This document shows positions 1 through 64,000 of a DNA stretch of 64,000 nucleotides, one piece after another. The notes beneath the pieces were generated by a model. It was given only the letters and a program-made list of their open reading frames with translations, was not told where the DNA came from and did not search any database. The stretch is taken from the NCBI RefSeq assembly GCF_006345805.1, contig NC_043018.1, positions 16,492,001-16,556,000 of the forward strand, given 5' to 3'. Origin of the DNA: Octopus sinensis. Taxonomy: Eukaryota. The position numbers and the translations under genes were made by a program. Positions within the stretch are counted from its first letter, which is position 1. Every line of letters begins with the position of its first letter.

Positions 1-186
1 GGCTCGAGTTGAGCAAAATTGAGAGTATGATAGAAGAAGGCTTGCTCTTCCTTCCGTCGAAGAAAAAATTCAAATCTGGTCATGTTAACACCAAAAATTA
101 TTTACATCACAAAGGTTCTTTTATTTTTCTAGCTGAGCAAAGCTTTGTGAGTGAATTTAGTAGACGGAAACATAAAGAAGCTCGTC

Positions 187-262
<76 letters not shown>

Positions 263-277
263 TGTATGTATACATAC

Positions 278-344
<67 letters not shown>

Positions 345-355
<11 letters not shown>

Positions 356-674
356 TTGACTCTGCCGGTTACGACACGAGGGTCCCAGCTGATACGATCA
401 ACGGAACAGCTTGCTCGTGAAATTAACGTGCAAATGGCTGAGCATTCCACAGACACGTGTACCCTTAACGTAGTTCTCGGGGATAATCAGCGTGACACAG
501 AGAGTGACAAGGCTGACCCTTTGAAATACAAGTACAACTCATTTTTGCCAGCTGAGTGGACTGGAGCAACGTGAAATAAAGTGTCTTGCTCAAGGACACA
601 ACGCGTCGCCGGGAATCGAACTCACATCCTTACGATCATGAGCCGAATGCCCTAACCACTAAGCCACGCGCCCC

Positions 675-676
<2 letters not shown>
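345..676 (-). mobile_element. tRNA-headed SINE with conserved central domain
   Basis: Minus strand gggggcgcgtggcttagtggttaggg...gagttcgattcccgg (A/B boxes) followed by gtgtccttgagcaagacactt...cagtccactcagctg. Confidence 0.7.
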
Positions 677-733
<57 letters not shown>

Positions 734-762
734 ATATGTTGTATGTATTATATATATATATA

Positions 763-847
<85 letters not shown>

Positions 848-997
848 ATATTGTCCTCCTAAAATCGCTTGATAACCGATATTGGTGTGTTTTCATCCTC
901 GTAGCGTAGTGGTTCGGCAAGAGATAATGATAAGCAAGTCCGGTGGCGATTATTAACTGACATACATCAATACACAACTTCTTACCTCTCTTCTAAC

Positions 998-1416
998 TAT
1001 TCTTTTCTACTCTAGGTACAAGCCCGAAATGTTGGGGAGTGGGCCAGTCGATTAGATCGATTAGACCCCAGTACGTAATTGGTACTTAATTTATCAACCC
1101 CGGATGGATGAAATGCAAAGTCGACCTCGGCAGAATTTGAACTCAGAACGTAGCGGCAGACGAAATACCTCTAAGCATATCGCACGGCGTACTAACGATG
1201 CTGCTAGCTCATAGACATTCCCCTCTAACTATTAACACCATTTAGTTATTAATTACCTGTCTCTACGTTCTGAGTTTAAATTCCGCCGAGGTCGACATTG
1301 CCTTTCATACTTTCGGGGTCGATAAATTAAGTACCAGTTGTTTACTGGGTTCGATCTATTCGACTTGCCCCACTACCCCCAAAATGTCGGGCATTGTGCC
1401 AAGACTAGAAAAGAAT
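998..1416. mobile_element. Divergent inverted pair of tRNA-derived SINEs (family A) in the last intron of gene 1
   Basis: gtcgacctcggc(a/g)gaatttgaactcagaacg and its reverse complement flank a short spacer; both arms end in agaaaagaat. Confidence 0.75.
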
Positions 1417-1691
1417 TACCATATCACTGTCTAAATCTACTTATCTACTTATGAAATTCGGAAAATATATATTCATAGACTTGGTCTTTAAAATATACTG
1501 GAGAAAGTACAAATGACAATTTTTGAAAGAACTGAAAAATATGACCCGTCCTATTTGTTTCGGTTCTGCATGATGTACATTCACATCCCGCTGGTTTTTT
1601 TCGAAGTCAATAAAATGCAACAGCTTCTTCCCTAAGGAGGAACCATAATTTAATGAGTTTCTTATTTCACTACAATATTCTGTATTTACAG

Positions 1692-1890
1692 GTCCTCCTC
1701 CCCTTGCTCAAAGACAGTTTGCGTCCACAATATGCCAGTCAGGCTTTGCTGCCTAGATATGAAATGTCATTGTGTGTCTCTAGCGAGTTGCAGGTGTGTT
1801 CCTATAAATATCACTCGTGGCACTCATAACAGTATACTCCAAAGTGTAATCCCTATTCTCGTTTTCCTTGTAAATTTACTAAATTATTGA
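1692..1890 (+). CDS. Gene 1, terminal (mature peptide) exon of a Cys-rich knottin/toxin-like precursor; upstream exons lie before the window
   Basis: Acceptor tgtatttacag|G; phase 2 as in paralogues. Translates SSSPCSKTVCVHNMPVRLCCLDMKCHCVSLASCRCVPINITRGTHNSILQSVIPILVFLVNLLNY* (8 Cys, hydrophobic tail). Confidence 0.85.
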
Positions 1891-3234
1891 CGTTCTGCTC
1901 TTTTGAATCTGGTGGATAAATGTCATAGGTCAGATTGTTTTTATAGAAGGAGAAAATCTACTACTTTTTCTATTTTGAAATTTAACCAATCGTCAAATCC
2001 TATGATAGTAGAAAACTATGAATAAACATCAAGAGACATAGTGAAATATAAAATATCAACGAGCAGAAGTTTGATTTTATAATTTATCCTGGAAAGAAAT
2101 TCACGTATATTGCACAAAAACTGAAATGGTAACAGAAATGAAAATCTGCAAATCATAACTTACAACTGTGACTTTTCTTACAAACCTAAATTAATACGAC
2201 GAATGTATTTAATATCTAATATCTTTATGCGATTATTCCGTCAAATTCTAATGAAATCTCAATTAAATAAATTTAACCAAGCATTGCAGAACACTTTGTG
2301 CTTCGTTTTTCACTGTTTGTAAGTTATTGAAGGGTATCAAAGTATTTATGGTTTGTTCTTCGCTGTGGTGTTTGCCTTTAAGTTATCGATATGAATGGTA
2401 AGAATTTACATTGCAGTGGTGTGCTATATTATTCTCCGAGTTCTATTTTATAAAATTTAAAAATGAAATAGGAAAAAAAAAAGATATAAGAAAGGAAAAT
2501 AGAGAAAAACAACTTAACCAGTAGAAATTGAGGAGAGGCGCGATTGATCACATAACCCAGAATGAATAGTGTGCTCAGCTGGGCCTCGCAGAAGTGACCC
2601 TGATGGCTTTGCCGCGAAGAACGTTGCGGCAGCCACTTCCTGAGGCTCATTAATCCAATGGGCCGCCTTCATCCCTCAGTTCGGAACGAAGTCCAAGAAC
2701 ACCTGAGGTCTCGACGTACCCGGTACAAACTGATAGTAGCCAGTGAGGACCAAATATTTCTTGAATGTTCTCTCGTCGTGATTATGGAAGGTGACACCCG
2801 CATTTGCAGCCGTTGCAGCAAGGTTAGTCCCTTGTCAAAAATATTTATTGATGTTGTGGTGATCGGACAGTCGTCGTCGAGAAGACAGGTGATTGAGTAA
2901 CGATCGATAGGTTACTGAGTTATGATCAATAAGTAATTGAGTTACTATCGATAGGTGTTTGAGTTACGATCATTTCCAGCTTCGTTTTGACTGATATAAT
3001 GTGCATAGTTTCCCAGTGTGCACACTGTCGTTCCATTCTTAAGAAGGCTGGACAGTAATTCGTTGCAAGGCGAGTGATCAGGATGTCTTCCTCATCTCCT
3101 TGACTGAGGTTGCAAAATTGAACCAAGTATGTCAAATAATTAAATACATACACACAAATATATGATTATGTGTTATTCATATAAATGCAGTTTACATATA
3201 AACAAAAAAGGTGTATCCATCATACGGATACCTG

Positions 3235-3334
3235 CACGCTAGAGAGGACAGTTTTTAGGGATAAAGTTTCGAATAGAATGGAAAGCAAAACATCCCTAAT
3301 AGTGGTTTGGAATTTAACTGTCCTCTCTAGCGTG
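3235..3334. repeat. 18-bp perfect inverted repeat (CACGCTAGAGAGGACAGT) with 64-bp spacer, in a longer imperfect foldback
   Basis: Arms at 3235-3252 and 3317-3334. Homologous structure in other units (~19290-19390, 30260-30360, 43610-43710, 51370-51470, 52850-52950). Confidence 0.75.
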
Positions 3335-3387
3335 TAAGTAGCCTATGATAGATAGCTCTTTTGTTTTTAAATGCACACTGTACATAT

Positions 3388-3507
<120 letters not shown>

Positions 3508-3855
3508 ACATATATAATAATAAATATAGGGAATATATCCAAATTTACAGGGAAAAAAATCAGATTTAGGATTAAATCCAATTTTATAGTAAAATATTAT
3601 AAAATATTATTTGAGACAAACCACTATTTTGCAAAACAAACAAGGAAAGACTTAATCAATACATAAAATTTAATAAATAGTCAAAAAAACCGCCACTACA
3701 ATCGTTTCTTGTCTTGATCGACAATCTTCAGGTGGACTTCCAATAATTCAGTTACAAATTATGAAGTTTTTTTGACTATTTATTAAATTTTATGTATTGA
3801 TTAAGTCTTTCCTTGTTTGTTTTGCAAAATAGTGGTTTTGTCTCAAATAATATTT

Positions 3856-3900
<45 letters not shown>

Positions 3901-3956
3901 TTGTATGTATATATATATATATATATATCAATGGCTGCAGGCATATACATACATGC

Positions 3957-4038
<82 letters not shown>

Positions 4039-4356
4039 AAATACGAAATGGGACAAGAATGCAAAACATCCGCACAAATAGGTAATACAAAAAAGGGACA
4101 ACAAAACATCCAGATAAACTATACAAAAAAACGGACGGGTCGTTCGAAGCATTTGATTTTCAGTTAAGAACCGGATCATCCTCGCAATCACGGCTGATTA
4201 ATCTTGAGATTTCTTCAATCTGGCCAGCCCCAAGGAAAAACTAAGCTAAGAGCATTAGATACTTTGAAAAAAAGCATCGAATATATACGAAACAAAGACG
4301 GAGAAACGTACGATGTTACACGAATATAAATAAAAAATATTACAAAGAAACAACAA

Positions 4357-4415
<59 letters not shown>

Positions 4416-4445
4416 TAATAATAATAATAATAATAATAAAATAAC

Positions 4446-4476
<31 letters not shown>

Positions 4477-4500
4477 TTAATAATAATAATAGTAGTAGTA

Positions 4501-4536
<36 letters not shown>

Positions 4537-4560
4537 GCAGTAGTAGTAGTAGCAGTAGTA

Positions 4561-4603
<43 letters not shown>

Positions 4604-4611
4604 TAATAAAT

Positions 4612-5200
4612 GCCCTGATGCAGTACCTAATTGCCCTGATGCAGTACCAGGCAGTAGCTCTCATGGCTTCTGATCTTAACTGATTGGAAGTGTTATCATG
4701 TACATTGTTTTGTCCTGGTATAAAAGATGGGCTACAGCAAATATTCTGCTCAATACCACAGATTTGCTTGTCAGTTGTTTGACCATAACTAGTTGAGCAT
4801 GTCCCTTGGTGGCTGACGATATGTGCATCTCTGACCACGAGCAGAAGTAGTGGGGGAGCATCATAGTCATGTGTTAAGAGGGATTCTTTGGGGTTTGAAT
4901 AATTCACCTCTGGAAACATGAGTGATTCTTTCAACATCCTTAAACAACCCTTATTCAGGGACCTTTTGAGCGGGATGGGCTACTAAACCTGAAGAAAATT
5001 CTAACTTGGCCCCACCTGCAAGTTCATGTGCTGTTTATCTTGATATGAGATCACCATAAAGCGCACATATGGTTGTGATGCATGTGCCTGGTGTACCCTT
5101 AACAGACGGGTAGTCATGATGGGTATATTGGGCTTCGTTTATTTTACTCCAGTGTCACTTTGATGGCATGAACTGCTCTCTCACTCAATAATAATAATAT
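4612..5200 (+). mobile_element. Interspersed repeat with (AAT)n tail, probable retroposon 3' part
   Basis: Ends ...ctctctcactcaataataat. Near-identical shorter copy on - at ~42340-42815; absent from the unit-3 equivalent (~20640-20720). Confidence 0.5.
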
Positions 5201-5467
5201 TAAGTATAACAGGACATAATAACAGGCGTCTTTTGACTGGAGACAAATTGGATTCAGCTGGCGTGTTGGGAATTTAGGCTTACGGCAGAGGGAAAGGGTG
5301 GTGCTGTGGCAGTGACCGTGGTCAAACGCAAAAGGGGAGAGAGAGAGTGTGTTGAAGAAGTCGTTCAAAATTGAGTGCAATGTGTACTTACATATAAGAG
5401 AACAAAGGGTACGTACGCCGCTCTACATATATATATATATATATGTATATGTATATGTATATATATG

Positions 5468-5508
<41 letters not shown>

Positions 5509-7243
5509 ATCATCTTCTATTTGTGAAAGGGATAAGTAATGGGTTGTGTAAAACATATGAACGAATGTGTGGCGATATTTGTCAAAACGTGCAGCTACAC
5601 TTCTCATCGAGAAAAATCTTCCTGCAATTACTCTTTCAAACAGTTGCTGCCATCTATCATGAAGATACTCTGCCCATTGCAATGCCAAGTGCAGGATATG
5701 AGATGTGTACTGTCAGCATATTTCGCGGAAGCCTTAAAACATCACAGAAAATGCTTTTTGGTATTTATTCAGGCTTCTATATTCTGAGTTCGAATCCCTG
5801 CAGTTCAACTGTTCTTTCCCTCCTTTTTGAGACGATAAATAAGGTTCCAATATTCCCCACCTCCTTTCCGATATTCGTAGAAACATGAGGTCTTTTAATT
5901 TACCTCCAGAAATTATGAAAGTTTGTAACACGATTTTTGACCTTAGGTAGCAACTGTTATTTCCTCTTTGCTTATCCCTAGAAACTATGCAAAATGAATA
6001 ATATTTCCTCCAGACATTCATGTCCTTAGATTGATTCAAACCCTAAAGATTCCCCTTTCAGGCTCTCCATCTACTCCTGCCAATTATCAGAGATGCACAT
6101 ATTGTCAGCCACTAAAGGACATCTCCAAGTGGTTAAGGTCAAGTAACTGGCGAACAAGTTTGTTGTATTGATCAGAATATTCGCTAAAACGATATTTATG
6201 CTTCAGCAAACCAGCCCTGTCGAAAATGTAATAGAAAATGGGTCACTTTGAAAGCATTGATGTCCAGGCACAAAAGCAAAGTGTGAAGGGAACAAGAGTC
6301 ATTTCCTTTAACTTCCAAATAGAATTAAACAGGAGATAACACTTACTATCCAAGGATAAAAGAAAGTGTCATCTATGTAACAGATAACCTCGCATTTCTT
6401 AGCCCGATTTCTGATTAAGTAATGATAATATTGTAAGCAAGCATCTTCAGTGGTATCTCAGTTCTCAATCTATCATGCAAAACTTATTGGAGATCTAATC
6501 TAAGCTGTGCTGCAAAGAGATGTTACGGCCCGACTTTGATTATTCTAATATTGGTAAATTAACATCTTGAAGAAATCTCTGAACTAACGTCTTGATACAC
6601 GTGTGCGGCTCTGATGTCTAAAGAAATAAAATCTACATTTACACGTTATATATGGAAAATTCCAGATTATATTTTAAATAAGAATGCCTATTTTTTTTAC
6701 AAAAGGTCGATTTTTTATAAGAATATATATTTTATTTTATATTAAAGCTCCGATACAAAATACAAAGCTGTCATAAATAAAATATTATTGGTTATAATGA
6801 CTTGGAGATCAGGGATAATCAGGATCTAAGCAGCAATTTGGACTTTGCACGTCTGAATGAGTCGTAAGTTGGTTTCTGGAAAAGAACTTAAAAATTGACT
6901 CCAATGAAGAACGTTGACATAACCGAAGATATAAATTCGATATAGTTTGAAATGATGTGTTCTAATTACTAATTCACACAGCTGGCGAAGTGCACTGCGG
7001 GTTAGTAAATATTGTATCTCATAACATTAATCAAATTGCTGATTTATACATACACACATACATACACACAAACACATACACATACAAATAGACGTACATA
7101 CATACACACATACACACATGCATACATACGTGCGTACATACATACATACATATATATATATATTATATATATATGTATATATATATATATATATGTATGT
7201 GGTTGTACGTATGTATACACACTCGCGCACGCACACACACACA

Positions 7244-7317
<74 letters not shown>

Positions 7318-8706
7318 GATGTGTGTTTGTGTGTGTAAAGAAGAAGAGAAAACACAGCGTGTACAAATTCAAGAATAGAATAGAAAACGACAGCTGGAGT
7401 CAGCAAAGTTTAACGGTGGTCAGTGTATAACTAGCTCTACACAACCCTCATCAACCAGTGTGAAATTTGCACCTGAGAAAGTCTACTGAGCTGTTTGTAA
7501 AAATACCGTTCGAATCAAACAAGTATGTAACATTTAAATTATTCTTTGCGACTGTATGTGATTAAGTAATAGCATTACACAGTTATGGTAATGATGATGG
7601 TGGTAGTGGCAGAGCTTAAACCGTTTGTTGCCTGTTTGCATGTGTACAATCCAAGATCTGCAAAAAGAGAGGATCACCGGAATGATTTTCTGATCTTCAC
7701 TTTATATCTCATCGATTGTATTTGATGAAAGGGAATCAGTTGACCCCTTCAGTTTTGGTTGAAGTCGGGCTTTTGTAAATTTTAATTAACGTAAATCGTT
7801 TGCTAAGAAACAAGTGAACCTATTTTGGCTGGATGTTTGTGTTATACATTTCTCATTATTTTACAAAAGATGTTCCCATTTTCTTACTTTATGTCAAAAT
7901 ATTCTCATCCAACAAACTGCTGATCTTTGCAACACTGGCCAACTGCTACCCTCCTTTCCATGGAACACTATTTCACCAAGATTAATATCCATGGGTTACT
8001 GTTTCTATTGAGTTGATTGACCATTATTCTTTGTTTTAAATCGTGTGAATATATTCTGGTTCTGGAGTAGCCTTGTCATAGCAATCAAAACAACGTGTTT
8101 TTCATAAAGCGTTTTTAGTTGGTGTATGTGTGTGTGTGTGTGGTGTGTGTGTGTGTATGCGTGTGTGTGTGCGTGCGTGTTTGGTAACAATGCTATATCT
8201 AAATGATGAATGTAGAATCTTGAAGATATTTTTTGACAGTTACTGAATACTGTCCCGTATTTAGAGCAAAGCCGACATGCATAACCTTCTTCTGATATGA
8301 GACTTATACCTGGGGTACTTCTTCATCGATTCTTCGCTTAGTTTTTCCTTGCCCAGATTAGTCATTGACATACCTCATAAATAAAAACAATAGCAAGACC
8401 ATTAATTAAAAGAGACACGTAATATGATGCTCTTCCAGAAAGTATTGTATTTATAAAGATATACATGATAAACATATTTCTGTGTGAGGATAACATGACA
8501 CATGTATTCAGCATCGAACAATTGTATTTAGTCATGTTTAGTCTCAGATTGTTACATACAAGTGCAACCTTTTATAAGTGAAATGTGCAGGAAAGTTTGA
8601 TTTGGGTTGAAGAAAACAGAGAAAATACATTTGACTGAGTGCATTTCACATACAAGATTCCACCAACTGCAAACTGACAAACATCTCATAATTGTTTTGA
8701 TTGCAG

Positions 8707-8747
8707 AAATAAAAATAATATAGCTATAGAAGCTAGATAAACTTGAA
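8707..8747 (+). other. Putative 41-nt non-coding (5' UTR) exon of gene 2
   Basis: CTGAC branch-like motif, then ttttgattgcag| ... aa|gtaaga. Same 41-nt spacing at 24346-24386 (+), 38488-38528 (-) and 59495-59535 (-). Confidence 0.4.
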
Positions 8748-9054
8748 GTAAGAATATTTCATTCACTGTGAACAACATGGGGAATATTTTGGACAAATGC
8801 TTCGAAGACGTCATCTTCTCCTAAATTATATATTCACATTTGAAAATAAATCTAGATTAGTACTATTGATGCAATTAAATTAGCCATATTACTTATTGTT
8901 TAAATGGTAAATCTTGGATTTTTAGTGAAATATATTTGAACAGCTAGAAGATAATTGTTACCTAAATTTCCAGCTGAAGACTTTTGCTTATTTTCTAAGA
9001 AAAATGCTTTTGTATTAATCACTCTCGTTATATGTGTCTATCATCAGGTGCGTG

Positions 9055-9118
9055 ATGAAAGGCATCATTGTCCTATTGTTTTGTGTATTCATTTCACACA
9101 CCTTCTCGGATAAACAAG
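9055..9118 (+). CDS. Gene 2, signal-peptide exon
   Basis: Acceptor catcag|gtgcgtgATG, donor caag|gtaagt. MKGIIVLLFCVFISHTFSDKQ plus 1 nt (phase 1). Confidence 0.88.
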
Positions 9119-9876
9119 GTAAGTAGAATTAGAAATTTCTTTTATTTTATAGCAATCCGAAACGTAGTAGGAGAAAAGGCGGAAAATAGAAGGGCGGGAA
9201 GGAGGAAAATGAATAACGTTACTTTAACGGTCTTTCGGGTGTACCCAATTTATATGCAATTAAAGCCTTTAAATAAATAACTCTATTTATCAAAACTACC
9301 CATAAACCAAATATACGGAGTTAAGATTCTTCTATATAATATATAACATTTAATTAACAATATGAATGATACAAATCGGGAAGGATTCTAGTGGTGTGGT
9401 CTCATCTCTTACTCCTGTATTTGATTCAGAACGTAAACACGAATGAAGGACACTAAGCACATTGCTCGTCGAGCTAACCATTCTGCCAGCTCTCCGCCGC
9501 CGCCCTTAGAATTCTTAATTATTAAACTAATAACAGAAGAGATTCAGCGAATGCTGTATATATAATTTTTCACGTGTATTTTGTTTGTCATCTTGTCATT
9601 CCTTTTTATTGGTCCTTTGGTTTTTTTATCTCCTTTTATGTATTAAAAACATCCATCACTACAGTGATGAGCCATATTTAAGTGTATGAGTGAGGAACTT
9701 CGAGTTCCAGTCTTCATGATCCTGCACCTTGTTTCAGATCGTCTTACCATAAATACGTTATCCTCCATTCAATGAATTACCTGTTGAGTGATGCATGGGT
9801 ATTTTGTGTATTTCTACACGAAACTTTGGTAAATGGACTTCTAATGCTTCCATATGTATTTTAATATTTCTTTCAG

Positions 9877-9937
9877 ATGTCGCTTCCGTCCGTCAAAAGA
9901 GAGGACATTCTGTAGTTTTGAGTAAATTGACTAAAAG
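9877..9937 (+). CDS. Gene 2, propeptide exon
   Basis: Acceptor tttctttcag|AT, donor aaaag|gtaaga. 61 nt, (D)VASVRQKRGHSVVLSKLTK(R); phases 1 and 2 match the flanking exons. Confidence 0.88.
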
Positions 9938-11271
9938 GTAAGATCTACATATCTACATAATCGAATTACTAGACAAGCGCCCTCTAGTGAGGTTTCATGG
10001 CATGTGTCTATAGTAGAGAGGTCATCTTTCTTGAGACTCATTCCTGATTGTAGTTTTGGTGTAAAAGAGAATATGAAACGGGAATATATCATGTGAGAGG
10101 ATAGGAGAAAATTTTGCATGGCAAAATGGGCAAGTGTCTCTTGCTTTTGCTTTTGCCGACCAAAGCCTTGTGAGTGGATTTGTTAGACGGAAACTGAAAG
10201 AAGCTCGTCGTATATATGTATTTATATATGTAGGTGTGTATATACGTTTGTGTGTCTATACCCCCACCCCAATATCGCTTGACAACCCATGCTCCAGTGT
10301 GTCCGTCCCCACAACTTATAGTTTCTGCAAAAGTCACCGATAGATTAAGTACTAGGCTTACAAAGAATAAATTTGCTTGACTAAAGGCGATGCTCCAGCA
10401 TGGCCACAGTCAAATGACTGAAACAAGCAAAAGAATAAAGAGTAAAAACTGAATAATATTCGTTTCTATTTTGCCTAGAAAATTCATCAACAATTCATTC
10501 AGCCATAGGTGCAAGCATGACTGTCTAGTTAACAAGTCCGAGCGTTCATTCCCTGAACATGTGTCTTCTGCTATACGCCCAGCGCGACCAGCGACCAATA
10601 CCATTGAATGAATGTGGTAGAGGAAAAAATTCTATTATCTATATCTATTATTGGGACCCGTCGAAATTCCACGGAATGGAAAAAGTTAAGAGGACATGTT
10701 TAAGAGAGAAAGAAGTATTCTTTAAATATTCTTGACGTTTGTCTGCATCCATTTCCTCACGTCATCGACTGCATTATTTTTACCTTTTTCCCCCTCTGAT
10801 CCGTGCTCCATGTCAGCTCATTCTTTCTCGAGCAGCTTGTATCTGTATTTCCTGTGAATCCAGAGTTGGCCTTTATAAACAAATATCAAATTTTAAGCGA
10901 GCACATAATAAATAACTACACTTATGCGATAAGCAATGGTCACTATGAGAAAAAAAATTAGTTCATAAAAATAGATACTTCTCACTATCAACACACCACC
11001 ACCACCACCACCACCATCACAGCAGCAGCATTCTCATTCTCTCTCTCTCTCTCTCCCTCTCTCTCTCTTCTCTCTTTCCCTCGTATTCTCTTTTTCTCTC
11101 GTTCTTCGCCTCTACTTTCAGCTCATCAATCAACGAATTTGGCTTAAGTACATTAATATTAATCACTTCTCTCTAATTCTTCTACTCTTTTTCTTCACTC
11201 CTCCCTCTCTCTCTCCTTATTAGTCTTACTCCACCTCGCACCCACTCCACCTTCAGCTTTCGAACTAATCT

Positions 11272-11664
11272 ATCTCTATATACAAAGCTGAAGTTGTCTG
11301 TGTGTGGCAGGTTTCGTAGCCTTCAACTTACACTATTTCCTCCGAGACCCTGCGGCGCAAGTTGACCAAATTTGAGAGTATGGTAGAAGAAGGTTTGCAT
11401 TTCCTACCGTAGAAGAAAATATTAAAATCAGGCCATGTTAACACGAAAAATTATTTACATCACAAAGGTGCTTTTTTTTCTATGAAAATCCCTGCTTTTT
11501 ACGATTTTGTGATTGCTGTGTCGCCATTTTTCCGTGTATTTCAACAGGAAAAATGTTCACTTAAAGAAAATAACAAACTACATAATGTAAAATGTTTACT
11601 TTTCAAAAGTTATAATTCTAAAGGGTCGAAACAAAGCCGAGAAACGCCGGGCGATACTGTTAGT
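11272..11664 (-). mobile_element. Non-autonomous Helitron/Helentron-like element
   Basis: Begins ACTA(A/G)CAGTATCGCCCGGCGTT and ends acagacaacttcagctttgtatatagagat on its own strand. Copies at 49261-49643 and 56854-57245 (+); partials at 1-150, ~25838-26032 and ~45310-45385. Confidence 0.5.
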
Positions 11665-12374
11665 TAATATATAATGGGCGAACGAACAAGTAGATTATCA
11701 TAGAGATATGTGTTTGCATATACCCGTATATTTTCCATTCTTGGATTGCACAATGTGAGATGTAATGTAACGGTCACCTACACAAACACAAGAGAGGTTG
11801 TCTTCATATTCTTATTACTATTTTCTTGCAGGCTAATTTAGCCAAAACTATATACACAAATGTGGCATGCTATACAGCTTCAATAACTTAAGCATTTACT
11901 CATAGAGAGACATTAATGTCCATCCTTAATAAATGACAATGAAGCAACGAGGCAAGAAAGTCGGTTTCTCTTTCTTTCTTTCCTTTTATTTGATACAGAG
12001 ACAAATATACCAAAGTAACCAGATTTGAAAATCATATAAAGGTTAAGATTCCCATTTTAAAAGTTATATTCAAGATGGAAGATTGTTTTGTCTCTTCTTT
12101 TGGAAACGTCGTTTTCATATCTTATTTAGGATGCGTAGAGAAGTACATAGGACAAACCACAATGACCGTAACAAAAGAAATGATACCACGTACAATGCAT
12201 ATTTGATTTCCCAGTTGCAGACGAGAAAATCTCGGGTAAATTCTGCTGAGATTCATGAATCAAAATTTTAATTTATTAATTTATGTCAGAATAGTGACGA
12301 TAAATTCTAACATAGAGGATCAATAAGACTTAGGCTGATTAAAGAGTATAGGGGGGGGTGGCATTTAAAAGTAG

Positions 12375-12537
12375 ACACAGTGGCTGTGTGATAAGTAGCT
12401 TGCTTACCACAACTACATGGATACGGGTTCAGTCCCACTGCGTGGTACCTTGAGTAATTGTGTTCTACTATAACCTCGTGGTGACCAAAGCTTTGTGAGT
12501 GGATTTGGTAGACGGAAACTGAAAGAAGCTCGTCGTA

Positions 12538-12538
<1 letters not shown>
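12375..12538 (+). mobile_element. tRNA-derived SINE family B ending in (TA)n; resembles common octopus SINEs
   Basis: tggctgtgtgataagtagcttgcttacc...gggttcagtcccactgcgtgg...gtagacggaaactgaaagaagctcgtcg. Further copies ~26565-26722 (+), 35365-35530, 37026-37186, 50416-50575 and 57934-58095 (-), plus fragments. Confidence 0.7.
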
Positions 12539-12589
<51 letters not shown>

Positions 12590-12740
12590 TGTATGTATGT
12601 ACATATTGTCGTCCGAAAATCGCTTGATAACCGATCTTTTCCTCGTAAGGAGATAAACATAGAATAAGTACTAGGCAAGTCCTGGTGGCGATTATTAACA
12701 GACATATATCAATACACAACATCTTACCTCTCTTCTAACT

Positions 12741-13222
12741 ATTCTTTTCTACTCTAGGTACAAGACCCGAAATGTTGGAGGAGTGGGCAATTCCTTTAGA
12801 TCGACCCCAGTACGCAACAGTTACTTAATTTATCAACCCCGAAAGGATGAAATACAAAGTCGACCTCGGCGGAATTTGAACTCAGAACGTTGCGGCAGAC
12901 GAAATACCTTTAAGCATATCGCACGGCGTACTAACGATTCTGCCAGCTCATAGACTTTCCCCTCTAACTATTCACACCAATTATTTATTAATTACGCTGT
13001 CACTAAGGCGGTGAACCGGCAGAAACTTTAACACGCCGGGCGAGTTGTTAAGTGATATTTCGTCTATCTTTACGTTCTGTGTTCAAATCCCGCCGAGGTC
13101 GACTTTGCCTTTCATCCTTTCGGAGTCAGTAAATTAAGTTCCAGTTGCTTACTGGGGTCGATATATTCGACTTGCCCCACTCCCCCAAAATTTCGGTCCT
13201 TGTGCCAAGAGCAGAAAAGAAT
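12741..13222. mobile_element. Inverted SINE-A pair, gene 2 last intron
   Basis: Same arrangement as 998-1416; head ggcggtgaaccggcagaa at ~13007. Confidence 0.75.
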
Positions 13223-13477
13223 TACCATATCACTGTCTATATCTACTTATCTACTTATGAAATTCGGGAAATAAATATTCATAGACTTGGTTTTTTTTTT
13301 AAATACTGGAGAAAGTACAAATCAAAATTTTTCGAAGAACGGTAAAATATGTCCTATTTGTTTCGGTTCTGCATGATGTAGCTTCACATACCGCATAAAA
13401 TGCAACAGCTTCTTCCCTAAGGAGGAACCATAATTTTAATGAGTTTCTTATTTCACTACAATATTCTGTATTTACAG

Positions 13478-13586
13478 GTATGCTTGCTCAAATTCTTATT
13501 GTAAAGGAGCAATCCCAGTAGATAACTGCTGCTTAGGTCCGGACTGTTTTTGCATTTGGGACGCATCGGGTTGCTGGTGTACTTAA
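13478..13586 (+). CDS. Gene 2, mature-peptide exon (tail-less 35-aa 8-Cys peptide; 77-aa precursor)
   Basis: Acceptor tgtatttacag|G. YACSNSYCKGAIPVDNCCLGPDCFCIWDASGCWCT*; the paralogous tail frame continues after TAA to TGA at 13673. Confidence 0.88.
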
Positions 13587-14857
13587 CAAAATATCATCCG
13601 TGCCACTCTTAACAGTATACTCCAAAGCGTAATCCCTATTCTCGTTTTCCTTGTAAATTTACCAATTTATTGACGTTCTGCTCTTTTGAATCTTGTGGAA
13701 AAATGTCATAAGTTAGATTGTTTTTATAAAAGGAGAAAATCTACAACATTTTCAATTTTGAAATTTAACCAATCGTCAAATCCTTCTAATATATTCATGC
13801 TATCTAATATATTTATGCTATTAATCCGTCAAATTTTAATGAAATCTCAATTAAATAAATTTATTAAAGCATTACAAATACTTAGTGCTTCGTTTTTCAC
13901 TTTGCTATTTGTTTGTAAGTTATTGAACGGTCTTTGTGGTTTGTTCTTCGCTGTGGTACTTGCCTTTAAGTTATCGATATGAATGGTAAGAATTTACATT
14001 GCAGTGGTATGCTATATTATTGTAAAAACATATATTCTCCGAGTTCTATTTTACAAACTTTAAAGAAGAAATAGGAAAAAATAAGAGATAAGAAAGGAAA
14101 AGAGAGAAAAACAACTTAACCAGTAGAAATTGAGGGGAGGGACTATGGGTCACATAACCCAGAACGAATAGTGTGCTCAGCTGGGCTTCGCAGAAGTGAC
14201 CGTGATGGCGTTGCCGCGAAGAACGTTGCAGCAGCCACTTCCTGAGGTTCATTAATCCAATGGGCCGCCTTCATCCCTCAGTTTGGAATGAAGTCCAAGA
14301 ACACCTGAGGTCTCTACGTAACTGGTACAAACTGATAGTGGCCAGTGAGGACCAAATATTTCTTGAATGTTCTCTCCTCGTGATTATGGAAGGTGACACC
14401 CGGATTTGCAGCCGTTGCAGCAAGGTTGCTTCCTTGTCAAAAATATTTATTGATGTTGTGGTGTGTTTGATCGTACTGTCGTAGTCGAGTGGACAGGTGA
14501 TTGAGCTACGATCGATTGGTGATTGAGTTATGATCACTTCTAAATTCGTTTTGAAAGATATAATGTGTATAAGTTCCCACTGTGCACACTGCCGTTCCAT
14601 TCTTAAGAAGGCTGCACGTGATACGATGATGGGTTTTCAGTAATTTGTTGTCAGGCGAGCGATCCCGATGTCTTCCGCATTTTCTTGACTAAGGTTGAAA
14701 AATTGAACAAAGTATGTCAAATAATTAAATACATACACACAAAAATGTATAAATATATATATATATAAACTTAGATATGTTTTGACCAAAGATTGGTCCG
14801 GGCCATGTTTAATTTAATACCACAACATGATACGTACATATATATATATATATATTA

Positions 14858-14899
<42 letters not shown>

Positions 14900-14963
14900 A
14901 TATATATATATATTATATATATATTATATATATATATATATATATATTAGATAGATAGATAGA

Positions 14964-17900
14964 TACCTGCACGCATCCCACAATAACATCAACACCACCA
15001 ATAGTAAATCGAAATTCAAAACACACACCAACTCGAGTCCCAAAATCTGCCGGTATTCCCAACGTGAGAGAACATGTCTGCTGAGTGACTGTCCCTTCAC
15101 TCATCTTCCAGGGACCCGACGCACAAACAGAAACGGGGCTTCAAGCCAACACACAAACCTGAATAAATAAAAATAGAAACACACCATGCTGCAGTAATGC
15201 TGGTCCAGTCTTTTCAGGAAGACACAAAAACAACAACAACAAAAGTGGAAACTACAACCCTATCCAACAGTGCAACCACACCTCCAGCCAAAAACTGCTC
15301 CCTAAGCAGGAAAATTCTTTTTTAGCCATGTTGAACATGGCAAAAGAAATACACAAAAACATTCTAGCCATCATTCTAGCCATTCTAGCCATCACCATCC
15401 TATGCTATTACCCCAGTGCACCAATTCCCCACATTGCTGCCACTAACACACACAAAAAATCCAAGCCCTCTGCAACAGTCAAAACTAGCCACTACACTAA
15501 CCGCCACATTCCTACTCAATGCACAAGGTGTCAGCCCTTCCATCAATGCACAAAAATGGAAGGTCCAATTCATTGAAGACTGGGTTGGTAACCATTCACA
15601 CCGCATCCCTTTCTTCATTCTCACTGAGACCCACCTTGACAACTCCCACTTGGAAGCCGAAGTGAGAGTGAAGAATTTCACAACCATCCGCGCGGATCGT
15701 ATCGGCAGGAGGAAGGGTGGAACTGCCATTTTCCTGCATGATTCATTTACGGCAGATGGAAATAGTATTCTCCAACGGCTACTGTGAATCAGTCACCGTG
15801 CACAACAAAGCCAATGACCTGACAGTATTTGGCTCTATAGGCCGCCCCAAACACCCTACTGTGCTTTAAAGAATGCCTCAACAGCATTAAGTGCTTTATT
15901 CAACAGTGCCATTCTAGCAACATACTCATGATGGGAGACTTCAATCTACCCTGTGTTGACTGGACTACAAACTGTTTGAAACCAAGCACTCCCGCCTCAA
16001 ACGCTGACAAAGAAGCAGCAGAGTCACTTTTCGACTTTACGAATGAGTTTTTCTTGTCCCAACTTGTCCTTGCACCAACAAGACATCAGAACATTTTGGA
16101 CCTAGTGTTTAGTAACCACACTAACACTATACATAACGTTACAGTGGAAAAAACCCTTCTTTCAGACCATGACATGGTTCTCTGTAACATGAAATTCTAC
16201 ACAGCCGAAAGCTAATCCTAGTGACCTTCCTCCAGCCCACCCATTTGACAACATGGATCTCCATAATGCCAACTGGGATGCAATCAGGAACGAGCTATCA
16301 CATGTTGACTGGTCCTTTACACATACACACATCTCCACCACCCATAAACATCTTGGCAGATCTTTGTAGACACCGTCACAGACTATGTGCAAAACACTCC
16401 CCACCAAGACCTGTGAACAAAAAGTGCAGAATCCCCCAAAACAGAAAAACCATTATCAGAAAAATAAAAAGAACAAACAAAAAAATTAACAAACTAATGT
16501 ACTGCCAACAGCAACACACATTCGACGGCTATCGCACTGCTTGAATCCAAACAATATAACCTCCAACAATGCATGAAGACCCTCATCAATAACCAAAGAT
16601 CAGCTGAGGAGAAGTGGGCCATTGAAAAAATCAAACTCAACCCCAAAGTGTTATTTTCATTTGTGAGGAAACGCAGGGTCACTGTCTCCACTGTAGGCCC
16701 TCTAATTGACGAAACTGCCAAATCCATGGCCGAGATACTGCAGAAACAATACTGCTCTGTTTTCAGCAATCCTGATATGGCCGATCTGGGCTGTATCAGT
16801 GATGTTAACCCCCAACACACTATATCGGACATAACGTTTAGTGCCCCTGATGTCTTAGCGGCGATAAACGAAATAAAACACAATTCAGCAGTAGGCCCCG
16901 ATAGGTTCCCTGCTTGTGTCCTGAAGGTGTGTCGACACCAACTTGCATCTCCCCTTGCTAATCTGTGGAGAAACTCACTGGATGCTGGCTATATTCCAAA
17001 AAACCTTCTGTCCCAGTCTGTTGTCCCAGTTTTCAAAAAGGGAAACAAGTCCCTTGCAGTGAATTACCGTCCGATCTCACTCACCTCTCATATCATCAAG
17101 GTATTTGAGAGGTTGGTGAGATCTCGAATAACTCAATTTCTGGAAAGCAACAGACGGCTGATCTCCAACCAACATGGGTTCCGTAATGGAAGGGACTGCC
17201 TAACGCAGCTCCTGCATCACTTTGAGGACATTTTGAGAGCTTTGGGAAAGGGCTCCAACACCGATGTCATCTACCTTGATTTCAGTAAGGCCTTCGACAG
17301 GGTCGATCACAAGATCCTATTGAAAAAACTATCCAACATTGGTGTCTCTGGAAAGTTACTGAAATGGATCAAGTGTTTCCTGACAGACAGATCTCAACAT
17401 GTTGTAGTTGAAGGGGTAAAATCAAGCCCAGCCAAAGTCAGTAGTGGCGTTCCGCAAGGCACTGTGCTGGGCCCACTTCTTTTCATCATTTACATTAATG
17501 ACATTAATGACATCATCAAGCACAGCAACATAAAAATCTTTGCAGATGACTCCAAGCTACAGAAGGTCATAAATGAGGCGAGTGACCGGACATGCCTTCA
17601 GTCAGATCTACTGGCTGTTATCCAATGGGCAGAAAAAAACAATATGCTGCTGAACGAGGATAAATTTGAGCTAATCCACTTTGGAAAAGAGGATGCCCTG
17701 AAACTCCCATACTCCCTTCCTTCAGGTGAAACTCTCGCGGCGTCCAACAACATCAGAGACTTGGGAGTAATTGTGGACAACAACGTAAGCTGGGCCACTC
17801 ATATAAACACCAAAGTTGACATGGCCCGCAGAATGTGTTCCTGGATTCTCAGAACTTTCCAGTCGAGAGATATCCACACCATTATCCTTCTCTTCTCCAC

Positions 17901-18518
17901 TTTTGCCCGACCCCACCTTGAATACTGTTGTCCACTGTGGTCTCCCCACACAATACAAGGTATCATAAAAGTTGAAGCACCTCAAAGGGCAATCACAAAA
18001 AAGATAGATGGCATGACAGGCCTCGACTATTGGGGTCGACTAGAAAAGCTAAAACTCTATTCTCTCCAACGTCGTCGTGAGCGCTACATCATCTGCATGA
18101 TGTGGAAAATATTCCATCAGCATTGCCCAAATGATGTTGGCATCACCTTTAAGGTACATCCAAGGCTTGGGCCCCGTGCCATCCGCCCAAAACAAAAATC
18201 GCACTCTCATCTCATAACAACAATACGGCACAATTATTTCACCTCAATTGGCCCCGCTCTCTTAACATTACACCAAAACACATTAAAACAGAAACTGACC
18301 CTATAGGGTTCAAGACGTCTTTGGACAGATTCCTTCAAGAAATCCCGGATAAACCCCCTACACCCGGATATGTCTCTGTAAACAATAACTCTCTACTTGA
18401 GTGGGCCATAGTGCCCAAATTCTGACTTGAAAGACTTCACCAGGTGGTGCTATTAAGTTAGACATGGCCTGGGCCAATAATGGCCGAAACCTATCAAAGT
18501 ATCAAAGTATCAAAGTAT
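14964..18518 (+). mobile_element. 5'-truncated, frameshifted non-LTR retrotransposon (CR1/L2/Jockey group): ORF1 C-terminal remnant, APE endonuclease and reverse transcriptase
   Basis: CCCH-like CRYSQRERTCLLSDCPFTH at 15048-15104. APE motifs LTETHL, GDFNLP, LDLVFSN, SDHDMV. RT motifs YRPISLTS, QHGFR, YLDFSKAFDRVDH, GVPQGTVLGPLLF, FADD. 3' tail (TATCAAAG)3 at 18492-18515. Confidence 0.92.
16573..18306 (+). CDS. LINE ORF2 reverse-transcriptase fragment (577 aa open stretch of a disrupted ORF2)
   Basis: Canonical non-LTR RT motifs. Upstream endonuclease is split across frames, so the element is probably inactive. Confidence 0.85.
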   Translation: MKTLINNQRSAEEKWAIEKIKLNPKVLFSFVRKRRVTVSTVGPLIDETAKSMAEILQKQYCSVFSNPDMADLGCISDVNPQHTISDITFSAPDVLAAINEIKHNSAVGPDRFPACVLKVCRHQLASPLANLWRNSLDAGYIPKNLLSQSVVPVFKKGNKSLAVNYRPISLTSHIIKVFERLVRSRITQFLESNRRLISNQHGFRNGRDCLTQLLHHFEDILRALGKGSNTDVIYLDFSKAFDRVDHKILLKKLSNIGVSGKLLKWIKCFLTDRSQHVVVEGVKSSPAKVSSGVPQGTVLGPLLFIIYINDINDIIKHSNIKIFADDSKLQKVINEASDRTCLQSDLLAVIQWAEKNNMLLNEDKFELIHFGKEDALKLPYSLPSGETLAASNNIRDLGVIVDNNVSWATHINTKVDMARRMCSWILRTFQSRDIHTIILLFSTFARPHLEYCCPLWSPHTIQGIIKVEAPQRAITKKIDGMTGLDYWGRLEKLKLYSLQRRRERYIICMMWKIFHQHCPNDVGITFKVHPRLGPRAIRPKQKSHSHLITTIRHNYFTSIGPALLTLHQNTLKQKLTL

Positions 18519-18548
18519 ATGTATATATGTATATACATATGTCGCACG

Positions 18549-18580
<32 letters not shown>

Positions 18581-18583
18581 TCA

Positions 18584-18631
<48 letters not shown>

Positions 18632-18674
18632 CATGCGTACATACATACATACATACATACACACATACATGGAA

Positions 18675-18706
<32 letters not shown>

Positions 18707-19433
18707 ATACCAAAGGTTCATTTGAAATATTTCCATGACCAGAGGCCTAGCATGTAGAAAATTTACCCAATGGACCATATATTACTCATATAAATACAGT
18801 GTACATTTAAACACAGAGAGGTATCTGCACGTTTGAGAGGACAGATAAATTCCAAACCACTATTCGGGATAAATTTTGAATGGAAAGAAAAATTAAAACA
18901 TTTACCATGTAACTCCTGGACGAATGGTTTCAGACGATTTTTAGCAAATAAAATAATCTGCTAGGCGAAGGCTTCTTCAGCATGTAAAACTTAGATTAAA
19001 TATGTATACACGAGGCAATCATCCAGTATCTGTCTCGTGCTTATACATTCTAATATTTTCAAATCTACCACGCAAGCGCAATAAGTAAATATGCCGGCTT
19101 TTTATTTCGAAAATTATCCAAGAAATAATTTATCACTAATTAATAATATTAAAGGGTAATCTTAAATATTAGAAATTTCCATTACAAGTGACCTAGCGTG
19201 TAAAACATTTACTCAATAGACTAGATATTATTCATATAAATGCAGCGTACATATAAACACAAAAGATGTATCCATCATACGGATACCTGCACGCTAGAGA
19301 GGACAGTCATTAGGGATAATTTATAGAATGGAATGGAAAGTAAAACATCCCTAATAGTGGTTCAGAATTTAAACTGTCCTTTCTAGCGTGCAAGTACCCT
19401 ATCATAGATACTTATTTGGTTTTTAAATGCACA

Positions 19434-19485
<52 letters not shown>

Positions 19486-19633
19486 ATATATATATTACGT
19501 GTATATATATATATAATATATATATTATATATATATATATATGATATATATTATGTAATATTTATATAAATATATATATCAATGGCTGAAGGCATATACA
19601 TACATAAACATACATACATGCATATATATATAC

Positions 19634-19687
<54 letters not shown>

Positions 19688-19852
19688 TATATATATTTGT
19701 ATGTGTGTGTGTGTGTATATATGTATATGTATATGTCTGTATGTATGTATAATGTATATATATATAATAGATGTATATGTATGTTATTATATATATATGC
19801 GCATATTATAATATATATATGTACGTATACGTATATATATATAATATATATA

Positions 19853-19883
<31 letters not shown>

Positions 19884-19884
19884 C

Positions 19885-19964
<80 letters not shown>

Positions 19965-20269
19965 CAAATGGGACAAGAGTGCAAACATCCGCACAAATAG
20001 GTAATACAAAAAGGACAACAAAACATCCAGATAAACGATACAAAAAAACGGACGGGTCGTTCGAAGCATTTAATTTTCAGTCAAGAACCGGATCATCCTC
20101 GCAATCTCGGCTGATTAATCTTGGGATTGCTTCAATCTGGCCAGCCCCAAGAGTATTAGATTCCTTGCAGAAAAGCATCGAATATATACGAAACAAGGAC
20201 GGAAAACCGTACGACGTTACACGAATATATATACAAAAAAAAATACAAAGAAACAACAACAACAACAAC

Positions 20270-20308
<39 letters not shown>

Positions 20309-20637
20309 TATAATAATAATAATAATAATAATAACAGGAGCACTAGGAATGATCAAGAAGGGAACCGAAAATTATATGAGAATGATCCCTGGCTTACCAT
20401 CCCTGCAAGAAGTGCAAAAGATTGTCTTAACTGGTACATCACACGTATTGAGAAGAGCATTGTCGATGTGAGAACTGTTGCTGCTCATGTATTTTAATTT
20501 AACTTAAAAAAAAAAAAAATGAACGAACTACTGAGTTTGGTTTAATGGCCCACCAATGTATACTATGAGTTTCTCTGCCCTAGGAGTCGGGAAGACACTC
20601 GGCAAGAAATGGAAGCAAATTTGAAAGAAGAAAAAAA

Positions 20638-20705
<68 letters not shown>

Positions 20706-23700
20706 AATAATAATATTAACAGGACATAATAACAGGCGTCTTTTGATTGGAGACAAATTGAAGTCAGCTGGCGTGTTGGGAATTTAGGCTTACGGCAGAG
20801 GGTAGCATGACGCTGTGGCAGTGATCGTGGTCAAACGAAAAAGGGCTAACGGTAGTTCAACAGTCACGTGAGCAGAGAAGAGAGACAAAAAGAGGAACAA
20901 AGGAAACAAAGAGGGAGAGAAGAGAGAGCAAAAATTGGAAGAAAGGTATTAAGTAGGGGGAGAAGTGAAAGAGAGCGAGAGAGTGCGTAGACGGAAGAAT
21001 GAAGGAGTGGCGAGAAAAAGAGAGAGACTGTGACACAGTGGAGGGCAAAGTAAGAAAGGCAAAGAAATGTGAGAGAGGGGAAAGAGAGAGAGTGTTGAAG
21101 AAGTCGTTCAAAATTTAGTGCAATATGTGCTTACATATAAGAAAACAAAATGTAGTACGCAACACATATATATATGTGTGTGTTTGTGTGTCTGTTCGTG
21201 TGTATGTATCATCTTCTATTTGTGAAAGAGATAAGTAATGGGTTGAGTAAAACATATGAACAACTTTTTGGCGATATTTGTCAAAACATGTAGCTACACT
21301 TCTCATCGACAAAAATCTTACTGCAATTACTCTTTCAAACTGTTGCTTTCATCTATCATGAAGATACTCTGCCCATTGCAATGCCAAGTGCAGGATATGA
21401 GATGTGTACTGTCATCATATTTCGCGGAAGCCTTAAAAAGTACAGAAAATGCTTTTTGGTATATATTCAGGCTTCTATATTCTGAGTTCGAATCTCTGCA
21501 GTTCAACTGTTCTTTCCCTCCTTTTTGAGACGATAAATAAGGTTCCAATATTCCCCACCTCCTTTCCGATATTCGTAGAAACCTGAGGTCGTTTAATTAA
21601 CGTCCAGAATTTATGACAGTTTGTAACACGATTTTTGACCTTAGGTAGCAACTGTTATTTCCTCTTTGCTTATCCCTAGAAACTATGCGAAATGAATAAT
21701 ATTTTCTCCAGACATTCATGTCTTTACATTGATTCAAACCCCAACGATTCCCCTTTCAGGCTCTCCAACTTCTCGTGACCATTATCAGAGATGCAAGTAT
21801 TGCCAGCCACTAAAGGACATCTCCAAGTGGTTAAGGTCAAGTAATTGGCGAACAAATTTGTGGTATTGATCAGAATATTCGCTGATACGATATTTTTGCT
21901 TCAGCAAACCAGCCCCGAATCTTTGGAAAATGTAATAGAAAATGTGTCACTTTGAAAGCATTGATGTCCAGGCACAAAAGCAAAGTGTGAAGGGAACAGG
22001 AGTAATTTCCTTTAACTTCCAAATAGAAGTAAACAGGAGATAACACTTACTATACAACGATAAAATAAAGAATAAGAATTCAATTTAAAGTGTCATCTAT
22101 GTCACAGATAACCCCGCCTTTCTTAGCTCGAGATCTGATTAACTACTGATTATATTGTAAGCAAGTATCTTCATTGGTATCTCAGCTTTCAATCTATCAT
22201 GCAAAACTTATTGGAGATTTAATCTAAGCTGTGCTGCAAAGAGATGTTACGGCCCGACTTTGATTATTCTAATATCGGTAAATTAACGTCTTTAAGAAAT
22301 CTCTAAACTAACTTCTTGATACATGTATGCAGCTCTGACGTCTAAAGAAATAAAATTCTACATTTACACGTCATATGAGAAAAATTCCAGATTATATTAT
22401 AAAAAAGAATGCCTATTTTTTTTACATAAGAGTATATATTTTACTTCATATTAAATCCCTGATACAAAATATAAAGCGGTCATAAATAAAATATTATTGG
22501 TTATAAAGACTTGGAGATCAGGGATAATCAGGATCTAAGCAACAATTTGGACTTTGCACATCTGAATCAGTCGTAAGTTGGTTCGGAAAAAGAACTTAAA
22601 AATTGTCTCCAATGAAGAAAGTTGACATAACCGAAGATATAAATTTCGAGATAGTTTGAAATGATGTTTTCTAATTACTAATTCACACAGCTGGACGAAG
22701 TGCACGGCGGGTTGGTAAGTATAGTATCTCATAACATAAATCAAATTGCTGATGCTTATACATACACACATTCATACACACATACATACACACATACACA
22801 CATACACACATACATACACACATACATACATACGTACGTACGTACATATATACATACATATATACCTCTATACATACATATATATATTTATATACATATA
22901 TGTATGTGGTTGTATGTATGTATACACACACACACGCACGCACACACACATATATATATTTATATAGGTGTGTGTGTGTGTGTGTTTGTAAAGAAGAAGA
23001 GAAAACACAGCGTGTGCAAATTCAAGAATAGAAAAGAAAACGACAGCTGGAGCAAAAAAAGTTTAACGGTGTTCAATGAATAACTAGCACTACACAACCC
23101 TCATCAACCACTTTGAACTTTGCACAAGAGAAAGTCTACTGAGCTGTTTGTAAAATACCGTTCGAATCTAATAAGTATGTACACATTTAAATCATTCTTT
23201 GCGACTGTATGTGATTAAGTAATAGCATTACACAGTTATGGTAATGATGATGGTGGTAGTGGCAGAGCTTAAACCGTTTGTTGCCTGTTTGTATGTGAAC
23301 AATCCAAGATCTGCAAAGAGAGAGGATAACCGGAATGATTTTCTGATCTTCACTTTATATCTCATCGATTGTATTTGATGAAAGGGAATCAGTTGACCCC
23401 TTAAGTTTTGAATGGATTCGAGCTTTTGTAAATTTTGTTTTTTAATTAACGTAAATCGTTTGCTAAGAAACAAGTGAAGCTATTTTGGCTGGATGTTTGT
23501 GTTATACATTTCTCATTATTTTACGAAAGATTTTCCCATTTTCTTACTTTATGTTAAAACATTCTCATCCAACAAACTGCTGATCTTTGCAACACTGGCC
23601 AACTGCTTCCCTCTTTTCCATAGAACACTAGTTGACCAAATTTGCTATCCCTGTGTTGCTGTTTGTATTGAGTTGATTGACCATTATTCTTTGTTTTAAA

Positions 23701-24693
23701 TCGTGTAAATATATTCTGGTTCTGGAGTAGCTTTTTCATAGTAGTCAAAACAATGTGTTTTTAATATAGCGTTTTAGTTGGCGTGTGTGTGTGTGTGTGT
23801 GTTTCTGTGTGTCTGTGTGTGTCTGTGTCTGTGTTGTGTCCGTGCGTGAGTGTTTGGTAACAATGCTATATCTAAATGATGAATGTAGAATCTTGATGAT
23901 ATTTTTTGACAGTTACTGAATACTGTCCCGTATTTAGAGCAAAGCCGACATGCATAACCTCATTCTGATATGAGGCGTATGCCTGGAGTACTTCTTCATC
24001 GATTCTTCGCTCAGTTTTTCCTTGCCCAAATTAGTAAGACAATTAATTAAAAGCAACACGTAATATGATGTTCTTCCAGAAAGTATTGTATTTAAAAAGA
24101 TAACGATAAACATGTTTCTGTGTGGGGATAACACGACACATGTATTCAGCATCAGGTAATTGTATTTAGTCAGGTATAGTCTTAGATTGTTAGTTACCAA
24201 TGCAATAGTTTATACAGTGAAATGTGCAGGAAAGTTTGATTTGTGTTGCAGAAAACAGTGAAAATACATTTGACTGAGTGCATTTCACATACAAGATTCC
24301 ACCAACTGCAAACTGACAAACATCTCATAATTGTTTTGATTACAGAAATAAAAATAATATAGCTATAGAAGCTAGATATACTTCAAGTAAGAATATTTCA
24401 TTCACTGTTAACAATATGGGGAATATTTATGGACAAATTCTTCGAAGACGTCCTCTTCTCCGAAATTATATATTCACATTTGTAATAAAATCTAGATTAG
24501 TACTATTGATGAGATTAAATTAGCCATATTACTTATTGTTTAAATGGTAAATCTTGGCTTTTTAGTGAAATATATTTGAACAGCTAAAAGATAACTGTTA
24601 CCTAAATTTCAGCTGTAGACTTTTGCTTATTTTCTAAGAAAAAATCTTTTGTATTAATCACTCTCGTTATATGCGTCTATCATCAGGTGCGTG

Positions 24694-24757
24694 ATGAAAG
24701 GTATCAGTGTCCTACTGTTTTGTGTATTCATTTCATACACCTTCTCGGAAAAACAAG
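24694..24757 (+). CDS. Gene 3, signal-peptide exon
   Basis: catcag|gtgcgtgATG ... caag|gtaagt. MKGISVLLFCVFISYTFSEKQ. Confidence 0.88.
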
Positions 24758-25514
24758 GTAAGTAGAATTAGTAATTTCTTTTATTTTATAGTAATCCGAA
24801 AAGTAGTGGGAGAAAAGGCGCAAAATAGAAGGGCGGGAATGAGGAAAATGAATAAAGTTACCTTACTGGTCTTTCGGGTGTACCCCATTTATATGCAATT
24901 ACAGCTTTTAAATAAATAACTCTATTTATCAAAACTACCCATTGACCAAGTATACGGAATTAAGATTCTTCTATATAATATATAACATTCAATTAACAAT
25001 ATGACTGATACAAATCGGGAAGGATTCAAGTGGTGTGCTCTCATCTCTTACTCCTGTATTTGATTCAGAACGTAAACACGAACGAAAGGACACTAAACAC
25101 CTTGCTCGTCCAGCTAACCATTCTGCCAGCTCTCCGCCGCCTCCCTTAGAATTCTTTATTATTAAAATAATTACAGAATTAACAAGTGCTGTATATATAA
25201 TGTTTCACGTGTCTTTTCTTTTTTGTTTTTGTTATTCCTTTTTATTACTCCCTTGGGTCTTTTTTATCTCCTTTTATGTATTAAAAACATCCATCACTAC
25301 AGTGATGAGCCATAATTAAGTGTAGGAGTGAGGAACTTCGAGTTCCAGTCTTCATGATCCTGCATCTTGTTTCAGATCGTCTTACCATAAATACGTTATC
25401 CTCCATTCAATGAATTACCTGTTGAGTGATGCATGGGTAATTTGTGTATTTCTACACGAAACTTTGTTAAATAGACTTCTAATGCTTCCATATGTATTTC
25501 AATATTTCTTTCAG

Positions 25515-25575
25515 ATGTCGCTTCCATTCGTCAACAGAGAGGAGCTTCTGTAGGTTTGAGTAATATGACTAAAAG
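25515..25575 (+). CDS. Gene 3, propeptide exon
   Basis: tttcag|AT ... aaaag|gtaaga. (D)VASIRQQRGASVGLSNMTK(R). Confidence 0.88.
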
Positions 25576-27024
25576 GTAAGATCTTCAAATCTACATAATC
25601 GAATTAATAGACAAGCGCCCTCTAGTAATTTTTCATAGCTTGTGTCTAAAGTAGAGAGGTCATCAATAATGGCGCAGTTCCTTTCTTGATACTCATTCCT
25701 GATTGTAGTTTTGACGTAAAAGAGAATATGAAACGTGAATATATCAAGTGAGATGATAGGAGAAAATTTTCACGAGTAATATAGGCGTAGGAATGGCTGT
25801 GTGTTAAGTAGCTTGCTTACCAAACACATGGTTCCGGGTGCGTTTTTTCTATGAATATCCCTACTTTTTACGATTTTTTGACTGCCGTGTCGACATTTTT
25901 CCGTGTATTTCAACCAGAAAAATGTTCACTTAAAGAGAATAATAAACTACATAATACTAAATATTTACTTTTCAAAAATTGTAATTGTAAAGGGTCGAAA
26001 CAAAACCGAGCAACGCCGAGCGATACTGTTAGTTAATATATAATGGGCGAACGAACAAGTAGATTATCATACAGATATGTGTTTGCATGTGCGCGTATAT
26101 TTCCCGTTGTTGGATTGCACGATGTGTGATGTAATGTAGCGGTCACTTACACAAACACAAGAGAGGTTGATCTTCATATTCATATTACTATTTTCTTGCA
26201 GAGACAGATAAACCAAAGTAACCAGATTTGAAAATCATATAATGGTTAAGATTCCCATTTCAAAAGTTATTTTCAAGATGGTGGATTGTTTTGTCTCTTG
26301 TTTTGGTAACGTCGTTTTCATATCTTATTTAGGATGCGTAGAGAAGTACATAGGACAAACCACAATGACCGAAACAAAAGAACTGCAGGTTTGATTTCCC
26401 AGTTGCAGACGAGAAAATCTCGGGTAAAAATCTGCTGAGATTCATGAATCAAAATTTTAATTTATTAATTTATGTCAGAATAGTGACGATAAATTCCAAC
26501 ATAGAGGATCAATAAGACTTAGGCTGATTGAAGAATATCGGGGGGGGGGGGTTAAAAGTAGAGACACTGGCTGTGTGATAAGTAGCTTGCTTACCACAAC
26601 TATATGGATACGGGTTCAGTCCCACTGCGTGGCAACTTGGGCAAGTGACTCCTACTATAGCCACGGCCGACCAAAGACCTGTGAGTGGATTTGGTAGACG
26701 GAAACTGAAAGAAGCTCATCGTATATATGTATTTATATATGTAGATGTGTGTATAAGTTTGTGTGTCTGTTTGTCCCATCCTCCAATATCACTTGACAAC
26801 CGATGATGGTGTGTTTACGTCCCCACAACTTATAGGTTCGGGAAAAGAGACCGATTGAATAAGTACTTGGCTTACAAAGAATAAGGCCTAGGGTAGATTT
26901 GCTGGTCTAATGGCGGTACTCCAGCATGGCCACAGTCAAACGACTGAAACATTACCTTCGGTAATTGTGTTTTACTATAGCTTTGTTAGTGGATTTAGTA
27001 GACGGAAACAGAAAGAAGCTCGTC

Positions 27025-27068
<44 letters not shown>

Positions 27069-27231
27069 ATATTGTCCTCCGAAAATAGCTTGATAACCGA
27101 TTTTGTTGTGTTTTCATCCCCGTAACGTAGTGGTTCGGCAAGAGATAAGATAGAATAAGTACTAGGCAAGTCCTGGTGGCGATTATTAACAGACATACAT
27201 CAATACACAACTTCTTACTTCTCTTCTAAGT

Positions 27232-27694
27232 ATTCTTTTCTACTCTTGGTACAAGGTCCGAAATGTTGGGGGAGTGGTCCATTCCTATAGATCGACCCCA
27301 GTACGCAACTGGTACTTAATTTATCAACCCCGAAAGGATTAAAGACAAAGTCGACCTCGGCGGAATTTGAACTCAGAACGTAGCGGCAGACGAAATACCT
27401 CTAAGCATATCGCACGGCGTACTAACGATTCTGCCAGCTCACAGCCTTTCCCCTATAACTATTAAAACCATTTATTTATTAATTACCCTGTCACTAAGGC
27501 GGTGAACCGGCAGAAGCGTTAGCACGCCGGACGAGGTGTTAAGCGGTATTTCCTCTGTTCTGAGTTCAAATTCCGCCGAGGTCGACATTGACTTTCATCC
27601 TTTCGGGTCGTTTACAGTTGTTTACTGTGGTCGATCAATTCGACTGGCCCCACTACCCCAAAATTTCGGGCCTTTTGCCAAGAGTAGAAAAGAA
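27232..27694. mobile_element. Inverted SINE-A pair, gene 3 last intron
   Basis: Same arrangement. Confidence 0.75.
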
Positions 27695-27971
27695 TTACCA
27701 TATCACTGTCTACATCTACTCATCTACTTATGAAATTCGGAAAATATATATTCATAGACTTGGTTTTTTTTTAAATACTGGAGAAAGTACAAATGACAAT
27801 TTTTGAAAGAACGGGAAAATATGACCCGTCCTATTTGTTTCGATTCTGCATGCTGTACGTTCACATCCCGTTGGATTTTTTCGACGTCGATAAAATGCAA
27901 CAGCTTCTTCCCTAACGAGAAATCATAATTTAATGAGTTCATTAATTCACTACAATATTCTGCATTTACAG

Positions 27972-28167
27972 GTCCGCTTGCTCAAGGGGCTATTGTCAAA
28001 GATATATGCCAGCCATTCGCTGCTGCCCAGTTATGGTATGTATGTGCATTTGGCAAATATCGGGTTGCTGGTGTAGAACACAAGATAAAAGCCGCGCCAC
28101 TCATAATAGTATACTCCAAAGTGTAATCGCTATTCTCGTTTTCCTTGTAAATTTACCAATTTATTGA
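27972..28167 (+). CDS. Gene 3, mature-peptide exon with hydrophobic tail (106-aa precursor)
   Basis: tgcatttacag|G. SACSRGYCQRYMPAIRCCPVMVCMCIWQISGCWCRTQDKSRATHNSILQSVIAILVFLVNLPIY*. Confidence 0.88.
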
Positions 28168-29555
28168 CGTTCTGCTCTTTTGAATCTTGTGGATAAATGT
28201 CATAGGTCAGATTGTTTTTATAGAAGGAGAAAATCTACAACTTTTTCAATTTTGAAATTTAACCAATCGTCAAATCCTATGATAGTAGAAAACTATGAAT
28301 AAACATCAAGAGACATAGTGAAATATAAAATGTTAACGAGCAGAAGTTTGATTTTGTAATTTATCCTGGAAAGAAATTCACGTATGTTGCACCAAAAACT
28401 GAAATGGTAAAAGAAGAGAAAATCTGCAAACCATAACTTACGACTATGTCTTTTCTTACAAACCTAAATTAATACGACGAATGTATTTAATATCTAATAT
28501 ATTTATGTTATTATTCCGTCAAATCTTAATGAAATCTCAATTAAATAAATTTATTAAAGCATTACAAATACTTAGTGCCTCGTTTTTCACTTTGCTATTT
28601 GTTTGTAAGTTATTGAACGGTAACAAAGTCTTTGTGGTTTGTTCTTCACTTTGGTGTTTGCCTTTAATTTATCGATATGAATGGTAAGAATTTACATTGC
28701 AGTGGTATGTTATATTATTGTAAAAACATTTTTTCTACGAGTTCTATTTTATAAAATTTAAAAAAGAAATAGGAAAAAAATAAGAGATAAGAAAGGAAAA
28801 GAGAGAAAAAAAAGTGAACCAGTTAAAATTGAGGGGAGAGTGATGGGTCACATAACCCAGATCGAATAGTGTGCTCAGCTGTTCCTCGCAGTAGTGATCC
28901 TGATGGCTTTGCCGCGAAGAACGTTGTAGCAGCCACTTCCTGAGGCTCATTAATCCAATGGGCCGCCTTCATCCCTCAGTTGGGAATGAAATCCAAGAAC
29001 ACCTGAGGTCTCGACGTACCGGGTACAAACTGATAGTAGCCAGTGAGGACCAGATATTTCTTGAATGTTCTCTCCTCGTGATTATGGAAGGTGACACCCG
29101 GATTTGCAGCCGTTGCTGCAAGTTTGGTTCCTTGTCAAAAATATTTATTGATGTTGTTGTGTTGTTCATCGGACAGTCGTAGGCGAGCAGACAGGTGATT
29201 GAGTTACGATCGATAGGTGACTGAATTATGATCGATATGTGATTGAGTTATTAGCGTTAGGTGATTGAGTTATGGTCGATAGGTGATCGAGTTATGATCG
29301 ACAGGTGATTGAGTTACGATCGATAGGTGATTGAAATATGACCACTTCCAACTTCTTTTTGACAGATATAAGGTGTATAAGTTCCCACTGTGCACACTGT
29401 CTTTCCATTCTTAAGAAGGCTGCACTTGATAAGATAATGGGTTTTCAGCAATTCGTTAACAGGCGAGTGATCACGATGTCTTCCGCATCTCCTTGACTGA
29501 GGTTGCAAAATTGAACCGAGTATGTCAAATAATTAAATACATACACTCAAATATG

Positions 29556-29605
<50 letters not shown>

Positions 29606-30488
29606 ATAGATATATATATATATATATATAAGGTTAATATATGTATATTTATATAAGGTTAATTTGAAATATTTCCATGACCAGAGGCCTAACATGTAGA
29701 AAATTTACCCAATGGACTATATATTACTCATATAAATACTGTGTACATTTACACACAAAAGAGGTATCGATCATAGGACTACCTGCACGCTAGAGAGGAC
29801 AGTTAAATTCCAAAACACCATTAGGGATAAAATTTAAAATAGAAAGAAAAATTTAAACATTTACCAACTAACACCTGGACCAATGATTTCAGACGTTTTT
29901 TTAGCAAATAAAATAAGTTGCGAAGCGAAGGGTTCTTCAGCAGGTACAACTTAGATTAAATATATATACACGAGGTAATCCAGTATCTGCCTCGTGCTTA
30001 TACATTCTAAAAATATCAAATCTACCGCGTAAGCGCAGCTCCCTCTCGGGAGTAAATAAATATGCCGGGTTTTTATTTTGAAAATTATCCAATAAATAAA
30101 TTATCACTATTTAATAATATTAAAGGGTAATCTGAAATATTAGAAATTTCCATTACAAGTGGCCTAGCGTGTAAAACATTTACCCTATAGATTATATGTT
30201 ATTCATATAAATGTAGCGTACATTTAAGCACAAACATGTATCCATCATACGGATACCTGCACGCTAGAGGAACACGTATTAGGGATAAAATTTCGAATGG
30301 AATGGATAGTAAAACATCCCTAATAGTGGTTTGGAATTAAATTGTCCTCTCTAGCGTGCAAATACCCTATGATAGTTACCTATTTTTTGTTTAAATGCAC
30401 ACTGTTCATATATATGTATATATATTTATGTATGTATATTATATACATATATCATTGGCTGCAGGCACATACATACATACATGCATAT

Positions 30489-30564
<76 letters not shown>

Positions 30565-30782
30565 ATTTAATTAATAATTAATTAATTTTACCCTCACTTG
30601 GTGAAATTGATTATATTATTAATTTTACCCTCAATTGTTAATAATATATATATATATATTATATATATATATATATATACCGGAGTAAACACATAAATGT
30701 GAAACAAGTTGGAAAAAGAGTACTCAAATACGAGTTGTAGAGGAATATGCTTTATTTAAAGCAGCAGAAAATTCAACAAAAC

Positions 30783-30820
30783 CTGTTACTCTGAGTTTCC
30801 CGTTGCCGTTCATCGGACAG
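30783..30820 (-). ncRNA. Candidate minimal type I hammerhead ribozyme of Penelope-like type (degenerate)
   Basis: Minus strand CTGT-CCGATGA-ACG-GCAA-CGG-GAAA-CTC-A-GAG-TA-ACAG. Stem I CTGT/ACAG, palindromic stem III, GTA cleavage triplet; U4C core variant and an A.G mismatch in stem II. Confidence 0.5.
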
Positions 30821-30952
30821 TTTTTGCTAGAATGGAACCGATATGTGAATTCTATCCAGACTATTACAAACGCTATACCTTTAAAAATGGACTTGTTTGA
30901 TTGGCCCTTTAGAAATAACGGTCAATTTTGGAGCGATAAACAAAAATGAGCT

Positions 30953-30989
<37 letters not shown>

Positions 30990-31699
30990 TATAAAAATTA
31001 TAAAATTCGAGGAAAAACCTTACAATGAATAAAATACATATTGACCTTAATGAAGGAAATATAATTAATGCATGGAAATTGAAATGCATTAAAAATATTA
31101 CACGGCAATACATATTCATATTAAAGTATACATATATATCAACATACATAGATAGATGCGTGCAAACCCCATACATATACAGACGTGTAAATATAAATGT
31201 AAAATATACACACAAATGCATGTATACATATGTATACGCAATCTAGTTCGCACGCAAGCTAAAATCATGGATGGTGAAGTAGCGTTCTTATTTACGAAGC
31301 AAAGTTTAAGACATGAGTAAGTGGTGGGGGACGTAAAGTTGCATGACTCTATACAAGTATCGTATACGTAGAGTGAAAAACGAAAGAAAGGAAGAAAGAG
31401 AAAAAGGAAAAAAAGGGGACGGAAAAAAAGAAAAAAGGAGGGGTGGGGAAAAAATAAATAAGAAGAAATATGTATACAAGCTGTGTAACCACGTATATTG
31501 TCACATATATATATATAGACAAGTACACAAACACACATGTTCAAGTGGATACATACACATACAGTCGTGTATGTGTGTGCTTAAGCACAAACATACGCTC
31601 ACTTACACATACACAGAGACGTATGCTTACAAATACATATTCGTGGCTATACACATATTTACATCAAAATTCTAATTTTTGACAACATTGCTTTTAAAA

Positions 31700-33135
31700 A
31701 AATGGTGAGTGTAATAATGAAATTTATACAAAAAACATGTAAAATATAACACCGTATTTAGGATCATCTATAAATCAAAAATCAGAGTAAGCTTATACAA
31801 TATAATAACATGAAATAAACAAAGCCGAAGGTTTTTCCTAAGGAATATGTAGAAATATAAACAAAATACACAAAGTATATGCATGAGACTTTGTTATACG
31901 GAATGAAACCTGCATAGCGCGAAACAAATCCATCGTTGCGTTTACATACTAGTCCAAGAATCAAAATCAAAATTTCAAAAATCAAAAATACAAAAAGACA
32001 AAATATATACTCTATCCCTATGGTATATTTATGTTTGACATTTTAAATTTGGTTGCCTGCATAAGTTCATCAGCTCACTTTGATTTAAAGAATTATTGTC
32101 TTTGAATAAAATATAAAGTTTCTCTAACAGGCAAAAATTGCATTTAAAATTATTCTTGTGTGCTCCATACCTGTATGGTGCCGCTCTGTCCAGAATGCTC
32201 CATTTCACGTTGAAAGGTGGGGTTTTATTTTCTTTTAGTTCCCAGACATATTTTGCTAGGTTGGTCCTCATCCTATTTTCTGGGTATCTAAATGAATTTT
32301 TATGCGAATAAAATCGCGTTTTAAACGAATTTTCTGAAGCTCCTGTATATGTCTTGTATTCCGATGAGCCTTCTATTTGTAGCTTGGCTCTGTAAACTAC
32401 TCCTTTTACTAGACATTTCCCTTGCAACGGACAAGATGATTCATTTTTGAAATTGCATTTCTTAATGGGCTCGGCACCATGTTTAATCTCAATCAGATTC
32501 CTATTATGCTGGCTAATGTAAGAGGCGAAATTTCTGCAACAAGAATAGCTAACCTTCAGGGTTCTTCTATTAAATATCCTATAGAATTTATGGTCCAGCT
32601 TAAAATGCCTAGAGACTAATTTCAAAAATTCCTTACCTATATTAGTCTTTACGACCAAATTAAAAGCCGGGTTGAACCACAAAACTTTCCTGGTCCTAGT
32701 TCTTCGCGCAGCATTATTATCAGCATTAAGCTGGTTGTACTGGATCTTCTCAGAGAATCCACTATTCCTTAATGCGCAATCGTAATAAGGTGCAGCATTA
32801 TGGAATGCTGTCTCGTCCGAAGAAATTGAAGATATTCTTCTACCTACATTGCTGACTAAGTTCCTAAGGATAACTGGCGGAAGGTTCGAATCTTTGCTAA
32901 TATACGATAACTTCTCATTGGGCTTACGGAAAGGTTTAAATCTATCCGACCTTACATTAAAATTTACGCCTAAAAAATCTACACTATTCAGGTTAGTATC
33001 TATTGTAACCCGTAAGCCCATCCTTTGAAAGAAAGCAATAAGCTCCTTCCTAAGTCAATTTGATTCAAGGCCGTTTAAATTATGGGTGGCTATAAGGCCG
33101 TCATCACGATATAAATCTGCATCTATAAATGGGAA
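31700..33135 (-). mobile_element. 5'-truncated Penelope-like element (RT C-terminus plus GIY-YIG endonuclease)
   Basis: LYRDDGL motif at ~33093-33113 (-), in frame with ORF 32029-33021 across one stop. ORF contains VDFLGV, WFNPAF, KVSYSC, CPLQGKC, GVVY...YTG (GIY-YIG) and CNFCLLEK. 3' boundary uncertain. Confidence 0.87.
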
Positions 33136-34206
33136 TTCTATCGATCATAACTCAATCACCTATAGATCATATCTCAATCATCTGTCGGCTCGACTACGAT
33201 TGTCCGATGAACAACATCACAACATCAATAAATATTTTTGACAAGGGACCAACCTTGCTGAAACGGCTGCAAATGCGGGTGTCACCTTCCATAATCACGA
33301 GGAGAGAACATTCAAGAAATATTTGGTCTTCACTGGTTACTATCAGTATGTACCGGTTACGTCGAGACGTCAGGGATTCTTGGACTTCATTCCGAACTGA
33401 GGGATGAAGGCGGCCCATTGGATTAATGAGCCTCAGGAAGTGGATGCTGCAACGTTCTTCGCGGCAAAGCCATCAAGGTCACTACTGCGAGGAACAGCTG
33501 AGCACACTATTCGATCTGGTTTATGTGACTCATCGTGCCTCCCCTCAATTTCTACTTGTTCACATTTTTTCTCTCTTTCCTTTCTTATCTCTTATTTTTT
33601 CCCATTTCTTTTTTAAATTTTATAAAATAGAACTCGTAGAATAAATGTTTTTACAATAATATAACGTACCACTGCAATGTAAATTCTTACCATTCAAATC
33701 GATAACTTAAAGGCAAACACCACAGCGAAGAACAAACCACAAAGACTTTGTTACCGTTCAGTAACTGACAAACAAATAGCAAAGTGGAAAACGAAGCACT
33801 AAGTATTTGTAATGCTTTAATAAATTTATTTTATTGAGATTTCATTAGAATTTGACGGAATAATAACATAAATATATTAGATATTAAATACATTCGTCCT
33901 ATTAATTTAGGTTTGTAAGAAAAGTCACAGTTGTAAGTTATGGTTTGCAGATTTTCTCTTCTTTTACCATTTCAGTCCTTGGTGCAACATACGTGAATTT
34001 CTTTCCAGGATAAATTACAAAATGAAACTTCTGCTCGTTAACATTTTATATTTCACTATGTCTCTTGATGTTTATTCATAGTTTTCTAATCTCATAGGAT
34101 TTGACGATTGGTTAAATTTCAAAATTGAAAAAGTTGTAGATTTTCTCCTTCTATAAAAACAATCTGACCTACGACATTTATCCACAAGATTCAAAAGAGC
34201 AGAACG

Positions 34207-34402
34207 TCAATAAATTGATAATCTTACAAGGAAAACGAGAATAGCGATTGTACTTTGGAGTATAGTGTTATGAGTGCCACGCGTGTTATTTTGTAAATGA
34301 CACCTGCAACCCGATGCTACCCAAAAGCATATACATTTCATACCTGGGCAGCAGGAAATGGCTGTCATATATTTTTGACATATACTCGTTGTGCAAGCGT
34401 AC
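34207..34402 (-). CDS. Gene 4, mature-peptide exon with hydrophobic tail (106-aa precursor)
   Basis: Minus-strand acceptor tgtatttacag|G. YACTTSICQKYMTAISCCPGMKCICFWVASGCRCHLQNNTRGTHNTILQSTIAILVFLVRLSIY*. Confidence 0.88.
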
Positions 34403-34678
34403 CTGTAAATACAGAATATTGTAGTGAAATAATGAACTCATTAAATTATGGTTTCTCGTTAGGGAAGAAGTTGTTGCATTTTATTGACGTCGAAAAAATC
34501 CAACGGGATGCGAACGTACAGCATGCAGAACCGAAACAAATAGGATGGGTCATATTTTTCCGTTCTTTCAAAAATTGTCATTTGTACTTTCTCCAGTATT
34601 TAAAAAAAAACCAAGTCTATGAATATATATTTCCCGAATTTCATAAGTAGATAAGTAGATGTAGACAGTGATATGGTA

Positions 34679-35116
34679 ATTCTTTTCTACTCTTGGCAAA
34701 AGGTCCGAAATTTCGGATAGATCGACCACAGTAAACAACTGGTAGATAATTTATCGACCCCGAAAGGATGAAAGGCAAAGTCGACCTCGGCGGAATTTGA
34801 ACTCAGAACGCTTAACACCACACCCGGCGTGCTAACGTTTCTGCCGGTTCACCGACTTAGTGACAGAGTAATTAATAAATAAATGGTTTTAATAGTTAGA
34901 GGGGAAAGGCTGTGAGCTGGCAGAATCGTTAGTACGCCGTGCGATATGATTAGAGGTATTTCGTCTGCCGCTACGTTCTGAGTTTAAATTCCGCCGATGC
35001 TGCATTCCATCCTTTTTGCGTGGATAAATTAAGTACCAGTTGCGTACTGGAGTCGATCTAATCGACTGTCACACTCACCTAACATTTCAGGCCTTGTAAC
35101 TAGAGTAGAAAAGAAT
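34679..35116. mobile_element. Inverted SINE-A pair, gene 4 last intron
   Basis: Same arrangement, unit inverted. Confidence 0.72.
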
Positions 35117-35309
35117 AGTTAGAAGAGGCGTAAGAAGATGTGTATTGATGTATGTCTGTTAACAATTGCCACCAGGACTTGCTTAGTACATTATCTCTTG
35201 CCGCACCGCTACGTTACGAGGATGAAAATACACCAAGATCGGTTATCAAGCTATTTTCGGAGGACAATATATACATACATACATACATATATATATGTAT
35301 ATATATATG

Positions 35310-35362
<53 letters not shown>

Positions 35363-37340
35363 ATACGACGAGCTTCTTTCATTCAGTTTCCGTCTACCAA
35401 ATCCACTCACAAAGCTGTGGTCAGCACGAGGCTATAGTAGAACATAATTACCTAAGGTACCACGCAGTAGGACTGAACCCGGAGCCATTTAGTTGTGGTA
35501 ACAAAGCTACTTTTCACACAGCCACTGTGTGTACATTTAAATGCCCCCCACCCCCCGATATCCCTCAATCAGCTTAAGTCTTATTGATCCTCTATGTTAG
35601 AATTTATCGTCACTATGGTGACATAAATAAATAAAATAAAATTTTGATTCATGAATCTCAGCAGATTTTAAACGAGATTTTCTCGTCTGCAGCTGGGAAA
35701 TCAAATCTGCAGTTCTTTTGTTACGGTCATTGTGGTTTGTCCTATGTACTTCTCTACGCATTCTAAATAAGATATGAAAACGACGTTACCAAAAGAAGAG
35801 ACAAAACAATCCTCCATCTTGAAAATAACTTTTGAAATGGGAATCTTAAACTTTATATGATTTTCAAATCTGGTTACTTTGGTATGTTTGTCTCTGTATC
35901 AAATAAAATGAAAGAAAGAAAGAGAAACCGACTTTCTTGCCTCGTTGCTTCATTTGTCATTTATTAAGGATGGACATTAATGTCTGTCTATAAGTAAATG
36001 CTTAAGTTCTTGAAGCTGTATACCATGTCACATTTGTGTATATAGTTTTGGCTAAATTAGCCTGCAAGAAAATAGTAATATGAATATGAAGATCAACCTC
36101 TCTTGTGTTTGTGCAGGTGACCGCTACATTACATCACACATTATGCAATCCAAGAACGGAAATTATACGCGCTCATGCAAACACATATCTCTATGACAAT
36201 CTACTTGTTCATTCGCCCATTATACATTAACTAGCAGTATCGCGCAAGTAGTTTCTCGTGATGGTGGTGGTAGTGGTGTTGGTGTGTTGATAATGAAAAG
36301 TATCTATTTTTATGAACTAATTTTTTTTCTCATAGTGACCATTGCTTATCGCATAAGTGTAGATATTTATTATGTGCTCGCTTAAAATTTGATATTTCTT
36401 TATAAAGGCCAACTCTGGATTCACAGGAAATACAGTTACAAGCTGCTCGAAAAAGATTGAGCTAACATGGAGCAGGGATATGAGGGAAAGAGGTAAAAAT
36501 AATGCAGTCGATGACGTGAGGAAATGGATGCAGACAAACGTCAAGAATATTTAAAGAATACTCCTTTCTCTCTTAAACAGGCCTTCTTAACATTTCCCAT
36601 TCCGTGGAATTTCGACGGGTCCCAATAATAGATATATATAATAGAATTCCATTCAGTTTTTCCTCTACCACATTCATTCAGCTGGTATTGGTCGCTGGTC
36701 GCGCTGGGCGTATAGCAGAAGACACATGGCTGGATGAATTGTTGATGAATTTTCTAGGCAAAATAGAAACGAATATTATTCAGTTTTTACTCTTTATTCT
36801 TTTGCTTGTTTCAGTCATTTGACTGTGGCCATGCTGGAGCACCGCCTTTAGTCAAGCAAATCTGTTCTTTGTAAGCCTAGTACTTATTCTATCGGTGTCT
36901 TTTGCCGAACCTATGTTTTCTGGGGGTGTAAACACACAAGCATCGGTTGTAAGCGATATTGGGAGGGTGGGAAAATTACAGACACACAAACATATACACA
37001 CACCAACATATACAAATACATATATGCGACGAGCTTCTTTCAGTTTCCGTCTACCAAATCCACTCACAAGGCTTTGGTCGGCCGAGGCTATAGTAGGAGA
37101 CAGTTGCCCAAGTTGCCATGCAGTGGGACTGAACCCGGAACCATATGTTTGGTAAGCAAGCTCCTTACCACACAGCCACTCCTACACCTATATTACTTGT
37201 GAAAATTTTCTCCTGTCGTCTCACTTGATATATTGCCGTTTCATATTCACTTTTACGCCAAAACTACAATCAGGAATGAAACTTTCCTAGAGGGCGCTCG
37301 ACTATTAATTCGATAACAAAGGTAGATATGTAGATCTTAC

Positions 37341-37401
37341 CTTTTAGTCGTATTACTCAAACCTACAGTATCTCCTGTATGTTGATGGACGGGAGCGACA
37401 T
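37341..37401 (-). CDS. Gene 4, propeptide exon
   Basis: tttcag|AT ... aaaag|gtaaga. (D)VAPVHQHTGDTVGLSNTTK(R). Confidence 0.87.
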
Positions 37402-38116
37402 CTGAAAGAAATATTGAAATACATATGGAAGCATTAGAAGTCTATTTACCAAAGTTTCGTGTAGAAATACACAAATTACCCATGAAGCACTCAACAGGTA
37501 ATTCATTGAATAGAGGGGAACGTGTTTATGGTAACACGATCTGAAACAAGATGCAGGATCATGAAGACTGGAACTCGAAGTTCCTCACTCCTACACTTAA
37601 ATATGGCTCATCACTGTAGTGATGGATGTTTTTAATACATAAAAGGAGTTTAAAAAACCCAAAGGAGCAATAAAAAGCAATGACAAAAAAAAAAATACAC
37701 GTGAAACATTATATATACAGCACTTGCTGAATCTCTTCTGTAATTATTTTAATAATTAAGAATTCTAAGGGCGGCGGTGGAGAGCTGGCAGAATGGTTAG
37801 ATCGACGAGCAAGGTGCTTAGTGTCCTTTATTCCTGTTTACGTTCTGAATCAAATACAGGGGTAAGAGATGAGAGCACACCACTAGAATCCTTCCCGATT
37901 TGTATCAATCTTAATTCCGTATACTTGGTCTAAGCGTAGTTTTGATAAATAGAGTTATTTATTTAAAAGCTGTAATTGCATATAAATGGGGTACAGCCGA
38001 AAGACCGTTAAGATAACGTTATACATTTTCCTCCTTGCCGCCCTTCTATTTTCGGCCTTTTGTCCCACTACGTTTTGGATTGCTCTAAAATAAATGAAAT
38101 TACTAATTATACTTAC

Positions 38117-38180
38117 CTTGTTTATCTGAGAAGGTGTATGAAATGAATACACAAAACAGTAGGACACTGATACCTTTCAT
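38117..38180 (-). CDS. Gene 4, signal-peptide exon
   Basis: catcag|gtgcgtgATG ... caag|gtaagt. MKGISVLLFCVFISYTFSDKQ. Confidence 0.88.
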
Positions 38181-39127
38181 CACGCACCTGATGATAGACA
38201 CATATAACGAGAGTGATTAAAACAAAAGCTTTTTTCTTAGAAAATAAGCAAAATTCTACAGCTGAAATTTAGGTAACAGTTATCTTTTAACTGTTCAAAT
38301 ATATTTCACTAAAAATCCAAGATTTACCATTTAAACAATAAGTAATATGGCTAATTTAATTGCATCAATAGAACTAATCTAGATTTAATTACAAATGTGA
38401 ATATATAATTTAGGAGAAGATGAGGTCTTCGAAGCATTTGTCCATAAATATACCCCATATTGCTAACAGTGAATGAAATATTCTTACTTCAAGTATATCT
38501 AGCTTCTATAGCTATATTATTTTTATTTCTTCAATCATAACAATTATGAGATGTTTGTCAGTTTGCAGTTGGTGGAATGTTGAATGTGAAATGCACTCAG
38601 TCAAATGTATTTTCACTGTTTTCTGCAACTCAAATCAAACTTACCTGCACATTTCACTGTATAAACTGTTGCACTGGTATATAACAATCTAAGACTAAAC
38701 ATGACTAAATGCAATTCTTGGTACTGAATACATGTGTCATATAATCCTCACACAAAAATATATTTATCGTTATCTTTTTAAAATAATACTTTCTGGAAGA
38801 GCATCATATTAAGTATCTCCTTTAATTAATGGTCTTACTATTGGTTTATTTATGAGGGATGTCAGCGACTAATCTGGGCAAGGAAAAACTAAGCGAAGAA
38901 TCGATGAAGACGTACTCCAGGTATACGTCTCATATCAGAAGAAGGTTACGCATGTCGGCTTTGCTCTACATACGGGACAGTATTCAGTAACTGACAAAAA
39001 ATATCTTAAAGATCCTACATTCATCTTTAGATATAGCGTTGCTACTAAACACTCACGCACGGACGCACACACATACAGACACACAGAAACAGACACACTC
39101 ACACACACACGCACGCACACACACACG

Positions 39128-39158
<31 letters not shown>

Positions 39159-40003
39159 CAACTAAAAACGCTATATGAAAAACACATTGTTATGACTGCT
39201 ATGACAAGGCTACTCAAGAACCAGAATATTTTCACACGATTTTAAATAAAGAATACTCGTCAATCAACTCAATACAAACAGCAACCCACAGATAGCAAAA
39301 TTGGTCAAACAGTGTTCTATGGAAAACAGGGAAGCAGTTGGCCAGTGCTGCAAAGATCAGCAGTATGTTGGATGTGAATGTTTTGACATAAAATAATGAG
39401 AAATGAATAACACAAACATCCAGCCAAAATAGGTTCACTTGTTTCTTAGAAAACAATTTACGTTAATTAATAAACAAAATTTACAAAAGCTCGACTTCAT
39501 TCAAAACTTAAGGGGTCAACTGATTCCCTTTCATCAAATACATTCGATGAGATGTAAAGTGAAAATCAGTAAATCATTCCGGTTATCCTCTCTCTTCGCA
39601 GATCTTGGATTGTACACAGGAAAACAGGCAACAAACGGTTTAAGCTCTGCCACTACCACCATCATCATTACCATAACATACTCTGTGTAATGCTATTACT
39701 TAATCACATACAGTCGCAAAGAATAATTTAAATGTTACATACTTGTTTGATTCGAACGGTATTTTACAAACAGCTCAGTAGACTTTCTCAGGTGCAAAGT
39801 TCACACTGGTTGATGAGGGTTGTGTAGTGTTAGTTATACACTGAACACCGTTAAACTTTGCTGACTCCAGCTGTCGTTTTCTTTTCTATTCTTGAAATTG
39901 CCCACGTTGTGTTTTCTCTTCTTATTTACACACACAAACACACATCAATATAAATATATATATGTGTGTGTGCGTGCGCGTATGTGTGTATACATACATA
40001 TCC

Positions 40004-40041
<38 letters not shown>

Positions 40042-41694
40042 CATATATATATAAATATATATATGTATGTATGCATGTATGTATGTGTGTGTGTATGTGT
40101 GTATGTGTTTATGTATAAGCATTAGCAATTTGATTAATGTTATGAGATACAATATTTACTAACCCGCAGTGCACTTCGCCAGCTGTGTGAATTAGTAATT
40201 AGAAAACATCATTTCAAACTATATCGAAATTTATATATTCGGTTATGTCAATGTTCTTCTTTGGAGACAAATTTTAAGTTCTTTTTCAGAAACCAACCTA
40301 CGACTGATTCAGACGTGCAAGTCCAAATTGCTGCTTAGATCCTGATTATCCCGGATCTCCAAGTCATTATATCCAATAATATTTTATTTATGACAGCTTT
40401 ATATTTTGTATCGGAGCTTTAATATGAAATAAAATATATACTCTTATAAATAATCGACCTTATGTAAAAAATGGGCATCCTTTTTTAAAATATAATCTGG
40501 AATTTTCTATATATCACGTGTAAATGTAGAATTTTATTTCTTTAGACGTCAGAGTTGCATACGTGTATCAAGAACTTAGGTTAGAGATTTCTTCAAGACT
40601 TTAATTTACCGATATTAGAATAATCAAAGTCAGGCCGTAACATCTCTTTGCAGCACAGCTTAGATTAGATCTCCAATAAGTTTTGCATGATAGATTGAGA
40701 ACTGAGATACCACTAAAGATGCTTGCTTACAATATTAATAGTACTTAATCAGAAATCGGGCTAAGAAAGGCGAGGTTATCTCTGACATAGATGACATTTT
40801 CAATGAAACTTTTATTCTTCTTTTTATCGTTGGATAGTAAGTGTTATCTCCTGTTTACTTCTATTTGGAAACTAAAGGAAATGACTCATGTTCCCTTCAC
40901 ACTTTGCTTTTGTGCCTGGACATCAGTGCCTTCAAATTGAGCCATTTTCTATAACATTTTCGACAGATTCGGGGTTGGTTTGCTGAAGCAATAATATCGT
41001 TTCAGTGATTATTTTGATCAATAACACATATTTGTTCGCCAGTTACTTGACCTTAACCACTTGACGATGTCCTTTAGTGACTGACAATACGTGCATCTCT
41101 GATAATGAGCAGGAGTAGTTGGAGAGCCTGAAAGGGTAAACTTTAGGGTTTGAATCAATGTAAGGACATGCATGTCTGGAGGAAAAATTATTCATTTTGC
41201 ATAGTTTCTAGGGATAAGCAAAGAGGAAATAACAGTTGCTACCTAAGGTCAAAAATCGTCTTACAAACTGTCATAATTTCTGGACGTTAATTAAACGACC
41301 TCAAGTTTCTACGAATATCGGAAAGGAGGTGGGGAATATTGGAACATTATTTATCGCCTCAAAAAGGAGGGAAAGAACAGTTGAACTGCAGGGATTCGAA
41401 CTCAGAATATAGAAGCCTGAATAAATACCAAAAAGCTTTTCCTCTGACTTTTTAAGGCTTCCGCGAAATATGCTGACAGTACACATCTCATATCCTGCAC
41501 TTGGCATTGCAATCGTCAGAGTATCTTCATGATAGATGACAGCAACAGTTTGAAAGAGTAATTGCAGTAAGATTTTTGTCGATGAGAAGTGTAGCTGCAT
41601 GTTTTGACAAATAAAGCCAAAAAGTCGTTCATATGTTTTACTCAACCCATTACTTATCTCTTTCACAAATAGAAGATGATACACACGCACACAC

Positions 41695-41738
<44 letters not shown>

Positions 41739-41773
41739 TATATACATATACATATACATATATATATATATAT

Positions 41774-41823
<50 letters not shown>

Positions 41824-42326
41824 ATATACATATATTTATATATATATATATATATATATGTATTTTGACTACGTATACTTTGTTTCCCTTATATGTAAGT
41901 ACACATTTTACTAAATTTTGAACGACTTCCTCAACACACTCTCTCTCCCCTCTCTCACATTTCTTTGCCTTTCTTACTTTGCCCTTCACTGTGTCACTGT
42001 GTCACTGTCTCTCTTTTTTTCTCACCACTCTTTGATTCTTCCATCTACACACTCTCTCGCTCTCTCTCTCTTCTCCCCCTACTTAATACCTTTCTTCCAA
42101 TTTTTTCTCTCTCATTCTCCCTCTCTGGTTCCTTTGTTCCTCTTCTCTCTCTCTCTCTCTTATATGTTCACGTCACGCCTTGCTAACCCTTAGCCCTTTT
42201 TCGTTTGAACACGGTCACGGACACAGTGAATTACTTCCCTCTGCCGTAAGGCTTAATTCCGAACACGCCAGCTGAATTCAGTTTGTCTCCAGTCGAAAGA
42301 CGTCTGTTATTATGTCCTGTTATTAA

Positions 42327-42375
<49 letters not shown>

Positions 42376-42825
42376 GAGTGAGAGAGCAGTTCATGCCATC
42401 AAAGTGACACTGGGGTAAAATATACGAAGCCCAATATACCCATCATGACTACCCGTCTGATAAAGGTACACCAGGCACATGCATCACAACCATATGTGCG
42501 CGACATGGTGATCTCATATCAAGATAAACAGCACATGACCTTGCAGGTGGGGCCCAGTTAGAATTTTCTTCAGGTTGAGTAGCCCATCCCGCTCAAACGG
42601 TCCCTGAATAAGAGTTGTTTAAGGATGTTGAAAGAACCACCCATGTTTCCAGAGGTGAACTATTCAAACCCCAAAGAATCCCTCTCAACACATGGCTATG
42701 ATGCTCCCCCACTACTTCTGCTCGTGATCAGAGATGCACATATCTTCAGCCACTAAGGGACATGCTCAACTGGTTAAGGTCAAACAACTGACAAGCAAAT
42801 CTGTGGTATTGAGCAGAATTATTAA

Positions 42826-42856
<31 letters not shown>

Positions 42857-43181
42857 GTTGTTGTTGTTTCGTTGTATTATTTTTGTATATATATTCGTGT
42901 AACATCGTACGTTTTTCCGTCCTCGTTTCGTATACATTCGATGCTTTTCTCCAAGGAATCTAATGCTCTTAGATTTGTTTTTATGTGTTAACATTATGTG
43001 TTAGTAATATGTGTTATGTGTATTATGGACATGAAGTGTTTGTGTTTCATGTTAATGTATATATATATGTGTGTGTGTGCGCGTGTGTGTGTGTGTATAT
43101 ATATGTATATGGATTTATATGGATGTATATAAATATATATATGTATATATATATATGCGTATATTCTATATATATATGTAC

Positions 43182-43221
<40 letters not shown>

Positions 43222-43505
43222 AAATAGGAAATGGAACAAAAATGCAAAACATCCGGACAAATAGTTAATACAAAAAGGGACAACAAAACATCCAGATAGA
43301 CGATACAAAAAAACGGAAGGGTCATTCGAAGCATTTAATTTTCAGTCAAGAACCGGATCATCCTCGCAATCACGGCTGATTAATCCTGAGATTACTTCAA
43401 TCTGGCCAGTCCCAAGGAAAAACAAATCTAAGAGCATTAGATTCCTTGGAGAAAAGCATCGAATGTATACGAAACGAGGACGGAAAAACGTACGATGTTA
43501 CACGA

Positions 43506-43536
<31 letters not shown>

Positions 43537-43559
43537 AATTTATATATGTATATTTATAT

Positions 43560-44311
43560 ATATGTACAGTGTGCATTTAAACACAAAAGAGGTGTCTATC
43601 ATAGGCTACTTGCACGTTAGAGAGGATAGTTAAATTCCAAACCACTATTCGGGATGTTTTACTTTCCATTCCATTCGAAATTTTATCCATAAAATCTGAC
43701 CTGTCTAGCGTGCAGGTATCCGTATGATGGATACACCTTTTTTGTTTATATGTAAACTGCATTTATATGAATAACATATAATCTATTGAGTAAATGTTTT
43801 ACACGCTAGGTCACTTGTAATGGAAATTTCTAATATTTCAGATTACCCTTTAATATTATTCATTAGTGATAAATTATTTCTTGGATAATTTTCGAAATAA
43901 AAAGCCGGCATATTCATTTATAGACGAGAGGGAGCTGCGCTTGTTCGGTGATTTGAAAATATTAGAATATATAAGCACGAAGCAGATACTGCATTGCCTC
44001 GTGTATATATATTTAATCTAAGATGTACCTGCTGAAGAAGCCTTCGCCGAGCAAATTATTTTATTTGCTAAAAAACGTCTGAAATCATTGGTCCAGGTGT
44101 TAGATGGTAAATGTTTAAATTTTTCTTTCCATTTTGAATTTTATCCCTAATGGTGGTTTGGAACTTAACTCTCCTCTCTATGATGGATACCTCATTTGTG
44201 CTTAAATGTACACAATGTTTATGTGAGTAATATTTAGTCCATTGGCAAAATTTTCTATATGCTAGGCCTCTGGATATGGACATATTTCAAATTACTCATT
44301 GATATAATTAA

Positions 44312-44356
<45 letters not shown>

Positions 44357-44429
44357 TATAAAAGTGTGTGTGTGTGTATGTGTGTGTGTATGTCTATATT
44401 TATGTATATATGTATGTATGTATGTATGC

Positions 44430-44519
<90 letters not shown>

Positions 44520-45390
44520 ATGTATTTAATTATTTGACATACTTGGTTCAATTTTGCAACCTCACTCTAGGAGATGCGGAAGACATCGTGATCACTCGCC
44601 TGGCAACGAATTACTGAAAATTCATCATCGTATCAAGTGCAGCATTCTTAAGAAAGGAACGTCAGTGTGCACAGTTGGAACTTATACATATTATATCTGT
44701 CAAAATGAAGTTGGAAGTGATCATAACTCAATCACCTGTCGATCATATCTCAATCATCTGTCGGCTCGACTACGATTGTCCGATGAACAACATCACAACA
44801 TCAATAAATACTTTTGACAAGGGACCAACCTTGCTGCAACGGTTGCTACTCCGGGTGTCACCTTCCATAATCACGAGGAGAGAACAATCAAGAAACATTT
44901 GGTCCTCACTGGCTACTATCAGTTTGTACCGGTTACGTCGAGACCTCAGTTGTTCTTGGACTTCATTCCTAACTGAGGGATGAAGACCATTGGATTAATG
45001 AGCGTCAAGAAGTGGTTGCTGCAAAGTTCATCGCGGCAACGCCATCACGGCCACTACTGCGAGGCCCAGCTGAGATTCTTAACCTTTATATGTCTGTCTA
45101 TAAGTAAATGCTTAAGTTCTTGAAGTTGTATAGCATGTCACATTTGTGTATATAGTTTTGGCTAAATTAGCCTGCAAGAAAATAGTAATAAGAATATGAA
45201 GACAACCTCTCATGTGTTTGTGTTTGTGCAATCCAAGAATGGAAAATATACGCGCACATGCAAACACATATCTCTATGATAATCTACTTTTTCGTTCGCC
45301 CATTATATATTAACTAGCAGTATCACTCGGCGTTGCTCGGCTTTATTTCGACCCTTTAGAATTAGAATTTTTGAAAAGTAATAATCTTTG
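43560..45390 (-). pseudogene. Remnant of a further unit from which all coding exons have been deleted
   Basis: Downstream GC-rich block ends at ...cagctgag (45074) and joins directly to intron sequence (attcttaacc...), then jumps to the next unit's downstream block at ~45390. Confidence 0.7.
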
Positions 45391-45843
45391 AAAGTATTAG
45401 AATATATAAGCACGAAGCAGATACTGCATTGCCTCGTGTGTATATATTTAATCTAAGTTGTAAGAAGTCTTCACCGAGCAAATTATTTTATTTCCTAAAA
45501 AACGTCTGAAATCATTGGTCCAGGTGTTAGATGGTAAATGTTTAAGTTTTTCTTTCCATTTTGAATTTTATCCCTAATGGTGGTTTGGAACTTAACTCTC
45601 CTCTCTATGATGGATACCTCATTTGTGCTTAAAGGTACACAATATTTATGTGAGTAATATTTAGTCCATTGGCAAAATTTTCTATATGCTAGGCCTCTGG
45701 ATATGGAAATATTTCAAATTACTCATTGATATAATTAATTATATATATATATATATACATATATATAAAAGTGTGTGTGTGTGTATGTGGGTGTGTATGT
45801 CTATATTTATGTATATATGTATGTATGTATGTATGTATGCATG

Positions 45844-45890
<47 letters not shown>

Positions 45891-46056
45891 TGTGTGTGTG
45901 TGTGTGTGGTATCAATTACTCATTGATATTATTAATTATATATATATATATATACATATATATAAAAGTGTGTGTGTGTGTATGTGGGTGTGTATGTCTA
46001 TATTTATGTATATATGTATGTATATATGTATGTATGCATGTATAATATATATATAT

Positions 46057-46097
<41 letters not shown>

Positions 46098-46308
46098 GTG
46101 TGCGTGTGTATGTATGTATGTATTTGACATCCTTGGTTCAATTTTGTAACCTCAGGCAAGGAGATGCGGAAGACATCCTGATCACTCGCCTGGCAACGAA
46201 TTACTGAAAACTCATCATCGTATCAAGTGCAGCATTCTTAAGAATGGAACGACGGTGTGCACAGTGGGAACCTATGCACATTATATCTGTCTAAACGAAG
46301 CTGGAAAT

Positions 46309-46396
46309 GATCATAACTCAATCACCTGTCGATCATAACTCAATCACCTGTCGATCATAACTCAATCACCTGTCGATCATAACTCAATCACCTGTC
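46309..46396 (+). repeat. 22-bp minisatellite (GATCATAACTCAATCACCTGTC)x4 inside the downstream GC-rich block
   Basis: Four tandem copies here, three at ~53920-53987, several degenerate copies at ~29190-29340 (inverted), one or two in other units. Confidence 0.85.
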
Positions 46397-47410
46397 TGCT
46401 CGACTACGACTGTCCGATGAACAACACCACAACATCAATAAATATTTTTTTGACAAGGGACCAACCTTGCTGTGGCGGCTGCCACTCCGGGTGTCACCTT
46501 CCATAATCACGAGTAGAGAACATTCAAGAAATATTTGGTCCTCACTGGCTACTATCAGTTTGTACCGGTTACGTCGAGACCTCAGGTGTTCTTGGACTTC
46601 ATTCCGAACTGAGGGATGAAGACCATTGGATTAATGAGCCTCAAGAAGTGGTTGCTGCAAAGTTCATCGCGGCAAATCCATCACGGCCACTACTGCGAGG
46701 CCCAGCTGAGTACACTATTCGATCTGGGTTATGTGACACATCACTCCTCCCCTCAATTTCTACTGGTTCACCTTTTTTTCCACTGTTTTCTTTTCTTATC
46801 TCTTATTTTTTCCCATTTCTTTTTTAAACTTTATAAAATAGAACTCGTAGAATATATGTTTTTACAATAATATAGCATAACACTGCAATGTAAATTCTTA
46901 CCATTCATATCGATAACTTAAAGGCAAACACCACAGCGAAGAACAAACCATAAATACTTTGATACCCTTCAATAACTTACAAACAGTGAAAAACGAAGCA
47001 CAAAGTGTTCTGCAATGCTTGATTAATTTTATTTAATTGATATTTCATTAGAATTTGACGGAATAATCGCATAAAGATATTAGATATTAAATACATTCGT
47101 CGTATTAATTTAGGTTTGTAAGAAAAGTCACAGTTGTATGTTATGGTTTGCAGATTTTCTCTTCTTTTACCATTTCAGTTGTTGGTGCAACACAAGTGAA
47201 ATTTCTTTACAGGATAAATTACAAAATCAAACTTCTGCTCGTTAATATTTTATATTCCACTATGACTCTTGATGTTTATTCATAGTTTTCTACTCTCATA
47301 GTATTTGAGGATTGGTTAAATTTCAAAATTGAAAAAGTAGTAGATTTTCTCCTTCTATAAAAACAATGTGACCTATGACCTTTATCCACAAGATTCAAAA
47401 GAGCAGAACG

Positions 47411-47609
47411 TCAATAAATTGATAATTTTACAAGGAAAACGAGAATAGGGATTATACTTTGGCGTATGCTGTTATGAGTGCCACGCGTGTTATTTTCTTT
47501 AATGCACTTGCATATCGGTTTTTTCCCACAGCAGCAGGTACATACCAAACCTCGGCAGCAATCCTGGTTTGGATTAGAAGTGTAACACATATACCTTGAA
47601 CAAGATTCC
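47411..47609 (-). pseudogene. Gene 5, orphan mature-peptide exon (10 Cys) with intact frame; its own pro and signal exons are deleted. Pseudogene or alternative terminal exon of gene 6
   Basis: tgtatttacag|G then ESCSRYMCYTSNPNQDCCRGLVCTCCCGKKPICKCIKENNTRGTHNSIRQSIIPILVFLVKLSIY*. Upstream deletion junction at 50646-50650. Confidence 0.75.
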
Positions 47610-47885
47610 CTGTAAATACAGAATATTGTAGTGAAATAAGAAACTCATTAAATTATGATTTCTCGTTAGGGAAGAAGTTCTTGCATTTTATTGACTTCGA
47701 GAAAACCAACGGGATGCGAACGTACAGCATGCAGAACCGAAACAAATAGGACGGGTCATATTTTTCCGTTCCTTCGAAAATTGTCATTTGTACTTTCTCC
47801 AGTATTTAAAAAAAAAACCAAGTCTATGAATATATATTTCCCGAATTTTATAAGTAGATATGTAGATGTAGACAGTGATATGGTA

Positions 47886-48374
47886 ATTCTTTTCTACTCT
47901 TGGCACAAGGCCCGAAATGTTTGGGGGGGGGTAGTGGGGCCAGTGGAATAGATCGAACCCAGTAAACAACTGGTACTTAATTTATCCACCCTGAAATGAC
48001 GAAAGGCAAAGTCGACCTCGGCGGAATTTGAACTCAGAACGTAGAGACAGACGAAAATACTGCTTAACACCTCGCCCGGCGTGCTAACGTTTCTGCCGTT
48101 TCACCGCCTTAGTGACAGAGTAATTAATAAGTAAATTGTGTTAATAGTTAAAGGGGAAAGGCTGTGAGCTGGCAGAATCATTGGCACGCGGGGTTATATG
48201 CTTAGAGGTATTTCGTCTGCTGCTACTTTCTGAGTTCAAATTCCGCCGAGGTCGACATTGCCTTTCATCCTTTCGGGTTCGATAAATTAAGTAACTGTTG
48301 CGTACTGGGTTCGATCTAATCGACTGGCCCATTGCCCCAACATTTCGGGCCTTGTACAAAGAGTAGAAAAGAAT
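47886..48374. mobile_element. Inverted SINE-A pair upstream of gene 5 exon
   Basis: Same arrangement. Confidence 0.75.
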
Positions 48375-49850
48375 AGTTAGAAGGAAGGTAATAAGTTGAG
48401 TATTGATGTATGTCAGTTAATAATCGCCACCAAGACTTGCCTAGTACTAATTCTTTATCTTTTGCCGAACCGCTACGTTACGGTGATGAAAACACACCAG
48501 GATCGGTTATCAAGCGATGCTGGGAAAACAATATATACATGCATACGTACATACACATATATATATATATACGACGAGCTTCTTTCAGTTTCCGTCTACC
48601 AAATCCACTCACAAAGATTTGGTCAGGCCAGTTATGCTCTATGTTCGAAGTTATCGTCACTGTTGTGACAAAATAGTGATTGATTTTAACCGAGATTTTC
48701 TCGTCTGCAACTGGGAAATCAAAGCTGCATTGTATGTGGTAAAATTTCTTTTGTTACGGTCATTATTGTTTGTCCTGTCTACTTCTCTACGCATCCTAAA
48801 TAAGATGTGAAAACGACGTTTCCAAAAGAAGACACAACACAATACTCCATTTTGAAAATAACTTTTGAAATGGGATTCTTAACCTTTATATGCTTTTCAA
48901 ATCTGATTACTTTGGTATATTTGTCTCTGTATCAAATAAAAGGAAAGAAAGAAAGAGAAACTGACTTTCTTGCCTCGTTGCTTCATTGTCATTTATTAAG
49001 GATGGACATTAATGTCTGTCTATAAGTAAATGCTTAAGTTCTTGAAGTTGTATAGCATGTCACATTTGTGTGTATAGTTTTGGCTAAATTAGCCTGCAAG
49101 AAAATAGTAATATGAATATGAAGACAACATATCATGTGTTTGTGTAGGTGACCGCTACATTACATCACACATTGTGCAATCCAAGACCGGAAAATATACG
49201 CGCACATGCAAACACATATCTCTATGATAATCTACTTGTTCGTTCGCCCATTATATATTAACTAGCAGTATCACTCGGCGTTGCTCGGCTTTATTTCGAC
49301 CCTTTAGAATTAGAATTTTTGAAAAGTAATAATCTTGCATTATATAGTTTGTTATTCTCTTTAAGTGAACATTTTTCATGGTTGAAATGGCAACACAGCA
49401 ATCAGAAAATCGTAAAAAGTAGGGATTTTCATAGAAAAAAAAGCACCTTTGTGATGTGAATCATTTTTGGTGTTAACATGGCTCGACTTGAAGTGTTCCG
49501 TCTACTGAAGAAAGAGCAAGCCTTCTTCTACCATACTCTCAATTTTGGTCAACTTGCGCCGCAGGGTCTCGGAGGAGAGAGTGTTAAGTTGAAGGCTACC
49601 AAACCTGCCACGCACAGACAACTTCAGCTTTGTATATAGAGATAGATTAGTTCGAAAGGTGAAGGTGGAGTGGGTGCGAGGTGGAGTAAGACTGAGTAGA
49701 AGAGAGAGACGGAGGAGTGAAGAAAAAGAGAAGAAGTAGAGAGAAGTGATTAATATTAATATAATTAAGACAAAGGCGTTGATTGGTGTGCTGAAGGGTG
49801 AGGCGATGAACGAGAGAAAAAGAGAATACGAGGGAGAGAGGAAGAGAGAA

Positions 49851-49908
<58 letters not shown>

Positions 49909-51268
49909 CAACAAATGTGATGATGGTGTTTTGATAGTGAAAATTATCTATTTTTATAAACTAATTTTTTTCTCATAGTGACCATTGCTTATCGCATAAG
50001 TGTAGTTATTTATTATGTGCTCGCTTAAAATTTGATATTTGTTCATAAAGGCCAACTCTGGATTCACAGGAAATACAGTTACAAGCTGCTCGAGAAAGAA
50101 TGAGCAGACATGGAGCACGGATCAGAGGGGGAAAGAGGTAAAAATAATGCAGTCGATGACGTGAGGAAATGGATGCAAACAAACTTCTAGAATATTTAAA
50201 GAATCCTCCTTCCTCTCTTGATCAGGTCTTCTTAACTTTTTCCATTCCGTGGAATTTCGACAGGTCACAATAGTAGACATATATAATAGAATTCCATTCA
50301 TTTTCCTCTACCAAATTCATTCAGCTGGTATTGTCAAACGATATTGGGAGGGGGGGCGGACAAACACAGACGCTCAAACATATACACACACCAACATATA
50401 TAAATACATTTATACGACGAGCTTCTTTCAGTTTCCGTCTACCAAATCCACTCATAACGATTTGGTCGGCCCGAGGCTATAGTAGGAGACACTTGCCTAA
50501 GTTGCCACGCAGTGGGACTGAACCCGGAACCATGTGTTTGGTAAGCAAGCTCCTTACCACGCAGCCACTCCTATATTACTCCTGAAAATTTTTTCTATCG
50601 TCTCCCATGTTATATTCCACTTTCATATTCTCTTTTACACCAAAACTACATTCATATTTAGATATAGCGTTGTTACCAAACACTCACGCACGGACACACG
50701 CACATACAGACACACACACACACACACACACGCCAACTAAAAAAGGCTATATGAAAAACACATTGTTATGACTGCTATGACAAGGCTATTCCAGAACTAG
50801 AATGTATTCACACGATTTAAAATAAAGAATACTCGTCAATCAACTCAATACAAACAACCCACGGATAGCAAAATTGTTCAAATAGTGTTCCATGGAAAAG
50901 AGGGTAGCAGTTGGCCAGTGTTGCAAAGATCAGCAGTTTGTTGGATGTGAATGTTTTAACATAAAGTAAGAAAATAGGAAAATCTTTCGTAAAATAATGA
51001 GAAATGTATAAGACAAACATCCAGCCAAAATAGGTTCACTTGTTTCTTTGAAAACGATTTACGTTAATTAAAAAACAAAATTTACAAAAGCTCGACTTCA
51101 TCCAAATTTAAGGGGTCAACTGATTCCCTTTCATCAAATACAATCGATGTTTACTCCGGTGTTTACTCCGGTATATATATGTATAGATATATATGCATGT
51201 ATGTATGTATATGCCTGCTGCCATTGATATATATATATAAATATATACATATATATATATATATTTAC

Positions 51269-51322
<54 letters not shown>

Positions 51323-52082
51323 ACATTGTGCATTTAAACATAAAAGAGGTATGTATAATAGGGTACTTGCACGCTAGAGAGGACAGTTAAATTCCAAACC
51401 ACTATTCGGGGTGTTTTACTTTCCATTCCATTCGAAATTTTATCCCTAATACGTGTTCCTCTAGCGTGCAGGTATCCCTATCATGGATACATCATTTGTG
51501 TTTAAACGTACACTGCATTTATATGAATAACATAATCTATTGAGTAAATGTTTTACACGCTATGTCACTTGTAATGGAAATTTCTAATATTTCAGATTAC
51601 CCTTTAATATTATTAATTAGTGATAAATTATTTCTTGGATAATTTTCGAAATAAAAAGCCGTAATATTTATTTACAGACGAGAGGGAGCTGCGCTTGCGT
51701 GGTAGATGTGAAACTATTAGAATGTATAAGCACGAGGCAGATACTGGATTGCCTCGTGTATATATATTTAATCTAAGATGTACCTGCTGAAGAAGCCTTC
51801 GCCGAGCAAACTATTTTATTTGCTAAAAAACGTCTGAAATCATTGGTCCAGGATTTAGATGGTAAATGTTTAAATTTGTCTTTCCATTTTAAATTTTATC
51901 CCTAATGATGGTTTGGAATTTAACTCTCCTCTCTATGATGGATACCTCTTTTGTCTTTAAATGTACATAGTATTTCTATGAGTAATATTTAGTCCACTGG
52001 GTACATTTCTATATGCTATGCCACTGGTCATGGAAACATTTCAAATTAGCCATTGATATAATTAATTATATATATATATATA

Positions 52083-52146
<64 letters not shown>

Positions 52147-52735
52147 ATATATATGTGTGGTGTGGTGTGTATGTGTGCGTGTGTGTGTATGTGTATGTGT
52201 ATGTATTTAATTATTTGACATACTCGGTTCAATTTTGCAACCTCAGGCAAGGAGATGCGGAAGACATCGTGATCACTCCCCTGGCAGCAATTTACTGAAA
52301 ACTCATCATCTAATGAAGTGCAGCCTTCTTAAGAATGGAACGACGGTGTGCACAGTTGGAACTTATACATATTATATCTAGGGAAGCAGTTGGCCAGTGT
52401 TGCAAAGATCAGCAGTTTGTTGGATGTGAATGTTTTAACATAAAGTAAGAAAATGGGAAAATCTTTCGTAAAATAATGAGAAATGTATAACACAAACATC
52501 CAGCCAAAATAGGTTCACTTGTTTCTTTGAAAACGATTTACGTTAATTAAAAAACAAAATTTACAAAAGCTCGACTTCATCCAAAACTTAAGTGGTTAAC
52601 TGATTCCCTTTCATCAAATGAAATCGATGTTTACTCCGGTGTTTACTCCGGTATATATATATATGTATAGATATATGCATGTATGTATGTATATGCCTGC
52701 TGCCATCGATATATATATATATATATAATATATAC

Positions 52736-52800
<65 letters not shown>

Positions 52801-64000: not shown

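Follow-up and report, generated by a model that had tools for sequence, protein, structure and literature searches.

Conotoxin superfamilies are encoded as multi-exon precursors, in which a conserved signal peptide and a propeptide running to a basic site are followed by a hypervariable last exon built on a cysteine framework. Their introns and untranslated regions are conserved, their genes are tandemly duplicated, and dN/dS exceeds 1 while the cysteines stay invariant. Mature two-domain spider toxins retain a helix that acts on membranes. To our knowledge, cystine-knot peptides are not a known feature of cephalopod secretions.

The stretch analyzed here, referred to as the window, comprises 64,000 nt of Octopus sinensis DNA and contains a gene family that evolves in the mode of cone-snail and spider toxins and whose precursors end in a hydrophobic tail, which is unusual for such peptides. 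We favor, with a probability of about 0.5, the reading that this tail is a translated, weakly constrained and dispensable C-terminal extension that is trimmed or tolerated. The segment would then be the translated 3′ end of the last exon in a tandemly duplicated, Octopus-specific family of secreted Cys-rich peptides, each precursor probably consisting of a signal peptide, a short propeptide to K-R, a knottin-like core of ~32 residues with eight cysteines, and a hydrophobic-ended tail of ~30 residues.

A tandem family of Cys-rich precursors

A GC content of ~35%, long (TA)n tracts and the reverse transcriptase of a LINE mark the window as eukaryotic (Table 1). Much of its intergenic DNA consists of long (TA)n microsatellites and of repeated blocks that by eye resemble short interspersed repeats. 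On translation, positions 1798-1890 (+) give a 30-residue tail, VPINITRGTHNSILQSVIPILVFLVNLLNY, and its stop, straight after the last cysteine of an 8-Cys exon (gene 1). This exon begins at the acceptor ttacag^G (a caret marks a junction throughout) and codes for SSSPC...CRC, then VPINITRGTHNSILQSVIPILVFLVNLLNY, up to a TGA. When we searched its product against the window using tblastn, six paralogous copies were identified, three on each strand, and in five of these the 30-codon tail is open to the same TGA, as the sequence-only reading of this DNA had proposed. In gene 2, a TAA stands one codon past the last cysteine, where gene 4 has TTA. The N-x-T sequon that had been reported in genes 1 (NIT), 4, 5 and 6 (NNT) is indeed present there and absent from genes 2 and 3. 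The six copies are recent paralogs and are therefore not independent observations. A dispersed-repeat origin of the tail and untranslated region was rejected, since within the window this segment matched the six exon copies only.

The reconstructed genes have three coding exons: one for the signal peptide, one of 61 nt for the propeptide to K-R, and one that carries the Cys core, the tail and a 3′UTR of ~135 nt. Four of the six Cys exons are preceded, at a distance of 3-4 kb and in the correct orientation, by the signal exon (MKGISVLLFCVFISYTFSDKQ; donor AAG^GTAAGT). This signal exon codes for MKGISVLLFCVFISYTFS^DKQ, in which n-, h- and c-regions were recognized by inspection, and it was found in genes 2, 3, 4 and 6 and in all RefSeq relatives. 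Direct splicing of exon 1 to exon 3 was ruled out by their mismatched phases (1 and 2). A blind scan of the window for a middle exon was too noisy to locate one; exon 2 was located via the propeptides of the RefSeq relatives. Splicing at GT-AG sites gives precursors with a continuous frame, in which K-R (N-R in gene 6), a putative prohormone-convertase-type cleavage site, directly abuts the Cys core. In the four full genes, every splice site and reading frame is intact, and the window contains exons 1 and 2 four times and the last exon six times. Exons 1 and 2 of gene 1 would lie upstream, off the window. Five of the six copies have an AATAAA 133 nt past the stop, which indicates a short 3′UTR.

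Exons 1 and 2 of genes 2, 3, 4 and 6 are borne on a ~4.7-kb block that occurs in four copies of 86-90% identity, and the array is a mix of direct and inverted duplications. The gene 5 unit has a deletion over the part of the block that would hold these two exons. The propeptides of genes 3, 4 and 6 contain an N-x-T (SNMT, SNTT and GNMT, respectively), those of gene 2 (SKLT) do not, and most O. bimaculoides relatives have one as well (SNVT, NNMT), so that the propeptide sequon is kept more widely than that of the tail.

Gene 5 may be an orphan exon or an alternative terminal exon of the gene 6 unit, on whose strand it lies, and one pair of signal and propeptide exons may serve several alternative terminal exons coding for mature peptides. 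Two models hint at such an arrangement: isoforms X2 and X3 of LOC128250541 share exons 1 and 2 and differ in the Cys core, and the P0004 model (locus L001) leaves out a mature exon that is intact, at 21,899-22,120.

Table 1 Positions of the features discussed (in the window, unless another locus is named)
Feature	Position	Strand	Description
Gene 1 last coding exon	1692..1890	+	8-Cys core, 30-codon tail 1798-1887, TGA 1888-1890; tblastn 1693-1887
Gene 1 3′UTR	1891..2026	+	To AATAAA 2021-2026; first ~50 nt are the best-conserved part of the last exon in the family
Conserved 3′UTR stretch	1891-1940		And homologous 48 nt past each stop, e.g. 28168-28215
Gene 2 exon 1	9055..9118	+	Signal peptide MKGIIVLLFCVFISHTFSDKQ, donor AAG^GTAAGT, phase 1
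Gene 2 exon 2	9877..9937	+	61-nt propeptide, phase 1 to 2; gives K of the K-R site
Gene 2 last coding exon	13478..13586	+	8-Cys core to ...CWCT, TAA 13584-13586; tail untranslated; tblastn 13479-13583
Gene 2 untranslated tail homolog	13587..13673	+	Last 19 codons 95% identical to gene 1
Reverse-transcriptase ORF	16573-18306	+	Intact, 577 aa, non-LTR retrotransposon (Pfam RVT_1, E = 2.7e-31)
Gene 3 exon 1	24694..24757	+	Signal peptide
Gene 3 exon 2	25515..25575	+	Propeptide
Gene 3 last coding exon	27972..28167	+	Tail 28075-28164 (RTQDKSRATHNSILQSVIAILVFLVNLPIY), without NxT sequon; tblastn 27973-28164
ORF of 330 aa	32029-33021	-	No Pfam match
Gene 4 last coding exon	34207..34402	-	Tail 34299-34210 (HLQNNTRGTHNTILQSTIAILVFLVRLSIY); tblastn 34401-34210
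Gene 4 exon 2	37341..37401	-	Propeptide
Gene 4 exon 1	38117..38180	-	Signal peptide
Gene 5 last-exon copy	47411..47609	-	10 Cys; tail 47503-47414; no own exon 1 or 2 in the window; tblastn 47608-47414
Gene 6 last coding exon	55001..55199	-	10 Cys; tail 55093-55004; tblastn 55198-55004
Gene 6 exon 2	58308..58368	-	Propeptide; N-R replaces K-R at the junction
Gene 6 exon 1	59126..59189	-	Signal peptide
Gene 6 with gene 5 last exon	59189-47411	-	Gene 5 last exon 7.4 kb downstream of that of gene 6
~4.7-kb repeated block	5333-10115, 21076-25770, 41766-37202, 62737-58109		Four copies
Locus L002, region bearing on a shared exon pair	17100-17990	-	

A profile search of 1.8 billion proteins using HMMER identified five full-length relatives, and a second, alignment-based search identified eight. 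All eight are RefSeq models of Octopus bimaculoides annotated as "uncharacterized protein", and they have the same architecture. Their loci (LOC128250513, 514, 516, 517, 536 and 541) are all on chromosome CM046622.1, at ~29.2 and 36.4 Mb, and the family thus comprises, besides the window, two clusters on a single chromosome of O. bimaculoides. The window is 77-87% identical to three O. bimaculoides loci, and therefore represents another place or a close relative. The O. bimaculoides sequences include a second subfamily, with tails of the form ...SSQNxIHxxNxGxLQTVIAFLIFLVNLPSY. Queried with just the product of the exon, a word-indexed protein search gave no match; Pfam gave none at E up to 10, and its precomputed annotation is "-" for all relatives. 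The sole match in a profile search of the PDB was a metallothionein (E = 0.85). With no paper in the literature searched, no Pfam family and no solved structure found, the family appears to be uncharacterized and, as far as sequence searches reach, restricted to Octopus. Some Gnomon isoforms of P0001/P0009/P0006 begin 22-34 residues upstream of the MKGISVLL... methionine (e.g. MRNDNIMAIIEYRLF...); these starts would bury the signal peptide and are probably mis-called or represent an untranslated leader.

The Cys core has the spacing C-x4-C-x8-CC-x4-CxC-x5/6-CxC, which contains the C-C-CC-C-C pattern of at least six cysteines in ~30-40 residues that marks a knottin. The eight cysteines are invariant in all six window copies and in 12 aligned family members. 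Genes 5 and 6 carry ten, two beyond the usual eight (C-T-C-C-C). We modeled the gene 4 exon product with AlphaFold using the 12-sequence family alignment, and obtained a model of moderate confidence (pLDDT of 66.5) in which residues 21-25 and 32-36 form a β-hairpin and the tail folds into one helix (residues 40-62). When the model was compared with the PDB using Foldseek, inhibitor cystine knot (ICK) peptides comprised 14 of the best 16 matches; none of these was significant (best E = 2.5), and the best ICK matches had TM-scores by target of 0.56-0.64 and an rmsd of 1.7-2.6 Å over 31-37 residues. The searches gave no sequence match to a curated knottin or toxin family. A knottin-like core, as assigned in the sequence-only reading, is plausible; a knotted fold would require disulfides I-IV, II-V and III-VI.

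Estimates of dN/dS for the Cys core were 1.8-3.4. The cores of genes 5 and 6 have six nonsynonymous differences and no synonymous one; every cysteine is kept, and the tails are identical. By these estimates the core is under diversifying selection, and such ratios combined with invariant cysteines indicate functional genes. The copies could instead be decaying pseudogenes or unexpressed exon relics, in which the tail would be meaningless. None of the window genes appeared in the protein databases that we searched, gene 5 is without its own exons 1 and 2, and locus L003 has a clearly broken copy. We consider this very improbable, because eight Cys codons are invariant in six copies despite a core identity of 62% and dN/dS above 1, the four full genes are intact in splice sites and frames, and the paralogs have RefSeq models with isoforms. 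The broken copy at locus L003, 12357-12500 (+), has an in-frame stop and has lost Cys (RRR-stop-CSGFTWNC...), and its tail is still recognizable (NLQNIIHVMNNGIIQTVVSILTSLLILY).

Conservation of the tail and of its flanks

Among the six window copies, identity is 93.5% in the upstream intron, 62% in the Cys core, 83.8% in the whole tail and 94.3% in the 115 nt past the stop. Around exon 1, identity is 95%. The tail itself is uneven, with 71% identity in its first 10 codons and 90.3% in its last 19. It appears conserved only by contrast with the core, which is hypervariable. This hypervariability reaches ~10 codons beyond the last cysteine, where the p-distance is 0.23 within and 0.44 between subfamilies, and then falls to 0.10 and 0.24, respectively. 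Between subfamilies, the C-terminal, hydrophobic half of the tail diverges by 23.6%, the first 48 nt of the 3′UTR by 15.0% and the next 27 nt by 20.9%; against the two most divergent copies, the corresponding values are 36.6% and 36.9%. Conservation thus continues over the stop codon without a break. In gene 2, the untranslated tail DNA is about as conserved as the translated tails.

By Nei-Gojobori estimates, the tail has a dN/dS of 1.2-1.6, and its hydrophobic half 1.6-3.3. Minimum changes at the first, second and third codon positions number 11, 12 and 7, with no third-position excess. The open reading frame was rejected as evidence of selection: of the 252 single substitutions that the tail allows, only 6 introduce a stop, and an open tail is therefore expected under neutrality and uninformative. 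When retention of hydrophobicity was compared with random mutation of the consensus, the difference was not significant (P = 0.07-0.28) in a comparison that was underpowered and leaned towards retention. As a peptide, the tail has no constraint detectable in these alignments.

The sequence-only reading had argued from conservation of the tail to function, and from function to a GPI signal. The alignments do not bear this out: the tail changes faster than the adjacent non-coding DNA, its dN/dS is at least 1, and one paralog is truncated. Judged at the sequence level, the tail is no better conserved than the untranslated DNA that adjoins it, and its conservation is not evidence for a GPI anchor. 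In families with a hypervariable core, any neighboring segment looks conserved, and comparison with adjacent non-coding DNA should precede an argument for function.

Seamless conservation over the stop, with 15% divergence in the first 48 nt of the 3′UTR vs 24% in the tail, would also be expected if the 3′ half of the tail, the stop and ~75 nt of 3′UTR formed a block conserved at the DNA or mRNA level, with the encoded peptide incidental. Such a block would be kept for mRNA processing, stability, localization or translational control, or by gene conversion. The lack of codon-position bias among tail changes and the equal conservation of the untranslated tail of gene 2 agree with this explanation. 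RNA structure was rejected as the cause of the nucleotide conservation, because RNAalifold across the tail and 3′UTR returned no conserved structure (-1 kcal/mol, no compensatory pairs). The conserved 3′UTR stretch matched no known element, and conserved flanks may simply be the product of recent duplication and focal positive selection; we regard a block of this kind as improbable. The stretch itself, the first ~48 nt of the 3′UTR (CGTTCTGCTCT..TGAATCTTGTGGATAAATGTCATA.GTCAGAT), is the best-conserved part of the last exon between subfamilies.

Several members lack a normal tail. In gene 2, the premature TAA stands ahead of it. Isoform X2 of LOC128250541 is spliced out of the tail at ACT^GTAAGC to an exon 550 nt downstream and has a hydrophilic end. 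In isoform X3 and the L002 genomic copy, a 1-nt deletion changes the terminus from ...NLPIY to ...LIDVLFL, and in P0005 and a neighboring pseudogene (L3_a), a 6-nt deletion leaves a "hydrophobic" stretch that is rich in Ser and Thr. The Cys core is intact in every one of these members except the pseudogene. We judge the tail to be probably dispensable because it is lost, frameshifted, shortened or spliced out where the Cys core is intact.

An in-tail splice donor was rejected as a family feature: GTAAGC occurs in the L002 copy only, its place in the window copies is taken by GTAATC, ACAATC or ATAATC, and the window has no counterpart of the downstream exon of isoform X2. Octopus mRNAs are heavily edited from A to I. 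The gene 2 stop is a UAA, and its editing to Trp is unlikely because both adenosines would need to be edited.

In this family, everything apart from the Cys core changes slowly, including the signal peptide, the exon-near introns, the tail and the 3′UTR. Under the reading that we favor, the tail would most likely be a pro-segment, either trimmed or tolerated, and activity would reside in the secreted Cys core with the few residues that follow it. The gene models, family membership, divergence pattern, dN/dS values and tail-less variants are observed, whereas secretion, K-R cleavage, tail removal and the role of the peptides are inferred. Several points weigh against this reading, among them the lean towards retained hydrophobicity noted above. 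The hydrophobic C-terminus is kept in 14 of ~16 members over ~24-37% nucleotide divergence. Because GPI and sorting segments are degenerate in sequence, a dN/dS of ~1 on ~30 codons is compatible with selection on physicochemical character. The non-coding flanks diverge by less than the dN of the tail, which could mean that the tail is translated and diversifying and is not irrelevant. Lastly, no endoprotease site is conserved at the boundary proposed for trimming.

The tail as a candidate GPI signal or propeptide

GPI signals comprise four regions: a linker of ~11 residues, small residues from ω-1 to ω+2, a spacer from ω+3 to ω+9, and, starting at ω+10, a hydrophobic tail (PMC2571997). We compared the tails with this layout using a template made by hand from that description, in place of a trained predictor. 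In a GPI-anchored product, the transamidase would cut a few residues past the last cysteine and leave a hypervariable knottin on the outer leaflet of the producing cell.

Part of the layout is present. The precursors have, by inspection, an N-terminal ER signal, and the hydrophobic extreme C-terminus, the polar stretch ahead of it (~6-7 residues) and the absence of anything cytoplasmic behind it, all noted in the sequence-only reading, are real. The ends also agree with a hydrophobic tail expected from about ω+10: over the last 20 residues, Kyte-Doolittle hydropathy averages 1.1-2.2 in 15 of 16 tails, with the alternatively spliced member as the exception (1.2-1.8 for the window tails). In the window subfamily, the ω region I/Q/E-[N/D]-I/N/K-T/S is a partial fit: the only fitting candidate is the N or D at position 4 past the last cysteine, which has T or S at ω+2 and 17 residues of tail from ω+10, a rough match to the published layout (PMC2571997). 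The tail is also predicted to be helical.

Other parts are absent. By the hand template, no ω position with small residues from ω-1 to ω+2 is common to the whole family; in the second subfamily, the homologous site either carries Ile at ω+2 (N-R-I, D-T-I, N-M-I) or is devoid of ω-type residues (T-M-I). An unstructured linker of ~11 residues has no room, as the candidates that fit ω+10 sit 1-6 residues past the last, disulfide-bonded cysteine, which itself falls within the β-strand at residues 32-36 in the gene 4 model. Among the 16 tails, the longest stretch that contains neither charged nor strongly polar residues is 10-13, and in the window tails it is at most 10; genes 4, 5 and 6 have an R or K inside the last 20 residues. 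Purifying selection on the tail is absent, its conservation is no better than that of the 3′UTR, and the core is intact in tail-less members. Propeptides ending in K-R, like the one here, are more typical of peptides of regulated secretion. Because the template was made by hand, these results weaken GPI anchoring and do not refute it; we consider it unlikely. If the tail did act as a GPI signal, this would be the first tethered knottin repertoire. A wider proposal, which we hold to be doubtful, is an Octopus-specific tandem repertoire of hypervariable knottins GPI-tethered to the cell that produces them, acting as prototoxin-like modulators or recognition tags, with soluble forms arising via the gene 2 stop or the splicing of LOC128250541 X2.

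The fall in hypervariability would also fit a mature C-terminus ~8-12 residues past the knot, produced from a functional C-terminal propeptide that is cut at a defined site (e.g. after T-R or near H-N-S^I). Before its removal, such a segment would act in sorting, ER/Golgi membrane association, folding or self-protection. At the hypervariability boundary lies N-[SG]-[IM]-x-Q-[ST]-V/L-I, the only tail motif common to both subfamilies, and the precursor already has a K-R propeptide site on its N-terminal side. No basic or otherwise recognizable cleavage motif is conserved at this boundary; the R-G of TR^G, like the NxT sequon, is confined to the window subfamily. The cut at TR^G that had been suggested earlier does not extend to the second subfamily. 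A C-terminal segment missing from the mature peptide, the second option of the sequence-only reading, is consistent with the reading that we prefer. With no purifying selection on the tail, with tail-less paralogs present and with no precedent in Pfam or the PDB, a functional propeptide is, in our assessment, distinctly unlikely.

Comparison with known systems

Like the GPI-tethered Ly6/uPAR proteins (lynx1, CD59 and Drosophila sleepless), the octopus peptides are small, disulfide-rich and predicted to enter the secretory pathway, with a hydrophobic C-terminus and no cytoplasmic domain; the sequence-only reading had drawn this functional analogy with modulators. Unlike them, they comprise a knot of ~35 residues and not a three-finger fold of ~70-90 residues. 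The Ly6/uPAR proteins also have small ω residues and an upstream linker, whereas the octopus ω position is weak or absent, unconserved and without a linker. Searches of Pfam and PDB profiles detected no homology between the two.

The two-domain spider toxins (CsTx-1 type and latartoxins) share with the octopus precursors a knottin followed by a predicted helix of ~30 residues. Their helices are cationic and amphipathic, in contrast to the octopus tail, which is nearly uncharged and has a plain apolar run (VIPILVFLV); no similarity was found between the two. Spider and other arthropod ICK peptides (C-C-CC-CxC-CxC) resemble the octopus core in Cys spacing, in the modeled β-hairpin core and in their top Foldseek ranks. 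They differ in being soluble and free of a hydrophobic tail, and the structural likeness is limited by a best E of 2.5 and the moderate pLDDT.

Conotoxin superfamilies differ from the octopus family in lineage, the latter being cephalopod, and a sequence relationship between them was undetected, with Pfam empty and database matches from octopus only. The octopus precursors, unlike conotoxins, carry a hydrophobic C-terminal extension of ~30 residues, and on the gene models a single signal exon may be followed by alternative terminal mature exons. In identities, gene models and dN/dS, the octopus family nonetheless has all of the conotoxin traits set out above, and its conserved flanks, hypervariable core and six copies within 64 kb indicate a conotoxin-like mode of evolution.

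Follow-up and report, generated by a model that had tools for sequence, protein, structure and literature searches.

The three-finger toxins of snakes arose from GPI-anchored Ly6 proteins by loss of the anchor. The gene architecture and the mode of evolution of the conotoxin superfamilies are likewise established knowledge, and both are used here for comparison. In mussels, a C-terminal extension is removed from the precursors of myticin and mytilin to yield mature peptides of about 40 residues, and the mature region is highly variable. In the literature searched on cephalopod knottins and tethered cysteine-rich peptides we found no account of a family such as the one described here.

This family is represented by six copies of an uncharacterised three-exon gene in a stretch of 64,000 nucleotides from Octopus sinensis (contig NC_043018.1, positions 16,492,001 to 16,556,000), which we call the window. 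A preliminary description had singled out gene 2, where a TAA codon separates a domain of eight cysteines from the hydrophobic tail that its sister genes retain, and had seen in it a recent change from a tethered to a secreted peptide, on the model of the snake toxins. Such a switch in gene 2 is a hypothesis built on that analogy. Of greater interest than this one stop codon is the family as a whole, being Octopus-specific, uncharacterised, conotoxin-like in its evolution and equipped with a hydrophobic tail.

The gene family and its tail

The genes are built on a plan of three exons. Exon 1 encodes the signal peptide (MKGISVLLFCVFISYTFSDKQ; donor CAAG/GTAAGT). Exon 2 contributes about 20 propeptide residues and leads to a dibasic KR, which it encodes jointly with the first base of exon 3. 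Exon 3 encodes the cysteine domain and the tail. By direct reading, a signal peptide MKGISVLLFCVFISYTFS stands at the N-terminus of the tailed paralogues, on exon 1. A two-exon model, in which the signal exon was spliced onto exon 3, was dropped, as proteins of Octopus bimaculoides exposed the propeptide exon. Apart from gene 2, five further exon-3 copies were found in the window by local tblastn, with starts at 1692(+), 27972(+), 34402(-), 47609(-) and 55199(-); the cysteine piece and the tail piece of gene 2 were run as separate queries, never through the stop. Matches to the string NCCLDPD at 6838, 22547, 40326 and 61325 were discarded as chance hits in repeated non-coding DNA. The features are the following.

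9055-9118, plus strand: gene 2 exon 1, ATG and signal peptide MKGIIVLLFCVFISHTFSDKQ; donor CAAG/GTAAGT, phase 1
9877-9937, plus strand: gene 2 exon 2, propeptide (D)VASVRQKRGHSVVLSKLTK(R); acceptor tttcag/AT, donor AAAG/GTAAGA, phase 2
13478-13583, plus strand: gene 2 exon 3, coding part, 35-residue domain with eight cysteines, C-x5-C-x8-CC-x4-C-x-C-x6-C-x-C
13584-13586, plus strand: TAA nonsense codon in the last exon of gene 2; the aligned codon is TCA in the closest relatives and TTA in gene 4
13587-13673, plus strand: relic tail of gene 2, 28 in-frame codons QNIIRATLNSILQSVIPILVFLVNLPIY and the family TGA (13671-13673)
13788-13789, plus strand: site of a deletion of about 197 nt in the 3' flank of gene 2, relative to the other five copies
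13850-13868, plus strand: ATTAAA/AATAAA poly(A) signals in a cluster, placed as in the paralogues
about 6200-21900, no strand: segment with the whole of gene 2 and a LINE, without counterpart at the syntenic place of O. vulgaris
1692-1890, plus strand: gene 1 exon 3 (cysteine domain, tail and TGA); exons 1 and 2 lie outside the window
24694-28167, plus strand: gene 3, with tail; exons 24694-24757, 25515-25575, 27972-28167
34207-38180, minus strand: gene 4, with tail; exons 38180-38117, 37401-37341, 34402-34207
47411-47609, minus strand: gene 5 exon 3, with tail; the unit has no exons 1 and 2 of its own
55001-59189, minus strand: gene 6, with tail; exons 59189-59126, 58368-58308, 55199-55001

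An initial protein search returned two unnamed Octopus bimaculoides proteins (P0001/P0002) as the sole matches. A HMMER profile search of 1.84 billion representative proteins yielded ten, of which nine are family members, all of them from O. bimaculoides or O. vulgaris and all labelled 'uncharacterized' or 'hypothetical'; P0010, the remaining one, has a repetitive sequence. As judged from these searches, the family is confined to Octopus. It is a genuine family of paralogues, and a chance open reading frame is excluded. An Rfam scan of the window gave zero matches. Microsatellites are plentiful there, and a LINE reverse transcriptase is found at 16573-18306. The current annotation of O. vulgaris models the array wrongly, as chimeric genes.

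Gene 2 itself is in good order. Its first exon resembles that of P0001/P0002, its KR processing site is made up of the end of exon 2 and the first base of exon 3, and the acceptor of exon 3 (TTTACAG/G at 13477/13478) opens a frame that encodes YACSNSYCKGAIPVDNCCLGPDCFCIWDASGCWCT (35 residues, eight cysteines). The precursor, read from exons 9055-9118, 9877-9937 and 13478-13586 with canonical splice sites throughout, comprises 77 residues. Start codon, signal exon, the splice sites of both introns, KR, the eight cysteines and the poly(A) signals are intact; the nonsense codon is the sole lesion detected in the reading frame or at a splice site. On these points direct reading bears out the preliminary description: gene 2 reads CWCT-TAA (13584-13586) with the tail in frame and undamaged down to its TGA (13671-13673), gene 4 has TTA (Leu) at the aligned codon (34296-34294, minus strand), and all eight cysteines are kept in a predicted complete peptide of 35 residues. 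Such a free peptide is the predicted product of gene 2, if the gene is expressed. Exact look-ups of the gene 2 and gene 3 precursors in gene-call collections returned no record. Since the intact sister gene 3 is missing there too, the missing record of gene 2 is no evidence of its absence.

In all five other copies of the window, exon 3 runs into the tail without a stop. The terminal codon of all six copies is TGA, from which the idea of an alternative genetic code arose, with TAA as a sense codon and TGA as the sole stop, as in ciliates. It is excluded, the window being octopus nuclear DNA.

The tail is present in 26 of 28 exon-3 copies from three octopus genomes (6 in the window, 13 in O. 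vulgaris, 9 in O. bimaculoides). The O. bimaculoides copies read C-x-C-S/N-S-Q/K and then continue into the tail, which is kept between this species and the O. vulgaris group, where the cysteine domain is unalignable beyond its cysteines. With the tail in every O. bimaculoides copy and in all but one of O. vulgaris, the tailed state is, on this distribution, the ancestral one in the family; here the preliminary description, which had derived the tail-less form from it, had the direction right. The exception in O. vulgaris is copy L003 5216(-), which reads ...CRCVPEDNTLGTQKKKICKL and then stops. According to the alignment, a deletion of about 308 nt extends from mid-tail into the 3' flank and leaves exons 1 and 2 and the eight cysteines intact. 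Read in this way, the tail has been lost twice in the family, by different mutations, and the two losses can be taken as tolerance of, or as preference for, tail-less forms.

The conserved tail is about 28 residues long, and in all tailed copies about 12 polar residues precede a stretch of 13-19 hydrophobic ones (mean Kyte-Doolittle value 1.7-2.5), which is the very C-terminus; no cytoplasmic residues follow. The tail of the sister genes is probably a GPI-attachment signal or a short membrane anchor. A GPI-attachment signal is the best fit, because the hydrophobic residues are few for a transmembrane helix and are the last of the protein; alternatively, the tail may act as a short anchor in the membrane or as a C-terminal pro-region that is cleaved off. 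That the tail serves as a membrane tether at all, we infer from its sequence. A home-made omega-site rule, which asks for small residues at omega and omega+2 some 9-10 residues ahead of the hydrophobic stretch, detects a small-residue triplet (NNT, NIT or DKS) about 26 residues before the C-terminus in the window copies, and no conserved equivalent in the QNIIRAT subgroup (see below) or in several O. bimaculoides copies.

Evolution of the array and of the stop codon

The duplication units are 80-90% identical across kilobases of intron and intergenic DNA. Around exon 3 of the six copies, mean nucleotide identity is 92% at the intron end and 93% in the 3' flank, but 87% in the tail and 61% in the cysteine domain. 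Genes 5 and 6 illustrate the pattern: they differ at 8 of 106 bases in the cysteine domain, at 0 of 84 in the tail and at 1 of 378 in the intron. Over seven close pairs, which are partly non-independent, the differences in the cysteine domain comprise 25 nonsynonymous and 1 synonymous, against a neutral expectation of about 4.3:1 (binomial P = 0.03). The eight cysteines are invariant in 23 of 23 aligned sequences. By these counts, the cysteine domain is hypervariable and under diversifying selection between conserved flanks. The tail is weakly constrained among close pairs.

Signs of turnover are seen in both genomes. The O. vulgaris copy L003 14021 lacks one cysteine, partial exon relics are present, the tail of the O. 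vulgaris orthologue of gene 3 has been converted to the gene 5/6 type, and the gene 5 unit is devoid of its own exons 1 and 2. Among the window copies, gene 2 has the highest count of private changes in the 3' flank.

The DNA of O. vulgaris is about 96.5% identical to that of the window. Three loci of the O. vulgaris chromosome OX597835.1 were read, which together cover 7562061-7638077 and 7647505-7709700, with the 9.4 kb between them (7638078-7647504) left out. Window positions 21065-64000 are collinear with O. vulgaris at 94-97% identity, and positions 950-3538, the gene 1 unit, at 95%. At this level of identity, the window would stem from a very near relative of the sequenced O. vulgaris or represent a divergent haplotype. 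In the stretches read, an orthologue of gene 2 was not found; the best match is a paralogue with 88% identity. Between the two collinear blocks there are about 17.5 kb in the window versus 1.25 kb in O. vulgaris. A three-way sliding comparison reveals what the short version consists of: O. vulgaris corresponds to the left repeat copy of the window (3862 to about 6250) with 94-98% identity and, from about 21994 on, follows the right copy with 95-99%. All three exons of gene 2 and the LINE fall inside the missing segment. The hybrid junction may be the trace of an unequal recombination between tandem units, or of an assembly collapse. Because the two repeat copies have diverged by 8-12%, which far exceeds the roughly 3.5% between the genomes, the duplication appears older than the split and the absence from O. 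vulgaris derived. By this comparison, the sister genome can do without gene 2.

A tree of 900 nt of intron 2 unites genes 3 and 4 with their orthologues (100% support, short branches) and leaves gene 2 without a partner, on an end branch of 0.078 versus 0.002-0.025 for the orthologue pairs. On this phylogeny, of the kind that the preliminary description had called for, gene 2 stands alone, with no orthologue in which the TAA could be looked up.

What did the stop codon replace? Leucine, suggested by the comparison with gene 4, is the less likely choice. Gene 2 has its closest relatives in three O. vulgaris copies with which it shares a QNIIRAT motif, the best being L003 24643 with 69% protein identity. 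These relatives read TGT AGT TCA CAA, where gene 2 has TGT ACT TAA CAA. The orthologue of gene 4 in O. vulgaris has TCA as well, and C-x-C-S-S-Q is the reading in most copies from O. bimaculoides. Because the closest relatives, the gene 4 orthologue and most of O. bimaculoides agree in this way, the ancestral codon was most likely TCA for serine, not leucine, and the TTA of gene 4 is best seen as a separate change within the lineage of the window. Also with a serine ancestor, the stop of gene 2 is a one-base nonsense change.

Nor does the undamaged tail make the stop a recent one, as had been argued. Compared with 16 other copies, changes private to gene 2 number 26 in 577 positions of the intron, 13 in 404 of the 3' flank and 2 in 84 of the tail. 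One of the two tail changes is synonymous; the other replaces His by Leu in the family motif TH(N), a His shared by all tailed copies of the window and of O. vulgaris, while some O. bimaculoides copies differ. The count in the tail (2/84) does not differ from that in the flanks (39/981; Poisson P = 0.35). Of 252 single-base changes that are possible in the tail, just 6 produce a stop, and a tail that had been neutral along the entire branch of gene 2 would still be open with a probability of 0.86-0.95. The intact tail therefore gives no date for the stop: few changes in it make stops, and the neutral flanks are equally well conserved (92-93% identity between copies, versus 87% in the tail).

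Possible explanations of the truncated gene

We rank a tolerated event of birth-and-death turnover first and an adaptive switch second; turnover is at least as likely. According to the first reading, the stop created a tail-loss allele that was tolerated in a dispensable gene at a time that cannot be dated. It is our leading explanation, with a chance somewhat short of even. The exchange of one base, from Ser TCA to TAA, would have ended the frame two residues past the last cysteine. With its stop in the last exon, the mRNA would be expected to evade nonsense-mediated decay. The precursor of 77 residues would enter the endoplasmic reticulum and be cleaved after KR, and a free, disulfide-rich peptide of 35 residues would leave the cell, while the sisters keep their hydrophobic tail. 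The context of turnover is provided by the second tail loss, the copy short of one cysteine, the gene conversion and the deletion of gene 2 in O. vulgaris. Against tolerated turnover it can be held that two tail losses, both with complete cysteine domains and intact upstream exons, were perhaps favoured, and that the 'deletion' in O. vulgaris may stem from a collapsed assembly.

If tail loss was indeed favoured and retained, a membrane-tethered knottin would have become a secreted one, as when Ly6 proteins shed their anchor and gave rise to three-finger toxins. All of gene 2 but the tail is intact, the stop falls exactly at the domain boundary and leaves a complete unit of eight cysteines, the mechanistically different tail loss in O. 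vulgaris also spares exons 1-2 and all cysteines, and the cysteine domain is under apparent diversifying selection, like that of secreted effector peptides. Yet the truncated state itself carries no sign of selection, the tail of gene 2 changing at the rate of the flanks, and the gene is absent from the sister genome of O. vulgaris; we consider the adaptive switch a tentative second choice. Slightly less probable still is that gene 2 is dead, a fresh pseudogene without useful product that awaits decay or deletion. A nonsense codon is, of course, a disabling lesion, and it removes a tail that 26 of 28 relatives have kept; this tail is conserved where the cysteine domain cannot be aligned, so its loss probably destroys the normal function. 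Deletion of the whole unit in O. vulgaris, the 197-nt deletion in the 3' flank together with the largest number of private 3'-flank changes among the window copies, and the existence of other degenerate copies (L003 14021, one cysteine short, and the partial exon relics) point in the same direction. Against a dead gene stands that there is a single lesion, and that splice sites, start codon, KR site and all cysteines are intact; the excess of private changes, moreover, is mostly due to the missing orthologue in the comparison.

Two explanations concern the TAA as such. It might be an error of sequencing or assembly, or a rare null allele carried by the animal that was sequenced: no second record of the sequence was found, and copy number is apt to vary in an array as repetitive as this one. 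The surroundings, though, are unique, the hypervariable cysteine domain differing in protein by at least 31% from that of any other copy, and a substitution outside a homopolymer is atypical as an assembly artefact, which makes this explanation improbable. Even less credit is due to the idea that the stop is bypassed and some tailed protein still made, either because translation reads through the TAA, which has CAA behind it, or because two A-to-I edits turn UAA into UGG. TAA-C/CAA is a relatively weak context for termination, and coleoid cephalopods recode their mRNAs extensively; but UAA is the least leaky of the stops, the editing route demands two edits, and the RNA fold of the exon is no stabler than that of shuffled sequences (z = 0.04), with no obvious double-stranded editing substrate.

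A wider reading concerns the family rather than the one gene. Its members could be Octopus-private, fast-diversifying, GPI-anchored surface modulators of the cystine-knot type, resembling 'prototoxins', which are repeatedly freed by loss of the anchor signal; this would be a molluscan replay of the route from Ly6 to three-finger toxins. We regard this scenario as rather unlikely. Under it, two releases could be named, the nonsense codon of gene 2 and the 308-nt deletion in L003 5216(-).

Fold and comparison with known systems

AlphaFold2, run on the 35 residues of gene 2 with the family alignment, predicts a C-terminal hairpin at a moderate pLDDT of 67. With Foldseek, all ten matches in the PDB were cystine-knot peptides (spider toxins, tachystatin, a plant knottin and the agouti knot), all of them insignificant (E 5-10, TM 0.37-0.59). 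The family profile, compared with PDB sequences, gave eight weak matches, seven of them to spider knot toxins with eight cysteines (E 0.18-10). The Pfam search left gene 2 without a match; the best for any member, Toxin_7 (E 0.044) and Toxin_9 (E 0.049), were below the cut-off, and neither the Pfam nor the PDB sequence searches produced a significant match to a curated toxin or knottin family. The gene 2 domain has the cysteine order C-C-CC-C-C with a spacing compatible with a knot. The preliminary description spoke of a knottin family; 'knottin-like' is suggested by these weak matches as a reasonable working label.

The spider-venom knottins with eight cysteines (agatoxin, purotoxin and psalmotoxin types) are the class to which all best fold and profile matches of the octopus family belong. 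They share with it a size of about 35 residues, the framework C-C-CC-CxC-CxC, the C-terminal beta-hairpin (predicted in the octopus) and a precursor with signal peptide, propeptide and basic cleavage site. There are differences too. The octopus matches have E values of at least 0.04 throughout and no Pfam membership, and the family is molluscan, found in Octopus only, and endowed with a hydrophobic C-terminal tail that these toxins lack. Myticin and mytilin of mussels are molluscan too, with eight cysteines, a mature peptide of about 40 residues, a variable mature region and a C-terminal extension. Their extension, which is removed, is acidic, whereas the octopus tail is hydrophobic, and the protein searches revealed no sequence similarity to them.

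With Ly6/uPAR proteins such as Lynx1 and the snake three-finger toxins, the likeness is purely one of concept: a disulfide-rich domain of small size, a hydrophobic signal at the C-terminus, and derivatives that become soluble by shedding it. An LU domain comprises about 70-90 residues with 8-10 cysteines, the octopus domain 35 residues and another cysteine pattern, and a UPAR_LY6 match was not obtained in Pfam for the octopus family. If the tailed proteins are lipid-anchored knot peptides, gene 2 and the deletion copy of O. vulgaris would be two natural tail-less variants with which to ask how secreted effector peptides emerge from membrane-bound ones. Engineered 'tethered toxins', in which a GPI signal is joined to a knot peptide so that channels are blocked cell-autonomously, come closest in design, provided that the octopus tail is a GPI signal: knot peptide, short linker and lipid anchor would then be common to both. 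They are artificial constructs, though, and anchoring and a channel target are hypothetical in the octopus. Knot peptides with a lipid anchor, should the tailed proteins prove to be such, would give these constructs their first natural counterpart and form a new class of cephalopod-specific cell-surface modulators.

The conotoxin superfamilies, finally, resemble the octopus array in the build and the history of their genes. Signal, propeptide and mature peptide reside on separate exons with long introns between them; signal, introns and UTRs are conserved around a hypervariable mature region that keeps its cysteines; and the genes are arranged in tandem or in clusters that undergo birth-and-death turnover. 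The two families have no detectable homology, and only in the octopus is the mature peptide followed by a conserved hydrophobic tail. Whatever became of gene 2, the array offers a clean conotoxin-style case in a cephalopod, a hypervariable mature exon amid nearly identical introns and UTRs, in which unequal recombination, gene conversion and exon-level turnover appear to be combined.

The annotation of the family in Octopus vulgaris

In O. vulgaris the knottin-like gene family is effectively unannotated, because the "hypothetical proteins" annotated across the array (CAI9738802, CAI9738804 and the 153-aa protein P0013, at the loci L003, L004 and L005 of chromosome OX597835.1) are chimeric models: they join the propeptide exons of several copies, and the Cys exons are read in a wrong frame.

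Altered copies and tails

One O. vulgaris copy (L003 5063-5216, minus strand) has lost its hydrophobic tail, together with the original stop, because about 308 nt are deleted. The open reading frame of this copy now ends in ...NTLGTQKKKICKL*; all 8 Cys and exons 1 and 2 are still intact. A further copy, L003 14021 (plus strand), reads SSSPCSSTISFQF... and thus lacks the second Cys. It is probably decaying, since, besides this loss, its intron is highly divergent, with a branch of 0.63 from the midpoint root and of about 1.05 in all. In the O. vulgaris orthologue of gene 3 (L005 15767-15958), 6 of 28 tail residues differ from those of gene 3 in the window; the tail is of the type seen in genes 5 and 6, not of the gene 3 type, which suggests gene conversion between paralogues.

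The units of genes 2 and 5

Opposite the 15.7-kb unit of gene 2 (window 6200-21900), the O. vulgaris chromosome OX597835.1 presents a junction that is a hybrid of left copy and right copy (L005 7382-9750). Such a junction is a mark of unequal recombination within the array, or else of a collapse of the assembly. The propeptide of gene 2 reads RQKR (exon 2, window 9895-9906) where the sister genes have RQQR, and this replacement gives it a full internal site of the furin type, R-x-K-R. The unit of gene 5 (window 47411-51200) is devoid of the segment that elsewhere carries exons 1 and 2, the equivalents of 8215-10045 being absent. For gene 5 there are two readings: an orphan exon, or an alternative 3' exon that uses exons 1 and 2 of gene 6.

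Transposon-like elements in the array

Besides the family, the window holds:

15416-18306, plus strand: non-LTR retrotransposon with a 577-aa reverse-transcriptase ORF (Pfam RVT_1, E 2.7e-31)
32029-33021, minus strand: 330-aa ORF, flanked by genes 3 and 4, which are convergent

The reverse-transcriptase ORF is apparently intact and is preceded by an ORF of 123 aa. The insertion of the retrotransposon lies within the segment that is missing from O. vulgaris, some 1.7 kb downstream of gene 2. The 330-aa ORF, for which no Pfam match was found, is possibly a transposon remnant. Intron 2 contains an element of about 480 bp (window 12741-13222), which occupies the same place in every copy and is common to all units. 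It matches its own reverse complement at about 74% identity and looks like a MITE.

Follow-up and report, generated by a model that had tools for sequence, protein, structure and literature searches.

Two copies of a cysteine-rich exon on the minus strand of an Octopus sinensis chromosome (NC_043018.1) are nearly identical in the DNA next to them and differ at eight nucleotides in the part that encodes their cysteine domain. The question raised by this locus is why the differences are gathered in that domain. The window, i.e. the whole stretch of 64,000 nucleotides that was analysed, contains six exons of this type (g1 to g6), and the pair of interest consists of copy 5 (g5; 47411..47609, minus strand) and the paralogue with which it was compared, copy 6 (g6; 55001..55199, minus strand).

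The exon of copy 5 follows a phase-2 acceptor (ttacag, then G), the single base after the acceptor completing a split codon, and it ends with a stop codon at 47413-47411. Its product comprises a 35-codon cysteine domain with 10 cysteines and then a 30-codon tail, which is polar at its start and hydrophobic thereafter. The segment of the cysteine domain formed by codons 6-36 of the mature peptide (47501..47593, minus strand) was compared with the corresponding segment of copy 6 (55091-55183), at an offset of 7590 bp. Exactly 8 mismatches (8.6%) were found, at positions 47501, 47502, 47517, 47545, 47548, 47553, 47561 and 47593. They correspond to the residue changes Y/N, D/E, R/P, L/M, V/L, P/Q and I/R, the last of which takes two nucleotides, and none of them is synonymous. 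This direct comparison confirmed what an earlier note on this DNA had claimed, i.e. eight substitutions that are all non-synonymous and all located in the cysteine domain. The tail, also described there as identical between the copies, showed indeed no difference in its coding part (47411-47500), and one indel was found directly beyond the stop codon. An aspect that had not been mentioned is that all eight changes are transversions.

Architecture of the gene and of its terminal exons

Signal-peptide and pro-region exons were found upstream of four of the six cysteine exons in the window (g2, g3, g4 and g6). The signal exon of g6 (59126..59189, minus strand; 64 nt) begins MKGISVLLFCVFISYTFS and ends at a phase-1 donor (G, then GTAAGT), and its pro-region exon (58308..58368, minus strand; 61 nt), with a phase-1 acceptor and a phase-2 donor, ends with ...MTNR. 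Splice sites and reading frames were verified and directly gave the structure of the gene: intron 1 is in phase 1, intron 2 is in phase 2, and the last exon contains both the mature peptide and the 3' UTR. The 64-nt signal exon has the start MKGI(S/I)VLLFCVFIS(Y/H)TFS in g2, g3, g4 and g6 as well as in Octopus vulgaris and Octopus bimaculoides. The pro exon ends with ...TKR in g2-g4, with ...TNR in g6 and with KR or K-x-KR in O. bimaculoides. It lies ~0.8 kb from the signal exon and ~2.4-3.5 kb from the cysteine exon (~3.1 kb in g6).

The other cysteine exons of the window are g1 (1692..1890, plus strand), with its upstream exons beyond the window edge; g2 (13478..13586, plus strand; signal exon 9055-9118, pro exon 9877-9937), in which the stop codon comes directly after the last cysteine, so that there is no tail; g3 (27972..28167, plus strand; signal exon 24694-24757, pro exon 25515-25575); and g4 (34207..34402, minus strand; signal exon 38117-38180, pro exon 37341-37401). 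The cysteine pattern of g2-g4 is C-x4-C-x8-CC-x4-C-x-C-x6-C-x-C, g1 having x5 in the last loop and g5 and g6 two extra cysteines; eight cysteine columns are invariant across the family. A polyadenylation signal (AATAAA) is present 131 nt beyond the stop codon of copy 5 (47275..47280, minus strand), and likewise after copy 6 (54866-54871), g1, g3, g4 and two of the O. vulgaris copies described below (OvA and OvB). No AATAAA was found in the 900 nt scanned after g2, which has only ATTAAA, at 174 and 187 nt.

Over all pairs of the six copies in the window, divergence is 5-9% in the last 400 bp of the intron, 3-7% in the 3' UTR, 13-21% in the tail and 22-53% in the cysteine domain, and throughout the family the hypervariability sets in, on its 5' side, at the first codons of the mature peptide. 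The tail is open to the same stop codon in 13 of 14 copies from three species, with a pN/pS of ~1-2, which fits a putative constraint for hydrophobicity only. Its layout, with a polar spacer and ~15-18 hydrophobic C-terminal residues, recalls that of a membrane anchor or of a signal for GPI attachment.

The pro exon at 58308..58368 is the sole one upstream of both copies 6 and 5 on the minus strand, and no signal or pro exon was found between these two copies. Where the earlier note spoke of genes 5 and 6, the two cysteine exons are therefore real, but not two complete genes, as signal and pro exons accompany only copy 6. Copy 5 shares with copy 6 the acceptor, the phase, the stop codon and the AATAAA, and it is in frame with the donor of the g6 pro exon; spliced to either cysteine exon, the signal and pro exons of g6 give an open precursor of 107 codons. 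By the predicted exon arrangement, copy 5 is a duplicated terminal exon placed behind the signal and pro exons of gene 6. At least two terminal exons, each with a predicted acceptor, stop codon and poly(A) signal of its own, follow the shared exons with no intervening first exons.

The same arrangement was found in two other species. A locus of O. vulgaris (OX597835.1, 7.67-7.71 Mb) is collinear with positions 37-64 kb of the window, with ~96.6% identity including gaps and ~2% substitutions. One signal/pro pair serves three cysteine exons in this locus, OvA at 16393, OvB at 22556 and OvC at 28726. OvA is of the copy-6 type; OvB and OvC are of the copy-5 type and form a very recent pair, with flanks diverged by ~0.5% and no difference in the exon. 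A 72-residue O. vulgaris 'hypothetical predicted protein' (P0001) was the only database protein sharing words with exon 5, and its gene model splices the pro exon to OvB, skipping OvA. We do not accept the annotated exon 1 of this model (MLRPDFDY...) as the protein start, since it encodes no signal peptide and ACT stands in place of its ATG upstream of copy 6.

With the full g3 precursor as query, four O. bimaculoides RefSeq proteins were retrieved (LOC128250513, -514, -516 and -541), each named 'uncharacterized protein'. In signal, pro-region, number of cysteines (eight), tail and three-exon genome structure they agree with the family in the window. These models support the gene structure described here and include the tail in the coding sequence. 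In LOC128250514, one signal exon and one pro exon are accompanied by two intact cysteine exons 900 bp apart, of which the model takes the distal one; in the model of LOC128250513, a decayed cysteine exon is skipped and the distal exon is used. The two adjacent cysteine exons in O. bimaculoides show the same pattern as copies 5 and 6: their flanks are ~95% identical, and their cysteine domains are ~35-40% different. Recurrence of this layout in both species indicates that tandem duplication of the terminal exon is a recurrent route of growth of the family. Copy 5 would presumably be used as an alternative last exon; if not, it would be an orphan exon.

Gene conversion of the flanks around older exon differences

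The duplicated unit that contains copy 5 (45387..50654, minus strand) matches the unit that contains copy 6 (53188..58179, minus strand); it starts 128 bp inside intron 2 and comprises no signal or pro exon. Global alignment of the two units showed 170 substitutions in 4964 aligned columns, with a very uneven spread. In the core (46087-48686), 20 of 2482 bp differ (0.8%) outside the cysteine segment, as compared with 8 of 93 inside it (Poisson P = 1.3e-6). Against the 500 bp on either side, with 7 differences in 997 bp, the Fisher test gave P = 8e-6. The spatial clustering, which had been put forward as the stronger signal, is thus real. Yet the distal part of the unit (49301-50654), where indels also separate the two copies, shows a divergence of 9.0% (114/1263), a value not distinct from the 8.6% of the exon (P = 1.0). 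The exon is an outlier in divergence when compared with its near flanks only, not when compared with the oldest-looking part of the duplication. The comparison of the exon with its flanks, a check of the kind that the earlier note had proposed, thus places it above the near flanks and level with the distal part. A second cluster of g5/g6 differences, at 48099-48186, was considered as an exon and rejected, since it sits in a SINE-like inverted repeat, in the spacer between the arms.

The copies g5, g6, OvA, OvB and OvC were aligned over 4 kb. Far upstream (49301-49900), g5 and g6 differ by 8.0%, as compared with 1.9% between g5 and OvB and 1.4% between g6 and OvA. These figures directly establish a one-to-one orthology and a duplication whose age is several times that of the lineage split. 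In the intron close to the exon (47610-48090), the divergence is only 0.4% between g5 and g6, 1.5% between either of them and OvA, and 2.5% between g5 and OvB, orthologues in general differing by 1.5-2.7%. Downstream (46401-47410), g5 and g6 differ by 0.6%, OvA and OvB by 0.9%, and sequences from different lineages by ~2%. In the cysteine domain, the corresponding values are 7.3% for g5-g6, 2.8% for g5-OvB, 3.7% for g6-OvA and 10.1% for OvA-OvB. Paralogues are thus closer to each other (0.4-0.6%) than orthologues (~2%) in the near flanks, comprising intron, tail and 3' flank, which means that gene conversion homogenised these flanks and spared the cysteine domain.

We defined a site as paralogue-specific if g5 is identical to OvB, g6 is identical to OvA and the two types are different. 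Sites of this kind number 36 from 48710 upwards; a further two are at 48099 and 48186, and the exon contains six, at 47501, 47502, 47545, 47548, 47553 and 47561 (span 47501-47561); none was found elsewhere in 45800-48098. Six of the eight exon differences are common to the O. vulgaris orthologues and are therefore older than the split of the two lineages. Polarised against this one other lineage only, the remaining two are specific to g5 (47593, N to Y) and to g6 (47517, P to Q).

The site patterns also indicate when and in which direction the flanks were converted. The flanks contain sites at which g5 and g6 share one state and OvA and OvB another, i.e. lineage-specific states common to both paralogues, and these require conversion after the lineage split. 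At many intron sites, OvB alone differs from the state common to g5, g6 and OvA, so that the intron of copy 5 must have been replaced by sequence of the copy-6 type. Runs of concordant polymorphic sites were assessed with a Sawyer-type permutation test, in our own implementation and not with the GENECONV program. The longest g5-g6 run comprises 17 sites (P = 0.0014), and further runs of 15 and 13 sites border on the exon; the test was also significant for OvA-OvB (P = 0.003). Among the explanations offered in the earlier note, which had called for a check of this kind, homogenisation of the flanks by gene conversion is therefore the one directly supported, by site patterns, orthologue comparison and run tests alike.

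The resulting mosaic has three parts around the exon. The last 490 bp of the intron before copy 5 (47610..48098, minus strand; paralogues 0.4%) form a conversion tract that ends at the exon; the 3' UTR and downstream flank (46087..47410, minus strand; paralogues 0.6%) form another converted tract; and the distal duplicated intron (49301..50654, minus strand), with 9.0% between paralogues and 1.4-1.9% between orthologues, escaped homogenisation and reflects the actual age of the duplication. Judged from these alignments, the clustering of differences is mainly the apparent result of flank homogenisation by gene conversion, on both sides and in both lineages, with the cysteine domain spared.

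Selection on the cysteine domain and alternative explanations

On the tree of the four copies g5, g6, OvA and OvB, 13 nucleotide changes were counted in the cysteine domain, and all 13 are non-synonymous. About 30% of the viable mutations in the codons of this domain are expected to be synonymous at the transition/transversion bias of the flanks. The chance of observing no synonymous change is accordingly P = 0.055 for the 8 changes of the g5/g6 pair and P = 0.009 for the 13 of the tree; with the addition of 7 changes from an exon fragment of O. vulgaris (see below), it falls to P = 0.0007. The caveat of the earlier note that eight of eight is weak evidence was thus borne out for the pair alone, and the positive selection that it listed as an option gains moderate support from the tree. 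All 10 cysteine codons are intact in every copy (g5, g6, OvA, OvB and OvC), and change has been repeated at codon 6 (Y/N/D) and codon 7 (M/R/K). Between the cysteine domains of g3 and g4, pN is 0.25 vs a pS of 0.08, with flanks at 3-5%. In deeper comparisons between paralogues, pS in the cysteine domain is as high as pN (0.45-0.65), so that an omega above 1 is not demonstrated by these comparisons alone. Such a high pS fits a coding island that would be older than its homogenised flanks. For the g5/g6 pair, dN (8/93) does not significantly exceed the 9.0% of unconverted, neutral sequence. Taken together, the codon changes provide moderate support for diversifying selection on the cysteine domain.

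The explanation that we consider probable is an old tandem duplication of a terminal exon, giving copies 5 and 6, after which conversion homogenised the flanks and an island in the cysteine domain was kept with the help of selection. The duplication comprised this exon of a gene for a secreted, cysteine-rich, knottin-like prepropeptide, together with its 3' flank and the greater part of the intron before it. It took place ~4-5 times earlier than the split from the O. vulgaris lineage, as estimated from unconverted paralogues (8-9%) and orthologues (1.4-2%). Since the split, interlocus gene conversion has acted repeatedly on the intron, the C-terminal tail, the 3' UTR and the DNA further downstream and has made the copies alike there, copy 5 being overwritten by copy-6-type sequence in the intron. 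The conversion tracts end at the cysteine domain, where the old divergence persists in an island that is at least 61 bp long (61-93 bp) and in which the initial differences and all later changes alter an amino acid and the cysteine codons stay fixed. Selection for distinct peptide isoforms may have driven these replacements and may remove the conversion events that overwrite them, possibly with a contribution from rejection of heteroduplexes at the mismatch-dense island.

We also envisaged that the same mosaic arose neutrally, the flanks being converted and the island surviving by chance or through a mismatch barrier, with no selection and with copy 5 as an unexpressed orphan. The exon is no more divergent than the unconverted neutral level, eight changes without a synonymous one are compatible with chance, copy 5 has no signal and pro exons of its own, and a decayed, skipped cysteine exon is known in an O. 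bimaculoides relative. Yet the whole tree gives 13 non-synonymous changes out of 13, the 10 cysteine codons and the reading frame are intact in g5, OvB and OvC, and the acceptor and AATAAA are conserved. Furthermore, the 5' edge of the hypervariability matches the start of the mature-peptide codons throughout the family, and the distal exon of such pairs is used in the O. bimaculoides RefSeq models. Neutral survival of the island is therefore unlikely in our estimation. In another scenario, the duplication would be recent and the cysteine domain would have diverged rapidly under positive selection, with no gene conversion; this would account for near flanks that are almost identical (0.4-0.8%) and for eight exon differences that are all non-synonymous. 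It is very improbable: six of these differences are common to the O. vulgaris orthologues, the distal unit is diverged by 8-9% with clear one-to-one orthology across assemblies, and the near flanks differ less than orthologues do, which is impossible for a duplication older than the split unless they were converted. That the units are two alleles of one locus assembled in tandem, a refutation named in the earlier note and suggested by their high similarity, has a negligible probability and is in effect excluded, since both exon types stand in tandem, with a third copy, in the independent chromosome-level assembly of O. vulgaris, and distal parts of the units differ by 8-9% and by indels.

Localised hypermutation of the mature-peptide exon has been proposed for conopeptides, and it had been listed in the earlier note; it would imply an approximately 10-fold increase of the mutation rate in the cysteine domain. 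Three observations speak for it. All eight g5/g6 changes are transversions, as compared with 50% in the flanks (81 transitions and 81 transversions among the other 162 substitutions between the units; P about 0.005). Synonymous divergence of the cysteine domain is also high in the deep paralogue comparisons. Finally, immediately upstream of OvB and OvC, O. vulgaris DNA contains a tandem duplication of 138 bp, which includes a partial exon: its 56 coding bases show 7 differences from the adjacent exon, all non-synonymous, and its 82 intron bases are identical. Against an increased mutation rate, orthologous pairs differ at only 3/105 and 4/105 nucleotides in the domain vs ~2% in the flanks, the young OvB/OvC pair has no exon difference with ~0.5% in its flanks, six of the eight differences are old rather than recent, and none of 13 changes is synonymous, though a mutational process should give some. 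The option is thus disfavoured, and we regard it as highly unlikely.

Two of these observations lie outside what conversion of the flanks with a selected island accounts for. The excess of transversions, which amounts to all eight changes in the pair and to 11 of the 13 on the tree, with P about 0.01-0.02 even conditional on non-synonymy, is not predicted by this model. The 138-bp duplication in O. vulgaris is unexplained by it. The likeliest account is that this duplication is a relic of a further old exon type with a homogenised intron part, or else the product of a short conversion from an unseen paralogue; it is missing from copy 5, the intron of which was overwritten.

Relation to known peptide families and significance

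The cysteine spacing looks like that of an inhibitor cystine knot (knottin), with a C-C-CC-C-C core and an extra CxC...CxC pair. Such an extra pair is seen in many spider ICK peptides. Pfam scans of all six cysteine exons gave no family (E up to 10), and an Rfam scan of the window gave no match. Only non-significant matches were returned by sequence searches of the PDB (theraphotoxins, E = 0.07-0.45, and metallothionein), and a profile of the cysteine domain had no match in the PDB. A profile search of the cysteine domains against 1.84 billion proteins retrieved only P0001, and word-indexed protein searches with exon 5 and the exon of g3 gave only this mis-modelled O. vulgaris protein or nothing. 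A full-text literature search for the peptide strings matched no paper. AlphaFold2 models had a pLDDT of 63 for the cysteine domain and 48 for an O. bimaculoides precursor, too low to be used. On the basis of cysteine spacing and gene structure, it would be premature to label the family as venom toxins.

The architecture nonetheless has close counterparts. Most conotoxin superfamilies have three coding exons (signal, pro and mature), the first intron being in phase 1 and the second in phase 2 (PMC3862624), and conotoxins show conservation of their cysteine codons (PMC3823881). The octopus family is similar to conotoxins of the O, M and T superfamilies by its three coding exons and the phases of its introns, which are also ~1-3 kb or more in length and conserved within the family, and by its near-invariant signal, basic cleavage site, hypervariable mature region, invariant cysteines and C-C-CC-C-C core. 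It is distinguished from them by its cephalopod host, the lack of detectable similarity to a named superfamily, the presence of 8 or 10 cysteines and a hydrophobic C-terminal tail of 27-30 residues. Moreover, the conserved flanks of the octopus locus are demonstrably due to gene conversion. To our knowledge, gene conversion is not the usual explanation for conserved flanks in Conus.

MgCRP-I of Mytilus galloprovincialis is a non-venom case in which the pre-pro region is conserved, a dibasic site is present and the mature peptide, with the C-C-CC-C-C arrangement, is hypervariable; it has a phase-1 intron followed by a phase-2 intron, a last exon that contains the mature peptide and the 3' UTR, and positive selection restricted to the mature region (PMC4558851). 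The octopus family shares its pre-pro/mature layout, intron phases and last-exon content. In contrast, MgCRP-I has six cysteines and no hydrophobic tail, sequence similarity between the two was not detected, and tandem terminal exons behind one signal/pro pair, as in octopus, are not described for MgCRP-I.

Among other genes, the primate L/M opsins and RHD/RHCE are tandem paralogues with introns homogenised by conversion and exon differences maintained by selection. The octopus locus resembles them in that its flanks are closer between paralogues than between orthologues, with coding sites that are paralogue-specific across species. Whereas a few tuning sites and a whole gene are concerned there, the octopus island is a hypervariable ligand-like domain, and the duplication concerns a terminal exon. 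In the calcitonin/CGRP gene, alternative last exons give different peptides from one precursor gene. One octopus signal/pro pair is likewise followed by two terminal exons (three in O. vulgaris); these differ from the calcitonin/CGRP exons, which encode unrelated peptides, in being paralogous copies, and their alternative use is a prediction from gene models. The evolutionary phenomenon is thus of a known kind, and the new elements are the family itself and the duplication of its terminal exon.

A broader reading that joins these parts is offered tentatively, and we see it as possible rather than likely. A conotoxin-like octopus family would diversify by tandem duplication of its terminal cysteine exon, so that, by the use of alternative last exons, a single signal/pro pair may yield two or three different peptides of the knottin-like type. 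A uniform splice and poly(A) context would be due to conversion and the distinctness of the peptide cassettes to selection, and the GPI-signal-like tail might tether the peptides to the cell surface instead of allowing their release as venom.

Conserved introns around a hypervariable toxin-like exon can stem from conversion of the flanks together with protection of an island. An unusually fast-mutating exon is then unnecessary, which bears on the long-running debate over hypervariability of the conotoxin type. The analysis has also brought to the surface a family of secreted cysteine-rich octopus peptides for which public databases hold only 'uncharacterized' or mis-modelled proteins. In its exon-intron logic, this family agrees with cone-snail toxins and mussel CRP peptides, and what it multiplies appears to be the terminal exon, not the whole gene. 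Its members are candidates for venom, chemosensory or neuromodulatory peptides, and the locus is one in which conversion and selection can be measured.

Organization of the cluster and its repeats

The six Cys-exon copies converge near 31 kb, with g1-g3 lying on the plus strand and g4-g6 on the minus strand, and the cluster is roughly palindromic across the window (1-64000). Its two arms are joined by long inverted matches of about 90-91% identity, for example 7263-10115 with 60963-58109 and 27026-29237 with 35313-33139. Between g2 and g3, in a GC-richer stretch, lies a plus-strand reverse-transcriptase ORF of 577 codons (16573-18306; Pfam RVT_1, E = 2.7e-31), which is probably a retrotransposon.

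Two kinds of repeat were found in the g5 and g6 units, which are the paralogous copies compared at a 7590-bp offset. In each unit, the intron 2 sequence carries a pair of SINE-like or tRNA-derived inverted repeats (48000-48300 in one unit, 55590-55890 in the other; arms ...GTCGACCTCGGCGGAATTTGAACTCAGAA...). The spacer between the arms holds a cluster of six g5/g6 differences, two of which, at 48099 and 48186, are old paralogue-specific sites, i.e. sites at which each copy matches its O. vulgaris counterpart and the two types differ. Further downstream, exon 5 is followed by 4 perfect tandem copies of a 22-bp repeat, GATCATAACTCAATCACCTGTC (46309-46396), and exon 6 by 3 (53922-53987); this difference in copy number accounts for the 22-bp gap in the alignment of the units.

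Gene models and additional Cys exons in other octopuses

Genes of this family comprise a signal exon, a pro exon and a terminal Cys exon. The O. vulgaris gene model for the 72-residue protein P0001 (10001-27166 of the O. vulgaris locus L001) is chimeric. It starts with a non-signal 'exon 1' (MLRPDFDY...), the ATG of which is ACT at the equivalent site upstream of copy 6 (window 61609-61638), and the real signal exon is absent from the annotation. The real pro exon follows, then the OvB exon (g5 type), which is cut off after its first 21 codons and spliced from there into a piece of the intron of the next unit.

A 138-bp tandem duplication is found at the same O. vulgaris locus (22418-22555 and 28588-28725), directly 5' of exons OvB and OvC; copy 5 of the window has no counterpart of it. 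It comprises 82 intron bases, all identical to the next copy, and a partial exon corresponding to the first 18 codons, up to the CC pair, in which all seven differences are non-synonymous. This partial exon has its own acceptor, and its predicted product is a 26-residue peptide with 4 Cys.

The O. bimaculoides relatives (L003 21899-23090 and L004 12333-14897; CM046622.1, about 29.18-29.27 Mb), viewed through loci interrupted by several N-masked runs, have at least two Cys exons behind a single signal/pro pair. In one case the two exons are both intact, at a distance of 900 bp from each other; in another, the proximal Cys exon is decayed and contains an in-frame stop. The distal exon is the one used in the RefSeq models.

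The C-terminal tail and the Cys domain

The last Cys is followed by a tail of 27-30 codons (47411-47500 and its equivalents in all copies, as well as in the O. bimaculoides proteins P0002-P0005). The tail is open as far as the same stop in 13 of the 14 copies from three species, has a pN/pS of about 1-2, and is coding in the O. bimaculoides RefSeq annotation. Polar at first and then strongly hydrophobic right up to the C-terminus, it has a predicted layout resembling that of a membrane anchor or GPI-attachment signal. In g2, a stop codon (13584-13586) occurs one residue past the last Cys, behind which homologous tail sequence runs on in frame; the predicted g2 product would be devoid of the hydrophobic tail.

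All eight g5/g6 differences in 47501-47593 are transversions. On the tree of g5, g6, OvA (g6 type) and OvB, transversions made up 11 of the 13 Cys-domain changes. The g5/g6 flanks show 81 transitions and 81 transversions. In 2001, Conticello and colleagues reportedly described a bias towards transversions in the hypervariable regions of conopeptides.

Ten cysteines, some of them in a CxCCC run (47522-47530 and 55112-55120), are found in copies 5 and 6 as well as in their O. vulgaris orthologues. The positions of this run read CxC and then I/F and W in g2-g4, and the loop of g1 is both shorter and different; the last loop is one codon longer in copies 5 and 6. These differences in the Cys run and the loops suggest that there may be a different disulfide framework inside the family.
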